61,171 nucleotides of DNA from a virus (taxonomy: Duplodnaviria; Caudoviricetes). Positions within the stretch are counted from its first letter, which is position 1, and each line of letters starts with the position of its first letter. Below are positions 1-61,171 of this stretch, piece after piece. The stretch is taken from the IMG/VR virus record IMGVR_UViG_3300032753_002656, positions 1-61,171 of that record. One strand, written 5' to 3'. The position numbers and the translations under genes were made by a program. Below the pieces are notes generated by a model that saw nothing but the letters and a program-made list of their open reading frames with translations, had not been told where the DNA came from and ran no database searches.

Positions 1-972
1 AGTTAAAGTTTTCATATGCTCTCCTATTAATCTTTCTCCTTCTGCATTCAATTCATTGTTACCAGTTTTATTTAATATAGTTTGAATAGCATCACTATAT
101 GTGATTCTAGGTATCCAAGAATTGGAAAAAATGCTAGCAGGATGCCCTATTCCCATATCAAGTTTATCAATACCAAGAATTTTCAGTTCATTTGCACATT
201 CTTGGTTAAGTGTGCTCATTATATCCTTGAGTAGTCTTTCTTGTACTGCCATTACATCCTCTGCAGAATCAATAAATCCCATCTCTAGATCAAGACCTAT
301 AAATTCTGTCAGATGCCGGTTTGTATTAGAACCTTCTGCTCTATACACTTTACCGATTTCAAAAACCCTCTCAAATGCACCCACCATCATTTGTTTATAG
401 AATTGGGGAGATTGAGTAAGGAATAATTCGGTTTCGAAATACTTAACAGGAAATAATTCTGCACCACTTTCCAAACCAGATGCAGAAATTTTGGTTGATT
501 GTATTTCTGTAAACCCGTGGTGATTAAGATGTTCCCTAAAAGCCTTTACAATTTTTGACTGTATAATAAATATAGCGCGTTCCCGCGTGCCGCGTAAGGT
601 AATAGGCCGGTGTATATTTAGTGTGTTAAAGGGTACTGGAATTGGACCATTTAAAGGGAAAGGAAGTACTTCTGAGAGGCCTAAAATATTAATTTGGGAA
701 GCTACTATTTCTATTCCCCCATATTTGCATTGCGGCTCTAATTTCGGGGTTCCTATTATTTCCACTGTACTTTCAACACGCAATATTTCAGGGATGAGAT
801 CTTTCGGAATGAAGACCTGTGTATATTGAGGTATTCCTCTGCGGTTCTCTCTGAGAACAATAAAGGCCATCTTGGATAGCTTACGATATTCATGAACCCA
901 TCCTTTTACAAGTATTTCTTGTCCTATATGGTTTTTAACCATGTCTGCAGGTACTCTATTTTTACTACCCAT
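1..972 (-). CDS. aspS: Aspartyl-tRNA synthetase, archaeal/non-discriminating type (3' end runs off the window; absent from the ORF track)
   Basis: Hand translation from ATG at 972: MGSKNRVPADMVKNHIGQEILVKGWVHEYRKLSKMAFIVLRE (OB-fold), then FTEIQSTKI..GLESGAELFPVKYF..LTQSPQFYKQMMVGAFERVFEIGKVYRAEGSNTNRHLTEFIGLDLEMGF (class IIb motifs 1/2). AsnRS is less likely. Confidence 0.88.
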   Translation of the reverse strand, partial: MGSKNRVPADMVKNHIGQEILVKGWVHEYRKLSKMAFIVLRENRRGIPQYTQVFIPKDLIPEILRVESTVEIIGTPKLEPQCKYGGIEIVASQINILGLSEVLPFPLNGPIPVPFNTLNIHRPITLRGTRERAIFIIQSKIVKAFREHLNHHGFTEIQSTKISASGLESGAELFPVKYFETELFLTQSPQFYKQMMVGAFERVFEIGKVYRAEGSNTNRHLTEFIGLDLEMGFIDSAEDVMAVQERLLKDIMSTLNQECANELKILGIDKLDMGIGHPASIFSNSWIPRITYSDAIQTILNKTGNNELNAEGERLIGEHMKTLT

Positions 973-979
973 AATATTA

Positions 980-1450
980 TTAAAAATTCCTTACCTCAGG
1001 GTAAGGAAACTTGATTGCTGATTTATTGATGGCTTTCGCCTTTTTGTTTGCATTACACCGATGGCAGGATACAATAAAATTTTTTATATCCTTAGCTAAA
1101 TGTGGATGCGTTTTTTGTGGATAAAAGTGATCCGTAGTTGCTAGTATCTCTATATTTGGTATCTTATACCAGGGATAGATTACAAGATTAGCCTTACCAC
1201 AATATTCACAATGGAGTTCACCATATTTAGCTAATATGGATTCTAACCATTTGGTATTAAATACCATTTGATCGTATACAACCCTTCCTTTTTTAGTAGT
1301 AGCCCACTTAGGTTCTAATTCTCTATCCTCCTCTAATCTATATTGATCTAAAAGTAATTGATGCGAGCCCCAAGATCCGAGGCTCGCATCAGAACAAACT
1401 TTTACGCTTACACGTACCTGCTTATTTTTACTTTTTACAATTTCGATCAT
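980..1450 (-). CDS. HNH endonuclease
   Basis: CEYCG...TTDHFYP...NFIVSCHRCNANK zinc/HNH signature. Confidence 0.8.
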   Translation of the reverse strand: MIEIVKSKNKQVRVSVKVCSDASLGSWGSHQLLLDQYRLEEDRELEPKWATTKKGRVVYDQMVFNTKWLESILAKYGELHCEYCGKANLVIYPWYKIPNIEILATTDHFYPQKTHPHLAKDIKNFIVSCHRCNANKKAKAINKSAIKFPYPEVRNF

Positions 1451-1470
1451 AACTACTTGAGTGTTAACTC

Positions 1471-1845
1471 TTAGTCCTGCAGGAGAGCCTTCAGTTCTTC
1501 TACTGTAGAAGCTCCGAGTTTTTCCTCCTCCTTCCGGGCAATGATGGCCAGAATTTTTTCATTATGCTGCTTTTTATCGCCGGCAGTTCTAGCTGCTTCG
1601 GAAGCTTCTACCTTATCAGTCAAAATTTCTAAAACAATATCAAACCGGAGTTTGGCTATTCTGTCTTTTTCTGACTTTTTGGTAACGAAAGATTTGCCGC
1701 CGGAAGCTTCAAATTCGTTTTCCAGTTTTACGGCCATCGCATCCAGCTGAGGAATAGTGAGCTGCCATAAATTTTCTACTGTTAATTCTCCCTTTGAAGA
1801 AGGGATCCTTAAGTTTAGCCTTGAGGCTTCTTTGAAGATGTTCAT
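1471..1845 (-). CDS. Conserved phage hypothetical protein (coiled-coil C-terminus)
   Basis: 124-aa ORF; IFxxASRxxLR..GELTVENLWQL resembles a recurrent jumbo-phage family found next to the following large gene. Confidence 0.7.
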   Translation of the reverse strand: MNIFKEASRLNLRIPSSKGELTVENLWQLTIPQLDAMAVKLENEFEASGGKSFVTKKSEKDRIAKLRFDIVLEILTDKVEASEAARTAGDKKQHNEKILAIIARKEEEKLGASTVEELKALLQD

Positions 1846-1885
1846 TTTAAAAGATTGATTGGTTGGTTATTAATAAAAAATCGTA

Positions 1886-4036
1886 TTAGAATTTAACTTT
1901 AATTGTTCGGTTAAAGGAACCAGTTAATTTGAGTATTACCTCATCTTTCACTGTGCTATTGAAGCCTAATCCTGATAATTGTTTGTCTGTAGGCTTGATC
2001 TTGTTATTAGCCCCTAGTACTTCCAAAACTTTCCTGTGTGTTAATAGATCTGGTAAAAGATTTTCATTGTGAAATCCTCTCACATCCTGATTAGTCTTTG
2101 CATTTTCTAACATAAAGAAATAATGCTTATTCCCTGCAGGATTTTCTCCCCAATGATTAGGAGATAAACAAACCAAATTAACCTTTTGGAAGGTGTTTGT
2201 TTCCATACCCCATATTTCCCTTGAAGATTCGGTAGAAGGTAATTTATGATTGATTGAAAATACCCCATTCTTTAGAGTTATTTCCGCTACCTGTATATTT
2301 CCTGAAACCGGTTTGTTGTAAACATATGTGAAAGTTTGTCCATCAAATTCTACCTCTGCAGTAAAGCCTTTTGAGCCACGAGAAGCAAATTGATGAACCC
2401 AAACCTTATAAATCCCATCCTTCATCTTTGATTTATCGCTCCATGCGATATTTTCAACGATATTCTTATTTCCATAATTATTTGGCTGTGTAATATCAAC
2501 ATCCAATTGACCAGACATAGGAGATCTTCCGTTGCCTGAATCCTTACGGAATCTGCGCTCTCCATAATAGATATGTTCACCCTTCTGATTTTGTGGTTCT
2601 TGTGCATGTGCATCTAGATCCGAATTATCGGAAGGATCTCCTTCGCCCCACATAATACTGAAGCGAAGTACTCCATCTACCTTACCCCCCTTTGCCTGAA
2701 CCGCCTCTTTTATCATACTTTTACCTGCAAGGTTACCGTTAAAGTCCCAGGAGTAATTATTAGGCCATTTAAAAATTGGCTTACTTTCTTTACTGTTAGT
2801 TGTCGTCATCGTAACCAAATTACCTTCGTGCTTGTTAGTAAACAAAGCCTCAATAGAGGAACAGGAAGGTAAAATATCCTTCATAAATTCCTCAATCGGA
2901 ATTTCTTCCACCCCCTCAAACTTAGCTACCTTTGTTGGTCCAGCAGAGGCCTTCACATTATCAAAGATTGTAACAGGCTTTATCTTGCTATTTGTAGAAA
3001 TATGTTTGATGTCGTTGACATTGATATCATCAATAGTAGCAAGCCTACGATCAAATGATTCCAGATATCCGTTATCAATAACAAATTTTTGAGCTGCCTC
3101 TATCTGACTTTTTGTAATTGGTGCACTGGCCTTCATATAATTTGCCGGATCCACACGTTTGTTAAAGTCCAGGCAAGCTTTATTAAGGTCTTCACCTCCT
3201 TCCAGCTCATAGCAAAATTCACCAACCAATGTATTACCAAATTTGGCAGTCCTTTCGTCTAAGCCATAACTTGTTTCCCAGAGCCAATTATTTTTATTAG
3301 TTTTTAACTTATCATATTTAGATTTGTGACCAATCATATTTTCAATGGCATGCAAATGTGCATTCCCATTTAAAAGGCTGCCCTGGTTAATTAGATCCTT
3401 CGCCAAATTTAGAGTCTCTAATGAGACTTCTTCCATTGTCCTTTTGAATACATCGTATTTGGTACGATAGTCACCCATTATAGTTTCTACCGATTTGTCC
3501 GACTTATCTACAAATTTGGCAGGAAGGTCAACATGGATGTGATTGAATGCTCGTATTTCATCGGGTTTAACCACGCCATATTTTTCTGCCTCTTCCAGAG
3601 TGTATTGTTTATGGTTTATTTCAATACCCAGGCGGTATGTTGGTTGATTAGGCTTAATCCGTTCGTAAGGAAGTGAATTAAGTTCCTCGTGTGTTTCGAA
3701 GAATACATTTTCAATTTGCCTGGTTTTCAAAACACCATGTAGTGCATCTGCAACAACCTTATAGGGACCTTTAATGTTTAGATCCCCGAACATAGAAAGT
3801 AATTCTCCGTTCTCATCAATCGCTACAATATTCCCATATCGTTTGATGAAATTGTTACAGTTGTTACAGTTGTGCATGGTACTATCTGGACTTCGAAAGA
3901 TCGGATTAGAACCATCAGGAAATGCCATCAAATATAACTGATAGATTTCCCTTCCTGATATATTAGACCTGAATAATTTCCCGGTTGAACACATTTTTTG
4001 AAATTGTTCCTTCAGGTTAATAATTAATTCTTCCAT
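1886..4036 (-). CDS. Large conserved jumbo-phage protein of unknown function
   Basis: 716-aa ORF with HNCNNC motif and LRFSIMW..DLDAHAQEP..LDVD..VENI (YfaP-like) block; has its own promoter upstream. Confidence 0.75.
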   Translation of the reverse strand: MEELIINLKEQFQKMCSTGKLFRSNISGREIYQLYLMAFPDGSNPIFRSPDSTMHNCNNCNNFIKRYGNIVAIDENGELLSMFGDLNIKGPYKVVADALHGVLKTRQIENVFFETHEELNSLPYERIKPNQPTYRLGIEINHKQYTLEEAEKYGVVKPDEIRAFNHIHVDLPAKFVDKSDKSVETIMGDYRTKYDVFKRTMEEVSLETLNLAKDLINQGSLLNGNAHLHAIENMIGHKSKYDKLKTNKNNWLWETSYGLDERTAKFGNTLVGEFCYELEGGEDLNKACLDFNKRVDPANYMKASAPITKSQIEAAQKFVIDNGYLESFDRRLATIDDINVNDIKHISTNSKIKPVTIFDNVKASAGPTKVAKFEGVEEIPIEEFMKDILPSCSSIEALFTNKHEGNLVTMTTTNSKESKPIFKWPNNYSWDFNGNLAGKSMIKEAVQAKGGKVDGVLRFSIMWGEGDPSDNSDLDAHAQEPQNQKGEHIYYGERRFRKDSGNGRSPMSGQLDVDITQPNNYGNKNIVENIAWSDKSKMKDGIYKVWVHQFASRGSKGFTAEVEFDGQTFTYVYNKPVSGNIQVAEITLKNGVFSINHKLPSTESSREIWGMETNTFQKVNLVCLSPNHWGENPAGNKHYFFMLENAKTNQDVRGFHNENLLPDLLTHRKVLEVLGANNKIKPTDKQLSGLGFNSTVKDEVILKLTGSFNRTIKVKF

Positions 4037-4057
4037 GTCATTATTTTATTTATAAAG

Positions 4058-4116
4058 CAAATATAATAAAAAATATCTGTCCGGAAAAATTAAAGTTGTT
4101 AAAGATTTTATAAGAT
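4058..4116 (-). promoter_or_regulatory. Bacteroidota-type promoter with upstream TTAACA box
   Basis: Sense strand TCTTATAAAATCTTTAACAAC...CAGATATTTTTTATTATATTTGC (TAnnTTTG at 4058-4065), about 20 nt before the ATG at 4036. Confidence 0.75.
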
Positions 4117-4129
4117 TTTATACACTCGA

Positions 4130-4348
4130 TTACTTAATACGTTCGAATATGAAATGAGGAATAGCATATATTCCATCTGATGATTTAAGTATTTCCATCT
4201 TTACAAAACATTCCCCATCTGGATAAACTTCTCCTTTTAATATAGAATAGCGTTCTGTAAAATTTGGGATTAGTATTTTACTAGAATCCACTCTATAAGA
4301 ACCATAAATTGCCCCATGAAAGTAATATCCATCTAAAAGTTTGTCCAT
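4130..4348 (-). CDS. FERIK-tail family small protein
   Basis: 72 aa; GYYFHGAIY near N-terminus; ends YAIPHFIFERIK*. Confidence 0.8.
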   Translation of the reverse strand: MDKLLDGYYFHGAIYGSYRVDSSKILIPNFTERYSILKGEVYPDGECFVKMEILKSSDGIYAIPHFIFERIK

Positions 4349-4354
4349 AAATAT

Positions 4355-4600
4355 TTATTTTATTCTCTCAAAAGGGAAAACAAGTTTCGCTAATCTAGAC
4401 CAAACCCCATCTTCGTTAAATCGAATATCAAGTTCACTACATTCGAAAATTGTAAAATCCACAAAAGTTTCCTCTAGTGGTTTGTCTATGTCAGAATTTT
4501 CTAGAGGATAGGATTTACTGTTATCCAAAAAAGGTAATATTATCCAGGGGTTTCTGTATATTCCATAAACTATACCATTCCGATAATAACCTCTTTCCAT
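4355..4600 (-). CDS. FERIK-tail family small protein
   Basis: 81 aa; GYYRNGIVY; ends LVFPFERIK*. Confidence 0.8.
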   Translation of the reverse strand: MERGYYRNGIVYGIYRNPWIILPFLDNSKSYPLENSDIDKPLEETFVDFTIFECSELDIRFNEDGVWSRLAKLVFPFERIK

Positions 4601-4608
4601 TATTTAAT

Positions 4609-4869
4609 TTATTTTATTCTTCCAAATGGTACATGGGGATCTGCAAATTCACGAAATATACCTTCATCATTTTGTAGTAGTGGACCAGGAACAAGGTCAA
4701 AGTATATCTCACCCTCAAAATCATCAGACAAGGGATTAGGTGTAATCATTTTAAATGCTATCTTAGATGCAAGATTAAAAATTATAACTGTTCCCCTAGT
4801 TTGCTCTTCTTCCCAAACTTCCCCATTTTTATAAAATCCCTTCCTTATTTTTATTTGATTCTTCTCCAT
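4609..4869 (-). CDS. FERIK-tail family small protein
   Basis: 86 aa; GFYKNGEVW; ends PHVPFGRIK*. Confidence 0.8.
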   Translation of the reverse strand: MEKNQIKIRKGFYKNGEVWEEEQTRGTVIIFNLASKIAFKMITPNPLSDDFEGEIYFDLVPGPLLQNDEGIFREFADPHVPFGRIK

Positions 4870-5054
4870 GGAAAATTAATTTCCGCTTTTAGTGATTTTC
4901 TTCCTGTTTCAGTTTCAGTAGTTACTAAAAGATAGCTCACACGACCTACCCAATCGGGGCCTGGGGTGGGACCCTCTACACTAATAGCACTACCATGATT
5001 TGGAATAATCTGGTTATTCCAAAGTAAGCCGTATCCTATCTTATTATCTTCCAT
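4851..5054 (-). CDS. FERIK-tail family small protein
   Basis: 67 aa; GLLWNNQII; ends INFPWRRIK*. Confidence 0.75.
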   Translation of the reverse strand: MEDNKIGYGLLWNNQIIPNHGSAISVEGPTPGPDWVGRVSYLLVTTETETGRKSLKAEINFPWRRIK

Positions 5055-5067
5055 GTAATTAATACAT

Positions 5068-5286
5068 CTAGAACTTTACGTCTTTTACACCCTCACAATT
5101 ATCACCACGGGCAACTATGTTTTCATCTAGTACCCTCTTGTCTAATAGAGTCCTAAATGAGGAATGTTTCGCACATTCTATTCCTGCTGAGCTAGCAACA
5201 ACATATCTGCAACACTCATGTCCTTGTCCGGGTTTGCAGACATTATAAAAATGCTCATCGGGTATTGGATTAGTTAAATTTTCCAT
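5068..5286 (-). CDS. Small Cys-rich protein interrupting the array (no FERIK tail)
   Basis: 72 aa; VCKPGQGHECCRY..ECAK..RGDNCEG. Confidence 0.7.
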   Translation of the reverse strand: MENLTNPIPDEHFYNVCKPGQGHECCRYVVASSAGIECAKHSSFRTLLDKRVLDENIVARGDNCEGVKDVKF

Positions 5287-5292
5287 ATTTGT

Positions 5293-5538
5293 TTATTTAA
5301 TTCTTTCAAAGCTAATCAATGGGATTGCATATTTACTTATTTTACCAGTAATCATATTCTCGCGGTCCATAAAATATTTTGTCGTTAGTTCGAATTTTTG
5401 TCCAGATTGTTTTAGACACTCTAACATATTTTCAATATCTTTATGTAAGGGAAAAGTAATAATTGCTTCATTCTTGGTTCTTACCATACCAAAATCAAAT
5501 CCTCCTATAACAATTTTGGTTTGATATCTATATTCCAT
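5293..5538 (-). CDS. FERIK-tail family small protein
   Basis: 81 aa; ends YAIPLISFERIK*. Confidence 0.8.
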   Translation of the reverse strand: MEYRYQTKIVIGGFDFGMVRTKNEAIITFPLHKDIENMLECLKQSGQKFELTTKYFMDRENMITGKISKYAIPLISFERIK

Positions 5539-5777
5539 TATTTAATTCGTTTAAATGGTACTAATGGTATTAATATTCTTTTTATAATATTCATTGGATT
5601 CCCTGTTGTAAGGGATTTCCCAATAAATTCAAGTTCGGTACGGGTTTCAAATAAAAAGCTTCTGTCTGAATCTATATTAAATCCATCTGCTATTCGGTAC
5701 ATGTAAACGTAATCATGTCTTCCATCCTGGCAAACGGGTATTAATTGGCCATTAAGAATTCTCGCTCTCTGTATCAC
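5538..5777 (-). CDS. FERIK-tail family small protein
   Basis: 79 aa; ARILNGQLI; ends IPLVPFKRIK*; TAATG coupling to the next gene. Confidence 0.8.
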   Translation of the reverse strand: MIQRARILNGQLIPVCQDGRHDYVYMYRIADGFNIDSDRSFLFETRTELEFIGKSLTTGNPMNIIKRILIPLVPFKRIK

Positions 5778-6025
5778 TTAATCCTTTCAAATGTTAATAA
5801 TGGTATGGCAGTGCAAGAATCTCCGCCTTCTTCATAATAGGTTTCACACAATTCAAATAGTTGGCCTTCTGTTGGTATTGTTTCTGGATCTATTCCTACA
5901 TCCAATGTATAAAATGAACGGATCTCTCCAAGTTCATTATAAACAAGACCTTGTCCATATTTACATATAGTTCTTGAAATAATTATATATTTTCCATTAA
6001 CCCACTTTATTTCTGCAAATTTCAT
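5774..6025 (-). CDS. FERIK-tail family small protein
   Basis: 83 aa; ends AIPLLTFERIK*; ATGA overlap. Confidence 0.8.
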   Translation of the reverse strand: MKFAEIKWVNGKYIIISRTICKYGQGLVYNELGEIRSFYTLDVGIDPETIPTEGQLFELCETYYEEGGDSCTAIPLLTFERIK

Positions 6026-6318
6026 TTTATCCTTTCAAAGGTTAATAGTGGTTCTACTGTTGTTCCAAATCCCGCTAATACCCAACCATTATCAAGTAGC
6101 TCTGAATTTTCATGGGTTATGAAAGAAAAAGATATTCCCTCTGGTACATCCATATTAGGTAATATTTTCCAAGGTACTGGAGATAAATTTAATTTATTTG
6201 TTATATTTTCCTGTCCGAATGGAGTTATTAAATGAATTGTGCCATGAAGAACTATTCCTTGGTAAACTTTTAATTTACCTGTTGAAAATTCATAATCCCG
6301 TGAAAAATCTATATTCAT
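6022..6318 (-). CDS. FERIK-tail family small protein
   Basis: 98 aa; GIVLHGTIHL..VPEG; ends VEPLLTFERIK*. Confidence 0.8.
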   Translation of the reverse strand: MNIDFSRDYEFSTGKLKVYQGIVLHGTIHLITPFGQENITNKLNLSPVPWKILPNMDVPEGISFSFITHENSELLDNGWVLAGFGTTVEPLLTFERIK

Positions 6319-6623
6319 TTTATTCGTTCAAATTCTAAAATAGGATCAATAAATTTTCTAGTTACCAGCTTAAAATATTCTTTTTCCATTATCCCTGCTC
6401 TTTCTACGCACTCTTTATACACAATTCTAAAAATAAAGGGAATATCATTAAGAATAGGATATTCTTGAAATCCTAAAAGCCCCTCCATACCACAGCATTC
6501 TTCTATATTCCTTGTTATCTGTCCCATACTATTTAATAGCTCCCCTTGTTTATTGGTCAGATAAACAATATCATTTATTAAAATACCATAAAATAGTGTT
6601 GTCTCCTGAAACTCTCCCATCAT
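6315..6623 (-). CDS. FERIK-tail family small protein
   Basis: 102 aa; GILINDIVYL; ends IDPILEFERIK*. Confidence 0.8.
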   Translation of the reverse strand: MMGEFQETTLFYGILINDIVYLTNKQGELLNSMGQITRNIEECCGMEGLLGFQEYPILNDIPFIFRIVYKECVERAGIMEKEYFKLVTRKFIDPILEFERIK

Positions 6624-6873
6624 TTGATTCTTTCAAATATTAGTAATGGCTCAATTATAGAATATATTTCATGCGTCATTAGACCATTTAAATTTAATTT
6701 GGCTCTTTGCTGATAGCTAAAAGTAAAATGAAATAATACACCAGGTGTAATAAAAGCTCCATATTTTATTTCTAAATATTCTCCAAGAGTTAAAATGGTC
6801 TATTACTAAGATCTAAGCAATTAATAATATTACCCTCTAATATTCCCCTGATTATTAATTCTTCTATTATCAT
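6620..6873 (-). pseudogene. FERIK-tail family member broken by a 1-nt frameshift (or sequencing error)
   Basis: ATG 6873: MIIEELIIRGILEGNIINCLDLSNRPF* then, one base out of frame, TLGEYLEIKYG...IIEPLLIFERIK* (TGA 6620-6622). Span is 254 nt; ATGA overlaps at both ends. Confidence 0.8.
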
Positions 6874-7139
6874 TTTATTCTACTAAATTTAGGGGGAAGT
6901 ATATTCAGCTCAAGTATGTAAAGTCTTTGAAATTCATCAGGATCTCCTCCACTCCATATTTCTTGATATTCTATATAACCATCTATTTCTCTTGCCCATT
7001 CTGGAACACCAAAACCAGTTGGAATTTCTTCCATATTGCCATTAATTTTACTAATTAATATTTGGTAATGTGTCTTATTCTTTATACGCCCGCATTTTAT
7101 TTTGCTCTCTCCCATACAAATATTGGTTCTGCTACCCAA
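6870..7139 (-). CDS. FERIK-tail family small protein (start may be the internal MGESK)
   Basis: Ends ILPPKFSRIK*. Confidence 0.75.
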   Translation of the reverse strand: MGSRTNICMGESKIKCGRIKNKTHYQILISKINGNMEEIPTGFGVPEWAREIDGYIEYQEIWSGGDPDEFQRLYILELNILPPKFSRIK

Positions 7140-7306
7140 TGTATAATAGGTTTATCTTTTACCTCTATTAAAATATCACCCTCAAATAATACAATACCAT
7201 CCGGAATTTTTTGAGCCATTATGAATAGACTTTTTGATAAAAATCCATCCTCACCAGAAATATATAATTCACCATTTATTAAGATACCTGCTGTTCTGAC
7301 TTTCAT
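7097..7306 (-). CDS. FERIK-tail family small protein
   Basis: 69 aa; GILINGELYI..IPDG; ends AEPIFVWERAK*. Confidence 0.75.
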   Translation of the reverse strand: MKVRTAGILINGELYISGEDGFLSKSLFIMAQKIPDGIVLFEGDILIEVKDKPIIHWVAEPIFVWERAK

Positions 7307-7324
7307 CCTATCCTGGATTATTAT

Positions 7325-7618
7325 TTATTTGATCCTTTCCCATTTCATTTGTATCTCTGCTTCGTATATGATTTTAGGATATCCAAAATCATCATGGATT
7401 TTTCCAAACTTTGAGATCTGATACATTTTACCTATAAATTCATAACTTCCATCTGGTATATCGGGATTAATAATATATCCTGTTTCCTTATAATGGAGAT
7501 CTCCATCAAAATCGATAAATTTATATAATTTTCCGTTTGCAACTAACCCATATTCAAGTTCACCAAACATTTTATCTCTATTAAGAAACAGGGAATCATA
7601 TCTAATGTCTTTCATCAT
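7325..7618 (-). CDS. FERIK-tail family small protein
   Basis: 97 aa; GLVANGKLY..IPDG; ends AEIQMKWERIK*. Confidence 0.8.
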   Translation of the reverse strand: MMKDIRYDSLFLNRDKMFGELEYGLVANGKLYKFIDFDGDLHYKETGYIINPDIPDGSYEFIGKMYQISKFGKIHDDFGYPKIIYEAEIQMKWERIK

Positions 7619-7633
7619 ACACTAAAATTAGTA

Positions 7634-7933
7634 TTATTTTATACGTTCAAAATTAACAATAGGAATAGCATAAAATAAAGGACCCCCATAGCCTTTACCA
7701 TACTCGTCAAATTTTTGTCTCCTCGTTAATTCGAATTCATACTCTTCCTCAATTTTTAATCCTAATTTACTTAAACCCTTTGCTAGGGGGTAATATTTAA
7801 TGATATCACTATAACCGTTTCCTGTTTGTATTCGACAAACTCCTTTCCTAGTCCAGGAATATGTTCCCTGCAATATCCTATAAGAGATCCTATTATCCTT
7901 GATCCTTAATATCTCCCCCTCTTTCTGTGACAT
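7634..7933 (-). CDS. FERIK-tail family small protein
   Basis: 99 aa; ends YGGPLFYAIPIVNFERIK*. Confidence 0.8.
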   Translation of the reverse strand: MSQKEGEILRIKDNRISYRILQGTYSWTRKGVCRIQTGNGYSDIIKYYPLAKGLSKLGLKIEEEYEFELTRRQKFDEYGKGYGGPLFYAIPIVNFERIK

Positions 7934-8244
7934 TATTTAATCCGTTCGAAATTAACAATAGGTATACAATACCGAATTTGTCCTCAGTAACTTTTTACAC
8001 CGTTTTTATCAATCAATCTTTTAGTAATAGTTGTAAATTCAAATAAAATAATAGTCGAGGTTAATCCTTCTACACCTTCATAAATATTATATCTAAACCC
8101 CGGAACCAATCCTGCTTCTGTCTCAAACAATAAAGCAACTTTTTTATCTTCTTCCTGTTTGAATGATCCATATTGAATCTCCGTATGGATCGTTTTATAT
8201 ACATCCGAAGTATCAGTCTTTTCCAGGGTGTAGGTTTTTGGCAT
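7933..8244 (-). pseudogene. FERIK-tail family member with an in-frame TGA 16 codons before the natural stop
   Basis: Track ORF 7984-8244 ends KNGVKSY-TGA, but the frame continues GQIRYCIPIVNFERIK-TAA (7933-7935), with TAATG coupling to the next gene. Confidence 0.8.
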
Positions 8245-8443
8245 CCTCTATTTTTTTTATCCTTCTTTGAATTTCATGCCATTCTTCTCTAATTTCATTT
8301 ACACCTATTTCCATTCTTTTGACACGAGGATGTTGCCCTCCAAGAGAACGTGCTTGGGATTTAAAAAAATCCCAATTTTCCCAATAGCTAAAGGCAATTA
8401 TGGTTTCGGCTAAACGCAGATCTTCCAATTCATCCATATACAA
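8213..8443 (-). CDS. Hypothetical protein
   Basis: 76-aa ORF in the minus-strand gene run. Confidence 0.55.
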   Translation of the reverse strand: MYMDELEDLRLAETIIAFSYWENWDFFKSQARSLGGQHPRVKRMEIGVNEIREEWHEIQRRIKKIEDAKNLHPGKD

Positions 8444-8448
8444 ACGAT

Positions 8449-8679
8449 TTATAAAATTTTATCCCGGAGAAGTTTTAAATTTTGTGCTAGCAATGTTCGT
8501 TCTACCTTACGAACATTATTTAATATTAGATTGGGATCTGTATTTGGTGGATATGCGTTTGCTTCATTATCCATTTTTAATTCATTGGATTTATTAAGTC
8601 CAATAATTAATTGGTCGATTTCTTTTACTATATCCTTTAATTCCATATTAATCAATTGTTGCGTTAATTCCGCGGTCAA
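8449..8679 (-). CDS. Hypothetical protein (start probably the internal MELKD)
   Basis: ORF fills the gap downstream of clpS. Confidence 0.5.
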   Translation of the reverse strand: MTAELTQQLINMELKDIVKEIDQLIIGLNKSNELKMDNEANAYPPNTDPNLILNNVRKVERTLLAQNLKLLRDKIL

Positions 8680-8941
8680 TAAATCCTTCTGCTAGGGGTT
8701 GAAGTGTTTCAAAATCCCCGCTCTTGACCCCACATTTACCCTTAAAGTGTATTATAAGAGTACACTGCTCTGCTTGCTCTTTGCTATGTTTACAAATTTC
8801 CATAAGAGATTGTATAACATGATCAAACGAGTTAACTTCGTCATTCCAAAGAATGAGGTTATGATTTTCTTTATTATTAATATCTGTAACCTCTAAAACT
8901 TGTTCTTCTATGTCGGGAGATCCCCAATTAATTATACCCAT
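8648..8941 (-). CDS. clpS: ATP-dependent Clp protease adaptor ClpS
   Basis: LILWNDEVNSFDHVIQSLMEICKHSKEQAEQCTLIIHFKGKCGVKSG matches Bacteroidota-type ClpS. Confidence 0.88.
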   Translation of the reverse strand: MGIINWGSPDIEEQVLEVTDINNKENHNLILWNDEVNSFDHVIQSLMEICKHSKEQAEQCTLIIHFKGKCGVKSGDFETLQPLAEGFIDRGINATID

Positions 8942-8951
8942 AGTGTTTATT

Positions 8952-9212
8952 TTATAAGCCCATTAATTTTTTCCCCATAATAATAGTTTCGGCAGGGGTT
9001 CCATTGAATTGCACAAGGTATCCTTCAAGACCCTCCCCTTCATGTATCATATACATGCTACCCGTAACTACTCCTTGTTCACCGGGTTTATGTAGATCTG
9101 CATCGTCACCATCAAGCTTAATAACGGAAGAACCAATTCCATATTTGCAACGATGATCTCCTTTTCTAAAGGTATCCACTATTTCTGCAGGTAATCCAAA
9201 TATTGCTGGCAT
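8952..9212 (-). CDS. Hypothetical protein (SH3-like beta-barrel pattern)
   Basis: GSSVIK..GEQGVVTG..YLVQF pattern. Confidence 0.55.
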   Translation of the reverse strand: MPAIFGLPAEIVDTFRKGDHRCKYGIGSSVIKLDGDDADLHKPGEQGVVTGSMYMIHEGEGLEGYLVQFNGTPAETIIMGKKLMGL

Positions 9213-9236
9213 AAAATTATTATTTTAGTTATTTTT

Positions 9237-9689
9237 CTAAATGGTAGAAAATCCAGTTTTATGTAAGACTATTTTTGACCTAAATTTTTTACGTCCGGTA
9301 TATTGGACACAATCAAAATCTATTGGATGAGCAGAGGAAAAAAAGCCTTTACCTTTAATCCATTGAAAATCAGCATATTTCTGTACCCCATTTAGATATT
9401 TCAGTGGTATATCAGTACTGATCCTTACATCTGTATTATATTTACTCCAATAGCCAACAGGTACAAAATCCATTATACCCTTAATTCCTGATTCTCCAGT
9501 CCACGCCATTATATGTAATGAAACATCACCAGATAATCTGTATGACTCAAATTGAATTTCGTTAAGGTTAAGAAATTGTTTAAAAATATTTAACAACATT
9601 AACCTATGTTTCCTATTACCACTTCGAGGAGTAAAAACAAAACCAACCTTTTGAAAAAACATATCTTTCGTGAATTCTTCTAACTCCAT
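9237..9689 (-). CDS. Hypothetical protein
   Basis: 150-aa ORF in operon. Confidence 0.6.
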   Translation of the reverse strand: MELEEFTKDMFFQKVGFVFTPRSGNRKHRLMLLNIFKQFLNLNEIQFESYRLSGDVSLHIMAWTGESGIKGIMDFVPVGYWSKYNTDVRISTDIPLKYLNGVQKYADFQWIKGKGFFSSAHPIDFDCVQYTGRKKFRSKIVLHKTGFSTI

Positions 9690-9695
9690 AATTAT

Positions 9696-10082
9696 TTAGG
9701 ATTGAAGAGTAGAAGGTTCAACCAATTTTTTCCATTTCTCGTGCACAACCTTTAATGTTGTTCCATGTGTACCTAGATCGATATGAATGGATTTTTCTTG
9801 TATGAGCGCTAGTGCACCAATAGGATCCGTAGTCATCATTTGTTTCAGCTGTTCCAAATATTGGTCAGGCATATATGTTTTGAAAACCACCCCATTCTTT
9901 TCTTTCTCTCTAGCAGAACGATTTGCTAATGCCCAAAGCTCCTTCTTTTTTTCGTCAGTAAGCTCCTTCCTAACAGTAGGATCATAAAATAAATCTACAG
10001 CCAATGTTTCAGGATCTTCCTTCAATACTTGAAGTCCAGTTTCATCCCCGTATCCGTAAAGCCATGTGTTTCCTAAATTCAT
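9696..10082 (-). CDS. Hypothetical protein
   Basis: 128-aa ORF directly after a promoter. Confidence 0.65.
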   Translation of the reverse strand: MNLGNTWLYGYGDETGLQVLKEDPETLAVDLFYDPTVRKELTDEKKKELWALANRSAREKEKNGVVFKTYMPDQYLEQLKQMMTTDPIGALALIQEKSIHIDLGTHGTTLKVVHEKWKKLVEPSTLQS

Positions 10083-10101
10083 ATTAAATTCAATTTTCCT
10101 A

Positions 10102-10173
10102 CAAATATAATTAAAATAATCAGCAAAAAAAATTTATTTCGTCACAGAAATAAATTTTAACGCCCTCTTAACA
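10102..10173 (-). promoter_or_regulatory. Bacteroidota-type promoter, adjacent hairpin and inverted TTAAC-N6-TTAAC box
   Basis: TATATTTG at 10102-10109 (minus); inverted repeat aaatttatttc-gtcaca-gaaataaattt at 10130-10157; ttaacg-ccctc-ttaaca on plus. Confidence 0.65.
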
Positions 10174-10182
10174 AGAGATAAC

Positions 10183-10377
10183 CTATAAAGAATGGCGAAG
10201 GGTAGTTACTTCTTTTTCCACCTTACGAATGAAATCCTCCAGATCCTGAATATCAGTATTAGATACCTCATATCTTTTGGATGCATATTCTACTACTTTA
10301 TCTATATCCCAGCGATGATACAATTTTGATACAATATCTTCCAATATAAATGGTTCTTTAAGCTCTGATACCTTCAT
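10183..10377 (-). CDS. Hypothetical protein
   Basis: 64 aa; AATATATA motif 5 nt upstream of the ATG. Confidence 0.55.
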   Translation of the reverse strand: MKVSELKEPFILEDIVSKLYHRWDIDKVVEYASKRYEVSNTDIQDLEDFIRKVEKEVTTLRHSL

Positions 10378-10389
10378 ATGAGTATATAT

Positions 10390-10665
10390 TTATATAGTTT
10401 CTGGATCTATCTCTGGCATGATATAAACTAACTGGTGATATACCAATTCAATATTATTTAGGGGAGCATCAACAATAGCAACTACTTCTGCATTTCTATA
10501 AAAATCCTCCTTCAAGTCAATATTAGTGGGATCTGATTCATTTTTCCAATCGGTATTATATTTTTTATATGCCGCTACCATTGCTTTATCATGGTGATCC
10601 TCCACTATTTTCCAAATTTGGTGAGCGGCATCGACAGAAAAATACATTACTATATGAACTTTCAT
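10390..10665 (-). CDS. Hypothetical protein
   Basis: 91-aa ORF. Confidence 0.55.
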   Translation of the reverse strand: MKVHIVMYFSVDAAHQIWKIVEDHHDKAMVAAYKKYNTDWKNESDPTNIDLKEDFYRNAEVVAIVDAPLNNIELVYHQLVYIMPEIDPETI

Positions 10666-10790
10666 AGTTAAAGTTTTGATATAAGTTCTATTTTCATTTC
10701 CTTCGGAATATCTAATAGTTTTAAAACTTTTTGTGAAACCGGAAATCTAACCTCTCTAATTTCTTTTACCCAATTATTAGATTAAATCTA

Positions 10791-11123
10791 CTAAAGGTTA
10801 TCATTTTTCTTATTTATAGGAGGATCAAATGATTTTGGTAAAATATCAACACCCATCTTTTTAGCCTGACGGACAATGATTGGAATTAAGATACTTGCTC
10901 CAGGAATGATAATGAAAGGAACTACAACACCCACAACTTTTAATGTGTCCCATAGTTGGGCCTTTAATATTTTTTCCTCATCATCCGTTATTTTACGATC
11001 TTTCATATACTTACCGATTATCTCGGCAGCCTCTTTTGTTCCTCTGGCCTCTTCCTTTATTCCTCGTACAAAATGGTGGGCATTCACTTCAATTTTCTGT
11101 ACTATTATTTCAAACATTCTCAT
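10791..11123 (-). CDS. LETM1-like membrane protein
   Basis: DTLKVVGVVVPFIIIPGASILIPII..DILPKSF resembles the LETM1 D-x-x-R-LVPF-x-FIIVP..LP..LPSTF block. Confidence 0.55.
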   Translation of the reverse strand: MRMFEIIVQKIEVNAHHFVRGIKEEARGTKEAAEIIGKYMKDRKITDDEEKILKAQLWDTLKVVGVVVPFIIIPGASILIPIIVRQAKKMGVDILPKSFDPPINKKNDNL

Positions 11124-11137
11124 TGGAGCTTGAGGAA

Positions 11138-11491
11138 TTATTCCTCACCCATTTTATAGGCTTCTATTAATTCAAGATATTGAGGGTCTACAAATACTTT
11201 AACATTACTTGCATGAAATTCTGCTAATTTGGTAAGTTTGTTATGCTGGATAGCTAGTTTTCTTTCATGCTCTAAAGCCGCTGGCAATTTATTTTCTGCT
11301 GGTACTATAACACCTAAAGTTCCATCCTCGTTATAAGAGTGTAGGATGACTTTAGTTCCAGGACAAGAAACACCATAAGGTGCTCCTTCCTTTATCAGGT
11401 ATTCTCCCGGAGGGTATTTGGAAATAATTTCTTGTACACTTTCTGGCCTAGATCTTATCCATTCTAACCATTGCTCTTTTTTACTAGACAT
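11138..11491 (-). CDS. Hypothetical protein
   Basis: 117 aa; W..SRP..VQ.I..KYPP motif recurrent in phages. Confidence 0.6.
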   Translation of the reverse strand: MSSKKEQWLEWIRSRPESVQEIISKYPPGEYLIKEGAPYGVSCPGTKVILHSYNEDGTLGVIVPAENKLPAALEHERKLAIQHNKLTKLAEFHASNVKVFVDPQYLELIEAYKMGEE

Positions 11492-12032
11492 ATCGTGCTT
11501 TTTTAAATAAATTATCGAATCTGCTTATTGTTGGGGTCTTTCCATCTGTATCTTCCCTGGGTTTAAGGTAGACACCCTCGATATACTCCCCTTTACTGTT
11601 TTTCTTTGTACCCATCTTATCAAAGATACGAGTTTCTGAATTCTCGATAGTTTCGAATGTAATCATCACGACCTCTTTTCTTTCCTTCGTCCTTTTGATT
11701 TCTTCGATGTCCATCTTGTTTTCTGGGTCTCCCTCCCATATCCAACCTTCTGTTATCATAGATATACAAAGTGGAGATACTCCTTGTTCTTCTAACTTAC
11801 TAAGTATTTGGGGAACAACAACATTTGTTAGCGCATCTTTTGTTGAACCATTCCTAAATAAATCATTAGGTATCGGAACTAAAACTAGTACTGGTTTTTC
11901 CTCGTTTGGATCCTGACATAATATATTAAAGACGGGAGAAATTTGGCTTGATTCAATAATCTCCTCGTTTGTTTGTTGGATGATGAATTTTTTAAATTTT
12001 TCTATATCCTCACGATTTCTTTCCGTAGACAT
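11484..12032 (-). CDS. Hypothetical protein
   Basis: 182 aa; ITEGW..RKEVVMITFET. Confidence 0.65.
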   Translation of the reverse strand: MSTERNREDIEKFKKFIIQQTNEEIIESSQISPVFNILCQDPNEEKPVLVLVPIPNDLFRNGSTKDALTNVVVPQILSKLEEQGVSPLCISMITEGWIWEGDPENKMDIEEIKRTKERKEVVMITFETIENSETRIFDKMGTKKNSKGEYIEGVYLKPREDTDGKTPTISRFDNLFKKARYV

Positions 12033-12052
12033 TGTAATGAAAATTTATGTTG

Positions 12053-12110
12053 TAAAAGTAATGTATTTTTCTCAATTAAAAAAATCTATTATGTTAAATC
12101 TATGTTAAGA
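12053..12110 (-). promoter_or_regulatory. Promoter variant (TACTTTTA) with perfect TTAACA-N5-TTAACA box
   Basis: Sense TCTTAACATAGATTTAACAT...TACATTACTTTTACAAC, about 20 nt before the ATG at 12032. Confidence 0.65.
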
Positions 12111-12114
12111 TTTA

Positions 12115-12573
12115 TTAGGAAATAATTACTAATATTCTCTTCCTTGCCAAGGGTGAAATCTTACATTCAGAGAATACCCTGTCTAGTAATAATTTAGCCT
12201 CCTCTGGTGATTCATTAAATTTGTCTAGAATTGCTAATGTCCAGGATTCATCATCCCACTTACTTGGATCTGCCGGTTTCCTATTTAGTTCAGTGGGATC
12301 AATTTTGATATTCTCTGGAGGAGGGATAATTTTTTTAGTATCATTTCCTTTTTTTGCTATGGATTTACGATTGCTCCCAAATCCATTTCTACTTGCCATG
12401 CTAGCAATTTTAGCAGCTACTTCTGGATCCTTAATTATTTGATACTCATTTCCAGTTTTATGGTGTACAATAAGATGTCCGGATGCTTTTTGCACAGGAG
12501 AACATTCTATACAAAAGTTAAATCCTAAATTAACCCTTTTTTGTGGTATTATATTACCGCACTTGCATATCAT
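12115..12573 (-). CDS. TraR/DksA-like C4 zinc-finger protein
   Basis: CKCGNIIPQKRVNLGFNFCIECS. Confidence 0.6.
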   Translation of the reverse strand: MICKCGNIIPQKRVNLGFNFCIECSPVQKASGHLIVHHKTGNEYQIIKDPEVAAKIASMASRNGFGSNRKSIAKKGNDTKKIIPPPENIKIDPTELNRKPADPSKWDDESWTLAILDKFNESPEEAKLLLDRVFSECKISPLARKRILVIIS

Positions 12574-12829
12574 TGGGAGTATATGATATTACTGGAAAAT
12601 CCAGATAGCCAAAAATAAATTGATTAGTTTCTGCTTTGAAGTATAAAGATCCTTCATAAATTTTCTGTTGCAATAGATCTACCAAAAAATGTCGGACCTC
12701 TTTTTTTTGTACCATCTGGGCAAACAGCTGTTTATTGGGGGTGTCTTTTAGAACTTTTTGTATAATTTTACCCGATAATAAACCTCCATTGTCAGTAAAA
12801 GTTTTCCGAAATTGAGCCACTGTTAACAT
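12554..12829 (-). CDS. Hypothetical protein
   Basis: 91-aa ORF after a promoter. Confidence 0.6.
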   Translation of the reverse strand: MLTVAQFRKTFTDNGGLLSGKIIQKVLKDTPNKQLFAQMVQKKEVRHFLVDLLQQKIYEGSLYFKAETNQFIFGYLDFPVISYTPNDMQVR

Positions 12830-12849
12830 TGAAATTACATTTAGTCTTG

Positions 12850-12890
12850 CAAATGTAATAAAAAATATCTGAAGTAAAAAATATTTTTTG
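12850..12890 (-). promoter_or_regulatory. Bacteroidota-type promoter
   Basis: Sense TTTTTACTTCAGATATTTTTTATTACATTTGC (TACATTTG 12850-12857). Confidence 0.75.
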
Positions 12891-12929
12891 AACTTTTTCT
12901 TTAGCTGTGTATTATAGTCTAATAGGCCA

Positions 12930-12937
12930 GATATATA
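12930..12937 (+). promoter_or_regulatory. GATATATA motif (candidate phage late promoter)
   Basis: 4 nt before ATG 12942; repeated at 13132-13139 before ATG 13144. Confidence 0.5.
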
Positions 12938-12941
12938 AGAA

Positions 12942-13127
12942 ATGAAACATCTTATACCAATACATTTATTTGAATGGAATATACCAGGGGATGCTACTGG
13001 TGATGGTAGTATGATGGCTCAAAATCCTAGAATCCCGGATACAATTTCCATAAAAAAATATAGTGATGAGTGGCAAAAGAAACCTTGTAGGAAATGTAAG
13101 AAAAAAGGATTAAAGAGAGGAAGGTAA
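12942..13127 (+). CDS. Small protein with capsid-targeting-like N-terminus
   Basis: MKHLIPIHLFE start; C-terminal CxxC and basic tail. Confidence 0.55.
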   Translation: MKHLIPIHLFEWNIPGDATGDGSMMAQNPRIPDTISIKKYSDEWQKKPCRKCKKKGLKRGR

Positions 13128-13143
13128 AGAAGATATATAAAAA

Positions 13144-13713
13144 ATGAATACTAGCAAACCATCCGGTTATAAATTAAAAGGTCCACAAGCTGGAATTGAT
13201 CTAGAAACACCAGAAGAAGGTACAAGAGCTGTAGTTAAATCTCCACAGGGAGAAATGAGCCAAGACAACATAATTCAAAAGTTACAAACTGGTGATTATG
13301 AAGGGGCCAAAAAATTAGTTAATGATTTATTAGCTTTTGATGGAACAGAGGAAGAGAATGAATTGATCAAAGGGATCCTATTGCAGGTGGAAGATTATTT
13401 AAAGACATTAGAACCAGAGAAAAGAAAAGAGATCAAGGCGGCAGTTATGGGTGATGATACGCCAGGAGGAAAAACAAACCCTAAATATGTAATGGAAAAA
13501 ATGAGCAAATTAAACAATTACTCTGAATTTGTGGGTAAAGTTAATGAACAAGTAACGGCGGATTTAAAATCTTTACCATTCGAAAAAGTTTTATCCATGT
13601 TCGAAACTTTAGTAAATAGTTTAGCTACTAAAACTAAGACCCCTGCAGACGAGCAACAACTTAATGATCTTAGAGCAGAATTAACATCAAGGAGAGATCC
13701 AAGCAAACATTAA
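13144..13713 (+). CDS. Hypothetical (candidate head-internal) protein
   Basis: 189 aa; internal MSKLNNYSEFVGKVNE resembles a capsid-targeting peptide. Confidence 0.65.
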   Translation: MNTSKPSGYKLKGPQAGIDLETPEEGTRAVVKSPQGEMSQDNIIQKLQTGDYEGAKKLVNDLLAFDGTEEENELIKGILLQVEDYLKTLEPEKRKEIKAAVMGDDTPGGKTNPKYVMEKMSKLNNYSEFVGKVNEQVTADLKSLPFEKVLSMFETLVNSLATKTKTPADEQQLNDLRAELTSRRDPSKH

Positions 13714-13726
13714 TAAGAACATACAT

Positions 13727-14791
13727 ATGGAAAAGGCTAAGGTCCTATTTATCCTCAAAAGGAGAGAGGATTATAACATTGAAAAACACACTAAAATAGG
13801 TCTTATCACTGGCTTATTTAACTCGGCATCTTTTATGAACCAAATGTTAGTTGATGCTGGCATTGATTCAAATCTTGAAGTTGTTATAGATAATAATGAT
13901 ATTGATAGGCAGGTAAATAAATATAAGCCCACACATGTGATCATTGAGGCCCTTTGGGTAGTACCTTCCAAATTTTCAGTCCTTTGTAAACTGCACCCAA
14001 ATGTTAAATGGATTATTCGTTTACATAGTGAAATTCCATTCTTAGCAAATGAGGGTATGGCAATGGATTGGATTGGTGATTATATTGAATTTCCAAATCT
14101 TTATATTGGAGCTAATGCTCCAAGGGCATTAAAAGAGGTAAGATTTTTTGCTGCTCATAAAATGGAATGGGATGAAATAACAGCAGAGGAGAGAATTATT
14201 TATTTTCCTAATTACTATCCACAGGATTATAAAAAGAAAGAATTAGATAAAGAGAAAGATTGGATTGATATAAGTTGTTTTGGTGCTATCAGGCCACTTA
14301 AAAACCACGTACTTCAAGCATTAGCAGCTATTCAATTTGCAGACAAGATCGAAAAGAAACTTCGATTCCATGTAAATTCAGGTAGGATTGAAATGAACGG
14401 GAGTCCGGTGCTAAATAATTTAAAGGGATTATTTGAGCAACTACATGAAAAAGGACACCAATTAATCAATCATGAATGGACGGATCGAGAAGGATTTTTA
14501 GAATTATGTGGTAAAATGGATATTGGTATGCAAGCTTCTATTACGGAAACGTTTAATATAGTTGGTGCGGATCTAATTAGTCAAGGAGTTCCTCTAGTAG
14601 GTTCTAGTGAAATTCCATGGGCTGCTAATTTCTTTTGTGCTAATCCAGTAGAAAGCGATGATATTTGCTCTGCCCTCATGAGAACTTATAGATTCCCCCA
14701 AACAAATGTTTGGCTAAATCAATACCTATTAAAAAGATATACTAATAAGACCAAAAATATTTGGGTAAAATACTTTACTAATCATATATAA
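13727..14791 (+). CDS. Glycosyltransferase (GT-B, family 4-like)
   Basis: FGAIRPLKNH...DIGMQASITETFNIVGADLISQGVPLVGS (E-x7-D/E nucleotide-sugar motif). Confidence 0.75.
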   Translation: MEKAKVLFILKRREDYNIEKHTKIGLITGLFNSASFMNQMLVDAGIDSNLEVVIDNNDIDRQVNKYKPTHVIIEALWVVPSKFSVLCKLHPNVKWIIRLHSEIPFLANEGMAMDWIGDYIEFPNLYIGANAPRALKEVRFFAAHKMEWDEITAEERIIYFPNYYPQDYKKKELDKEKDWIDISCFGAIRPLKNHVLQALAAIQFADKIEKKLRFHVNSGRIEMNGSPVLNNLKGLFEQLHEKGHQLINHEWTDREGFLELCGKMDIGMQASITETFNIVGADLISQGVPLVGSSEIPWAANFFCANPVESDDICSALMRTYRFPQTNVWLNQYLLKRYTNKTKNIWVKYFTNHI

Positions 14792-14794
14792 TCA

Positions 14795-15001
14795 ATGAAA
14801 CATCAAAAACATAGAATGAAAAAATCAAGATGGATTGAGGGAGTACTTCAAACTGAAATCATCTTATTTGAATCACTCGAAGAAGCATTAATAGAAGCTA
14901 ATTTATTTAAGGGTTGGCAAATTAAGATCTATAATGAAATGAATGAATTAGTTCATAGCCAGAATAATGGTTATGACCACGGATATCACACCTATGCATA
15001 A
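14795..15001 (+). CDS. Hypothetical protein
   Basis: 68 aa, coupled to the glycosyltransferase. Confidence 0.55.
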   Translation: MKHQKHRMKKSRWIEGVLQTEIILFESLEEALIEANLFKGWQIKIYNEMNELVHSQNNGYDHGYHTYA

Positions 15002-15009
15002 TAGTTTGA

Positions 15010-15048
15010 AATAATTTTTTTTTATTCAATAACGAATTATTATATTTG
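15010..15048 (+). promoter_or_regulatory. Bacteroidota-type promoter
   Basis: TTTTTTTTATTCAATAACGAATTATTATATTTGC, 15 nt before ATG 15064. Confidence 0.7.
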
Positions 15049-15063
15049 CATTAAATAAGAGTT

Positions 15064-15429
15064 ATGACTATTTTCAATCCAGAGAATAAACAGGTCCTTA
15101 CGTTTAAAGAGTTATTAGATCCTGCAATGGAAATTAAGGAAAATGAGGATGCTAAACAATATCTTGCAAGTTATGTAGAATGGCTAGAAGCTGCATGGCT
15201 ACGTGACGGTAAGATAGAAAAAGAGCCTGCTATTAATATAGCCAAATCTAATTTAGGATATTGGGCAGGTTATTATTCTGAATCCACAAGAAAGAGAGTA
15301 GAAAACCTTTTTGAATGTGAACATCCTATATTTGGGTCAATAGAGAAAAACGGCAGGCCTACTGCAGAGGAAGCATTAAAATTAGGTATTAAGATGGGAG
15401 AAGAATCCATCAAAAGGAATTTAAAATAG
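15064..15429 (+). CDS. Conserved phage hypothetical protein
   Basis: AKSNLGYWAGYY..RVENLFECEHPIFG. Confidence 0.7.
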   Translation: MTIFNPENKQVLTFKELLDPAMEIKENEDAKQYLASYVEWLEAAWLRDGKIEKEPAINIAKSNLGYWAGYYSESTRKRVENLFECEHPIFGSIEKNGRPTAEEALKLGIKMGEESIKRNLK

Positions 15430-15903
15430 ATCCCCCTGTTTAGGTATTGGAGGAGTCGGGGTAATTTCCGGCTCCTTATATTTGTGGGCATTTTTTTTAA
15501 CCCATTCCTGTAAATGCTTTTCAATTTCTATATCAGGACCCCTTAAAATCTCATAATTAGCTATTTTTGTTAATTGGCCAGAATAATAATACATCTTAGA
15601 TCTTAGTTGCTCCATTTCCAAAGGATTTAGGGAATGATATGCAATAACCTTTGCTCCTAATTGGCACCAATAATCCATATCCCTCCTATCAAATCCAAAT
15701 CCATCATTTATACCGTTTCCTATGCTAAGCAAATACATCCACAATAAACCTTTAATTCTATTAGTATCACATTCTAAAGAAATCAAAGATCCATATCCTA
15801 AGGATTTATCCATATCATCCCTTGTGATTTCTTTCACTGGAGTAACCTTCTTAATTAGCCATTCGTTGATAAATTCTATAAAGGGTTTAATCTTTTCCAT
15901 CAT
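15421..15903 (-). CDS. Candidate head-internal protein with C-terminal clamp-binding-like motif
   Basis: Starts MMEKIKPFIEFINE; ends KQGDLF*; GATATATA at 15911-15918 (minus). Confidence 0.65.
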   Translation of the reverse strand: MMEKIKPFIEFINEWLIKKVTPVKEITRDDMDKSLGYGSLISLECDTNRIKGLLWMYLLSIGNGINDGFGFDRRDMDYWCQLGAKVIAYHSLNPLEMEQLRSKMYYYSGQLTKIANYEILRGPDIEIEKHLQEWVKKNAHKYKEPEITPTPPIPKQGDLF

Positions 15904-15974
15904 AATGTTTTATATATCTTTGTGATTCGTCTTGAGAGGCGCCCTCTTTTAAATTCAAAATATAGTTATTTTTA

Positions 15975-16011
15975 CTTTAACGTTTTTCTTGCAAAAAAAT
16001 TCGTACATTTG
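15975..16011 (+). promoter_or_regulatory. Bacteroidota-type promoter
   Basis: TACATTTG at 16004-16011, 16 nt before ATG 16028. Confidence 0.6.
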
Positions 16012-16027
16012 TATTTAATTTGTAATT

Positions 16028-16606
16028 ATGAAAAGAGGTATAACAGAGGGCCAAATTAATTTCTTAAATTACGGAGCCTCTGGTAAATGGAGCATTGACG
16101 AAAACTGGTTAGTTAATGTCGATGGTCATTTCTTTTGTAATGCTGAATGGAGCCCAAATTATACATTAGATGGATTTATGGGGCTAAATTTTGGTAGGAT
16201 CGAGGGGGATTTTATTGCTTCTGCTGTTAGATTAACTTCATTGAAGGGATGTCCTAGATATGTCGGTAGAAATTTTGACGTTGAACATAATCTATTGAGA
16301 ACTACTAAACATTCACCTGAATGGGTAGGTTTAAGTTATAGAATACAGCATAATTCACTAGTTTCTTTAGAAGATCTACATCCAGATAACATCGGTGGAA
16401 AATTATATTTCTTTAATGAAAGAGTTTCGGTAGAAACACTTCATAAAATTTGGGGCTTTATGAAAAAGAAGAAAACAATCTTTGAAGTAGCAGTTGTATC
16501 TGTATGGAATGATATTCCAGAAAAGGACCAAATATTATTAGATGATTATCTACCAAAAGATATAGAATTATACAAGTCTCTTGTTGATTATGGTATCATA
16601 AAATAA
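16028..16606 (+). CDS. Leucine-rich-repeat-like phage protein
   Basis: Repeats GDFIASAVRLTSLKGCPRYV / RNFDVEHNLLRTTKHSPEWV / LSYRIQHNSLVSLEDL. Confidence 0.7.
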   Translation: MKRGITEGQINFLNYGASGKWSIDENWLVNVDGHFFCNAEWSPNYTLDGFMGLNFGRIEGDFIASAVRLTSLKGCPRYVGRNFDVEHNLLRTTKHSPEWVGLSYRIQHNSLVSLEDLHPDNIGGKLYFFNERVSVETLHKIWGFMKKKKTIFEVAVVSVWNDIPEKDQILLDDYLPKDIELYKSLVDYGIIK

Positions 16607-16783
16607 TTTTATTACCCTCGAAACATTCATTAAAATCATTGCTAAAAATATTACATCAGTAATATCCCAGCCGTTGATACTATCTAAGAGAGGCTTCTCA
16701 ATTCAAAATTTCTATTTAATTTCAGTTAATTCTTTTGCTGTTTAAACAGCCAGAAGTAATGAATAAGAGATTATGATTAAAGA

Positions 16784-16827
16784 TTAATTTGGTTGATTAA
16801 AATCATGCTTAAAATCAACCAAATTAA
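16784..16827. repeat. Perfect 15-bp inverted repeat between convergent genes (possible terminator or binding site)
   Basis: ttaatttggttgatt-N14-aatcaaccaaattaa. Confidence 0.75.
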
Positions 16828-16868
16828 ATACCAAAGTATAATAATTAATGAATAAAATTGGGTAAGAA

Positions 16869-17366
16869 TTATTTATTTAAGATACCCTTTGTTTTGGCAG
16901 GTAGGAAATAGCGCATGATTGAAATACCAAAGAAACTAACATTACTGGCAGAATTTACACCACTGTAATAATATTGTCCATAATAAACATTAATATGGAC
17001 AGTCTTACTATAGGAATATTCTATGCCGGACGTGAATTCGACGAGAAAATTTTCTTCTGCATTCATGACAAAGCCTACTCCAGTAGTAATAGTATTTGTC
17101 CATTTACCTTGTTGAAAGATATTAAGATTAGGACGGATCTCAAAATAAGTAGATGTATCTTTGCCTGATTGTTTTGATAGCGTAGTTTTACCTATATCAA
17201 CACCTAGACTAAAAACGTCCCATTGTTCCCCTGCCTCTAAAGAAAGATTGGCTTTATCTTTTATAGTTCCAGCTGTATTTGTAAGGCTAGGAACAAAAGA
17301 AACATACGTTTGTGCATATGCATAGCTACTTCCTAGTAATGCTAGCGATAGTATTATTTTTTTCAT
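16869..17366 (-). CDS. Exported, probable outer-membrane beta-barrel protein
   Basis: Signal peptide MKKIILSLALLGSSYAYA-Q; alternating aromatic beta-strands. Confidence 0.65.
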   Translation of the reverse strand: MKKIILSLALLGSSYAYAQTYVSFVPSLTNTAGTIKDKANLSLEAGEQWDVFSLGVDIGKTTLSKQSGKDTSTYFEIRPNLNIFQQGKWTNTITTGVGFVMNAEENFLVEFTSGIEYSYSKTVHINVYYGQYYYSGVNSASNVSFFGISIMRYFLPAKTKGILNK

Positions 17367-17444
17367 ATTATTCTATTTTACGAATCCCTATCAGATCCTG
17401 GTTAATTAATTCTTTTATATCCTCTTTATTTATACCTTTACTAA

Positions 17445-18956
17445 TTATTTATATAAACCAATCGACATACGATGGAGGGATTCGTTCCTGCCTAAAATTT
17501 CCATTGTTGTTAATAGATCTGGCCCAGGTATTCCCTTCCCTACCAATTTACGTAATTCTGGCATAATAAATTTCTCTTTCTCGCCATGCACAAGCGCTAC
17601 CTTATCAAGTATCTCTTTTATTTTATCCTTTTTCCAATCTAAATGATGTACGCTAAGTCCCAATTTAATAATATCCTGAAGCATAACCATTTCTGTAGTC
17701 CAAACTATAGGATTATTACCTTCTTCCTTTGGAGGTAATAATCCACGATTAAATATTTCTACTACCTTATTAAGATCTGAAAATAATACACTTCTGGCTT
17801 TGGCCAGATTAATAATTTGTTCTTGCTTTTCTTTGTTATCATTATAGAAAGGATCAATGTATACCTTATCCAAAAGAACTGAATTAGGAAGGATATTACT
17901 AATATATTGGCTATTGAAATATTTAGCTTTCTCAATGTCAAATTTAGCACCTCCAAGATGAACGTCTGATAGCTCAAACATTTCTATCATGTCTTCCATA
18001 GACATCATCTCATTATGTATTTTTGGAGTCCATCCTAAAAGGACTAAAAAGTTCAGTAGTGCGGAGGGATCATAGCCAAGCTCCATAAATCCATTACTTC
18101 CTACTACGGATCCGTCATCATTTATCATAACAGCATCCATTGGAAATACTGGTACTCCTAATTTGATAGCACTTCTTTTAGAAAGCTTACCCTTCCCATT
18201 AGGATTAAGTATTAGTGGAAGATGTGCAAATTCTGGTGTATCCCAGCCCATAGCTTCATAAATAAGATAATGGAGACCAAGGGATGAAAGCCATTCTTCT
18301 CCCCGAATAACATGAGTTGTCCCCATATCATGGTCATCCGCACAATTGGCAAGATGATAAGTTGGTATACCATCAGATTTAACAAGGACTTTATCATCCA
18401 TGTCATTTGTGTTATATTTAATTGGTCCCCTAATAATATCATTAACTATGAACTCTCGATTTTCTGGGGTTTTAAAACGAATGACATAAGGTCCATTTAG
18501 CATCTCCCTTACTTCATTTACATTCATAGTTAATGAGTTTCTCATTGTCATTCGAAACTTGGAATTATAAATGAAATTGGTATGTCCCTTTTCCCCCATA
18601 TTACTTAATCTCGCATTCTCAATATATTCGGGAGTATCGAAGGCATAGTAAGCATGGCCTGTTAGTAACAATTTGTTAATATGTTCAGTATAATCCCTTT
18701 CTGATTGACGATATTTTTTACAACCATCTATCCAAGGGGCAGCATCTGGTATAAGTCCAAACCATTCCAAAGAATTTTTGATATACTCCTCTGCATCAGA
18801 AACAAATCTTTTAGTATCAGTATCCTCAATACGAACATAAAAGGTTCCTTCGTGCTTTTTTGCGAAAAGGTAATTATATAATGCAGTCCTAATTCCTCCA
18901 ATATGGAGGAATCCGGTCGGACTTGGCGCGAAGCGGGTAACAACTTTTTTATTCAT
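17445..18956 (-). CDS. gltX: Glutamyl-tRNA synthetase
   Basis: RFAPSPTGFLHIGG, RIEDTD, PTYHLA..DDHDMGTTHVIRGEEW, KLSKR. Confidence 0.96.
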   Translation of the reverse strand: MNKKVVTRFAPSPTGFLHIGGIRTALYNYLFAKKHEGTFYVRIEDTDTKRFVSDAEEYIKNSLEWFGLIPDAAPWIDGCKKYRQSERDYTEHINKLLLTGHAYYAFDTPEYIENARLSNMGEKGHTNFIYNSKFRMTMRNSLTMNVNEVREMLNGPYVIRFKTPENREFIVNDIIRGPIKYNTNDMDDKVLVKSDGIPTYHLANCADDHDMGTTHVIRGEEWLSSLGLHYLIYEAMGWDTPEFAHLPLILNPNGKGKLSKRSAIKLGVPVFPMDAVMINDDGSVVGSNGFMELGYDPSALLNFLVLLGWTPKIHNEMMSMEDMIEMFELSDVHLGGAKFDIEKAKYFNSQYISNILPNSVLLDKVYIDPFYNDNKEKQEQIINLAKARSVLFSDLNKVVEIFNRGLLPPKEEGNNPIVWTTEMVMLQDIIKLGLSVHHLDWKKDKIKEILDKVALVHGEKEKFIMPELRKLVGKGIPGPDLLTTMEILGRNESLHRMSIGLYK

Positions 18957-18977
18957 TTAAACACAAAATTTAATATA

Positions 18978-19010
18978 CAAATATAATGATAAAAATCTGA
19001 ATAGCACAGA
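18978..19010 (-). promoter_or_regulatory. Bacteroidota-type promoter of gltX
   Basis: Sense TATTCAGATTTTTATCATTATATTTGTA. Confidence 0.7.
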
Positions 19011-19094
19011 TAATTTTCATATATTTTTTATAAGATATAATGGTACTTTATGGATCGGATTAAAGGAACCAAATTTCTTTAAGATATATAGAAT

Positions 19095-19772
19095 ATGTAT
19101 AAAAGAAATTGTCATTCTTGTAATAAAGATATGGAATATAAAAATAAAAGAAAATATTATTTAGCAGAAAAAAATAATGGTATTTGTCAATCCTGCTCAA
19201 AAAAAGGAAAAAATAATCCAATGTTTGGTATTATTGGAATAAATAATTCTAGATATGGTAAACCGCAAGAAAATCTTAAAGGTGATAATAATCCTGCTAA
19301 AAGATCTGAAGTAAGAGCATTAATATCCGAAAGAAATAAAGGAAGGGTTTCCCCGATGAAAGGTAAGCACCACACAAATAAATCTATATCTGAAATATCA
19401 AAATCTAATTTAGGACAAAAAAGAGATCAGGAAACAATAGAAAAAATTAAAATTGCTAGAAGTAAGCAAATTGGAGAAAAATGTCCTGGGTGGAAAGGAG
19501 GTATTACTTTAACGATTAAAAATATTAGAAATTGTGATCATTATAAGAAATGGAGAATATTAGTAATAGAAAGGGATAATTATATCTGCCAAAAATGTAA
19601 ATTAAACAGCGCAAAATTAGAGGTCCATCATATAATTGGTGTACATGAAAGACTGGATTTAATTTGTAATCTATCTAATGGAATTACTCTTTGTAAGGAA
19701 TGCCATAATAAATTCCATAAAGAATATGGTCTTAAAAATTTTCCTGATATAAAGAAGGCTTGGAATTTATAG
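19095..19772 (+). mobile_element. Free-standing HNH homing endonuclease with NUMOD3-like repeats
   Basis: KGKNNPMFG / KGDNNPAK / GWKGGIT, then RDNYICQKC..LEVHHI..NGITLCKECHNKFH. Confidence 0.85.
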
Positions 19773-20810
19773 CTCCCATTTTGTTTTATCAACTCCAATA
19801 AAAGATTTTATAGATTTTATTGCAGATGAACTAATATGTTCATATTCTTTATCACAAAATAAGGAAACAACTTGTATATTTTTGTTAAATTCTTGTAACC
19901 ATCTATATTGATTCAATTCATAGGATAGATCAGTACTATTTCGAATACCCCTGATAACAGTTAAAGGATAATCCTTAGTATTTAGGTAATCTGTAAGTAA
20001 ACCAGTATAATTATCTATTTGATACCTATCTTTAATAGGTGAAGGAAGATCTGTAATAATTGCTCCCTTCTTTTCTGGATTAACACCCCTGGAAATAATT
20101 ACTTTATCAAATATCATTTCCGCTTTTTCTATTATATTTAAATGACCAACCGTGAATGGATTAAAGCTTCCGGGATATGTTGCTATTTTAGGTTCCCAAA
20201 CAGAAAGTGTATTATAAGCAGCCTCAATATTCTTTTGTGCCTGATCCCCCATAAATGCAACCTTAGGACCATAGCTTTTAAAAAATTCCATTCGTCCCTT
20301 TCTAAAATCTGAAAAGTCTACCCAATAATATTCCTTCATAATTTGTTTGGTATTTTCCCAGAATTGCGGGAATGGAATAGTTAGCCTCTCCAGATCCGAT
20401 TTGATCATAATTTTAACATATTCAGGAAGGGATTCACTATAATTGTGCTCTTTAGTAGCAATAATCATTTCCTTGACCTTTGCTTCAATCCTTTGCCATT
20501 TTTCCCATTCTTCTGGGCTTTCTATTGAAAATGGACCAATTGCATGCTCGAATACGGCAAATGAATCTTCCTCATTTGTTTTAGATCTTGTGTCATAAAC
20601 AACATCGTGAAAAATAATCGCGAAATATAATGCGGCTTTATCCTCATCTGATAAACGGCTGCAATTAAGATCCGCATAATTCAGCATCTCTAATACATGC
20701 CAAAGGTTATGGTAATATCTATTACCCCCATTATACGAATCACACACATGTTTAATAACATCAGCGGGGAACTTAAAAAATTCTAAAATTTCTACTACTC
20801 TATTTTTCAT
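19767..20810 (-). CDS. coaD: HD-type phosphohydrolase fused to phosphopantetheine adenylyltransferase
   Basis: N-terminal RYYHNLWH..FHDVVYD..NEEDS..ATKEH; C-terminal YPGSFNPFTVGHLNII..IRGIR..ISSSAIK. Confidence 0.8.
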   Translation of the reverse strand: MKNRVVEILEFFKFPADVIKHVCDSYNGGNRYYHNLWHVLEMLNYADLNCSRLSDEDKAALYFAIIFHDVVYDTRSKTNEEDSFAVFEHAIGPFSIESPEEWEKWQRIEAKVKEMIIATKEHNYSESLPEYVKIMIKSDLERLTIPFPQFWENTKQIMKEYYWVDFSDFRKGRMEFFKSYGPKVAFMGDQAQKNIEAAYNTLSVWEPKIATYPGSFNPFTVGHLNIIEKAEMIFDKVIISRGVNPEKKGAIITDLPSPIKDRYQIDNYTGLLTDYLNTKDYPLTVIRGIRNSTDLSYELNQYRWLQEFNKNIQVVSLFCDKEYEHISSSAIKSIKSFIGVDKTKWEL

Positions 20811-21385
20811 AATACTTCTTCTTTAAAATATTTTTCCTTCCACTGTTTAACAATTTCCCTGCCCTCTTCTGTGTCCCAGCTCCAAGCAACTGCTTGGTGT
20901 ATTTCTTTAGCGGGGACTTTGCAGCAGGTTCTCCTACCTTCAAAGGGTTTTAGACCAATATCATGAAGTTGACAAAGTCCATCTGCAGACTGAAAATTGC
21001 ATCCATTACGAACGCCCATTGTTCCTGTAGCTAAGCTCCCTATTTCCTTCAGCATAAATTCCATCATTTTCATAGGATCCGCTTTAGCCAGTTGCTCCTC
21101 ATCCATACTAAGAATTTCAACATCTGGAGCAAATGTTGATTCCTTACCAGGTGTTGCCGGCGCGATAATAAAAATATGCCCACCATCTTCTTTACTTCTT
21201 CCCCACATATCTAACATAAGCCGATCACCATACCCAGAATCCATAAGATTTTTTACCTCCTGCGGAGTTGGCCAACAGGGTCTTTTACAAAAAGCAACTC
21301 CTTTTGTACAGCCCTTACATTCATTGTAATCTTGGCTAAAATCATTGATATTTGGAACTAATGTCCCGATGTCTTTTTTGTTCAT
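20807..21385 (-). CDS. Cys-cluster protein (YkgJ/CxxCxxCC-like)
   Basis: CKGC..FCKRPC..CNF..LCQLH..KP..TCC. Confidence 0.6.
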   Translation of the reverse strand: MNKKDIGTLVPNINDFSQDYNECKGCTKGVAFCKRPCWPTPQEVKNLMDSGYGDRLMLDMWGRSKEDGGHIFIIAPATPGKESTFAPDVEILSMDEEQLAKADPMKMMEFMLKEIGSLATGTMGVRNGCNFQSADGLCQLHDIGLKPFEGRRTCCKVPAKEIHQAVAWSWDTEEGREIVKQWKEKYFKEEVL

Positions 21386-21566
21386 CCTGATTTTCGATTG
21401 GTTTCCAATGTGTTATTTTCCATTTAACTAGAACATGTTGTCTAATTAGTGGCGTTTCAAAATATGTTTCCCAATAATGGATATCCCCCATTCTAGATTG
21501 CTTTTTTACTTCTACCATAGTTCCTAGAGGAGGTAGTGCAAAATTAATAGAGATCCATTCATCCAT
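21342..21566 (-). CDS. DUF551-like protein
   Basis: WISINFALP...ITHWKPI. Confidence 0.7.
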   Translation of the reverse strand: MDEWISINFALPPLGTMVEVKKQSRMGDIHYWETYFETPLIRQHVLVKWKITHWKPIENQDEQKRHRDISSKYQ

Positions 21567-21578
21567 TGGTATTAGAAT

Positions 21579-22007
21579 TTAATTTTTGATAGCATCTGGT
21601 AATAATACTACCTGTGCTTCGTGCAATAATGTTTCTGCAACATCTGGAGATACCCATTGAAAGGCATCAATTTCAAATGTTTCAATTCCTTCTTTATTAA
21701 TGAAGCAGCTATCACAACGGGTTGTTAGTGTTTTTGAATCCTCCTCTAATTGAATAGAATATGCATAAATTTTCTTCTTTCCTGATTTGTAAACATTACA
21801 ACCTACATACTTAATTTTTGTTGGATCTAATACTAATGAAGTTTCTTCTACGACTTCTCGTAGTGCTGCTACCTCTGGAGTTTCTTCCGAGTCAGGCTCT
21901 CCCTTTGGTATTGACCAAAGATTTTTATTAAATGGAAATCCAGTAGGATGAGCTATTAATAGCAATCCATTTTTGTCAAAAATAAATACTCCACAGGTTA
22001 TTTTCAT
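21579..22007 (-). CDS. NUDIX hydrolase
   Basis: WSIPKGEPDSEETPEVAALREVVEETSL Nudix box. Confidence 0.9.
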   Translation of the reverse strand: MKITCGVFIFDKNGLLLIAHPTGFPFNKNLWSIPKGEPDSEETPEVAALREVVEETSLVLDPTKIKYVGCNVYKSGKKKIYAYSIQLEEDSKTLTTRCDSCFINKEGIETFEIDAFQWVSPDVAETLLHEAQVVLLPDAIKN

Positions 22008-22351
22008 ATAGTATTTTCCTTCTCTGTATTTTCCCTTTCAGCTATAATTAGCCGAAGCTCCTTAATCCTTTTCTTTGAATTGATAATTTTTATTTCCTGC
22101 TCTTCAATCATTTTTTGTGGATCGTTGTGCTTATTCCAGTATTTGGCCGCATCCGCATGATCCCCGCCGCCCATTTCCTGAAATCTAGTTTTACATTTAG
22201 GACATTCTCCACCTCTTAATGGAGGACCTTGTCCATCTTCGTAATTATAAAGACGGATATCTTCATTACCACATCTGAAACATGGTGCAACTGAAAATTT
22301 TATAACTTCTTCTGTTTTTTTTGTATGTACTCGTACTACCTGTTGTATCAT
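22004..22351 (-). CDS. Lar-like zinc-ribbon protein
   Basis: PCFRCG..ECPKC..AAKYWN. Confidence 0.6.
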   Translation of the reverse strand: MIQQVVRVHTKKTEEVIKFSVAPCFRCGNEDIRLYNYEDGQGPPLRGGECPKCKTRFQEMGGGDHADAAKYWNKHNDPQKMIEEQEIKIINSKKRIKELRLIIAERENTEKENTI

Positions 22352-23196
22352 TTACTTCTATATTTTAAATATAAACAAATTGAAATATCTTGTGGTGATA
22401 GATAAATTCCACTTTGGATTACTTCTGGGTCTTTTGCAATATAGTTCAAATAGGATTGATAAATGTAATCAACAGATACCCCAAAACAAAGACCCCCTAT
22501 AATTCTTACATCTGCACTATTAAGGCTTCTGAAATTAGTATTATCAGCCCAACCCACATCCTCATTTGGATTTCTTGTCCAGGTTTTTAGGCTTGGCTGA
22601 AATGTTTGCGAAGACGTGATAGTAGTAGAACCACTAGTAAAAACAAACTTCAAGCGGAGAGAAGTTCGTAATGAAAGATTATCTTTTTTTGGAATAGAAT
22701 TAGCTATAACAAGGGACTCGTAATAATCTGGCATAATCACATCGCTCAATTCAAGCATTATTGTTTTATTGATACCTGATGTAGAATTTGTTATTTTAGA
22801 ATTAATTAATTTGTATGATGGTCCAATTCCTAGATTATAACGAAGATTTATTTTTCTGAGCTGGGAATGTTCTATTTCCGAAAATAACATTACTTTCCAT
22901 TTATCATCAAAACGATGTGATATATGGGATACCATATAAAATTCATTCTGCTTAGATGGGGTTGATGTTGGTGTAATAGGATAGGGATAAGAAATCATAT
23001 ATCTATACGAGGGAGCAATAGACCAATCTTTCTTTTTATGTATTCCCTTTGCTTCTGCCGAAACATTATAACTATGATTTTTTATGTTACCATCGGATAA
23101 TTGAGCCCCTCCTTGAATGGAACAAATTAATGTATCCCCAAATCCATAAGAAGTTGAAGAATACAATATTAATCCACAAATGATTAATTTTCTCAT
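22348..23196 (-). CDS. DUF481-like outer-membrane beta-barrel protein
   Basis: Signal peptide; GN..S...EHSQLRKINLRYNLGIGPSY; terminal amphipathic strand ICLYLKY. Confidence 0.6.
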   Translation of the reverse strand: MRKLIICGLILYSSTSYGFGDTLICSIQGGAQLSDGNIKNHSYNVSAEAKGIHKKKDWSIAPSYRYMISYPYPITPTSTPSKQNEFYMVSHISHRFDDKWKVMLFSEIEHSQLRKINLRYNLGIGPSYKLINSKITNSTSGINKTIMLELSDVIMPDYYESLVIANSIPKKDNLSLRTSLRLKFVFTSGSTTITSSQTFQPSLKTWTRNPNEDVGWADNTNFRSLNSADVRIIGGLCFGVSVDYIYQSYLNYIAKDPEVIQSGIYLSPQDISICLYLKYRSK

Positions 23197-23489
23197 ATGG
23201 AATTTTTTCGAGCTTCTCTAATTTGTTTTGCTCTTTCTAAGAAAGAATTACCTATTTTTTCCATTTCCTCTACAGTAAAGGAAAGTATCATTGTTTTTAT
23301 TAAGTTTTCTTGATCCGAGGGTTCTGAATATATTTTAGTGTCCTCAATAGTTAGAGAATTATATTCTCCTGCTTTCCCTAAAATAGTAATTAATAACAAT
23401 CGATGCCCTTCATTAGTTATTACTAAATCCTGAAAAGAAGAATTGTCAGCATATTTGAAGTCCCCTACCATTTTAAGATTATCTGCCAT
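23193..23489 (-). CDS. Hypothetical protein
   Basis: 98 aa in operon. Confidence 0.6.
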   Translation of the reverse strand: MADNLKMVGDFKYADNSSFQDLVITNEGHRLLLITILGKAGEYNSLTIEDTKIYSEPSDQENLIKTMILSFTVEEMEKIGNSFLERAKQIREARKNSI

Positions 23490-23491
23490 AT

Positions 23492-24667
23492 TTAAACTTT
23501 TTCTATCTCATACATTCCCAATAACTTCATTCCATGTATTAGATCATCTAATAAAGGCTGGAATAATATTTGATTTTCTGGATTATCCTTAATATGATTA
23601 GTAATATATAATTGATTAATTAGTTTTGCATGCTCGACTAACTCATCAAATAACAAATTTGGAGCTATTAATGTTCTAGCCTTTAATAGCTTAAACTCTA
23701 AAACATTACTATTGAATTCTTCAATCCTCTGAGGTTTAAGTCCTGCAGATTTGATCCTTGCGAGAGTATAGCTAAGATACAAGCCAAAAGAAGTTTTGAC
23801 GTTATCAATTTGATTCATTTTAATATCCTTCATGGAAGATAGATCATATTTGAGTATATGACCACATAAAACATTCCATGTTAGATCAAAATCATTATTA
23901 AACTTCTCTTGTACTTGTTTTAGAATCTCTGCCATTAGAATAACATTTCCCTCTGACGATGACATTTTCTTCCCATCAACTGTTACCAAACCAAGCCCAA
24001 TATGTTTAATATCAGGAAACATATCCTTTAATAAAGAAAAATGCCCATTTTGCTCTAATCCCGTAACGTATAAGGTTGGAGAATTTAATTTAGTTGCTAA
24101 AGCTACATCCTGGTAAAAATATGTACTAACACCTGTTGATTTTAAACCTACTATTTTTTGATCCCCAATCTCAAATATTTTTGTCCCTTCATAGTCTCCT
24201 GTACCCTCTTTGAGAGAAGAAGAATCTAATGTTTGGGCAGAGGCGAAATAAATGTCGTCTATATAATAGTCATACTGCATACAATAATATTTATATGCCT
24301 TAAGAGCTTCATCCTTAGTAACAGAACCCTCCAAAGTGTCCCCTAAGATAGCAATAGTTTTTTCTGTAATTCCTAAACATTGTAATGTTTTGGCAATGAT
24401 CAAATTAGATAGATGCCCTAAATGGAGTTCCTTATTTAGGTTAGGACTAAAAAAATCTCCATATTTATAAATTTTAGGTTCCTCAAAAAGATCTTTAATA
24501 TTAACACCTAATGGTAGTGTGATATTATTGTACGGACCAGTAGATTGAATTTTTAAGCCCCAATATTTTATCCATTCTAGAATTTCTTCTGTTGGATCTC
24601 CATAAACAGAAAAACCAAAAGTTAAATTTTTTGGAACAAGCTTTATTTTATTTATGTTGAGCCTCAT
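23492..24667 (-). CDS. argS: Arginyl-tRNA synthetase, compact form
   Basis: FSPNLNKELHLGHL, KSTG..TYFYQDVA, YVTGLEQNGHF, KKMSSSEGN, YLSYTLARIKS, GMKLLGM..EKV; start moved to ATG 24667 because the track start overlaps the promoter. Confidence 0.9.
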   Translation of the reverse strand: MRLNINKIKLVPKNLTFGFSVYGDPTEEILEWIKYWGLKIQSTGPYNNITLPLGVNIKDLFEEPKIYKYGDFFSPNLNKELHLGHLSNLIIAKTLQCLGITEKTIAILGDTLEGSVTKDEALKAYKYYCMQYDYYIDDIYFASAQTLDSSSLKEGTGDYEGTKIFEIGDQKIVGLKSTGVSTYFYQDVALATKLNSPTLYVTGLEQNGHFSLLKDMFPDIKHIGLGLVTVDGKKMSSSEGNVILMAEILKQVQEKFNNDFDLTWNVLCGHILKYDLSSMKDIKMNQIDNVKTSFGLYLSYTLARIKSAGLKPQRIEEFNSNVLEFKLLKARTLIAPNLLFDELVEHAKLINQLYITNHIKDNPENQILFQPLLDDLIHGMKLLGMYEIEKV

Positions 24668-24688
24668 TATTATAACTTTATTACATAG

Positions 24689-24767
24689 CAAATATAATAA
24701 AAAGTTTCTGAATAGAAAAATCTATTCAGACGAATTATAATGAAATAGTGTTAAAATTATGTTAAGG
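24689..24767 (-). promoter_or_regulatory. argS promoter with overlapping hairpin and TTAACA-N5-TTAACA box
   Basis: TATATTTG 24689-24696; inverted repeat tctgaataga-aaaa-tctattcaga 24707-24730; sense CCTTAACATAATTTTAACAC. Confidence 0.7.
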
Positions 24768-24819
24768 AAGGATTTCCCAAAAAATCTAGTAGAAAAATAT
24801 TCCATCTTAGTTATAGATA

Positions 24820-25047
24820 TTAATTTCTGCCGGATTTTTTTATTATATTGAAAACAAAAATAGGCCATAAAAAAATGAATAGAAAAAGTATGAATTTTCT
24901 CCATCCCGTTTCTGATAATTGTTTTTTATCATCGTTTTGATATTTCATTCTTAGTGCCGCAATGATAAGATCTAATTTATCCATCATCAGGAAGGAGAAA
25001 AGTATACCAAGAACTAAGTACCAAGAAAATATTTTTATTTCCAACAT
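24820..25047 (-). CDS. Small membrane protein (2 TM)
   Basis: Two hydrophobic segments. Confidence 0.6.
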   Translation of the reverse strand: MLEIKIFSWYLVLGILFSFLMMDKLDLIIAALRMKYQNDDKKQLSETGWRKFILFLFIFLWPIFVFNIIKKSGRN

Positions 25048-25048
25048 A

Positions 25049-25639
25049 TTATCTTATTGATTTGATTATTATTTTTCCATCTACTGGACGAGGTATCCAT
25101 GTTGTGTGATGTATAAGACCAGGACCTCCTATTTCCCCTACTGATCTTAATCCTCCACTGATAACTGTTCCAGCTTCTTTCATCTGGATAGAAGCTATCC
25201 ACTCAGACTGAATGGCTTGTGAATATAGATCGATTGATTCGAGTAATGTACCAACTAATCCTTTTTCTATAAACCGAAGTGTTTTAGCCATAAATAACAT
25301 GGATGCCCTAACATCTTCGTTTGTATAGGTCTTTCTTGATGGAATCATTGCTTCTATTGAAGCTTTGTCCAATTTCCACATATTTGTTAATTCCCCCGTG
25401 GATGCGATTATCTTATATCCATCATGAATTGTATCATTTGCCGAATCAACCCGAAAAATATCCATTGAACCAGTAGTTAGACGCTCCATGAAATATTCTC
25501 CATTATTATAGGCCATATGATTGTCTAATAAATAGTAATCATTTCCAAACTTAACTAATTTGTGGTCCATGTCCATAAGTGAACTTGAAAGATAGAGATA
25601 ATCCTCATCAGTGAGTGTTTTTGTAATTTTATTGTTCAT
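25049..25639 (-). CDS. Hypothetical protein
   Basis: 196 aa; YKIIAST motif typical of Bacteroidota phage ORFs. Confidence 0.65.
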   Translation of the reverse strand: MNNKITKTLTDEDYLYLSSSLMDMDHKLVKFGNDYYLLDNHMAYNNGEYFMERLTTGSMDIFRVDSANDTIHDGYKIIASTGELTNMWKLDKASIEAMIPSRKTYTNEDVRASMLFMAKTLRFIEKGLVGTLLESIDLYSQAIQSEWIASIQMKEAGTVISGGLRSVGEIGGPGLIHHTTWIPRPVDGKIIIKSIR

Positions 25640-25642
25640 ATT

Positions 25643-26566
25643 CTATTTTTTAATAGTCCTTAATGCTGTTAGTAATCCTGCAACTAATGCAGAGTATTCA
25701 GTTTTAAACTTATCAAGACATAATCCCAGATTGTCCCTTTTATATTTTCCAATCCAATCGAGTGAAAAAATCCATCCCCCCGTAAACTTTGGAGATTCAT
25801 CAGGCATACCAAAATCTATATCTTGACTTGTTGTTAGTAATAATCGATGTTCCATCTTTAACCAGCGACTAACCTGCGACCATAAAGGAGCTTGTGTTAT
25901 TTCTGGAGTAAAGAATGTTGTGTGGATATATTCTGGATGGTTCTCTATAGATTCTTGTCCCAGCATATTGAATTGGCCTGTACTATTATCATACCAAGCT
26001 AAACATGGTAAATCAAATCTGGCATCCTTTAATAATTTAGACAATTCAAAAGGAACAAATTCTTCGTGAATGTCATAAAAGTCAGAGGGCTTATGATTTT
26101 TGAAAATTAGTTCTTCTATGTTCTTTAGGTCTTTTGGCTTGTCCTTATCTAGCCACCAACCATCCCAATTACCGCGATAGCCCTTTTCATACCACTCTAT
26201 ATGTAGCATTGACATTGGTTTTCCTTTGTCCTTTAATAGAATAGTAAGGATATTACCAATTAAACTTCCTTCTTCTATAGAATCTCCAATTTTTAATGCT
26301 ATATTTGGCTCTAATTCTCCATAAAGGATAACACCAGATTCCCCTTCGACCGCTACACATTTTGTTTCTGCCCACCAAGGCATTCCAATAGATGCACCTG
26401 TAAATGGTGCGATGTCTGTAACAATTCCATCTTCAAAAGCGTACACAGGAGTTCCAGGATCACAAAATAAATCAACCCCAGTATGGTAATCATGTTTTCT
26501 TTTAGCTCCCCATCTGTTTGCTGTGGGGACGTCTTCTAAATGATAATATTTTTTAATTGGAAACAT
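25643..26566 (-). CDS. M23 metallopeptidase fused to an unrelated C-terminal phage domain
   Basis: HTGVDL..GTPVYAFEDG..MLHIE, then FVPFELSKLLKDARFDLPCLAWY..APLWSQVSRWL. Confidence 0.75.
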   Translation of the reverse strand: MFPIKKYYHLEDVPTANRWGAKRKHDYHTGVDLFCDPGTPVYAFEDGIVTDIAPFTGASIGMPWWAETKCVAVEGESGVILYGELEPNIALKIGDSIEEGSLIGNILTILLKDKGKPMSMLHIEWYEKGYRGNWDGWWLDKDKPKDLKNIEELIFKNHKPSDFYDIHEEFVPFELSKLLKDARFDLPCLAWYDNSTGQFNMLGQESIENHPEYIHTTFFTPEITQAPLWSQVSRWLKMEHRLLLTTSQDIDFGMPDESPKFTGGWIFSLDWIGKYKRDNLGLCLDKFKTEYSALVAGLLTALRTIKK

Positions 26567-26567
26567 A

Positions 26568-27044
26568 CTATAAATTTTTATTAAACAAATTATTTATGGT
26601 TTCCCATTTTGAATATGTTGTATCAGTCTCACCCTCATATCGATTATATAGGGTCTGGAAATCCTTTGACATGTCCTCTATCCAATCCCATTCTCCTTTA
26701 TCCACTAAATCAAGAAAATAATTTAGTTGTTCGTGAGTTCCATATAAATGGTAAATTCTTGATAAATCTTCGTGGCTATATCTAAATCCATCAATTTTAA
26801 ATATGCCAAACTGACAATTTTCTTGATCCTCTGGCCAAATTGCATAGGTAAAATTACCTTTCCTAAACCAGATCATACCAAAGCCATGATTTCCAATTCC
26901 CTGATATCCACGTTTTATTAACTTATTTTTGATAATTTCTACTTCCTTCTTTAACCAATCAATTAACATTTCCTCGTGTATTTCATCGGGAACGCTAAAC
27001 ATATCACGAGTAAAGTCAGAAAAAACTATTTCATTATTTTCCAT
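26568..27044 (-). CDS. Hypothetical protein
   Basis: 158 aa in operon. Confidence 0.6.
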   Translation of the reverse strand: MENNEIVFSDFTRDMFSVPDEIHEEMLIDWLKKEVEIIKNKLIKRGYQGIGNHGFGMIWFRKGNFTYAIWPEDQENCQFGIFKIDGFRYSHEDLSRIYHLYGTHEQLNYFLDLVDKGEWDWIEDMSKDFQTLYNRYEGETDTTYSKWETINNLFNKNL

Positions 27045-29826
27045 CTTTAGTTGTATTAAATAATCTAACAGGAGATTGAGGTTCCTTTAGAATATCACGA
27101 GCTCTCCTAAACGTTAAGGTTATACGATAATTAATCAAAGTTGTTTCTCCTACTTTATTACCACCTTCATCCCAAACAGGAACAATAATTGATTTAGTCT
27201 TAGTGTTTTGTGTATTTTCCGATACTCGATGGTTAAAAGTAAATCTGTTTACACCATTGATACCAAATGCGTATATTCCGCCATTTTTAATTACTAAGCT
27301 ATTAATCTTTTCTGGATTTTTTTCAAAAACAGAATAAGTATTTTCATTTAAATCATATTTAGTTTCATCTGAAAAATCTGTATGGTACATTAAACTTCCT
27401 TCGGCACCTAAATTTATAACAACAACCGGATAATTTTTTGCGGTAATACTTTCTGTTATATCTCTATGCTGGTGTATAAAAGATCCAGGTTCGTAAATAT
27501 TAGCAAGAACCGAATCATAATCTTTCAAATCAATTCCTAATTTTTCTTGTATGAAATTCATGATTGGTTGAAGCTTCTTTATACTCGGTAAAGGCTTGTT
27601 ATTTTGGTCCGTTACATAATATCCATACCCATCATATTTGGCCGGTGCCTTTATAACAACTCTTCCTGGCCTTTGTTGTAATCCTAATTTTCTCTGATAA
27701 CTTTTTTCTGACTCATTTGGAATATTCTTAGCCCATCTTAGGCCGAAGGAAAACATTCTATTAGCAGTATAAGCTCGGTTCTCAACATATGCTTGATTAA
27801 GTATTTGTGGCTGTAAGAGGTCTATAAAATTATTAGCTTCCTCTAAAGAGAGACCAGTATCTGCTATATTTTCAACACCAGGATAAGGTGAATAAATTTT
27901 ATCAGAACCTTTGGGCTCTTCTTGTTTTGTTGATTGGGATAAAGCATATGTACACTTAGAAGACCTAGACATAGCTACATACATCTCCGAATTTAGGTTT
28001 TCTATTTTATCGGGGCTTTCCTTTAAACGATTTCTCCAATAATGATTTCTCCCTTCGATATTATCCAGATCAACAATAGTATTTTCATAAGTAGCTCCTT
28101 GGGATTTATAAGCAGTTATAGCATAACCATAATCTATGGATTTTTCTTTAAACAAAGATGCTTTCCTTTTTGTTATTTCAACAAATTCTAAAATTTGTTC
28201 GTAAGTTAGCCTCTTATCTGCTAATCTCATCTTAACATTTCTTTCAATCTCGCTTTCACTAATTAGTTTATTATTATAACGATAAATGTTTTCATTTGTT
28301 TGTAAAGTAGCACTAAGTAATTTCAATGCGCTTTCTATTGGAAGTATTTTTTCTCGCCAAAATTCTTTTCTTTTCTTATACTCTAGCTTCTTTTGTTCTT
28401 TTTTAAGAGCCTCTACTCTATCATAGAGGAGATTGAATAATTCACCAGTCCTATCAAATTCTTTGACGTGATCCGGATCCTTCATATCAAAGATAAACAT
28501 TATCATCTTTACTGGATCAAATATACTATCACTCTCTGTAATTTCTAAGGTATAGGGAATAAGTGATAAGTCCTTCTTCCCCAATTCAGATAGCATACGA
28601 GCAATTTGCTGTTTACCACTATTAAGTGTACCTAAAGTAAAATCATCCAAGCCAACCTTTTGTCCATTTTTAAGGGTAGTATTAACCATTTCTAATAATC
28701 CAATAGGTTCTGTCTTAATAGAATTTACAATATACTCCTGGGAATTATAAAATATTTCTACACTTTGGGAATAACCCATAAGTGTATCTCCGACGCTATA
28801 TGAATATTCACCAACATCAAGACCAAGAAGGCCTCTTACCATTTTGTTGTATTGGGAAACCTTTTCATTAGACTTTGCCACTATTTTAACAAATGCCCTA
28901 TTTTCTTGGTATTTTGGATCTGTATACAATTTAGTAATTATATCACCGATTGTATTTGAGTAAATGATCCCCTCCCCATCGGGACCTACTCTAGTTAGAT
29001 ATGACAGGGGTGAGTGTACACTGCGTATATTGTTGCGTAGCTCTGTTAATTCCTCTATTAAAGGATTATCTTTGCCCGTGCGCATTACCTCCCTTAAACC
29101 GACAGAATGCGTTACATTATGTGAACTAAAAAGGGGAGATAATTTTTGGGTTCCTGGATTTCTTAATTGTGCTGGATCCCCCATAACAATAACAGGGATC
29201 ATACGGGAGTAGTATTTTACTTTCTCTATTTCTCCTGGATCCGATATCATCGATACTTCATCAATTACCCAAAGGGAAACAACAGGAACCCCGCTTTTAA
29301 CTAATTTACTATACCCAGCAGTAGCTTCTATATCTTTAGTATATTCCATACCACCATGAGTATTAAGAACTAATTGTGTTTGGAAAGCTGCTTGTGTAGT
29401 AAATGTTCTAGCTTTGAAAAATTCTCTGGCATTAGGACCAGAGATATAGTCTACTAGTTTTTGATTAAATTTATTCCGAACCTGCATAGTTCGGATTGAT
29501 TTAAATAGTTGCTTTCTTGCTTGGTGTGAGGGGGCAGAAATGGCAAATCCCTTACCTATTTTCTTACTATCTACTAGATATTGTAGAAAAAATTTAATAA
29601 CAGAGGTTTTTCCAACTCCAGCAAATCCCTTGACAAGAAATATGTTATCCTCTCCAGTTCTATTTTTTCTGGTATCCCACCAATGATATAACTCTTCCAA
29701 TAACTTTTCCTGCTGAGAAGAAAGACCTTTTGGAAATGGTATATCAATAATACATCCATCTGGAAATTTATATTGATGTTTTTCCCGAATTATTTCTACT
29801 ATTTTATCTTTTGATGGCTCTACCAT
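27034..29826 (-). CDS. Dda/RecD-like SF1B helicase fused to an AlkB-like 2OG-Fe(II) dioxygenase
   Basis: GFAGVGKT, APSHQA, IDEVSMI, GDPAQL, EVMRT, YAITAYKSQGATY, YVAMSR; C-terminal LANIY..IHQHRD..NLG..HRV..RITLTFR. Confidence 0.85.
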   Translation of the reverse strand: MVEPSKDKIVEIIREKHQYKFPDGCIIDIPFPKGLSSQQEKLLEELYHWWDTRKNRTGEDNIFLVKGFAGVGKTSVIKFFLQYLVDSKKIGKGFAISAPSHQARKQLFKSIRTMQVRNKFNQKLVDYISGPNAREFFKARTFTTQAAFQTQLVLNTHGGMEYTKDIEATAGYSKLVKSGVPVVSLWVIDEVSMISDPGEIEKVKYYSRMIPVIVMGDPAQLRNPGTQKLSPLFSSHNVTHSVGLREVMRTGKDNPLIEELTELRNNIRSVHSPLSYLTRVGPDGEGIIYSNTIGDIITKLYTDPKYQENRAFVKIVAKSNEKVSQYNKMVRGLLGLDVGEYSYSVGDTLMGYSQSVEIFYNSQEYIVNSIKTEPIGLLEMVNTTLKNGQKVGLDDFTLGTLNSGKQQIARMLSELGKKDLSLIPYTLEITESDSIFDPVKMIMFIFDMKDPDHVKEFDRTGELFNLLYDRVEALKKEQKKLEYKKRKEFWREKILPIESALKLLSATLQTNENIYRYNNKLISESEIERNVKMRLADKRLTYEQILEFVEITKRKASLFKEKSIDYGYAITAYKSQGATYENTIVDLDNIEGRNHYWRNRLKESPDKIENLNSEMYVAMSRSSKCTYALSQSTKQEEPKGSDKIYSPYPGVENIADTGLSLEEANNFIDLLQPQILNQAYVENRAYTANRMFSFGLRWAKNIPNESEKSYQRKLGLQQRPGRVVIKAPAKYDGYGYYVTDQNNKPLPSIKKLQPIMNFIQEKLGIDLKDYDSVLANIYEPGSFIHQHRDITESITAKNYPVVVINLGAEGSLMYHTDFSDETKYDLNENTYSVFEKNPEKINSLVIKNGGIYAFGINGVNRFTFNHRVSENTQNTKTKSIIVPVWDEGGNKVGETTLINYRITLTFRRARDILKEPQSPVRLFNTTKDGK

Positions 29827-30446
29827 AAATTTAATTGATCCTCTTTAGGTGGAACTAATAATTCACCAAGTCCATACATTAATTGGCTTGTTTCGTCGCC
29901 CTGAAAAGTAAAAGGGTTTTTATCTCCATCACAGAGTTTTTCTGTCCTCTTGATTAGAAATTCTCGGAGGAGAAGATTTTCCAAAAAATTAGTATAAACC
30001 TTATGAAGGCCTAATCCAGAATAAATGAGATCTAATTCAATGTTACCTTTACCATTAGTTCTAATTAATGGTGTTCCTATTATGCCAGGAGTTAAAATCC
30101 TTCTAACGTTATACTCATAATAATAACCAACATTGTATTCTATTAGGTATGAGATTTTTTTATTAAGTATTGGTGTTACTCCGATGAAAAGATCGCTAGT
30201 TTCTTTAATACCCGGATATGAAACCACAATTTTAGAGGTAATATTTTTCATACGAGAACCACTATAAACAAAATCCTCCATAACAAATGTAGGTATTGGT
30301 ACTTGGAATAAATCCATCGTTAAAATATCTAATCCACCATGTGTTTCTTTCAAAACATCATTGGTGTGTAGAAGTATAATCCTTGTTGCTATTTCTGGTT
30401 TCATTCGGTCCAGATCATTCATTTTAAATCTGGCCATAGTTATCAT
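29820..30446 (-). CDS. Hypothetical protein ending in a clamp-binding-like motif
   Basis: 208 aa; ends EDQLNLW*. Confidence 0.6.
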   Translation of the reverse strand: MITMARFKMNDLDRMKPEIATRIILLHTNDVLKETHGGLDILTMDLFQVPIPTFVMEDFVYSGSRMKNITSKIVVSYPGIKETSDLFIGVTPILNKKISYLIEYNVGYYYEYNVRRILTPGIIGTPLIRTNGKGNIELDLIYSGLGLHKVYTNFLENLLLREFLIKRTEKLCDGDKNPFTFQGDETSQLMYGLGELLVPPKEDQLNLW

Positions 30447-31864
30447 GGTATCTTTTCAAATAAGATTACTTTTTTCCTTTCTCTTAATGCTTTATCTATA
30501 ATCTCTGCTTTATTCGGGAACACTGGAACGTATAATCTTGAAACTGTCCAGATCAAATGATAGCAATCGCTTAATATTCTTTTTACTCTCTCCGGATCTG
30601 TTTCTGACCAAGGCTTATGATCGTTAATGTATTTATTTCCATAAGAAACTAATTCTGCTGTTCTTGCCAATGCTTCTTTTATTTGAAACTTATTCCAAAG
30701 ATCCGTTATATTTTTTTCCCCATCTACTAAAATTTTAAAAAAGTCTGGTGTTACAGAAGTAAAATATTCCCCTTCGCATTTTGTATCCATTAAATGTAAT
30801 ACCCTGGATATAAAATTACCCCATGAATTACAAATATCAGCATTAAATTTCAATCTTAGATCTTCCTCATTCCAGCTAGAGTCAGAGTAAGTGGATAATC
30901 CAGCCAAAGCGTAATATCTAACTGCATCCAGGCCAAATTTATTTAGTTGATCTATCGGGTCTATTACATTACCCTCTGTTTTGGACATTTTTTTACCATT
31001 ACTATCCACTATAGTTCCATGAACTAATAATTTATTTGTTTTCCTAAAATGTAATGCATCCAACATTCCCTGGAATATAATAGCCTGAAATCTGAGATTG
31101 TCTGGACCGCATATTTGGATGATATTAGTATCTTCGTGATTCCACAATTCGTTTGCTGCAATAACATAATTAAGTAATGCATCAAACCAAACGTATATGA
31201 CATGTTCAGGATCATCAGGTACTTCAACACCCCATGGGCATTTTGCTTTTAGTCGGGATATTGAAATATCTCCGGTCTCTTCGATCATATTGATCAATTC
31301 CCCCCTTTTATATTGAGGCTCTAGAAAAGATGGACTATTTTTAAGCCAAGTTAGAAGTTTTTCTTTGTGATCTCCAAGCCTAAAGAAATAATTTTCTTCT
31401 TCAACCTCATCTAAAGTAAGTGTATGATGATCCGGACATTTACCATCAACAAGTTCTTTATCCTGCTTAAATGATTCACACCCCACACAATATAGAGATT
31501 TGTAAGGCTTTTTATAAATTTCATTACGCCCCATAAAAACATGCCAAAATCCCTGGACAAATTCATGATGTTTTGGATCTGATGTTAAGTAGAAATTGTC
31601 ATACTTAATATCAAACTTACCACAAAAATCTTTCCATATAGGTTCTAGGGTCTTAATATACTCATGTGGTGTAATACCAAGCTCGTCTGCTTTTTGTTTT
31701 ATTTTTGTACCATGGCAATCTAATCCAGTATTAAAAAAAACTTCATTATTTTCCAGCCTAAAGTATCTGGTGATAGCGTCACCTAATACAAATTCGAACA
31801 TATGACCTATATGAGGTATAGAATTTGCATATGGTAAAGTAGTTGTTAAGAATATTTTTCCCAT
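30443..31864 (-). CDS. metG: Methionyl-tRNA synthetase (short form)
   Basis: TTLPYANSIPHIGH, YCVGCE..CPDH, ISR..WGVEVP..HVIYVWFDALLNY, KMSKT. Confidence 0.96.
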   Translation of the reverse strand: MGKIFLTTTLPYANSIPHIGHMFEFVLGDAITRYFRLENNEVFFNTGLDCHGTKIKQKADELGITPHEYIKTLEPIWKDFCGKFDIKYDNFYLTSDPKHHEFVQGFWHVFMGRNEIYKKPYKSLYCVGCESFKQDKELVDGKCPDHHTLTLDEVEEENYFFRLGDHKEKLLTWLKNSPSFLEPQYKRGELINMIEETGDISISRLKAKCPWGVEVPDDPEHVIYVWFDALLNYVIAANELWNHEDTNIIQICGPDNLRFQAIIFQGMLDALHFRKTNKLLVHGTIVDSNGKKMSKTEGNVIDPIDQLNKFGLDAVRYYALAGLSTYSDSSWNEEDLRLKFNADICNSWGNFISRVLHLMDTKCEGEYFTSVTPDFFKILVDGEKNITDLWNKFQIKEALARTAELVSYGNKYINDHKPWSETDPERVKRILSDCYHLIWTVSRLYVPVFPNKAEIIDKALRERKKVILFEKIP

Positions 31865-32131
31865 TTATATTTTATTAAGTATTTCGTTAAGTTTAATTTT
31901 TTCGGCAGGAGTAGGCTTTCTTATTGTCCAATCAATAAAAACAAGGTAAATCTCATTATCATTAGCAGTAAATATACCTTCCTCCATGCCATTTGCAATA
32001 CCTTTAATAGCCCGGATTTTTTTATAAGTTCCTTCTATTAATAATGTTTTTCCTTTTAGCCTATGATCATTAGATTCATATATAGCCAAACTTAAATTGT
32101 TATCCCCGTATGTAGATGCAATATGACTCAT
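31865..32131 (-). CDS. Hypothetical protein
   Basis: 88 aa, coupled. Confidence 0.55.
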   Translation of the reverse strand: MSHIASTYGDNNLSLAIYESNDHRLKGKTLLIEGTYKKIRAIKGIANGMEEGIFTANDNEIYLVFIDWTIRKPTPAEKIKLNEILNKI

Positions 32132-32448
32132 GATCGAATAAATAGTTTATGTTCTTTTGATGAGATAACCTTATCTTCAATGAAATCTAAATCGTCATCT
32201 TCTCCAACTTGAATATTACATTCATACAATTCGGCTCTCCAAGTAACTAAGAATTGGTCAGATTGACCAATTCTTTTATAGTTAAAGCTATCAATACTGG
32301 ATCTTCTCCCGGTTTGGCTAAATCCATTATGATCTGTTATTCGGGTCTTACATAATAATCTTCCAACTGGAATCTCTCCTGAGATTATTTGTTTAAGCTT
32401 TACGTTCCTTGTTGGCATATTAATGTCTATTATAATAAATTCTAACAA
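32128..32448 (-). CDS. Hypothetical protein, paralogue of 32420-32728
   Basis: LKQII..IDSFNYKRI..QFLVTWR..EDDDLDFI. Confidence 0.6.
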   Translation of the reverse strand: MLEFIIIDINMPTRNVKLKQIISGEIPVGRLLCKTRITDHNGFSQTGRRSSIDSFNYKRIGQSDQFLVTWRAELYECNIQVGEDDDLDFIEDKVISSKEHKLFIRS

Positions 32449-32728
32449 TCTTATATTCTACATCAGGATTTCCAACTTGCGGTATAAAATCAAGTTCCTC
32501 CTCCAGTTCTACCTCCATCTTAGCAGTTAAATACCCACCTATTCGAAGAGTCAAAAGATACTTATTTGTATTGTCTATTTTTTTCCAATTGAATAAATCC
32601 GCGCTATCAAATTGCTCAGTTTTACTAGTACCATCATCAGGATTAGTGGTCCTAATTTTACCATATATCCCGCCTTTGTCAAAAGTAGGATTAATTATTT
32701 CTCTTAGAGTAAGTACTTCTATTGCCAT
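32420..32728 (-). CDS. Hypothetical protein, paralogue of 32128-32448
   Basis: LREII..ADLFNWKKI..KYLLTLR..LEEELDFI. Confidence 0.6.
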   Translation of the reverse strand: MAIEVLTLREIINPTFDKGGIYGKIRTTNPDDGTSKTEQFDSADLFNWKKIDNTNKYLLTLRIGGYLTAKMEVELEEELDFIPQVGNPDVEYKIVRIYYNRH

Positions 32729-32729
32729 G

Positions 32730-33371
32730 TTATTTTTTAGTAAAAATGTAAATGATATTCTTTTCCTTTTCCATACTTCGAGAAAGAATAGTTTTATGCT
32801 TAAATTTTTTCACTGGAAACATGCCTAAAATTTCTTTACTTGCGTGTGTTTTTTCATTACCTACAAAAATGTATTTTTCTACACTATCATCAAAGATAAG
32901 GGTCTCATCAACACCTAAAGCGTTGCCTTCTGTCATTCCCTCTTTCCACTTTTGTGTAACCCAGCATGCTATAACAACTTTAGGCTTATATTTTTTAATA
33001 GCTTCAAGACCATCAATAAGTTCTACATCATCACCATATGTGATAACAGGTTGTCGCATTAAGCTATAATAGGCTTTAATTTCTGGTAATTCCTGCATTT
33101 TGTTATCAGTTCTGGGAATTCCCAAAAATCGTCCAATACATCCATTACCTGAACCTATTTCAATAGCAGACTCTCCTGCTATTTGGTCCTTTAAGAATTT
33201 AATTAATTCCTGTGTTGGTAATTGATAGATTGCATGCTTATGACAAAATAGGGTAAGTTGATCTTGAGAAAATCTATTTAATACCTCAAATGGCAGATTA
33301 TTAATCTTGCCGTCTGTTAGAAGAAGACTTTCTAATTCGCTAATATCCGTTTTTAAGATTGTTGAGTACAT
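32730..33371 (-). CDS. SAM-dependent methyltransferase-like protein
   Basis: AIEIGSGNG motif I; start moved to ATG 33371 downstream of the promoter. Confidence 0.6.
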   Translation of the reverse strand: MYSTILKTDISELESLLLTDGKINNLPFEVLNRFSQDQLTLFCHKHAIYQLPTQELIKFLKDQIAGESAIEIGSGNGCIGRFLGIPRTDNKMQELPEIKAYYSLMRQPVITYGDDVELIDGLEAIKKYKPKVVIACWVTQKWKEGMTEGNALGVDETLIFDDSVEKYIFVGNEKTHASKEILGMFPVKKFKHKTILSRSMEKEKNIIYIFTKK

Positions 33372-33392
33372 TAAGCATGTTATTTCAATATA

Positions 33393-33450
33393 CAAAAGTA
33401 ATGAAAAGTTTCCGAATAAAAAAATTCTATCTGTTAAAGAAAATATAAGA
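33393..33450 (-). promoter_or_regulatory. Bacteroidota-type promoter with TTAACA box
   Basis: Sense TCTTATATTTTCTTTAACAG..TTTTTTTATTCGGAAACTTTTCATTACTTTTGTA. Confidence 0.75.
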
Positions 33451-33474
33451 TAAAATTAACAATATATAGATGGT

Positions 33475-33783
33475 ATGAAAAATCTAGAAATTTATGAGTC
33501 TTTTGGTAAAAGATCCGTTGTACTGGAATCTAGGAGGAAATTAACCATTACCTTTGATGTCCAAGGGGGAAAAATTAAGAATATAGTAAATAATAGTGGC
33601 GTTAGATTTCCTTATATGGAAAATGAGCATTATAATAGAAATGTTGAAATCTGGTGTTGTAATAATAATTTTACAATGGATGGAAAAGATATGTGTCCAG
33701 AAAAAAAAGTATTTGGTATTAAACAAAGCCAAATACCAAAGGGTCACGAATTAAGAACTATATTCAAAAATAAGTTTAGATAA
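33475..33783 (+). CDS. Candidate head-internal protein
   Basis: MKNLEIYESF..VLE start; AATATATA at 33461-33468. Confidence 0.65.
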   Translation: MKNLEIYESFGKRSVVLESRRKLTITFDVQGGKIKNIVNNSGVRFPYMENEHYNRNVEIWCCNNNFTMDGKDMCPEKKVFGIKQSQIPKGHELRTIFKNKFR

Positions 33784-34331
33784 TGATAAATCTTGAGATA
33801 TTTGAAAATTATACTGAAATGGATCGCGGTAAATTTAATAAAGCCTTTGATCTAGGAGATGGCTGGATTTTAAAATCTCCATTAGATAGGAATGAAACAG
33901 CGTATCTAAATAAAACGACTAAAGGTATCTTAGCAGATTTTAAAAGACATATTAAATTTATGTCCAAATTTCCGGAATTCTTTGCCGAGGTTAAGTTATT
34001 AAATAAATATAGGGCTGTACAAGAAAAATTAGATTTGGAGCAATCTAAAAAGGAAATAATATATCTCCATAAAGTTTTGGGTAAAGGCCCTTTTGGATAT
34101 TTAGAAGATGATGTTGATAATGTAGGTCTTATCCAATATCTTTACTATAGTACGGATGAATTGGAATGGCTTGAAGAATACCTTAATACTAATCCCTCTG
34201 ATTCTATTACTCTTAAATGGTATAAATTTATCATGGGTATAAAATCTAAATTTGGTAATATGCCGTTAGACCTACATTGGGACAATATGGGAATTGATAA
34301 GAATGGTAATATCAAATTGTTGGATTTTTAG
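33783..34331 (+). CDS. Protein-kinase-like protein with capsid-targeting-like N-terminus
   Basis: MINLEIFENY; RGKFNKAF..WILK (beta3 Lys); DLHWDNMG..IKLLDF catalytic loop and DFG-like motif. Confidence 0.7.
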   Translation: MINLEIFENYTEMDRGKFNKAFDLGDGWILKSPLDRNETAYLNKTTKGILADFKRHIKFMSKFPEFFAEVKLLNKYRAVQEKLDLEQSKKEIIYLHKVLGKGPFGYLEDDVDNVGLIQYLYYSTDELEWLEEYLNTNPSDSITLKWYKFIMGIKSKFGNMPLDLHWDNMGIDKNGNIKLLDF

Positions 34332-34359
34332 ATACCATCATGCTATCTAAAAATATTCT

Positions 34360-34920
34360 TTATCTTGCTTTGAAGTATTCAACCTTCTTTACCTGATCAA
34401 GACTTACTTCCCACATAGTTGCTTGTACATAAGGAAGCTTACTTCCAGGTTCTTCTATAATTTTGTCCCATTTCATTACGACATTATTTCCTTGTACCTC
34501 CCACGGAAACTCAACTTCTTCTATTGGAATAAAATCATTTTCTAAAATAGTAGATTCTTTTTCTATAGATCCCTGATCCCCTGTATTTAAAATAATGTGC
34601 CAATTTTCAAAATCGGTAAGTAGTACTTGGGATGAATCAATTTCTATTGTTAGTCTTACTCCCTTTTTACCCTTCTCGAGATGCCCACTTTTCCTCAGAT
34701 CCGGTTTTTTAGAAAAGTCACCATAATTATACCAAGCCCATACTGGATGTATTATCCCCTCCGGGGGAGGACCTATCCTTTTTATCATTTCTTTTTCCAT
34801 CCAAGAATATGGTTGTAAGAAAAAGGAATCAATGTACTTAGGATCTGCAAGAAAAACACCAGACCTAATTGCCTGATGCCACGATTCCTCTGCCTGTATA
34901 GACCAAAGAGTTAATTTCAT
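34360..34920 (-). CDS. DUF3841-like protein
   Basis: LWSIQ..YSWM..M..RIG..PVWAW..KPDLR..VLLTDFENWHIILN..QATMW. Confidence 0.75.
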   Translation of the reverse strand: MKLTLWSIQAEESWHQAIRSGVFLADPKYIDSFFLQPYSWMEKEMIKRIGPPPEGIIHPVWAWYNYGDFSKKPDLRKSGHLEKGKKGVRLTIEIDSSQVLLTDFENWHIILNTGDQGSIEKESTILENDFIPIEEVEFPWEVQGNNVVMKWDKIIEEPGSKLPYVQATMWEVSLDQVKKVEYFKAR

Positions 34921-34935
34921 TTACCTAATATTTTA

Positions 34936-35247
34936 TTAATCCGAAACATGGACCTTTACTGGCTTTGATTTTATTACAACTACACTAACATCCTGTGTAA
35001 AAGACCCTGTTACAAGATCCCCTATATTATATAGTTTTGAAAATGTTAAAAACCCAGATTTTGATGGATCTCCATATGCCTGACAGTCATATCCATATAT
35101 CATTCCTTTTTCTAATGTATCAATAAAAGGTTTAGACAATATCTTAATACTGTCTAAATTCTTTTCTCTAATACTACTGGTCTCAACTTTTGGATTCTGA
35201 CAGCCAATCAATAAAATTAAAGGTGATAAAAATAGTAACGTCCTCAT
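34936..35247 (-). CDS. Probable lipoprotein
   Basis: MRTLLFLSPLILLIG-C lipobox. Confidence 0.65.
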   Translation of the reverse strand: MRTLLFLSPLILLIGCQNPKVETSSIREKNLDSIKILSKPFIDTLEKGMIYGYDCQAYGDPSKSGFLTFSKLYNIGDLVTGSFTQDVSVVVIKSKPVKVHVSD

Positions 35248-35251
35248 CTGA

Positions 35252-35608
35252 TTAATTTTTAACTGGTATTGGATTTGTTAGTATTTTAGCTATCTCAATT
35301 GATTTATTTTCACCAATCGGTAATCGGACAAGATCATTTTTATGATATAGAATAGTTGTTGTATATTGTAAGCTATCATTAGAATTTAATGCAGAAACAA
35401 CATAATAAAACATTTGTCCTTCCGGATAATTAGGTTCCTCAGGCTCTATTTTAACTGTGTCAAAAACCTTTATGTGTTCAACGATAGGTTCTGGCTTATT
35501 TGCTAATTTTTTTTCCAGGTTCTGTATATTACATTGTTGGACAGCCATTATAAATATAACCATTATGGTTGTAGCAATTCGACCAGCATTGGTAAATCTA
35601 AGGTCCAT
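35252..35608 (-). CDS. Membrane-anchored protein, distant paralogue of 34936-35247
   Basis: N-terminal TM; shared DT..G..Y...LYxxxDLV...I.xxP pattern. Confidence 0.6.
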   Translation of the reverse strand: MDLRFTNAGRIATTIMVIFIMAVQQCNIQNLEKKLANKPEPIVEHIKVFDTVKIEPEEPNYPEGQMFYYVVSALNSNDSLQYTTTILYHKNDLVRLPIGENKSIEIAKILTNPIPVKN

Positions 35609-35611
35609 ATA

Positions 35612-35836
35612 TTATTTTTTATTTTTAGTTTCCAATGAAAAAAGACCAATAGCTATTATAAATCCCAATAAATAAAAACTTAAAACCCTTATAGGGTGTC
35701 CAAAAGTAATAGAATTAAGATCTAATTGATCAAATCCAATTATACCAGTACCTATTAAAAATCCCACAAGAAGTATTGTTACTATGTAGTATACTGATGA
35801 GCTTAGATTTTTCATAATTATTGGAATTGATCGCAT
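35612..35836 (-). CDS. Small membrane protein (2 TM)
   Basis: Two hydrophobic helices. Confidence 0.6.
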   Translation of the reverse strand: MRSIPIIMKNLSSSVYYIVTILLVGFLIGTGIIGFDQLDLNSITFGHPIRVLSFYLLGFIIAIGLFSLETKNKK

Positions 35837-35851
35837 TATTAATTATTTTAA

Positions 35852-35910
35852 CAAAAATAACAAATTGTTTTTGTATAAAAAAATTTAGGGCGTTAAAGAT
35901 ATTATAAGAT
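35852..35910 (-). promoter_or_regulatory. Bacteroidota-type promoter with TTAAC box
   Basis: TATTTTTG 35852-35859; sense ATCTTATAATATCTTTAACG upstream. Confidence 0.65.
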
Positions 35911-35940
35911 TATTTACCTATATTTTAAAATATCCTCTAA

Positions 35941-36252
35941 TTATGGCTTAGGCTTTAATAGATATCCTCCCTCCTCCTCATTATTGAAATATGGATCGTT
36001 AAATTCAAATGGATATCCATCCACATCAATAAAATCGGGAAATGCTGTTACTGTTCCTTCGAATAATCTATTCGATAATGAATAATTACTATCCGATCCG
36101 TGCGTTGATAAAACAATTGCTTTATCCCCCGTTTTTAATTGCTTTGCTTCCTCTAGTGTATATCTAATACCATTATTAAAAGCATCTTCGTAATTTTTAT
36201 ATCCGAATTTCATTTGATTAATGTTTGTTGTTTTATAATACTTGTATAACAA
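35941..36252 (-). CDS. Hypothetical protein (start probably the internal MKFGY)
   Basis: ORF in operon. Confidence 0.55.
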   Translation of the reverse strand: MLYKYYKTTNINQMKFGYKNYEDAFNNGIRYTLEEAKQLKTGDKAIVLSTHGSDSNYSLSNRLFEGTVTAFPDFIDVDGYPFEFNDPYFNNEEEGGYLLKPKP

Positions 36253-36523
36253 TACCGTAGACCTGTTTGGTCCAACCGTTTATATGACCATGATTGTTTC
36301 CAATCTGAAGACCCTGTATATCATTCTTTGCCTTAACTAAGTGGGTGAACATACGTCCATGTACTTTACAATATACTATATCGTCTACATTACAGTCTTC
36401 CCACTTCTTAACTGGTGCTAATAAGTGTTTTTGTCCTGACTTAATCTTGGGAGTCATGGAATTCCCTTTCTCTGATGTTTCAAAGGTCTCACCCTTTTGT
36501 AACTTTTCTATTTTCCACCTCAT
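36233..36523 (-). CDS. S24/S26 peptidase-like protein
   Basis: KGNSMTPKIKSGQ..DIVYCKV..FTHLV..IGNN. Confidence 0.65.
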   Translation of the reverse strand: MRWKIEKLQKGETFETSEKGNSMTPKIKSGQKHLLAPVKKWEDCNVDDIVYCKVHGRMFTHLVKAKNDIQGLQIGNNHGHINGWTKQVYGIVIQVL

Positions 36524-36725
36524 TGTTTGTGTGTTTTGTTTCTGCCCTTCCTGGTTCTAGGTAATCACAGAGCTGTGACATGTGTTCCTCAATTTTACTT
36601 GCTTTGTCTAACCAAGCTTTCATTACATTGGGGTCTATTGTTTTGATAGATTGAGCTGCCTGTGGTTTTTTTGATTCCTGTACCATAGTTAGATTTATGT
36701 AGTTCCTTGATCTGGTATTATACAA
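36489..36725 (-). CDS. Hypothetical protein
   Basis: Short ORF in gene run; start uncertain. Confidence 0.45.
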   Translation of the reverse strand: MYNTRSRNYINLTMVQESKKPQAAQSIKTIDPNVMKAWLDKASKIEEHMSQLCDYLEPGRAETKHTNNEVENRKVTKG

Positions 36726-36744
36726 ACAATTATGCCTATTATTT

Positions 36745-37083
36745 TCAATTTCCTAATTTATTAGCAGGCAAGCTCTGATCATTCTTGTCCAAATATTTTT
36801 TGGCAGTATCTAAAAGACAATCTACAGACTCTTCTTTTATAAGACCTATTCTATAAAATATCATGGCTTGGTATTCTAATGCTCCATAACAGGTCCTTTC
36901 TGTATTATGACAAATATGGGAACTTTGCCCAGTTCCTAGATATGCCTGTATTTCTGACATTCTTCCTGGGGATAGAATCAATTGTTTCCCGTCTGTTCGA
37001 AAGATGCAGGATTTACATTTTTTAGTATTACAATTCTCCCTTGCTAGGAAATTCCCCTTTTGTGGTTTTTTCTTTCTCATCAA
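36745..37083 (-). CDS. Cys/His metal-binding protein
   Basis: CKSCIFR..HICH..CYG. Confidence 0.6.
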   Translation of the reverse strand: MMRKKKPQKGNFLARENCNTKKCKSCIFRTDGKQLILSPGRMSEIQAYLGTGQSSHICHNTERTCYGALEYQAMIFYRIGLIKEESVDCLLDTAKKYLDKNDQSLPANKLGN

Positions 37084-37351
37084 TCAATATTTTTCGAGCC
37101 CGATATTTTTTATAACTTCCAAACCACAAATAAGCATTAAATAACCAAATTCCACAAAGTAATATTCCCATATTATAATATTCGTATACTGCTAGTAAGA
37201 GACACCATAATATTAATAATAAACACCAGAATGGTTTATTTTTCTGCGTTAGTAAACAAGCCGCAGTTACCATAAACATAAATATCAATGATTGGAATTG
37301 GTTCATATTAGTTTCATCTGTTTTAATTCGTTTGTTTGTATCCTTTCCCAA
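37028..37351 (-). CDS. Small membrane protein (3 TM)
   Basis: Hydrophobic segments; start likely the internal MNQF. Confidence 0.55.
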   Translation of the reverse strand: MGKDTNKRIKTDETNMNQFQSLIFMFMVTAACLLTQKNKPFWCLLLILWCLLLAVYEYYNMGILLCGIWLFNAYLWFGSYKKYRARKILIDEKEKTTKGEFPSKGEL

Positions 37352-37764
37352 AATTCATTCCACCAATCTATTTCACGATAGTTATCTTCTTTTGTATTAT
37401 AGGCAAAAACACCAGTTCTCCATTTACCATCTTTTAAGTGATAGATAGTAAAAACTGATTTATAGTGATCATCAATACCTTGTTCTGGCCCATTAAATCT
37501 ATCGAGCCCCCAAATAAATTCCACCGGTTTTTGTTCCTTACAAATTTTTATAACTGCATCCAAAGTTTCTGATGGTGTTAGTAAAAATGAAGCAATACTA
37601 ATCCCATCCGAATTTGCTGTTCTGAACATTCCAGGTGGTGGATGTATTCCTTCCTCGTCAATGGAAATTCTTAGAAATTCTAAAAATGTAGTTTCCAGCA
37701 TCTTCGTTTCTTCTTTGTTTTCTATAATATTTTCCATCTGTTTATTTTTACTTAATGAGCTCAA
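37303..37764 (-). CDS. Hypothetical protein
   Basis: About 144 aa from MENII; FIWGLDRF..WWNEFW. Confidence 0.6.
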   Translation of the reverse strand: MSSLSKNKQMENIIENKEETKMLETTFLEFLRISIDEEGIHPPPGMFRTANSDGISIASFLLTPSETLDAVIKICKEQKPVEFIWGLDRFNGPEQGIDDHYKSVFTIYHLKDGKWRTGVFAYNTKEDNYREIDWWNEFWERIQTNELKQMKLI

Positions 37765-37987
37765 AACGAGTTACCCCACAAACATAATCCCTACCATAAC
37801 TGTCTTCAATACATCCTCCTGATAAGAGAAGATGTCCATGAATAGATAATGTTAATGTATCTGGTTGTTTTAACTGATAATAGACCTTAATAGTATATTC
37901 GGTTTTTTTGGGTGTCCATAATAATAGAATAATCATTGCAGAAACCCAAACAAATATAACAATCGAAATTAATATTTTCTTACCCAC
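37748..37987 (-). CDS. Membrane-anchored small protein ending RFELIK
   Basis: N-terminal TM; GTG start after a promoter. Confidence 0.6.
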   Translation of the reverse strand: MGKKILISIVIFVWVSAMIILLLWTPKKTEYTIKVYYQLKQPDTLTLSIHGHLLLSGGCIEDSYGRDYVCGVTRFELIK

Positions 37988-38008
37988 AAGAACAATTATT
38001 TAATTATA

Positions 38009-38050
38009 CAAATATAATGAATTGTTTTTGAATAAAAAAATTTATTTCTG
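38009..38050 (-). promoter_or_regulatory. Bacteroidota-type promoter
   Basis: Sense TTTTTTTATTCAAAAACAATTCATTATATTTGTA. Confidence 0.75.
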
Positions 38051-38057
38051 CTATTTT

Positions 38058-38615
38058 TTAAAGGAATACTGGGGTTGGAAGTTTTGGGACGTGATGTGCT
38101 TCGTTTATTAGCTCTTTTATACATTCTGGCATTTTACCAACATCCTGAAGGGATCTCAGGGTTAATGGATTTTTTTCACCAAACGTATAATGATGCTCTC
38201 CATAAGAAGTAGGAGATGTAAATACTCTACCCTGGCACAAAATATCAAAGGAGATGCCATTATTATTATTGCGATAGGTATTTTTCTTAAATGTCTCGTT
38301 TTGAAAATAAAGATGTAATCCGCCATTCATGGTAGTTTCATAAAGGAAATCCGAAATGTCCAGGCCATTAGATTTTAAGAATTTAATAAATAATGGAACA
38401 GATTGATCAGTATTTGCTATATCTAAACAAAATAGATTACTCTCCGAAATAAAAAGAGCCAAACAATTATAGTCGGGGTCTTTACCTTCTAATATGTCTT
38501 CGTCCATATCTTCAACTTTCGAAGCAAACTTAAGCCCACTATTAATCTGATGGAGATACATTCCAATAACGGGAATACCCAAAGAATTCCATTTTTTTGC
38601 AAGTGTTAAGTTCAT
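38058..38615 (-). CDS. Stand-alone bifunctional primase-polymerase (Prim-Pol) N-terminal domain
   Basis: LFCLDI..YETTMNGGLHLYF..FDIL..VFTSPT..Y; start at ATG 38615 after GATATATA. Confidence 0.65.
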   Translation of the reverse strand: MNLTLAKKWNSLGIPVIGMYLHQINSGLKFASKVEDMDEDILEGKDPDYNCLALFISESNLFCLDIANTDQSVPLFIKFLKSNGLDISDFLYETTMNGGLHLYFQNETFKKNTYRNNNNGISFDILCQGRVFTSPTSYGEHHYTFGEKNPLTLRSLQDVGKMPECIKELINEAHHVPKLPTPVFL

Positions 38616-38626
38616 GATAGTATCTC

Positions 38627-38664
38627 TATATATCAATTATGGAAATAAAAATATTAGATATATA
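38627..38664. promoter_or_regulatory. Back-to-back GATATATA motifs for divergent genes
   Basis: tatatatc 38627-38634 (minus) and gatatata 38657-38664 (plus). Confidence 0.5.
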
Positions 38665-38668
38665 AATC

Positions 38669-39361
38669 ATGGAGAAACTAAAGAAGTTTGCGGAGTTTAT
38701 AAATGAATCCATGTTTAATATTAAGGATGAGGATTTTGAAAAAAGTGCCTCCACCATGGCAGGATTACTACAAAAATACAAAAATGTTAAAGAACTACCA
38801 AAAGGTTCAAAAAAAGGGCCCGAAGTTTCTAGCTGGTTAAGAGTTGCGGGTGCTCAACCTGGTAATAATTGGTGTATGGCGTTTGTGTATGGAATTTTTG
38901 ATGAATTGGCAGGTCATTTAGGAATAACTAATCCATTACCAAAAACAGCAGGAGTTATGGATCATTGGGATAAAGCAGATCCTTCCATAAAGATTAACGT
39001 CAGCGACACAAAAACAAATCCGGACCTACTGAAGCCAGGTATGATCTTTATTATGCACAGGGCGAAGGCTCATGGACAAAAAAATCTGGGTCATACAGGT
39101 ATAGTTATATCTGTAGACCCAGTTAAAAAGTCTTTTGTATCAATAGAGGGAAATACCAATGATATGGCATCAGGCCAGGGTGGTAGAGTAGGAATCAATA
39201 CAAGAAGACTCGATGATCCCCTATTAATTGGATTTGTAGATTACTTTAAATCTTCTAGAGGACCTGAATTTGAAGAAGCCTTAAACAGGGAATTTACAAA
39301 CGCACTTGGCGATGATATCGAAAGACTCAAGTATAAAAATCCAATAACCCATTCAAGCTAA
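38669..39361 (+). CDS. CHAP/NlpC-like peptidoglycan hydrolase with capsid-targeting-like N-terminus
   Basis: MEKLKKFAEFINE; WCMAFV..GHTGIV..SIEGNT Cys-His dyad. Confidence 0.8.
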   Translation: MEKLKKFAEFINESMFNIKDEDFEKSASTMAGLLQKYKNVKELPKGSKKGPEVSSWLRVAGAQPGNNWCMAFVYGIFDELAGHLGITNPLPKTAGVMDHWDKADPSIKINVSDTKTNPDLLKPGMIFIMHRAKAHGQKNLGHTGIVISVDPVKKSFVSIEGNTNDMASGQGGRVGINTRRLDDPLLIGFVDYFKSSRGPEFEEALNREFTNALGDDIERLKYKNPITHSS

Positions 39362-39528
39362 CCCCTTATTGGACCTGCAACCCTTCTTCCTGTAATTGAT
39401 TGACTCTCGAGAAAAGAAATCCTTTTCTCGAGAGTTTTAATATATTGTAAAAGTGCAACAAATCCTTCTTGAGAATGGTCAGGGTCCTCGATCATTCCTA
39501 ATATGTCTTTTTCTAATTGCTTATCCAT
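39358..39528 (-). CDS. Small hypothetical protein (56 aa, below the track cut-off)
   Basis: TAATG-coupled to the VWA gene: MDKQLEKDILGMIEDP...VAGPIRG*. Confidence 0.5.
   Translation of the reverse strand: MDKQLEKDILGMIEDPDHSQEGFVALLQYIKTLEKRISFLESQSITGRRVAGPIRG
39403..39434 (+). terminator. Hairpin, candidate terminator of the CHAP gene
   Basis: actctcgagaaaag-aaatc-cttttctcgagagt followed by T residues. Confidence 0.55.
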
Positions 39529-40919
39529 TATTGGAATTCTGTTTTTACAACACTATTAATAATATAACTAGTTTTCTTAACCATTTCTGGCCCTAAGGAG
39601 TTAACTATACAATTATAGTCATAAAGATGTCGGGTATCATGATATATTCCAACCCCTATAGTTACAAAACCATCTCTTCTACATTTTTCTACTATTCTTT
39701 TTAAGTTATCTACATCCCTTTTACTGCCATAAGAATTTCCACAAGGCTCTCCGTCAGAAAGAACTATAAAAATAATGTTATCCTCTGTGTATTCACGAAC
39801 CTTCTCATAAATAGCTTCAATAACAGGTCCATCATAATTTTCACTCTTAGCCCTCATTGTTTCAATAGAATCATTGAAATTGTCATGATATGGATCCTTA
39901 TAGACATAGATCACTGGATGGTATCCACCGCTATGGCCGTAAACACTTAACTTATTTTTAGGTAAAATTTCGCTGAAAGCCAAATACATAGTTTTCACAA
40001 CATCAATTGCACATTTCATTTTTCCTCCCATACTACCAGATTCATCAACAAGTATAACTACACTGAAAGGCTTTGTTGTTTGATTTGGTTCAACCTTATA
40101 ATAAATATTAAGGTTCCCTGCAATAACTTCTCCGACCTTCCGTTGGTCAAATTTACCAGCTCTTAATGAATTTAAACGGTCTATACTAGGATCGAAATTA
40201 ATATCTAATAATTGAACTAATGTTTTTGCATTCCTTTCTTGTTCTGCTGTAAATGGTTTTATTGAAGGGGATCCCTTAGGATATTGCCAGGTAGTATTTC
40301 TTTTTAATTCCCCACTAATATTAGGTGCTTGTGGCTTTTCTCTTTTTTTAGTTTCTCCTAAAGTACCAGATAGAATTTTTTCTATTCTCCTCGTTAATTG
40401 TTCAGCAGTCTCTTTTTTAGGTTTAGATTTTTTACTATCCTTATCATTTTTATCCTCTCCCTCTTTTGGATCAGAATCACCCTCCCCATCACTACTTGTT
40501 GATTCCTCCTCTGGAGGGGGAATCTTAACCATTATATCAGTAGTTAAAATTGTTTCGGTGTAATGTAGGAATAAGGATCTATATTCTTTTTCCTGTCTAA
40601 TCAAGGTTTCCAAAACTGCTCTCTGTGAATCCTTGTTACAAACAGCAAATTTATCATCGCTAAATCCCCAAAAGCCTTTTCTTGTAACAATTTTTGGATC
40701 TTGTGAAAGAGCTTCTATTAATCCATATTCCTTCGATTTAACAAGAAAGATATCTATAAGCTTAGAACCTGTGTAATAACTCAGGTCCTTATGCTTATGG
40801 ATATCATATTCTACATCCATCCCAGTATGAACGTCTGGATGGTCTATAATTAAACCCTTATATCCTCCATAGAAGGATGACTCCCATTTCGTGGAGCTAA
40901 AAATATTATCTTTCCTCAT
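39528..40919 (-). CDS. VWA-domain protein (CobT/NorD-like), copy 2
   Basis: MIDAS DESGSM..NYDG..LSDGEP; GKFDQRKV; acidic linker. Confidence 0.85.
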   Translation of the reverse strand: MRKDNIFSSTKWESSFYGGYKGLIIDHPDVHTGMDVEYDIHKHKDLSYYTGSKLIDIFLVKSKEYGLIEALSQDPKIVTRKGFWGFSDDKFAVCNKDSQRAVLETLIRQEKEYRSLFLHYTETILTTDIMVKIPPPEEESTSSDGEGDSDPKEGEDKNDKDSKKSKPKKETAEQLTRRIEKILSGTLGETKKREKPQAPNISGELKRNTTWQYPKGSPSIKPFTAEQERNAKTLVQLLDINFDPSIDRLNSLRAGKFDQRKVGEVIAGNLNIYYKVEPNQTTKPFSVVILVDESGSMGGKMKCAIDVVKTMYLAFSEILPKNKLSVYGHSGGYHPVIYVYKDPYHDNFNDSIETMRAKSENYDGPVIEAIYEKVREYTEDNIIFIVLSDGEPCGNSYGSKRDVDNLKRIVEKCRRDGFVTIGVGIYHDTRHLYDYNCIVNSLGPEMVKKTSYIINSVVKTEFQ

Positions 40920-40937
40920 CTTATTGGGTTTAATTAA

Positions 40938-42110
40938 TTAAGCATCTTCGTCATCTTCATCATCTCCATAATCTTCATCATCTCCATAATCTTCATCAGG
41001 TTCAGGTATAGGAGAAATAACAGGGATAGATTTAGCACCCTTTGTAGATAAAATGGATTCAATAGATTTTAATCCTTCCTTCGAAGCTAATCCCTTACAT
41101 AAAGTGTAATATCCATCATAGATGGTAAATCCATCCTGTACAAGGGATGTAATAAGCTTCAAGTGACGGAAGCTTAATCCAAAGCTAATAGTAAATTCTT
41201 CGTTAGCTTTGTTGATTTTTTCATAGATGTCAACTATTACAGTAATATCAGTGAAAGCTACCCTTGGGTAAATGTATTTAAGGATCTTTTCAATTTGATT
41301 CTTTTTTAAAGAATCCATTTCCAATAGCATAAATCTATCCAAAAGAGCTCTATCAATTTTAGACGTGCCTGAATATTGGCTACCAATATTTGCGGTGGCA
41401 AAAAATACACAATTTGGATGAATAGCAATTGGGGCCGAATCATTGAATGCATATTCCATATTAAGCTCTCTTCTAAAATCTAAACATGGAAAGAGTAAGT
41501 TATTAGCTTGTAGGGATGCCCGGCTTAGCTCGTCCAATAAAACAATACCCGGTTTTTGTATTACTTCAGAAAATCTAGACTTAATGAATTTAGAAACTGT
41601 AACACCATCCTGGACTTGGATAGTATTCGTTCCAACTAAACCCATAATTGGATCTGTCATAGTACCCATGTCAAAAATTGTTAATGGAATCCCCAAATGT
41701 TTAGCCATATGGTAAACTAATTCGGTTTTACCAAATCCAGTTGGTCCTAATAGGAGTGTATTTTCCTTTTTAAGAATGTTCCTCCTTAGAATTTGATAAG
41801 TACCTTTATGGATTTTAAAAAATCCATCCAAAGTAATAAATCCATCAGTATCTGCAGTTGGGGTTTTTTCTCTTCCAACTAAGACCTCCGCTTTTTTTCG
41901 TTTAGTCGTCTTAGTTTTACTAACTGCTGGTGCGGGAATGCTATTCAGATCACGGTCAACCCAGGCAACAACTGATTTTGGAGTAGGAGTACCCTTTTTT
42001 GCAGAGGGGGGAGCTACTTTTTTTACAGTTGTTGGTGCTGGAGCAGCCTTCTTGGTAGCGGGTACCGTCTTGACGGATTCCGCCCGTCTTGTTTTAATTA
42101 ATCTTGGCAT
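40938..42110 (-). CDS. MoxR/CbbQ/CobS-type AAA+ ATPase, copy 2
   Basis: GPTGFGKT, LLDELSR, FATAN, DRALLDRF, SFR; Lys/Pro/Ala-rich N-tail, acidic C-tail. Confidence 0.9.
   Translation of the reverse strand: MPRLIKTRRAESVKTVPATKKAAPAPTTVKKVAPPSAKKGTPTPKSVVAWVDRDLNSIPAPAVSKTKTTKRKKAEVLVGREKTPTADTDGFITLDGFFKIHKGTYQILRRNILKKENTLLLGPTGFGKTELVYHMAKHLGIPLTIFDMGTMTDPIMGLVGTNTIQVQDGVTVSKFIKSRFSEVIQKPGIVLLDELSRASLQANNLLFPCLDFRRELNMEYAFNDSAPIAIHPNCVFFATANIGSQYSGTSKIDRALLDRFMLLEMDSLKKNQIEKILKYIYPRVAFTDITVIVDIYEKINKANEEFTISFGLSFRHLKLITSLVQDGFTIYDGYYTLCKGLASKEGLKSIESILSTKGAKSIPVISPIPEPDEDYGDDEDYGDDEDDEDA
40953..40998. repeat. 18-bp tandem repeat (about 2.5 copies) encoding DEDYGD
   Basis: atcttcatcatctccata repeated. 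Confidence 0.85.
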
Positions 42111-42137
42111 AGATAAGTTTATTTAAATGTTAACTTT

Positions 42138-43808
42138 TTATTGGAATTCTGTTTTGACAACCTTGTTGATAATATGGCTAGTTTTTTTAATCATCTCATC
42201 ACCAAGACTTTTAATTACACAGGAGTAATTATATAGATCAGGATCGTTGAAATGTAATATACCCAAACCAACTGTTACAAATCCATCTCTTCTGCATTTT
42301 TCTAAGACTTTTTTCATTGCAGATACAGCCTCTTCTCCACCATAACCGCTGCCACAAGGCTGCCCATCAGATAGAGTAATGAAGATAATATTATCATCAG
42401 TCATTCCCCTAACCTTATCATAAACTGCTTCTATAGCTGGCCCATCATAGTTAGAGTCACGGGCATCAATACTTTCGATCCTTTCTTCAAATCGTTGATT
42501 GTATTTGTCTTGATAAACAAATACTTCAGGTATTTCGTCGCCGCTGTGTCCGTAGACGTAAATTTTATCCTGTGGAAGTATTTCGGAGAAGGCTAGGTAT
42601 AGGGTTTTTAGAATGCTCTTACTATAATCTATTTTATAGTGCTCGCTCATACTACCTGACTCATCTTGTAGTATTACAACACTAAATGGCTTAGTTGTTT
42701 GGTTCTCTTCGTGTGTATAATACACATTCATATTACCAGGAATAACTTCAGCCACCTTTCGGGGATCTAATTTGCCCATTCTTAGTGAATTAATTCTATC
42801 AGTCGCAGGATCAAAGTTGATGTCTAAGAGTTTTACAAGCCTATTAGCAAAAGCATACTCATTATCGCTAAACTTGCATTTTACTCGATCCCTCGGATGT
42901 ATGAATTTGGTATTTTTAACTAAATTACCGTTCAGATGATGACTAACGATTTCTCTTTTCTTGATATCCCCTAAGAAAGCTCTAAGATCTCCACGGGCCC
43001 TTTTAATTTCTTCGGTCCTATTAGAAATCTTATTATTTAACTTCCCCTCCATACGTTCAGGATTTCTAGTACCATCATCCTCCGCTTCACCCTCGGTTTC
43101 TTCTCCATCTTCGTCACCATCCTCATCTCCGGAACCCCCCGAACCTTGGCTCTCCTCCTTTTCTTTCTCTTCTTTGTCATTTTCACCAGAACCGCCAGAA
43201 CTATTTTCTGTCTGCTCCTCTCCTTCCTCATTGCCCTTCTCCTTTTTCTGTTTACCAGATTCACCCTTTTCACTTTGTTCGTCATCATTCTTCTCTCCCT
43301 CTTGTTCTCCAGTACCAGATCCCATTGGGGGTGGTTTAGGAGAACTCGGGGGAGGAAGAGGAATACTGATTTCTGCAGTTTTTATTACTTTAGCATAGTT
43401 GATAAAAAGAGCTTTATGTTCAGGTGATAATTCACAAATTTCGTCAAAGACTTGCTCTAAGGATTTTTTTGTTACCATCAATACCTCTTTCTTCATCCAA
43501 AAAGAAGATATTTCCGTAACTTGAGCATTATTTGCTAATCTATCAAAAAAATTAAACTCCTTTACTTTTAGAAGAAAAATCTTCATTAGCTTATCCCCGG
43601 TCCACCAGCTTAAACCCATGGAATCTTTTACTTTTACGTCCAACTGATACGATACCTGAACTTCCGGATGATCGGTAATCAAATTATAGTAGCCCCCATA
43701 ATAGGAGGTTTCCCACTTGGAGCTACTATAATAATTTGGTGTAGTTGGCGCATAGAACTTTTTAACTTTGTTTGGCTCATAGAACCTTTTAACTTTGTTT
43801 TTGTCCAT
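42138..43808 (-). CDS. VWA-domain protein (CobT/NorD-like), copy 1
   Basis: DESGSM..NYDG..LSDGQP; long Glu/Gly/Asp linker. Confidence 0.85.
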   Translation of the reverse strand: MDKNKVKRFYEPNKVKKFYAPTTPNYYSSSKWETSYYGGYYNLITDHPEVQVSYQLDVKVKDSMGLSWWTGDKLMKIFLLKVKEFNFFDRLANNAQVTEISSFWMKKEVLMVTKKSLEQVFDEICELSPEHKALFINYAKVIKTAEISIPLPPPSSPKPPPMGSGTGEQEGEKNDDEQSEKGESGKQKKEKGNEEGEEQTENSSGGSGENDKEEKEKEESQGSGGSGDEDGDEDGEETEGEAEDDGTRNPERMEGKLNNKISNRTEEIKRARGDLRAFLGDIKKREIVSHHLNGNLVKNTKFIHPRDRVKCKFSDNEYAFANRLVKLLDINFDPATDRINSLRMGKLDPRKVAEVIPGNMNVYYTHEENQTTKPFSVVILQDESGSMSEHYKIDYSKSILKTLYLAFSEILPQDKIYVYGHSGDEIPEVFVYQDKYNQRFEERIESIDARDSNYDGPAIEAVYDKVRGMTDDNIIFITLSDGQPCGSGYGGEEAVSAMKKVLEKCRRDGFVTVGLGILHFNDPDLYNYSCVIKSLGDEMIKKTSHIINKVVKTEFQ

Positions 43809-43811
43809 AAA

Positions 43812-44819
43812 TTATTTTTTGTGTGAGGAAAGAATTGAGTCTATTGATTTTAGGCCTTCTTTACCTGCTAGTCCCTTACACAAGGTGTAATAAGAATCAT
43901 AGATAGTAAATCCGTCCTGCACAAAAGAAGCTACTTCCCTTAAATGACGGAATGAAAGACCGAAGCTAATTGTGAAATCCTCATTAGCCTTGTTGATTTT
44001 TTCGTAAATAGAAACCATTGTGGAAATATCATCATCACTAACTGAAGGGTAAGTGTATTTGATAACTTCTTTTATCTGACCTGTTGCTAATGTATCCATT
44101 TCAATAAGGATAAAGCGATCAAGTAATGCACGGTCCATTTTATTTGTACCTGAATACTGACTACCTATATTAGCTGTTGCAAATATTACACATTCAGGAT
44201 GAAGCTTAATAGGTTCTGAATCATTGAATGCGTATTCCATGCTTAATTCACGCCTGAAGTCTAAGCATGGAAAAAGCAAGTTGTTAGCTTGTAGGGATGC
44301 ACGGCTTAGCTCGTCCAAAAGAATAATACCAGGCCTTTGTATAGCAGAAGAGAAACGGGATTTAATAAATTTAGAAACAGTAACACCATCTTCAACTTGA
44401 ATAGTATTAGTTCCTACAAGGCCCATAATCGGATCTGTCATAGTACCCATGTCAAAAATTGTTATAGGAACCCCCAAGTGCTCTGCCATATTGTGGACAA
44501 GCTCTGTTTTACCATAGCCAGTAGGCCCAAGGATTAACGTGTTCTTTTTCTTTTCTATGTTCCTACGAAGGATTTTATATGTCCCTTCATGGACCTTAAA
44601 AAATCCGTTCAAGGTAACAAATCCATTAGCATCTTTTCTTGGAACAGGAATTGTTTTTGCTTCTTTAACTGATGCTACTACGGATGCTACTGCAGCAGCC
44701 TTTGCAGTGGAGTCTTTTGCTCCCTCCGTTATTTGGAGATCCGCATCAATAAACATTTCCTCTTTGGATTTTACCGTGATACTTCCCGGTGACATTGGTG
44801 TTGCTGGTGTTGTTGACAT
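43812..44819 (-). CDS. MoxR/CbbQ/CobS-type AAA+ ATPase, copy 1
   Basis: GPTGYGKT, LLDELSR, FATAN, DRALLDRF. Confidence 0.9.
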   Translation of the reverse strand: MSTTPATPMSPGSITVKSKEEMFIDADLQITEGAKDSTAKAAAVASVVASVKEAKTIPVPRKDANGFVTLNGFFKVHEGTYKILRRNIEKKKNTLILGPTGYGKTELVHNMAEHLGVPITIFDMGTMTDPIMGLVGTNTIQVEDGVTVSKFIKSRFSSAIQRPGIILLDELSRASLQANNLLFPCLDFRRELSMEYAFNDSEPIKLHPECVIFATANIGSQYSGTNKMDRALLDRFILIEMDTLATGQIKEVIKYTYPSVSDDDISTMVSIYEKINKANEDFTISFGLSFRHLREVASFVQDGFTIYDSYYTLCKGLAGKEGLKSIDSILSSHKK

Positions 44820-44861
44820 TGTTAATTTGTTTTGTTTGTTTATAAAAAATGAATTTGTTTG

Positions 44862-45179
44862 TTATTTCGAATCTATGATGTCCTGTGCTTCTGCTATAAG
44901 CTGGTTTTGTTCCATATACCGACGCAGTTGAACTAATTTTGCTTGTAATATCCAGCAATCTTCCTTGAGCTGCTCTGTTTCCCTTTCTTTATGTTGCTCT
45001 TTCTGAGCCTTTTTCATAGCTCTCTCCCTTTTGAATTCCTCTGGCGCTTTTTCAAGAACCATAGTTTCCATGAGCTCAGCTATGAGTTCTGCTGCTTGCC
45101 CCTGATGTGGCAATCCTTCAAGTCCTTTGATAAGCATATCAAAGTCTTCTTTCGTAAACTTAATGTCTTTTAGATCCAT
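44862..45179 (-). CDS. Hypothetical coiled-coil protein
   Basis: 105 aa, helical and charged. Confidence 0.6.
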   Translation of the reverse strand: MDLKDIKFTKEDFDMLIKGLEGLPHQGQAAELIAELMETMVLEKAPEEFKRERAMKKAQKEQHKERETEQLKEDCWILQAKLVQLRRYMEQNQLIAEAQDIIDSK

Positions 45180-45187
45180 ATTGTTTG

Positions 45188-45373
45188 TTATTTAATTGTT
45201 TCAAATTTTGGGGTTTGTCCATTGTCATAAATAATGGTCATATAAAAATTACTTCCGGTGTATAAAAATTTTGCATCTATTACCACAAAAGTGGGATTTT
45301 TATCTTGCCATTCATCAACCTCTTTTTGTAGATCGTACATATCATGTCCCCTCAATAATTTTATCCTTTTCAT
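45188..45373 (-). CDS. Small protein (DUF2758/Cse60-like pattern) with FxxIK tail
   Basis: MKRIKLL..LQKEVDEWQDKNP..TIIYD; ends PKFETIK*. Confidence 0.7.
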   Translation of the reverse strand: MKRIKLLRGHDMYDLQKEVDEWQDKNPTFVVIDAKFLYTGSNFYMTIIYDNGQTPKFETIK

Positions 45374-45376
45374 CTA

Positions 45377-45571
45377 TTATTTTATTTGGCTAAAACTAGG
45401 AAGTGTACCGTCATCATAAACTATAGTTGTTACGATATCCTCGATACCCTTGTTACTGGTAGAAGAATTTGCAGAGAGTACTTCAAATGTTGGATTTTCC
45501 TCCTGCCATTTAGCTATATCTTTTTCTATATAATACGCAAGATTCCCCGAAAACAATTTTACCCGTTTCAT
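45377..45571 (-). CDS. Small protein (same family) with FxxIK tail
   Basis: MKRVKLF..IEKDIAKWQEENP..TIVYD; ends PSFSQIK*. Confidence 0.7.
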   Translation of the reverse strand: MKRVKLFSGNLAYYIEKDIAKWQEENPTFEVLSANSSTSNKGIEDIVTTIVYDDGTLPSFSQIK

Positions 45572-45576
45572 ATTAA

Positions 45577-45801
45577 CTATTTAATTGTTCCGAAAGGTGG
45601 AGCTTCTATAGTGTAGACTACACTTAATAACGCTTCCTCTTTGGTAAGTGCTATTGAAGTGTTTTCAATAACAAAGGAAGGATTCTCTCTACACCACTTA
45701 TCCAACCTCTCCTGTATATCTTCTCGAACATTATAGATGCCTGGTTTTTTATTAGCACCACGGTCGTACATGTCCGATGCAAAAAGAATTACCTTCCTCA
45801 T
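45577..45801 (-). CDS. Small protein (same family) with FxxIK tail
   Basis: MRKVILF..IQERLDKWCRENP..SVVY; ends PPFGTIK*; start moved to ATG 45801. Confidence 0.7.
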   Translation of the reverse strand: MRKVILFASDMYDRGANKKPGIYNVREDIQERLDKWCRENPSFVIENTSIALTKEEALLSVVYTIEAPPFGTIK

Positions 45802-45825
45802 TAGTTTAGTCTTTTCATATAATGA

Positions 45826-46023
45826 CAATATCTACATTCAACTAGAAATAAAATTTCGCTTAAAGCAAAAGGCCATATCAAAAGTCCAGAAGAAAGATCT
45901 AAAAGATCTAAATCCTTAAAAGGTCGTATTCCGTGGAATAAAGGAATAAAAAATTATAAAAATCTTACACAAATCGAGAAGATTTTACTTAAAAATTCCC
46001 ATATTCAACCTGAAAAACCTTAA
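45826..46023 (+). pseudogene. Remnant of a NUMOD3 homing-endonuclease gene
   Basis: Startless frame QYLHSTRNKISLKAKGHIKSPEERSKRSKSLKGRIPWNKGIK... Confidence 0.65.
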
Positions 46024-46894
46024 TTCCCAGTTCTCTCCAAGTTCTTACTACTTGGTCCCTATCATCATATACTGCAATTATATTATATTTACCAAAAAGC
46101 ACATTTTCATAAATCTCCTTTTTTATCAAAGAATCCTTTCTATAATCATCCTTTGGCCTCATAAAAAGACCGTCATATTCTAATCCATAGAATTGTAACC
46201 ATTCTTCCGTCTTTGTTCTTGCAGATTCATCTCTTCCGGAGACAAAAATAACTTTATCTCCATTCTTTTTATGTAATTTGATTTGTCGTGCTATTACGAT
46301 ATCAATATCATCCTTATCTACTTGAAGCCAATCAAAAGGACCTCTTTTATTTGACATATGGGCAGTAGTACCATCAATATCAAAAATATAGGCATCGGGT
46401 AATTTAGGATCGAATATGGGCTCTTTGTAAATCTTAGCTCTTTTACTTATATGGGTGAAATTAAATGAAGCCAAAAGATTTTTGTAATCCTTGAACATTT
46501 TCTTTATAACAGCCTCACCCACCTTTTTTTCCCTTGCATTATCCCTCTCAATAGCCTTATCTATTGATATGTCAAATATTTGATACTCAACATCTGCTAC
46601 TTCCTCAACCATTTTAACAAGTTGCATTATGTAGCGGGATTTCAAATTGGTACTATCGATTATTACGTTTTGTTTGTATCTTAATGCGGTCAACACAGCA
46701 TCTCCTACCATCTCGGTTATCATATCCTCGATCTTAGGCTCGCATACTGGTGCATCTTTCGTCATAAATCGAAAGTCATCCCTATTGATTCTTGTCCAAT
46801 TTGGATTATTTTTAACATACGCCTTAGCCCATGTGGTTTTCCCGCTCGCAGGTATTCCCACTAGGAATTTAACCTTCAGTCCATCCTTTTTCAT
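45989..46894 (-). CDS. pseT: Polynucleotide 5'-kinase / 3'-phosphatase
   Basis: GIPASGKTT..RINRDDFR..DSTNL; FDIDGT..SGR..MRP.DDYRKD..K..YDDR. Confidence 0.92.
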   Translation of the reverse strand: MKKDGLKVKFLVGIPASGKTTWAKAYVKNNPNWTRINRDDFRFMTKDAPVCEPKIEDMITEMVGDAVLTALRYKQNVIIDSTNLKSRYIMQLVKMVEEVADVEYQIFDISIDKAIERDNAREKKVGEAVIKKMFKDYKNLLASFNFTHISKRAKIYKEPIFDPKLPDAYIFDIDGTTAHMSNKRGPFDWLQVDKDDIDIVIARQIKLHKKNGDKVIFVSGRDESARTKTEEWLQFYGLEYDGLFMRPKDDYRKDSLIKKEIYENVLFGKYNIIAVYDDRDQVVRTWRELGIKVFQVEYGNF

Positions 46895-46924
46895 CTTTAA
46901 TTAGGGTTACTCCTTATTTGTTGT

Positions 46925-47266
46925 TTATACCAACCTATTTTTCCAATTAGCCTCTTCGGCATGGATTATTGTAACGATAGAATTGGTGCCGTACTCCCCT
47001 TTTGGTACCAGCGTTTTGAAAAAATTAAAATCATCTCGTGTAATAACTTTATCTATTACATCTTCATATTGCTCATTGAGGGATTTGGAAGAATCTAGAC
47101 CTGTCATCCAGTTATCCTTTTTGCCCTTTTTCTTAATTATCTCGATCATCTTATCAACAATCCTTCTTTGGTCCGAAACATTAAAATTACTTGTTTTTTC
47201 AAGAAGTGTGGATTTCTCTGCTATGTCTCCACCGTGTTTAGTTTCAATTTTAATTACGTAACCCAT
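46925..47266 (-). CDS. Hypothetical protein
   Basis: 113 aa. Confidence 0.6.
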   Translation of the reverse strand: MGYVIKIETKHGGDIAEKSTLLEKTSNFNVSDQRRIVDKMIEIIKKKGKKDNWMTGLDSSKSLNEQYEDVIDKVITRDDFNFFKTLVPKGEYGTNSIVTIIHAEEANWKNRLV

Positions 47267-47283
47267 TGTTGTTTGTTTTATTG

Positions 47284-47583
47284 TTAAAATTTGTTGTTTG
47301 TTTGTTCTCTAAAAAATCTTTGATATTCTAATAATTGATCGTATGTTTCAATAGAATCATCTATAAGGTCCTCCAAATCTTCCTGGTCCGCTACCTTAAG
47401 TTTAAAATTTTCGATAAATCTTAGTATCTCTCCGCAATACATGCAAAGACTAAAATCACCTTCTTTAGGTTTCCTATCATCGTCAGCCGCAGATGTTGCT
47501 ACATCTAATTCATGTTTACATGCTGGACAATGTTGTAAATCATACGCAAATGAGTTACTCTTTGACTTGGCGCTATCTCCCAT
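47284..47583 (-). CDS. Zinc-ribbon protein
   Basis: CPAC..PKEGDFSLCMYCGE. Confidence 0.65.
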   Translation of the reverse strand: MGDSAKSKSNSFAYDLQHCPACKHELDVATSAADDDRKPKEGDFSLCMYCGEILRFIENFKLKVADQEDLEDLIDDSIETYDQLLEYQRFFREQTNNKF

Positions 47584-47623
47584 CGTATATAGTTTGACTC
47601 CCTAAAATTTTTTTTTGGAGTGT

Positions 47624-47833
47624 TTAAAAATCTTCGAAACTTTCCTTATAAAGGCTGTCTGACTCTTCATCAGCAAAAGTAAACCTGCCATCTTGTACTA
47701 CAAGCATTTTTACCTCTTCGAGCTTCTTAATAATCTCCTGCTTCTCATCTTGTATCTTTTTTGGAAGCACTGCAGTTTTTTCTGCTGCATCGATATAGGC
47801 TAATCGAATGATATTATTATTTTGGTCGCTCAT
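47624..47833 (-). CDS. Hypothetical protein
   Basis: 69 aa after a promoter. Confidence 0.55.
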   Translation of the reverse strand: MSDQNNNIIRLAYIDAAEKTAVLPKKIQDEKQEIIKKLEEVKMLVVQDGRFTFADEESDSLYKESFEDF

Positions 47834-47866
47834 ACTGATATTATTTACTCAATGAATTAATTTATG

Positions 47867-47926
47867 TAAAAGTAATGAAAAATTTCAAAATAAAACAAAC
47901 TAAATTGTTAAAAAAGCGTTAAAGAG
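47867..47926 (-). promoter_or_regulatory. Promoter variant (TACTTTTA) with TTAAC-N6-TTAAC box
   Basis: Sense CTCTTTAACGCTTTTTTAACAA..ATTTTGAAATTTTTCATTACTTTTACA. Confidence 0.65.
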
Positions 47927-47963
47927 TTCTTTTGGGTTTTTTAGTGTATTCCTCACACAAAAA

Positions 47964-48042
47964 TAGTAGAAAAGCTTGTTAAAGGGTTAGATAAACTCCA
48001 ATATTACATGGAAGACCCCAATACTTATACGCTTTCCTACTA
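47964..48042 (-). other. Long nested stem-loop in the 3' UTR of the VWA gene (candidate structured RNA)
   Basis: TAGTAGGAAAGC..GGGT..TCCA-loop-TGGA..ACCC..GCTTTTCTACTA; the outer stem closes with a G-U pair only on the minus strand. Confidence 0.45.
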
Positions 48043-48064
48043 CTTAGTTATTTATTTCTATTCT

Positions 48065-49171
48065 TTATGTATGTTCCAGCTCAAAAAGAAATTCCGTCCC
48101 TTGATCAAGTACCCTGGTATAGCTATTAGATTGAACGAATATTTTGTACTGATTCATCACTTCCGGTAAGCTTAGTGGAGATACCCCGCCCTTAGTTCCA
48201 AAAGGAACACCAAGTTGTTCACGGCACCAATTAGTATCGGCATTTGCTTCGCCTGTTACTTTGTCTACGAAGATCACTTCTTTATTGGCCTGGATAATTT
48301 CGCGGTTTGCTTTTCCGTCTGCCGTTCTTTCAATCAATTGGTAAAAACCTCTGCCTTTTTTGTAGGTAGCTCCTGAATCTTCTACAAATTTTTTGATAAC
48401 CGTTGCCTCAGCAACTGTCATTACCTGAAATTTGGAAAGTAGCTCAATCTTTTCGGCTGATAGGGAAGATGTTCCTGATGTAAGGCCGCGGAGTTTATTG
48501 AACATTGCCTTCAGTGCAATATTGCCGGTGAATGAAGGGTCTGTTTTTTGGTAGTCATCGAGCTGACCAGCTTGTTGATAGGCAATAGCATTAATGTACG
48601 TAACAATGTGTTGGAATTGTGAAAGATCCAATTTTGTACCGCCTGTCATTTTTGATATGCCTTCGTAAAAATATGTGCTGGTCCGATTTCCCATTGCCTG
48701 GACTCCATAAACTGGGATTCCCATCTCATTCAAGGCTTTTGCTTCTTCTTTCCAATCATGGATACAAGTTTGTATAGAGCCGTCGTATTTGGAACGTACC
48801 TGGTATCCCTTATTATGTGGGGTTTCATCCCCAATCATTACGAATGCTCGTTTGTCTGCTTTCCAGGAAAGGTTCCTCGCTGTATGCAATGCCAATTCAT
48901 AGCATTCGGGAGAATCCCCACCGCCACGTGGTGAATCCTGATCTATGAATTTTTTGATCTTTGCTACATCGGATGTAAAATCCATAACCAACATATGATT
49001 AGGAGCATCGCAGTAGTCATTCATTATGATGATGGAAAAACGGATACCCGGCAGGTCCTTAGATAACCGGTCTACCATTTCTTTTGCTTTTGCCCGTACC
49101 TGCATACGGACTGCGGCCATACTGCCAGTATCATCAAAGGATAGGCCTAAATCTATTTGTGGTGTTTCCAT
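48065..49171 (-). CDS. VWA-domain protein (third, unrelated family)
   Basis: FDDTGSM..DYCD..GGGDSPECYELAL..IGDETPH; C-terminal GRGFYQ..FVQSNSYTR. Confidence 0.85.
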   Translation of the reverse strand: METPQIDLGLSFDDTGSMAAVRMQVRAKAKEMVDRLSKDLPGIRFSIIIMNDYCDAPNHMLVMDFTSDVAKIKKFIDQDSPRGGGDSPECYELALHTARNLSWKADKRAFVMIGDETPHNKGYQVRSKYDGSIQTCIHDWKEEAKALNEMGIPVYGVQAMGNRTSTYFYEGISKMTGGTKLDLSQFQHIVTYINAIAYQQAGQLDDYQKTDPSFTGNIALKAMFNKLRGLTSGTSSLSAEKIELLSKFQVMTVAEATVIKKFVEDSGATYKKGRGFYQLIERTADGKANREIIQANKEVIFVDKVTGEANADTNWCREQLGVPFGTKGGVSPLSLPEVMNQYKIFVQSNSYTRVLDQGTEFLFELEHT

Positions 49172-49185
49172 AATAGTCCCCTCCT

Positions 49186-49620
49186 TTACTTTTTGGCAGT
49201 TGCTTTCTTTGCCACCACCTTTTTAGGTGGTACTGCAGCAGAAGCGGCTACGGGTGAAGATTTAGTTGATGTCATTTCATCGCCGCGGCTGACCAGCTCA
49301 TTAAGTAAGTCCTGAATAACATGGTCATTCATGAGACCGGCATATTTGGCCAAAAATTCCGTATTTGTTTCTTTGGCAGCAAATATATTGCTCATATAGT
49401 TTTTGGTATTTAACAGCAAAGCCCGGCGGATATGATGCGAATGCATGTCCTGAATTTTGATCAGACCGTCTGTTTTTGAATTATAATACCCCCGCGGCGT
49501 TAGAGAAAGACCGGTTAAAGCAAGACCCAATGTTTTGGCGACTGCTTGTAGTTCTTCAATGGTTCCAGTAAATTCCCGGCCATTTGAAAATTTGTGCGTT
49601 AAAACCTTTGTTGTGTCCAT
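49186..49620 (-). CDS. Hypothetical protein with histone-H1-like basic tail
   Basis: YYNSKTDGLIKIQDMHSHHIRRA; ends PPKKVVAKKATAKK. Confidence 0.7.
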   Translation of the reverse strand: MDTTKVLTHKFSNGREFTGTIEELQAVAKTLGLALTGLSLTPRGYYNSKTDGLIKIQDMHSHHIRRALLLNTKNYMSNIFAAKETNTEFLAKYAGLMNDHVIQDLLNELVSRGDEMTSTKSSPVAASAAVPPKKVVAKKATAKK

Positions 49621-49646
49621 AAAAAATTAATGATTTTTTGTGAATA

Positions 49647-49704
49647 CAAATGTAAATAAAAGTTTCAAAATAAAAAAATACTAATTGTTAAAGAAAATAT
49701 AAAA
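49647..49704 (-). promoter_or_regulatory. Bacteroidota-type promoter with TTAACA box
   Basis: Sense TTTTATATTTTCTTTAACAA..TTTTTTTATTTTGAAACTTTTATTTACATTTGTA. Confidence 0.75.
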
Positions 49705-49705
49705 T

Positions 49706-50008
49706 TTAAAAATTTTCAATGGACCTTTTTAGCCTCTGCGATATTGTTTCACCATTCCCACGAACTTTATTTGCTGTTCTTTGGTCTTTTGCCATAGCAT
49801 CTAATGGAACTTTATTTAAAAGAGCCCACATTTTTTCTACCTGTGAGGTTTCATCCCTAGAAACTAAAGAATTTGGTGAATTAATTTTCTCTTTATATGC
49901 CATTAAAAATTCGATTATTTTATCGACACGGGGATTCATTAAATCCTCTATTGGTCCACCAAAAAATTCGTTAAGTTTATGCTCTTTAAAGGTCTTTATT
50001 GTTTTCAT
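49706..50008 (-). CDS. Candidate head-internal protein
   Basis: Starts MKTIKTFKEHKLNE. Confidence 0.7.
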   Translation of the reverse strand: MKTIKTFKEHKLNEFFGGPIEDLMNPRVDKIIEFLMAYKEKINSPNSLVSRDETSQVEKMWALLNKVPLDAMAKDQRTANKVRGNGETISQRLKRSIENF

Positions 50009-50015
50009 TGAATTT

Positions 50016-50531
50016 TTATTTTATTACTCCGCCGCCATTACCAGTTCTTGGCTTAATTATATTGGTTGTTTCTGGTGTATTATAAGTAACCCTTGTTTGG
50101 TCATTACCATAATTCATAATTGCTTTATCTATTAAATGTACTTCTGCGAAGTAATATAGATTAGAAATTGGAGTATCTAAAACTTTTCTATTTCCTATTG
50201 AATCCTCTATAAAGGAAATAGTAGATTCTTTTGCTCTTTCCATATCATCGAATATAACCAAAGTTTTCTCCGTTGGTTCTTCCTGCAAAAATCTAGAAAA
50301 ACTTTTTCCCTTATCATCAATAGATTCAGCACTCATTACTATAACATGAAGACCTAATTTTTTAGCAATCATCTTCATGTGGGAAATAGTTCCTAAAGAT
50401 AATTGTTTTTCGACATATAAAGGCTTCTCTTGTTTTTTGCTAATAGCATCCTTAAGCATGGCTTCAAATGTACCAGGATCAAAGAGAGTATTTTCAACTA
50501 TAAAGCGACCAAAATTTTTAATAGGTTTCAT
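50016..50531 (-). CDS. Candidate head-internal protein with degenerate AAA+ fragment
   Basis: MKPIKNFGRFIVE; IAKKLG..LVIFDDMERA (Walker B-like) but no GxGKT; GATATATA at 50537-50544 (minus). Confidence 0.6.
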   Translation of the reverse strand: MKPIKNFGRFIVENTLFDPGTFEAMLKDAISKKQEKPLYVEKQLSLGTISHMKMIAKKLGLHVIVMSAESIDDKGKSFSRFLQEEPTEKTLVIFDDMERAKESTISFIEDSIGNRKVLDTPISNLYYFAEVHLIDKAIMNYGNDQTRVTYNTPETTNIIKPRTGNGGGVIK

Positions 50532-50535
50532 TTGT

Positions 50536-51591
50536 TTATATATCCTTCATAACCCCCATATCCTTAGCGTATTGAATTGTACTAGCTAATTCTTCAGATA
50601 TACCGGCAGCACATAGAATTTTTTCCCTGTGAGAAGAAGGAATTTTATCGATAATGGTGGGGTTCATAGAAACAAATGCGGCTATCTGATTTATCCAATC
50701 TTGATCAGATGGATTAGAAAACATGGAAACTAATAGCTTTGCAATGGGATTCTTCTCATATTCCTCGTCAGTAATAATATAGTTTTCTTTAATCCCCTTT
50801 ATTATAAGTTTTATAATTTTCTTTTCTGCTTCTTCCTTTGTATTAGCACCAACAACAATAGACAAGCCCCCAGTACTAATAGATTTATTAATACTTGGCG
50901 AACTTTTTATGCTTATTTGTAAGTTGTTGCGTAGCATTGCCATTTTTTTATACCAATCTTCCTTTGGAAGGTAGTCACCAAGAAAATTTTCCCAAAAACT
51001 ATATTGTGGGTTTTCATGATTGATTGGTATAAGATATCCTAAGGAAAATGTTGGCCTAAGATTTCCATCATTAACTATTCTTTTTTTGATCCCTAAAAAA
51101 GTAAATACTTCCGTCCATTTAGGATCTGTGAAAAGAGAATTTGTATTATGAATGTAATATCCTCTTCCTATAGATTCCATATACATAACAATTATATCAT
51201 CAATAGAAAATTCCTTACCTTTTGCAGGACAATTTTGGTCTTCTAACCATTTTTTTAGATCATTTCTTTTTACGTCTAATGGAGTTCTTTTTAAGATGCC
51301 TTTAATCCAAACATCTCCCAGCATTTCTTCCATTGTTGAATACCAGGTTTCTGAAAATGGTCTTCCATCACTTAGTGATGTGTAATACCATCTTCCATCA
51401 GGTAATTTTTTTAGAAAAGCATTACTCCCCACATCAATATAGAACCTTCCTGTAGATTTTAATAGGTAGCCATCCTCTAATTTCCTTCGGTATAGAATTG
51501 CACGGAGGTCTCTTCCTTTTTTTGTTGTCATTAATGCTTCCCTGAGTTCCTTATATTCAGGAAACATCTCATAAGGATCTTTTTTTGCCAT
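50536..51591 (-). CDS. Hypothetical protein
   Basis: 351-aa ORF. Confidence 0.7.
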   Translation of the reverse strand: MAKKDPYEMFPEYKELREALMTTKKGRDLRAILYRRKLEDGYLLKSTGRFYIDVGSNAFLKKLPDGRWYYTSLSDGRPFSETWYSTMEEMLGDVWIKGILKRTPLDVKRNDLKKWLEDQNCPAKGKEFSIDDIIVMYMESIGRGYYIHNTNSLFTDPKWTEVFTFLGIKKRIVNDGNLRPTFSLGYLIPINHENPQYSFWENFLGDYLPKEDWYKKMAMLRNNLQISIKSSPSINKSISTGGLSIVVGANTKEEAEKKIIKLIIKGIKENYIITDEEYEKNPIAKLLVSMFSNPSDQDWINQIAAFVSMNPTIIDKIPSSHREKILCAAGISEELASTIQYAKDMGVMKDI

Positions 51592-51905
51592 TATTGTAAA
51601 TTTTCTGAATCTGAATAGGCTTTCTTGTAAGAAGACCCGATTTTTGTATAAAGTTCATCTGGACTAAATCCAGGTAGTGAATTTCCAGTTATGTGGAATT
51701 GTTCAGAATCCCAATGGTGTTTAGAACACACAGTAATGCCATTAGAGGGTGCAAAGCCACCATTTGGCATCTCACTCCTATCAGTAATATGGTGTACATC
51801 TAAATTCTCGGTAACGTGACAAAAAACACACTTATTGCCATCCCTTTTAAGGCAACTTTGATTAAATATTACTTTCCAACGTTTCTGGTCCTGTTTGTTT
51901 CCCAT
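51591..51905 (-). CDS. Small HNH endonuclease
   Basis: RDGNKCVFC..LDVHHITDR..NGITVCSKHH. Confidence 0.8.
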   Translation of the reverse strand: MGNKQDQKRWKVIFNQSCLKRDGNKCVFCHVTENLDVHHITDRSEMPNGGFAPSNGITVCSKHHWDSEQFHITGNSLPGFSPDELYTKIGSSYKKAYSDSENLQ

Positions 51906-52815
51906 TATTTGGAGTTTTCTTGTGATGATGTTTGTGTCTTTCCTCGAACTTATCGATAGAGGAAGATATTTCTACACATAATTCGTAAATTGTTAAAATT
52001 AATGCCACATGACTAATAAATTCAATTATCAATGCGACAAAAGGAATTGTAAAAAATTCAATAGCTTTAACTATTCCAGCAGTAATTAATGATTCCGTGC
52101 CATGTTCTAGATATAGACCTATAATAGAAGCCATAACTGGTAAAACAAAGGAAGGGCCCCCTAATTTTGTAGTTATCCAAGAGAGTAGAGCTATTAATTT
52201 ATCTACTCCTTTAGAAGCAATTTCATGGATTTCTGTTAACCAAACAAAAGGTGGTTTTTCAGTTACCGTAATAACAACCTTATCAACAGACTCAACATTT
52301 AATGCTTCGTTTACCAATGATTCGGTAACACTTTTACTAAGAAAATGACTGCGTAAAGAATGAACTATATTGTTTATAAAACCAGCAAAAAAATCATTAG
52401 TATAGAAATTAAATACATTTTTACAGGTCCTAAGATCATTGACAAAAGCTATCCGATCTGCATTAATCTTTTCCTTAATTAAGTCTTCAATTTTTTTATC
52501 CTTTAGAAGTTTCTTTTTTATATTACTTCTTGCACTAGAGAAATATGTTGATAAATATTTAGTTAGATCGTTTTTAATTTTAGATAGGAAATCACTAATG
52601 TTTTTAGATATCCTAATGATACTATCTAAAACCTTCTTACCCCTTGTATTTATTCTATCAATAAAACTTTCGTTGATGTTATACTCGTTTAATTCATTAA
52701 TAGAAAGGTATTCTTTATCTCTTATTGGTAATGCTAAATACAAAGCTTCCCTCATTTTAATTTCAAAATTATCATTCTCGTCAAGGTATTCGCTAAAGTA
52801 TTTTATTCTTTCCAT
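51862..52815 (-). CDS. Candidate virion protein with capsid-targeting-like N-terminus and hydrophobic C-terminal helices
   Basis: MERIKYFSEYLDE (ATG 52815); repeated INE/VNE sites; TM-like segments near the C-terminus. Confidence 0.65.
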   Translation of the reverse strand: MERIKYFSEYLDENDNFEIKMREALYLALPIRDKEYLSINELNEYNINESFIDRINTRGKKVLDSIIRISKNISDFLSKIKNDLTKYLSTYFSSARSNIKKKLLKDKKIEDLIKEKINADRIAFVNDLRTCKNVFNFYTNDFFAGFINNIVHSLRSHFLSKSVTESLVNEALNVESVDKVVITVTEKPPFVWLTEIHEIASKGVDKLIALLSWITTKLGGPSFVLPVMASIIGLYLEHGTESLITAGIVKAIEFFTIPFVALIIEFISHVALILTIYELCVEISSSIDKFEERHKHHHKKTPNNGKQTGPETLESNI

Positions 52816-52853
52816 TTGTCTAATTGCCTTTTTCATATATATTCAAATGGCAA

Positions 52854-53153
52854 TTACTTAATTCTTATAAAAATTGGATCCTCATTTAGCCTTTCAATTA
52901 ATAAGGATTTACTCCAATAAAATTTAGGAGAGGATCCAGCATCCCATAATTTTATAATCCAATTATCCCCTCCCCCTGAAGATCCAACTTTTATATAAAA
53001 TCCATTTTGACCTTGATAAAGATCTGTATCAGAATCTATACATTTATAGCCTTCATTAAAAAGTAAACTATAAAGTTCCTGAAATCTTGGATTACCTATA
53101 TTTGATATAGGGCATTTAAAGAAAGTTGAGTTATAGAATCTTGGCTCTCTCAT
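52854..53153 (-). CDS. Small protein with FxRIK tail
   Basis: 99 aa; ends EDPIFIRIK*. Confidence 0.7.
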   Translation of the reverse strand: MREPRFYNSTFFKCPISNIGNPRFQELYSLLFNEGYKCIDSDTDLYQGQNGFYIKVGSSGGGDNWIIKLWDAGSSPKFYWSKSLLIERLNEDPIFIRIK

Positions 53154-53180
53154 TTATTTAATTCTATTAAAAGGTGGCAT
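53154..53180 (-). other. Tail-only mini-ORF MPPFNRIK (or -1-frame extension of the RNA ligase)
   Basis: ATG CCA CCT TTT AAT AGA ATT AAA TAA, directly followed by the ATG at 53153. Confidence 0.5.
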
Positions 53181-53197
53181 TTTGATAAATGTAAATT

Positions 53198-53845
53198 TTA
53201 TTCACCCGTATAAAGTGTTGCCCTTTTCCATGTTTTTGTCCAATGGTCCGATGTAGTGACGTGATTTGGACGAACCCATTTTAATACACATTCACCAAAA
53301 TCAGCATCAGGAAAACCTGCCTCTGTTCTAAATACAACACCCTCTCTTTTTCCTCCTAATGCGGATGGTTCCTTTGCTAATTTTTCTACCAATTCCTTTA
53401 ATTCTTTCTCACTATTAACTACTCCCCTAAATAAAACAGGAACAGTTATTAAATCGAATAAGAAAGCGTATTCTTCCACTTCTGGCCAGGAAAGCCAATT
53501 CATTTCTTCTCTAACTCCAAACATATAGAAGTAAGACCGTAATCTTTCATATTCGATACTATGAATACCCTCCATATTTTCTCCAAAAATATGAACACCC
53601 TCTGGTATTTGATGTCCAATCTTGGCATGAAGATCCCTAACTGCTCTAGACCAAGGAGATATAGTAAATGCTGCGTGACTACGAGCATATACACCGGGTT
53701 TTGTTTCCGATGTATTTTCACCATCAAGTTTTTCTGTTCCGATTATTGGAATTCCAATTAACCTATTCACAGAAGGAGCTATCCTGTCATCAGAAGTCGC
53801 ACCTGGCGAAAACGGAAAATGGTAAGTCCTCGGGAATTTACTCAT
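53198..53845 (-). CDS. RNA ligase (nucleotidyltransferase family)
   Basis: KFPRTYH, TEKLDGEN, FGEN, FYMFG, REGVVFR, LKWVR; start moved to ATG 53845. Confidence 0.85.
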   Translation of the reverse strand: MSKFPRTYHFPFSPGATSDDRIAPSVNRLIGIPIIGTEKLDGENTSETKPGVYARSHAAFTISPWSRAVRDLHAKIGHQIPEGVHIFGENMEGIHSIEYERLRSYFYMFGVREEMNWLSWPEVEEYAFLFDLITVPVLFRGVVNSEKELKELVEKLAKEPSALGGKREGVVFRTEAGFPDADFGECVLKWVRPNHVTTSDHWTKTWKRATLYTGE

Positions 53846-53860
53846 TAAAATTAATTTTAG

Positions 53861-53900
53861 CAAAAATAATGAAAAGTTTCTGAATTAATGAATAAATTTT
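53861..53900 (-). promoter_or_regulatory. Bacteroidota-type promoter of the RNA ligase
   Basis: Sense TAATTCAGAAACTTTTCATTATTTTTGC. Confidence 0.7.
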
Positions 53901-53954
53901 AATCTAATATGATATATTCCCGTGTATTTTTAGATATATAAATAAAACCAAATT

Positions 53955-54878
53955 ATGACAGGAATAATATACAAAATTACTTCGCCAAGTAACAAAGTCT
54001 ATATAGGACAAACCACTGAAATAAGTATAGAGAGAAGATACAAGGGTGGGGTTGATAGGAATCAAAGAAAGTTATATAATTCTGTAAATAAGTATGGATG
54101 GGATTCACACATAAAGGAAATAATTGAATCAATTGAATTCACAGATATAAAAGAATTAGATACAAGGGAAACTTATTGGATTAGATTTTATAATTCAATC
54201 ATAGAGGGATTAAATTGCAGGGAGGGAGGAAATAATGGGTTTCTATCGGAGGAATCCAAATTGAGAATATCTAATAGTGTTAAGGAGTATATAAAAAATA
54301 ATGGGATTTTTTGGGAAGGTAGAAAACATACACAACATTCATTAGATCTAATATCAAAAAATAGGGCCGGTAAATTAAAGGGGAAAGACCATTTTTATTA
54401 TGGTAAAAAAAGAACAGAAGAAGTAAAGGAAAAACTTAGTAAAGCTCTTAGCGGAGAGAAAAACCCAAATTTTGGAAAACCCCGAAATATAGAGACCAAA
54501 AATAAGATAGGAAAAGCTAATGCAGGGATTAATAATGGTATGTATGGTAAAAAATTTAAAAGAACAGAGGATCAAATTAATAACCTTAGCCAAGGACTTT
54601 TAAATTCCAATAAATTAAAAGAATCCAGAAATACTAAAGAATATAAGGAAAAGCTATCTAAACATTTTTCTAAACCCGTTTTATTATTAGATATGGAATT
54701 TAATATAATCCAGGAATTTATAAATGCAGAAGCATGTGCAATTTTTTTAGGATACAAAAAATCAAATATACATCATGCTATAAAGGATTTAAGAAAAACT
54801 GGTAAAGGTGTTAAATATTGGGTAATCTCCAAAGATAACTATTTAATATCAATAGAAAAAATTAAATCTAAGAATTAG
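53955..54878 (+). mobile_element. Free-standing GIY-YIG homing endonuclease with NUMOD3 repeats
   Basis: GIIYKITSPSNKVYIGQT..E..WI..GLN; GEKNPNFGK / GINNGMYGK repeats; GATATATA at 53933-53940. Confidence 0.9.
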
Positions 54879-54915
54879 TATTAGTTTTACGTATAAATGA
54901 ACTAGAACATCATAA

Positions 54916-55284
54916 TTAGGAGAGAAAAATATTTGCTGTATATGGTTCAGTAGTAATTCTTTGAATAGGATTTCCCCAATGAGTAGTTCCATAAAAAATA
55001 ACTTTAATATACTTATCTGTTGTGTTAATCATATCAATTTTCTTTTCTAAAACTCCCTCAATTTCTACAGTTAAAATACCAGTATAAGACTTTTCTGTGT
55101 TATTTTTATCAACAAACTTTAATATTATTTGTTGGTTTTCATATTGCTTGTATACACAAGCAGGAGAAGGATAGCTAATAAATAAATTATTAGCTTCCGG
55201 ATAAAAAATGATCCTGTTTTGTTTTTCTTCTATCAATATATTATGATTTATATCTAAAATAACAATTTCTACCAATTCTTTCAT
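54916..55284 (-). CDS. Hypothetical protein
   Basis: Start moved to ATG 55284 (MKELVEI) after a promoter. Confidence 0.55.
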   Translation of the reverse strand: MKELVEIVILDINHNILIEEKQNRIIFYPEANNLFISYPSPACVYKQYENQQIILKFVDKNNTEKSYTGILTVEIEGVLEKKIDMINTTDKYIKVIFYGTTHWGNPIQRITTEPYTANIFLS

Positions 55285-55296
55285 AAAGATTATATA

Positions 55297-55335
55297 CAAA
55301 TGTAATGAAAAGTTTCTGTAATAAAAAATATTTTT
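55297..55335 (-). promoter_or_regulatory. Bacteroidota-type promoter
   Basis: Sense TTTTTTATTACAGAAACTTTTCATTACATTTGTA. Confidence 0.75.
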
Positions 55336-55390
55336 TTGATATATATGAAACAAACAATATTTTTTCCGCTATAGAGAAAAAAATATAACT

Positions 55391-55789
55391 ATGCTAAATA
55401 TAGAAAAATTAGAGCCATATTATAGTAACCAATTTGAAATTGAATTTTTTGGTGGATATCAGTTATTAACTGAACAAGTAATCTCTTATAAAATAGAAGA
55501 TAGAATTATTTGGATTGATCTAGGAGTTAGTCAAGGAAAATTCATTGAAAATTATGAGGGATTAAAATCTACTAATGAGATTAGAATTAAACATTTTGAT
55601 CGGGTAGGTAATGTTTATCTTGAATTGCAGGGACTCGTAGATTTCATTAACACTAGTGGTTTTGGTGGTAATTATAATGAAACGAATTGTATGGAAATGA
55701 AAGTTTCGTATGTATTTAAAGGTTTAAGTGTAACAGAAGACGGAAGATATGGTGAATTTGGGCACCCCCAAACAATAAAATTATTTTAA
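55391..55789 (+). CDS. Hypothetical protein, possibly a degenerate tail-tube (gp19-like) paralogue
   Basis: EP..SNQFEIEF..IKHFDRVGNV..FGGNY..MKVSYVF pattern; weak. Confidence 0.45.
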   Translation: MLNIEKLEPYYSNQFEIEFFGGYQLLTEQVISYKIEDRIIWIDLGVSQGKFIENYEGLKSTNEIRIKHFDRVGNVYLELQGLVDFINTSGFGGNYNETNCMEMKVSYVFKGLSVTEDGRYGEFGHPQTIKLF

Positions 55790-55790
55790 T

Positions 55791-56801
55791 ATGATTTACA
55801 ATACCAAAATAGTAGATTTCATAAAAAATGAACTAAATAATGATATTAGTTTATTTAAAGAGACTCCATTTTATGAAAATAATCCAGATCTGAAAAAAGG
55901 AAATCTATTATTTGACATAACTATAGAAGAGCATCAAGAGATAACATCAATTAAAGATGACATTATAAAATTAGGTAATACCTATTGTTATGCTAATACA
56001 CATGATGGCTATAATAAGAAAATAGAATTAAGAAAATATCAGGAAGAATATTTATTAGCTCAAAAAGAAAATAGATTTTTAGTAACAGTAGCTTCTCGTC
56101 AAGTAGGTAAGACTCTATTAGAAGCTATCTATTGTATGAATCAGATACTGCACGGAAAAAAGATCTTATTAATTACTAATCTTAGAGATAGTTGTATAGA
56201 AATTTTAGATCGGGTTAAAATGATCTATAGGAATATGCCATTTTATCTAAAACCTGGTATTCAAGCATGGAACCAAACATCAATTGTTTTTGATAATGGG
56301 GCAAGAATATACGGGGCTGGATCTTCTAAGGGATCTTTTATTGGTAAATCGTTCGATCTTGTCTATATTGATGAAGCAGCCCATATAAATCATAATAATT
56401 TTCTTGATATCTATCATTCGGTATTTCCACAGATTCTAAAAGAAAATGGCCAATTAATAATTCAATCTACTCCAAATGGTAGAAATAAATTCTATGAAAT
56501 TTATGATGGTGCGACTAAAGGAACAAATTTATTTACCCCATATAGAATTGAATGGAATGTAGTTCCTGGCCGCGATGAAAATTGGAAAAATTCAGAGATA
56601 GCTAATTTAGGATCTGAACATTTATTTAATCGAGAATATGGATTATCATTTGATTCGGAGAATGAGGAAACTAGGAAAAAATTGATCAAGGATATAGTGG
56701 ATATAACTTCCAAAATGGATGAATCTGCGAAAAAAGAAAAATCCCTTCTAGAGGAAAGACTAGAAAGGATCGAATCCATGTTAGGTATAAAAAATAATTA
56801 A
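55791..56801 (+). CDS. Terminase large-subunit-like ATPase domain (T4 gp17 type), no nuclease domain
   Basis: LRKYQ, ASRQVGKT, YRNMPFYLKPG..WN..FDNG, YIDEAAHI, STPNG.N.FY, VPGRDE.W..FNREYG..F then stop. Confidence 0.85.
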   Translation: MIYNTKIVDFIKNELNNDISLFKETPFYENNPDLKKGNLLFDITIEEHQEITSIKDDIIKLGNTYCYANTHDGYNKKIELRKYQEEYLLAQKENRFLVTVASRQVGKTLLEAIYCMNQILHGKKILLITNLRDSCIEILDRVKMIYRNMPFYLKPGIQAWNQTSIVFDNGARIYGAGSSKGSFIGKSFDLVYIDEAAHINHNNFLDIYHSVFPQILKENGQLIIQSTPNGRNKFYEIYDGATKGTNLFTPYRIEWNVVPGRDENWKNSEIANLGSEHLFNREYGLSFDSENEETRKKLIKDIVDITSKMDESAKKEKSLLEERLERIESMLGIKNN

Positions 56802-56808
56802 TTCCGGA

Positions 56809-57249
56809 TTAGGATTTTAATATCTGTATAATTGCTTCTACCCCTTCATCTATAGTTGGGGCAATTATATTACCAAAACTAAGCATACCATGTTCGTGTA
56901 TATTTCCTTTTCCCATAATTATTACAACAGGGATTTGAAATGCACGGGCCCATGCTATTTCCATAACAGTTCCAATAGAAACTTTAGAAGCTCCTAAAAG
57001 ATTTACTAAAATAGCATCAGAGGTTTTACAATCATTATAGTCCCTTACATTAATTCCTGTTATAGAACTCATAGTATAATCACTATAGGAATCCGCAATC
57101 ATTTCTTCTTTACTTAAATAGGATTTACCTCTCATTGGAGAATATCCTTGTATTCCATGTTCCTTTAAATGGTCTTTAACGTCATCTCTCCACGAGGTAA
57201 CAGTACCATAATCATAGCCCGTAATTGGACCTGCTAAATAAACTTTCAT
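56809..57249 (-). CDS. Nucleoside 2-deoxyribosyltransferase-like protein
   Basis: VYLAGPI..WR..SP..D...SDAILV..SIGTVMEIAWA. Confidence 0.8.
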   Translation of the reverse strand: MKVYLAGPITGYDYGTVTSWRDDVKDHLKEHGIQGYSPMRGKSYLSKEEMIADSYSDYTMSSITGINVRDYNDCKTSDAILVNLLGASKVSIGTVMEIAWARAFQIPVVIIMGKGNIHEHGMLSFGNIIAPTIDEGVEAIIQILKS

Positions 57250-57259
57250 GTATTTGTTT

Positions 57260-57652
57260 TTAGTATATTTTGTTAAATTCTAAATCCTTTTCATTAGTAC
57301 CAAAAGAGTTGTAATTAGAAATAATTTCTTCCCCCTTAAAAATTTTCCTACTAGCATACGTGCAATATTCATTATTAGGATCGCGGGTATTAAAAAATTC
57401 TTCCGAATGATTAAAAAATCTAGCATTGTCTATACAGAGAAAATATAGATCATTATGCCTATATGCGTATGTTTTTACAAATTCTGAGTCTAGATTATTC
57501 ATTATGCTAAGATTATCGTCCGTATAAATTCTATCTAAATTCGGATCTAATTTCCATATAAGAGCCCCCTCGGCAATATCCTCTGCTGCAAAACAACCAA
57601 TTCCAGCATTTGGTATTGTACTTTTATCTATAAATGTTTTAATTTTTAACAT
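57260..57652 (-). CDS. SET-domain protein
   Basis: STIPNAGIGCFAAEDI..ARFFNHS..ASRKI.KGEEIISNY. Confidence 0.85.
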   Translation of the reverse strand: MLKIKTFIDKSTIPNAGIGCFAAEDIAEGALIWKLDPNLDRIYTDDNLSIMNNLDSEFVKTYAYRHNDLYFLCIDNARFFNHSEEFFNTRDPNNEYCTYASRKIFKGEEIISNYNSFGTNEKDLEFNKIY

Positions 57653-57654
57653 AC

Positions 57655-58005
57655 CTAATTTTTTAATAATTTAATCCTATTTGCTAAATAAACGTATGGC
57701 TTACTTTTTTCTTTCCTCCTAAGTCCTTCTGCGTGACATTCTACAATTACCCGATCTGTTCTTTTAAATCTCTTTAGGTATTCTTGTGCGTTTTCTTTAC
57801 CGTCAATAATATGGATTCCAGAAGTGTATTTAGTTCCATGCCCATCCATGACATTTTCTCTAATTTCACCTTCTATCCAAGTATCAATCGGTAGTTTTCT
57901 CGTCCCTCCAATCCCGTGGAATAATGTATATAGGTCAGAGTTCTTTTTTTCTACTATCTTGTAGTAGACTACGGGGTTTACATCCCTCCGGTTTTCGAGT
58001 TGCAT
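57655..58005 (-). CDS. Hypothetical protein
   Basis: YKIV..LFHG..YTSGIH motif. Confidence 0.6.
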   Translation of the reverse strand: MQLENRRDVNPVVYYKIVEKKNSDLYTLFHGIGGTRKLPIDTWIEGEIRENVMDGHGTKYTSGIHIIDGKENAQEYLKRFKRTDRVIVECHAEGLRRKEKSKPYVYLANRIKLLKN

Positions 58006-58175
58006 ATAGCTGCGTGTTTGAATTTATAAATACGATACCTTTTTGTGTAATATTCTGCCCGACCCTTGGTCATAATAGCTCCGTGTACTGATTCGTCACT
58101 ATTAATATACCAAAAACTTGAACCTTCATAAAGAGGTTTACTCTCTATTGTCATTGCTAGTATTTCCCTTTCCAT
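57978..58175 (-). CDS. Hypothetical protein
   Basis: 65 aa, coupled. Confidence 0.5.
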   Translation of the reverse strand: MEREILAMTIESKPLYEGSSFWYINSDESVHGAIMTKGRAEYYTKRYRIYKFKHAAICNSKTGGM

Positions 58176-58807
58176 TACTTTTTTTCTAATTTTTCTGCTT
58201 CCGTTGGTTCAACATAATTATTTTCAGTATTAATAATACCAATATTAACAATATCAAAGCCTTTTAAAACCGCAACCTTTTGTGGTGCCCAATCTTTCTG
58301 TATATAATATGAACATACTTTCCCTGCTATTTCAAGAAATACAGCAGGTCTAGCCATAGCAGGTACCAATCTAGAATGTAATTCAGTAGCCCTAAGTTCC
58401 CCTTTCAAGCTAAAATCTGTATGACCCTCAACATGAACAATATAATCATGGACTGCTCTAAATGTTTGGTATTGTCCATCACTCCAAAGAGGATGATTCG
58501 TATATTCTGCACTTACATACATAATTTTTTCCGCATTTACCCTTTTAACCATATCAGAGCAATCCTTATAAACCTCATGTGGGGAAACAATAATTTTTAT
58601 ATGACTCATCATCTCTTTATAGAATTTTTCAGAGCTGGCTAATAAGGAATCCCAGTGTTTCACAGCAGTAGGATCAAATACTGGTAATTTATCATATGCT
58701 AAACATATGGCATGAGCATATGCCCATACAGCAGATCTGCCCTGCAAACTAAACCTTTCATTTAATAAAGGGTTCTCGCCAAATTCTTTATAGTTATAGA
58801 GTTTCAT
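58175..58807 (-). CDS. Candidate head-internal protein
   Basis: MKLYNYKEF..LLNE (ATG 58807, AATATATA 4 nt upstream); HPLW..FRAVHD..H..FSLKGE conserved-looking block. Confidence 0.65.
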   Translation of the reverse strand: MKLYNYKEFGENPLLNERFSLQGRSAVWAYAHAICLAYDKLPVFDPTAVKHWDSLLASSEKFYKEMMSHIKIIVSPHEVYKDCSDMVKRVNAEKIMYVSAEYTNHPLWSDGQYQTFRAVHDYIVHVEGHTDFSLKGELRATELHSRLVPAMARPAVFLEIAGKVCSYYIQKDWAPQKVAVLKGFDIVNIGIINTENNYVEPTEAEKLEKK

Positions 58808-58897
58808 CCAGTATATATTTTTAGTTTTACCATTTTTTAATCCCAAAGACCTATAATCGAATGAAAATTAATTTGGCCGAAGCATACGACAGCCAAC

Positions 58898-59125
58898 CTA
58901 TATTATAGGACTTAGTTCTGCATCATTGTTCCACATCATAACATCCTTCATTGCAAAATTCCTTTCTTCTCCTTTTTCTATATCAATTGCATGAAGGAAC
59001 CATTGTAATTCCTGGTGGAATTCTGTTCCACCGTACCATATTTTAATAGGATGTACTCTTCTATGTCCAATAACTCCTTTCCAATTCTTATAGGTTATGT
59101 AAACTGGATTTCCTAATAATTCCAT
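58898..59125 (-). CDS. WYL-domain protein
   Basis: ITYKNWKG..RRVHPIKIWYG..QWFLHAIDIEK.EERNFAM. Confidence 0.8.
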   Translation of the reverse strand: MELLGNPVYITYKNWKGVIGHRRVHPIKIWYGGTEFHQELQWFLHAIDIEKGEERNFAMKDVMMWNNDAELSPII

Positions 59126-59144
59126 CTAAGTTATATTTAAAAAA

Positions 59145-59330
59145 TTACTGAATAATGTCATCTGTGAACTTTTGTAAATTTATCTCTATTTTACTTAACG
59201 CCGCTTCATGTTTCTTCTTCTCTTGGAGTAATCTGTGCAATTCTACCTTGTCGTGATGATTAAGACCATCTTCGTGTTCCAGAATATACTCTATTTCTTT
59301 CTGGATCCGTTCTAGTAAATTCCTTTCCAT
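59145..59330 (-). CDS. Hypothetical protein
   Basis: 61 aa, helical. Confidence 0.5.
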   Translation of the reverse strand: MERNLLERIQKEIEYILEHEDGLNHHDKVELHRLLQEKKKHEAALSKIEINLQKFTDDIIQ

Positions 59331-59571
59331 TTTTGTTATTATTTTAAATCTTTCGTTTCCTATATTTATCCTTTGGACATAAAGTTTTTCTAATTCTTGG
59401 AAAACTTAATATTGGCAACTTTTTGTAAATTTTCGATTAAAATAATCACTTTGGAAGTGCATTTTGGTCGATTTTAAGCATGAAATTTTAAATCCAAAAG
59501 ATATTTTAATATAAATCATTAGGGGCAAGAAATAGGATCAAATTTTTGAACTTTTTCAAGGTGGATGATAA

Positions 59572-59871
59572 TTATAGATCCATCTTTTTATAGTATTCTG
59601 CTTTAGGCTCTTTAACAACTATTTCAAGTAGATATTTGAATTGAGACATTTCTGCATAATCTACATATCCACTAGCCAGACTAGGATCTGCTGGGGATAT
59701 TCTATATCCATTCCCATCATCTACTAACCAACATGCCTTCTTTCCTTTTACCTTATCATCCCAAATAGGGTTATTAGAATAATGGAGTGTATGTATTTCT
59801 TTTCCATCTTTTTCCTCTTTGGTATAAGTGTATTCGTGATTCCCTTCCAGGAATAATTCTATCTGTTCCAT
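59572..59871 (-). CDS. Hypothetical protein
   Basis: 99 aa; EYTY..LHYSN..W..DDGNG..DY motif. Confidence 0.65.
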   Translation of the reverse strand: MEQIELFLEGNHEYTYTKEEKDGKEIHTLHYSNNPIWDDKVKGKKACWLVDDGNGYRISPADPSLASGYVDYAEMSQFKYLLEIVVKEPKAEYYKKMDL

Positions 59872-60511
59872 TTTTCTTTTTTATAAATCTAATAATCTTC
59901 TTACTAATAAATGTCCGTTTTGGTACTTTGGTGTCTGAATATTGATGGTTTAAACCTGGATATTGGAAATCCAAATACATCAATGACATTTTAGGTCCAG
60001 ACATTGGCGTTACTGCAACCAAATCCATACCAATTGTTTTGGCTGCTACTCGAGATGCTATTGGCATTATATTACCAAACCCTCCTTCTTCATCCTGGAG
60101 GATCTCTATAGTCTTTTTTACTTCGTCCTCTGGCATGTCGACCGGAAGATAGATTGTAGATTGATTACTTGCCCAAACGAAATGAGTCTTAAATTCTGTC
60201 CAGAGACCAGTAGCATCTGGAACAAAAAATCTATTTCTATAGACTGGCCATTTACTCTCTCCTTGGCTATCAAAAGAATCCCAATTAGTTTTATAATAAG
60301 GCTCTTCTTTTTCTTTGGTATAGACTCTCTGAAAAATACCATCCTTCATAGAGCAATATGTAATTCTACCACGAGCATCTTCATCTATATGTCCAATATA
60401 AAAAAGAGGATCCCCCTCAATGGGACACTTTAAACCAGTATCCCTTAATTCATCTAATGGAAATTCCTTAATTCTCCGCTTAAAATCCGCGGTTGTTGCT
60501 GGATCATACAT
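59774..60511 (-). CDS. Hypothetical protein containing a gp23 major-capsid-like peptide
   Basis: MPIASRVAAKTIGMDLVAVTPMSGPKMSLMYLDFQY. Confidence 0.65.
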   Translation of the reverse strand: MYDPATTADFKRRIKEFPLDELRDTGLKCPIEGDPLFYIGHIDEDARGRITYCSMKDGIFQRVYTKEKEEPYYKTNWDSFDSQGESKWPVYRNRFFVPDATGLWTEFKTHFVWASNQSTIYLPVDMPEDEVKKTIEILQDEEGGFGNIMPIASRVAAKTIGMDLVAVTPMSGPKMSLMYLDFQYPGLNHQYSDTKVPKRTFISKKIIRFIKKKNGTDRIIPGRESRIHLYQRGKRWKRNTYTPLF

Positions 60512-60513
60512 AC

Positions 60514-60810
60514 CTATGTTAATTTGGCTTTTAGTTCCTCTAACTTTCGGGTTGGAGGTTTGTGTTGTGGATAATAAACCAAATATAGATATACCGAACC
60601 AAATACCTTAATTCTTTCTGTCCCAAAAACAAATTCCTTAATAGTCTCCTTTGTTGTAAGTGCCTTATTACCGATGGAGTCTTTAAAATACCATTTTCCA
60701 TTTTCCTCTTCGATTGATAGGACGGGTAAGGTATAGAGTTCTTCTGCATCCTTTGCAGGATCTTCGGTATAAGAGTTTATTAATGATATACTATAATTAT
60801 TTTGAACCAT
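60514..60810 (-). CDS. Hypothetical protein
   Basis: 98 aa. Confidence 0.55.
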   Translation of the reverse strand: MVQNNYSISLINSYTEDPAKDAEELYTLPVLSIEEENGKWYFKDSIGNKALTTKETIKEFVFGTERIKVFGSVYLYLVYYPQHKPPTRKLEELKAKLT

Positions 60811-61171
60811 TTTCTTTATTTTTCCTGTCTATCGATTGAATCCATTCTATGGCTACTGCGGCCACTTGTATAAGTTCTGCTCTTCGGGTTTTGTCGTCAA
60901 ATGCAGAAATAGTTTCAGAAAGCTCTTCCACTAAAATATGACTCCATGTAAGTACATTTTTTTTAGCCGCTGTATCACATAAAAATTTTGCTCTTTCCTC
61001 AGAGGGAATTTCATATTCCTGGCAAAGTCTATCACCAGTTGCACCTCCATTTCTACCCGTTAAAATGGGGTCAACAGAGGGATGATCCTGTTGACCCCAT
61101 TTAGATTCCTGCCTTTGTCGCTCCAACCAAATTTCTTCGTATATTGGATTATCAATTACTAATGCGTTCAT
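60797..61171 (-). CDS. MazG-like NTP pyrophosphohydrolase
   Basis: ERQRQESKWG..LVEELSE..RAELIQVAAVA. Confidence 0.7.
   Translation of the reverse strand: MNALVIDNPIYEEIWLERQRQESKWGQQDHPSVDPILTGRNGGATGDRLCQEYEIPSEERAKFLCDTAAKKNVLTWSHILVEELSETISAFDDKTRRAELIQVAAVAIEWIQSIDRKNKENGSK

Follow-up and report, generated by a model that had tools for sequence, protein, structure and literature searches.

A tandem array of small, divergent phage genes sharing a conserved C-terminal pentapeptide, a candidate docking tag

The minus strand of a 61,171-nucleotide Caudoviricetes sequence from a huge lake-water phage (IMG/VR record IMGVR_UViG_3300032753_002656, analysed at full length and called here the window) carries at positions 4130-8244 an array of 15 tightly packed reading frames, in all of which a stop codon comes immediately after a terminal [FW]-x-R-[IA]-K. 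Their bodies have a mean identity of 27% over aligned columns (about 20-27%). We favour, tentatively and with slightly less than an even chance of being right, the hypothesis that these genes form a library of paralogous, soluble binding proteins, all of which a free C-terminal peptide connects to one and the same receptor.

Nine of the members close with FERIK (coordinates include the stop codon): 4130-4348 (72 aa), 4355-4600 (81 aa), 5293-5538 (81 aa), 5774-6025 (83 aa), 6022-6318 (98 aa), 6315-6623 (102 aa), 7634-7933 (99 aa), and two broken copies at 6620-6873 and 7933-8244. The other tails are FGRIK (4609-4869, 86 aa), WRRIK (4851-5054, 67 aa), FKRIK (5538-5777, 79 aa from a GTG start), FSRIK (6870-7115, 81 aa from the ATG or 89 aa from a TTG upstream at 7139), WERAK (7097-7306, 69 aa) and WERIK (7325-7618, 97 aa). 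All 15 tails are thus found where the original prediction of fifteen tandem genes placed them, and 13 of the 15 genes are whole, with lengths of 67 to 102 aa. The 72-aa Cys-rich product of 5068-5286 (minus strand) interrupts the array, as had been proposed; it has no Pfam match and lies outside the FERIK family. Neighbouring genes overlap by up to 19 bases or are spaced by up to 18, with ATGA, GTGA or TAATG overlaps in several cases, an arrangement consistent with the translational coupling claimed earlier. The last gene of the array, 4130-4348, is followed by a gap of 93 bases and then by a gene for a 716-aa protein.

The member 6620-6873 is frameshifted. It consists of a 27-codon N-terminal piece (6790-6873), which has the N-terminal motif of the family, and of 59 codons in a different frame (6620-6799). 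In a contig from another lake sample, 7 bases inserted behind position 6795 join both pieces in one frame. The member 7933-8244 runs for 86 codons to an in-frame TGA (7984-7986) and continues for 16 codons to its FERIK end. Read through the TGA, it matches the family profile with an E-value of 7e-5, and the ATG of the following gene overlaps the distal TAA, not the TGA. The tail of this copy differs from that of its neighbour by four synonymous changes yet keeps 11 of 12 residues, which indicates that it was translated long after duplication.

A scan with a DNA pattern found a second, divergent array of eight genes on a metagenome contig, all with FERIK ends. Four of the eight proteins are present in a protein database, three of them also on a contig of 473,921 bases, and the family is absent from a related 462-kb phage; the sample of the family is small and comprises two phage lineages. 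The bodies of the members are weakly related through an N-terminal G-x-x-x-G-x-[IVL]-[YF] hairpin and a central [DE]-G-x-[IV]. The central motif noticed earlier therefore exists, and this form fits it better than the [IV]P[DE]G first given. With the tails removed, six of the 7 ORFs that a profile of the window bodies ranks highest out of 57 are members of the second array (P = 5e-6), and in the reverse test five members stand within the top 7 of 408 (P = 4e-7). By these profile comparisons the bodies are detectably one family even without their tails, so that one domain carries one tag. Isoelectric points spread from 4.5 to 10.3, as expected of diversified surfaces. No membrane segment or signal peptide is predicted for 22 proteins with tails or for the truncated copy at 7987-8244; over these 23 sequences the maximum 19-residue hydropathy is 1.14. 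The GIY-YIG endonucleases are the sole genes shared between the window and the 7.7 kb around the second array, a comparison from which no co-occurring receptor gene emerged.

The tail is conserved as a peptide. Its Arg is encoded in the 15 window tails by AGA (7), AGG (3), CGT (2), CGA (2) and CGG (1), in agreement with the variety first reported, and in the 23 tails of the two arrays by AGA (10), AGG (5), CGA (4), CGT (2), CGC (1) and CGG (1). In these 23 tails the codons used for F, E, R, I and K scatter like those of the window's long ORFs. The stop directly after the tail is TAA in ten window members and TGA in five, and all three kinds of stop codon occur over both arrays. Since tail codons vary synonymously and stops vary as well, what is selected is the peptide and its place at the end of the chain rather than a repeated DNA sequence, as the original prediction held. 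In the window, a strict DNA pattern for the tail matches nine times on the minus strand, never on the plus strand and never in a backwards control, and a pattern of two tails gives 2 matches against 0.00 expected from 100 shuffles.

The motif [FW]-x-R-[IA]-K itself stands, and its extent has to be enlarged because conserved positions reach back to -11. The fuller form is A (-11), [IE] (-10), P (-9), hydrophobic residues (-8 and -7), [FW] (-5), E (-4), R (-3), I (-2) and K (-1). R at -3, K at -1 and F or W at -5 are each found in 23/23 tails, and Pro stands at -9 in 16/23 and at -6 in 7/23. K is the exact end of the chain in all 23 tails; homologues that extend past the motif or lack it, the outcome proposed as a refutation, did not appear. 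Positions -11, -9, -5, -3 and -1 are among the strongest and would share one face of an extended peptide, but -4 and -2 are strong as well, so that the alternation is present only upstream of -5.

No counterpart of the family was found among those already described, as had been suspected. A search of 10 of the 15 members against Pfam at E <= 1 gave no match for seven and, for the other three, matches far below the cut-off (12-15 against 27 bits). The same ten had no match in PHROGs v4, a family profile search of PDB sequences reached a best E-value of 4.1, and no described family was found in two large protein databases or in the literature. A Calx-beta repeat protein (P0009) was rejected as a relative: its summed E-value of 7.7e-23 is built up from 11 near-identical repeats, each scoring 8.6-9.6 bits in spurious matches that align across repeat borders, and no single domain matches significantly.

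We infer docking of the tail on a common partner from its positional conservation, its invariant charged residues and low-confidence models with an unstructured end; docking in trans, the logic of a library and all that concerns the receptor we infer likewise. The genes are a lineage-restricted multigene family of huge freshwater phages, encoding small (67-102 aa), soluble and probably all-beta proteins. It expanded by tandem duplication, with a turnover that continues, 2 of the 15 copies being broken. The bodies have diverged almost beyond recognition while purifying selection held the last ~11 residues, [FW]-E-R-I-K-COOH most of all. The tail could then act as a short linear motif for docking whose carboxyl end stays free, plugging each member into a common phage or host receptor, and variable bodies could give different specificities and make of the array a library of adaptors or effectors. 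An anti-defence role, one of the examples first offered, is conjectural. Invariant residues of surface type together with a fixed chain end are more in keeping with a recognition motif than with a core strand. Should the receptor be a host machine, for example a protease, the genes would amount to a naturally occurring set of adaptors, offering insight into phage-host conflict and parts for protein targeting in bacteria.

The main rival to docking is that the tail is a structural last beta strand, which pairs with the N-terminal hairpin and so closes a small fold, or swaps between copies into homo- or hetero-oligomers of the co-translated paralogues, and needs no outside partner. We consider it a serious possibility, though an unlikely one. 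Three conserved elements (the hairpin, the [DE]-G-x-[IV] strand and the tail) separated by inserts of variable length resemble a fold whose ends meet, and for the version with oligomers the tight gene coupling would yield equal amounts of subunits. Two AlphaFold models, one of them of the WERAK-ended member, are all-beta, as the earlier suggestion of a small beta-rich fold implied, and poor (pLDDT 58.5 and 60.5). Residues -11 to -7 form a strand in the second model, in line with a structural role. The last 6-18 residues, FERIK included, have no secondary structure in either low-confidence model, which argues the other way, and an invariant R and K with an exact end in 23/23 tails, at ~20-27% body identity, is unusual for a purely structural strand. 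Conservation of an N-terminal hairpin and a C-terminal strand is also expected of a small beta fold that its two ends close, and both models are too poor to call the tail free. Foldseek searches of PDB and BFVD with both models gave no match at E <= 0.001; the AF2212-like swapped-hairpin barrel put forward originally is unsupported, the models being too poor for a fold to be named. Even with a tail that proves to be a structural strand, the family would remain a clear example of bodies diverging to an extreme around one terminal element that stays fixed.

A special case of docking, which we regard as improbable, is that the array encodes SspB-like adaptors or anti-adaptors, anchored by their tails to the N-domain of an AAA+ unfoldase of the host, for instance ClpX; they could hand over the host proteins they bind for proteolysis, or else obstruct adaptors of the host. 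The ClpX-binding (XB) peptide of SspB is described as its extreme C-terminus, RGGRPALRVVK-COOH (PMC3983244, PMC8808172). As in the present family, SspB joins a binding body to a short C-terminal peptide, which in SspB tethers it to a shared machine. The tail and XB have in common an upstream Pro, a hydrophobic residue at -5, a nearby Arg, a branched hydrophobic residue at -2 and a terminal Lys. Between the L-R-V-V-K type of XB and [FW]-E-R-I-K, positions -5, -2 and -1 are shared, but the Arg register is off by one (-3 here, -4 in SspB). A ClpS homologue is encoded on the minus strand at 8648-8941, ~400 bases upstream of the array in the same gene block, context which suggests that the phage touches Clp proteolysis; ClpS, however, partners ClpA and not ClpX. 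The SspB bodies have no homology to those of the array, and the SspB domain (PF04386) was unmatched in the Pfam scan of ten members. SspB is also a single gene, whereas the array is hypervariable. According to PMC12373786, XB fused to a binder suffices for targeted degradation in E. coli and functions irrespective of its position in the chain, which leaves the strictly terminal position of the tail unexplained. By analogy, and just as doubtfully, the array could be a library for targeted degradation, in which each body binds a different host protein (defence factors, for example) and the tail tethers the pair to the N-domain of a host AAA+ protease, much as XB links SspB to ClpX. Nature would then have its own version of engineered bacterial degraders, one that an arms race has diversified and that acts alongside the ClpS encoded by the phage.

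That the tail is a signal for packaging or targeting has in our view a still smaller chance of being correct; it would load the capsid, or a different compartment of the phage, with these many different small proteins, which would then be delivered to the next host. Such signals work by putting one tag on many cargoes that look unrelated: the peptides that load cargo into encapsulins and the capsid-targeting sequence of T4 are short terminal tags that each send diverse proteins to one shell. The phage has matches to a T4-type terminase and a Gp23-like capsid protein, but the array lies amid genes for aminoacyl-tRNA synthetase, ClpS and nucleases, not structural ones. The encapsulin and T4 tags differ in sequence from the tail, that of T4 is N-terminal, and their cargoes are unrelated enzymes, whereas paralogues carry the tag here.

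A signal at the nucleotide or translation level (ribosome binding or re-initiation), or a pentapeptide cut off and released for signalling, is very improbable and largely refuted by the codon data: although genes are tightly coupled and the K codon with TGA makes the next ATG at several junctions, synonymous sites are randomised, the purine run is broken by CGN Arg codons in 5 of 15 window tails, and the tail is retained by the genes that close the two arrays, behind which no coupled gene follows, so it does not serve to start a downstream gene. Phr and arbitrium peptides are likewise the C-terminal 5-6 residues of small precursors, but export signal peptides are absent here and conserved body motifs would be needless in a mere carrier; in a test for RRNPP/arbitrium precursors, the terminal peptide was present and the hydrophobic N-terminal segment absent in 23 sequences.

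Other known systems share single traits with the array. The C-terminal tip of SSB and the C-terminal peptide of FtsZ, which have an I-P-x-F-like core, are also conserved terminal peptides and serve as hubs for many partners; there one carrier protein has many readers, whereas here the carriers are many, and spacing and end residues differ. The N-terminal G-x-x-x-N-G-x-x-Y hairpin resembles one repeat of the beta-hairpin repeats of choline-binding and CROP proteins, and the best-ranked Foldseek rows of one model belong to this type without being significant (E 0.9-4). Those repeats form a solenoid, in contrast to a single hairpin here, and a corresponding Pfam match is absent at E <= 1 in the ten members. 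Polymorphic immunity and anti-defence tandem arrays of phages and conflict systems, as presented in PMC3482391, are likewise packed with fast-diverging small genes under birth-and-death turnover, but consist of unrelated or whole-length-related proteins that have no common terminal pentapeptide.

Huge phages have hundreds of unannotated small genes, and one terminal pentapeptide ties together 15 and 8 of them in two lineages. Being under selection at the peptide level, it offers an experimental handle on a dark gene block. Outside the array, the minus-strand ORF 52854-53153 encodes a 99-aa protein ending in P-I-F-I-R-I-K directly before the stop, a possible distant member that the family profile does not detect. 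Between this gene and an RNA ligase gene sits a mini-ORF of eight codons (53154-53180, minus strand), M-P-P-F-N-R-I-K and stop, which is nearly the tail alone and possibly a remnant.

The window is a 61-kb piece of a large phage, and its DNA is also present in lake-water metagenomes; the sequencing runs listed as containing it include none of RNA, which bears neither way on expression. It gives Pfam matches to a T4-type terminase, a Gp23-like capsid protein, tRNA synthetase domains (Glu-, Met-, Asp/Lys- and Arg-type), ClpS, two MoxR/VWA pairs, an RNA ligase, PNKP and homing endonucleases. On its minus strand, 16 reading frames lie back-to-back from position 8244 to 4130, about 400 bases from the ClpS gene. 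Their junctions vary between an overlap of 19 bases and a spacer of 18 bases, and include several ATGA, GTGA or TAATG overlaps. Fifteen of the 16 frames end in [FW]-x-R-[IA]-K followed immediately by a stop codon, and the tally of tails in the original prediction is exact: FERIK nine times and FGRIK, FKRIK, FSRIK, WRRIK, WERAK and WERIK once each. This tail array is real and statistically unambiguous. The sixteenth frame (5068-5286, minus strand), which interrupts the array midway, is a Cys-rich gene unrelated to the others; it codes for 72 amino acids, seven of them Cys, and has neither a Pfam match nor a counterpart in the second array described next.

A search of JGI metagenomes with a DNA pattern for two nearby FERIK-type gene ends (the two-tail pattern) found a second array at positions 3771-5626 of contig locus L003. 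It is composed of eight consecutive genes for proteins of 69-94 amino acids, all with FERIK ends, and is flanked by GIY-YIG endonucleases. Compared for a shared receptor gene, the ORFs of L003, part of a 46.6-kb contig, and those of the window have only GIY-YIG endonucleases in common. Directly upstream of this array are adjacent genes for proteins of 133 and 138 amino acids (2963-3784, plus strand) that have no Pfam match and resemble each other, by eye, in their N-terminal stretches.

The 15 window tails and the eight of the second array bear out the proposal that selection targets the peptide and its position at the end of the chain: codons vary and residues are conserved. Six Arg codons, three Ile codons and all three stops are used in the 23 tails, and codon choice for F, E, R, I and K is as scattered as in the long ORFs of the window. 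Counting the last residue as -1, information content peaks at -3 (R, 23/23), -5 (F/W, 23/23), -1 (K, 23/23) and -2 (I, 22/23), with further peaks at -4 (E, 19/23), -9 (P, 16/23) and -11 (A, 12/23). Upstream of -5 the stronger positions alternate, as would fit a single face of an extended peptide; from -5 onwards every position is strong and there is no alternation. The terminal gene of each array, too, has kept the tail, which is thus more than a start region for a next gene. The genes are established as a birth-and-death paralogue array whose terminal peptide is under strong purifying selection.

The original description of fifteen consecutive genes holds for the tails, all 15 of which are present, but two of the copies are broken, 6620-6873 by a frameshift and 7933-8244 by an in-frame TGA. 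The start ATG of 6620-6873 overlaps the preceding stop and opens a frame of 27 residues with the family N-terminal motif, then a stop; the other 59 codons, ending in FERIK, are in a different frame. A 7-base insertion behind position 6795 is found in sequencing run X4, from a different lake sample (one contig, depth 2.9). Its size and place restore a single frame, identifying the defect in the window as a strain-specific frameshift. In 7933-8244 the TGA (7984-7986) is followed by 16 codons ending in FERIK, and is present in contigs of the three covering samples (X1, X2 and X4) with no difference listed. TGA is a normal stop in the window, where it terminates 5 of the 15 tails and 4 of 48 long ORFs. 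Translated through the TGA, this copy matches the family profile with an E-value of 7e-5. Its tail differs from that of the neighbour gene at four synonymous sites while 11 of 12 residues are kept, and the ATG of the next gene overlaps the distal TAA, not the TGA, indicating that the tail was long translated after duplication. No orthologue of the interrupted copy was found; its TGA may be a recent nonsense mutation or a site of readthrough.

Compared pairwise by BLAST, the bodies give marginal matches, the best having an E-value of 1.5e-4. With the last 12 residues cut from both queries and targets, the top 7 of 57 ORFs for a window-body profile still include six second-array members (hypergeometric P 5e-6), and the reverse check has five members in the top 7 of 408 (hypergeometric P 4e-7). 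Judged from these sequence profiles, the bodies constitute one very divergent family. They share an N-terminal hairpin, G-[YFIL]-x-x-x-G-x-[IVL]-[YF], and a central [DE]-G-x-[IV] element. Members lack membrane segments and signal peptides and span pI values from 4.5 to 10.3.

The reading best supported by these data, unproven and held at slightly less than even confidence, is a library of diversified bodies that dock through a common tail. The tail would be a short linear motif requiring a free end, one receptor would dock all members through it, and the bodies would diverge to bind different things. The main rival, possible though rather doubtful, makes the tail a strand that closes the fold or is swapped, and is favoured by the paired conservation of N- and C-terminal elements. 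AlphaFold2, run twice on alignments of the family (16 and 24 rows), produced all-beta models both times, with pLDDT of 58.5 and 60.5. At pLDDT in this 58.5-60.5 range, residues 52-69 are unstructured in the first model, and in the second positions -11 to -7 form a strand and the last six residues a coil. The suggested resemblance to swapped-hairpin barrels found no support, as Foldseek returned no match at E <= 0.001 in PDB for the first model or in BFVD for the second. The ESM Atlas offered no usable match, with feature scores of 0.75-0.76 to unnamed viral clusters and a pLDDT of 0.41 for the models in the Atlas itself. A complex prediction for two copies of the 69-residue member ending in WERAK (7097-7306), run without controls, scored 0.00, which speaks neither for nor against self-association.

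As a special case of docking, the tail might work like the end of SspB, a lead that we consider improbable and that carries no claim of membership; it is the closest analogy with printed support. [quoted passage not shown] The phage tail resembles it in having a hydrophobic residue at -5, a branched one at -2, Lys at the very end and a Pro further upstream; a phage ClpS gene lies nearby. Against it, the XB peptide functions at any chain position according to PMC12373786, and the Arg register of the phage tail differs from that of SspB. More loosely, the tail can be compared with the cargo-loading tags of encapsulin and T4 systems and with hub peptides such as those of SSB and FtsZ. An explanation of tail conservation at the nucleotide level is largely excluded by the codon data.

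The family profile detects no further members in the window beyond the array. Against 5.8 billion clustered proteins its only matches are the window genes and, on a 401,578-base contig, three close orthologues; one of these ends in FSRIK where the window has FERIK. An exhaustive profile search of 1.84 billion representatives returned that set again and, in addition, a spurious repeat protein: P0009 (2003 aa), the best match, was rejected as it consists of 11 near-identical Calx-beta-like repeats contributing about 9 bits each. Significance in that search needs about 45 bits for such short divergent proteins, so distant members would be missed, as the second array indeed was. Four second-array proteins were recovered by database search, three of them also on a 473,921-base contig. 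In IMG/VR no loci came from four pattern scans, which covered three gap ranges and a relaxed form, or from one protein scan, which is weak evidence on distribution because neither known array is in that collection. In 185,579 species genomes the strict pattern has no match; the relaxed form gives 11 loci, none of them an array, that were attributed to chance (eight have no tail ORF, three are tiny ORFs or repeats). The related 462-kb phage LR756500.1 has no tail pattern and no profile match, compared with 9 and 15 in the same searches of the window. Among the papers listed by a literature search, with supplementary gene tables outside its scope, no description of such a family appeared. In agreement with the original prediction, the family is undescribed in every resource searched, and its carriers are confined to huge freshwater phages of at least two lineages.

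Similar ends occur elsewhere. A gene for a 99-residue protein at 52854-53153 (minus strand) ends in P-I-F-I-R-I-K; the family profile does not detect its body. Immediately upstream of it, and next to the RNA ligase gene (53198-53863) that precedes both, is an 8-codon mini-ORF, M-P-P-F-N-R-I-K (53154-53180, minus strand). Two adjacent ends, where a rough estimate from residue frequencies predicts about 0.2 in the whole window, suggest that 52854-53180 could be what is left of a second family site. An actin-like (ALP_N, ParM-like) protein of 311 amino acids, at 390-1325 (minus strand) of pattern-match locus L005 and also in L002, ends in Y-F-E-R-I-K, probably by chance: the adjoining second pattern match is not at a gene end, and among billions of proteins chance alone should produce one with this ending. 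Another match, L004, is a short DNA duplication. In Ignavibacteria MAG contigs (L014, 2212-3084; L013, 3417-3494, minus strand) a repeated short element has tiny ORFs encoding ...N-H-G-F-A-R-I-K; it probably represents a repeat at the DNA level, with no relation to the phage family.

Beyond the last array gene, 1886-4036 (minus strand) codes for a 716-residue protein without Pfam match, a widespread large phage protein of unassigned function. Homologues with 36-56% identity, mostly annotated as hypothetical, are present in 525 records of phages whose varied hosts include Salmonella, Klebsiella, Bacillus and Cellulophaga; the homologue in LR756500.1 is 56% identical. The two MoxR-type AAA+/VWA pairs, 40938-42110 with 39528-40919 and 43812-44819 with 42138-43808, are consecutive on the minus strand (39528-44819), and a further VWA protein is encoded at 48065-49171. 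At least four aminoacyl-tRNA synthetase-like genes are on the minus strand (1-972, 17445-18956, 23492-24691 and 30443-31864), their types being class II Asp/Lys/Asn, GluRS, a short ArgRS-like match and MetRS. A 130-residue SET-domain protein (57260-57652, minus strand; Pfam E 1.3e-9) is adjoined by a nucleoside 2-deoxyribosyltransferase-like gene (56809-57249), and 27034-29826 encodes a 930-residue SF1 helicase fused to a 2OG-Fe(II) oxygenase domain.
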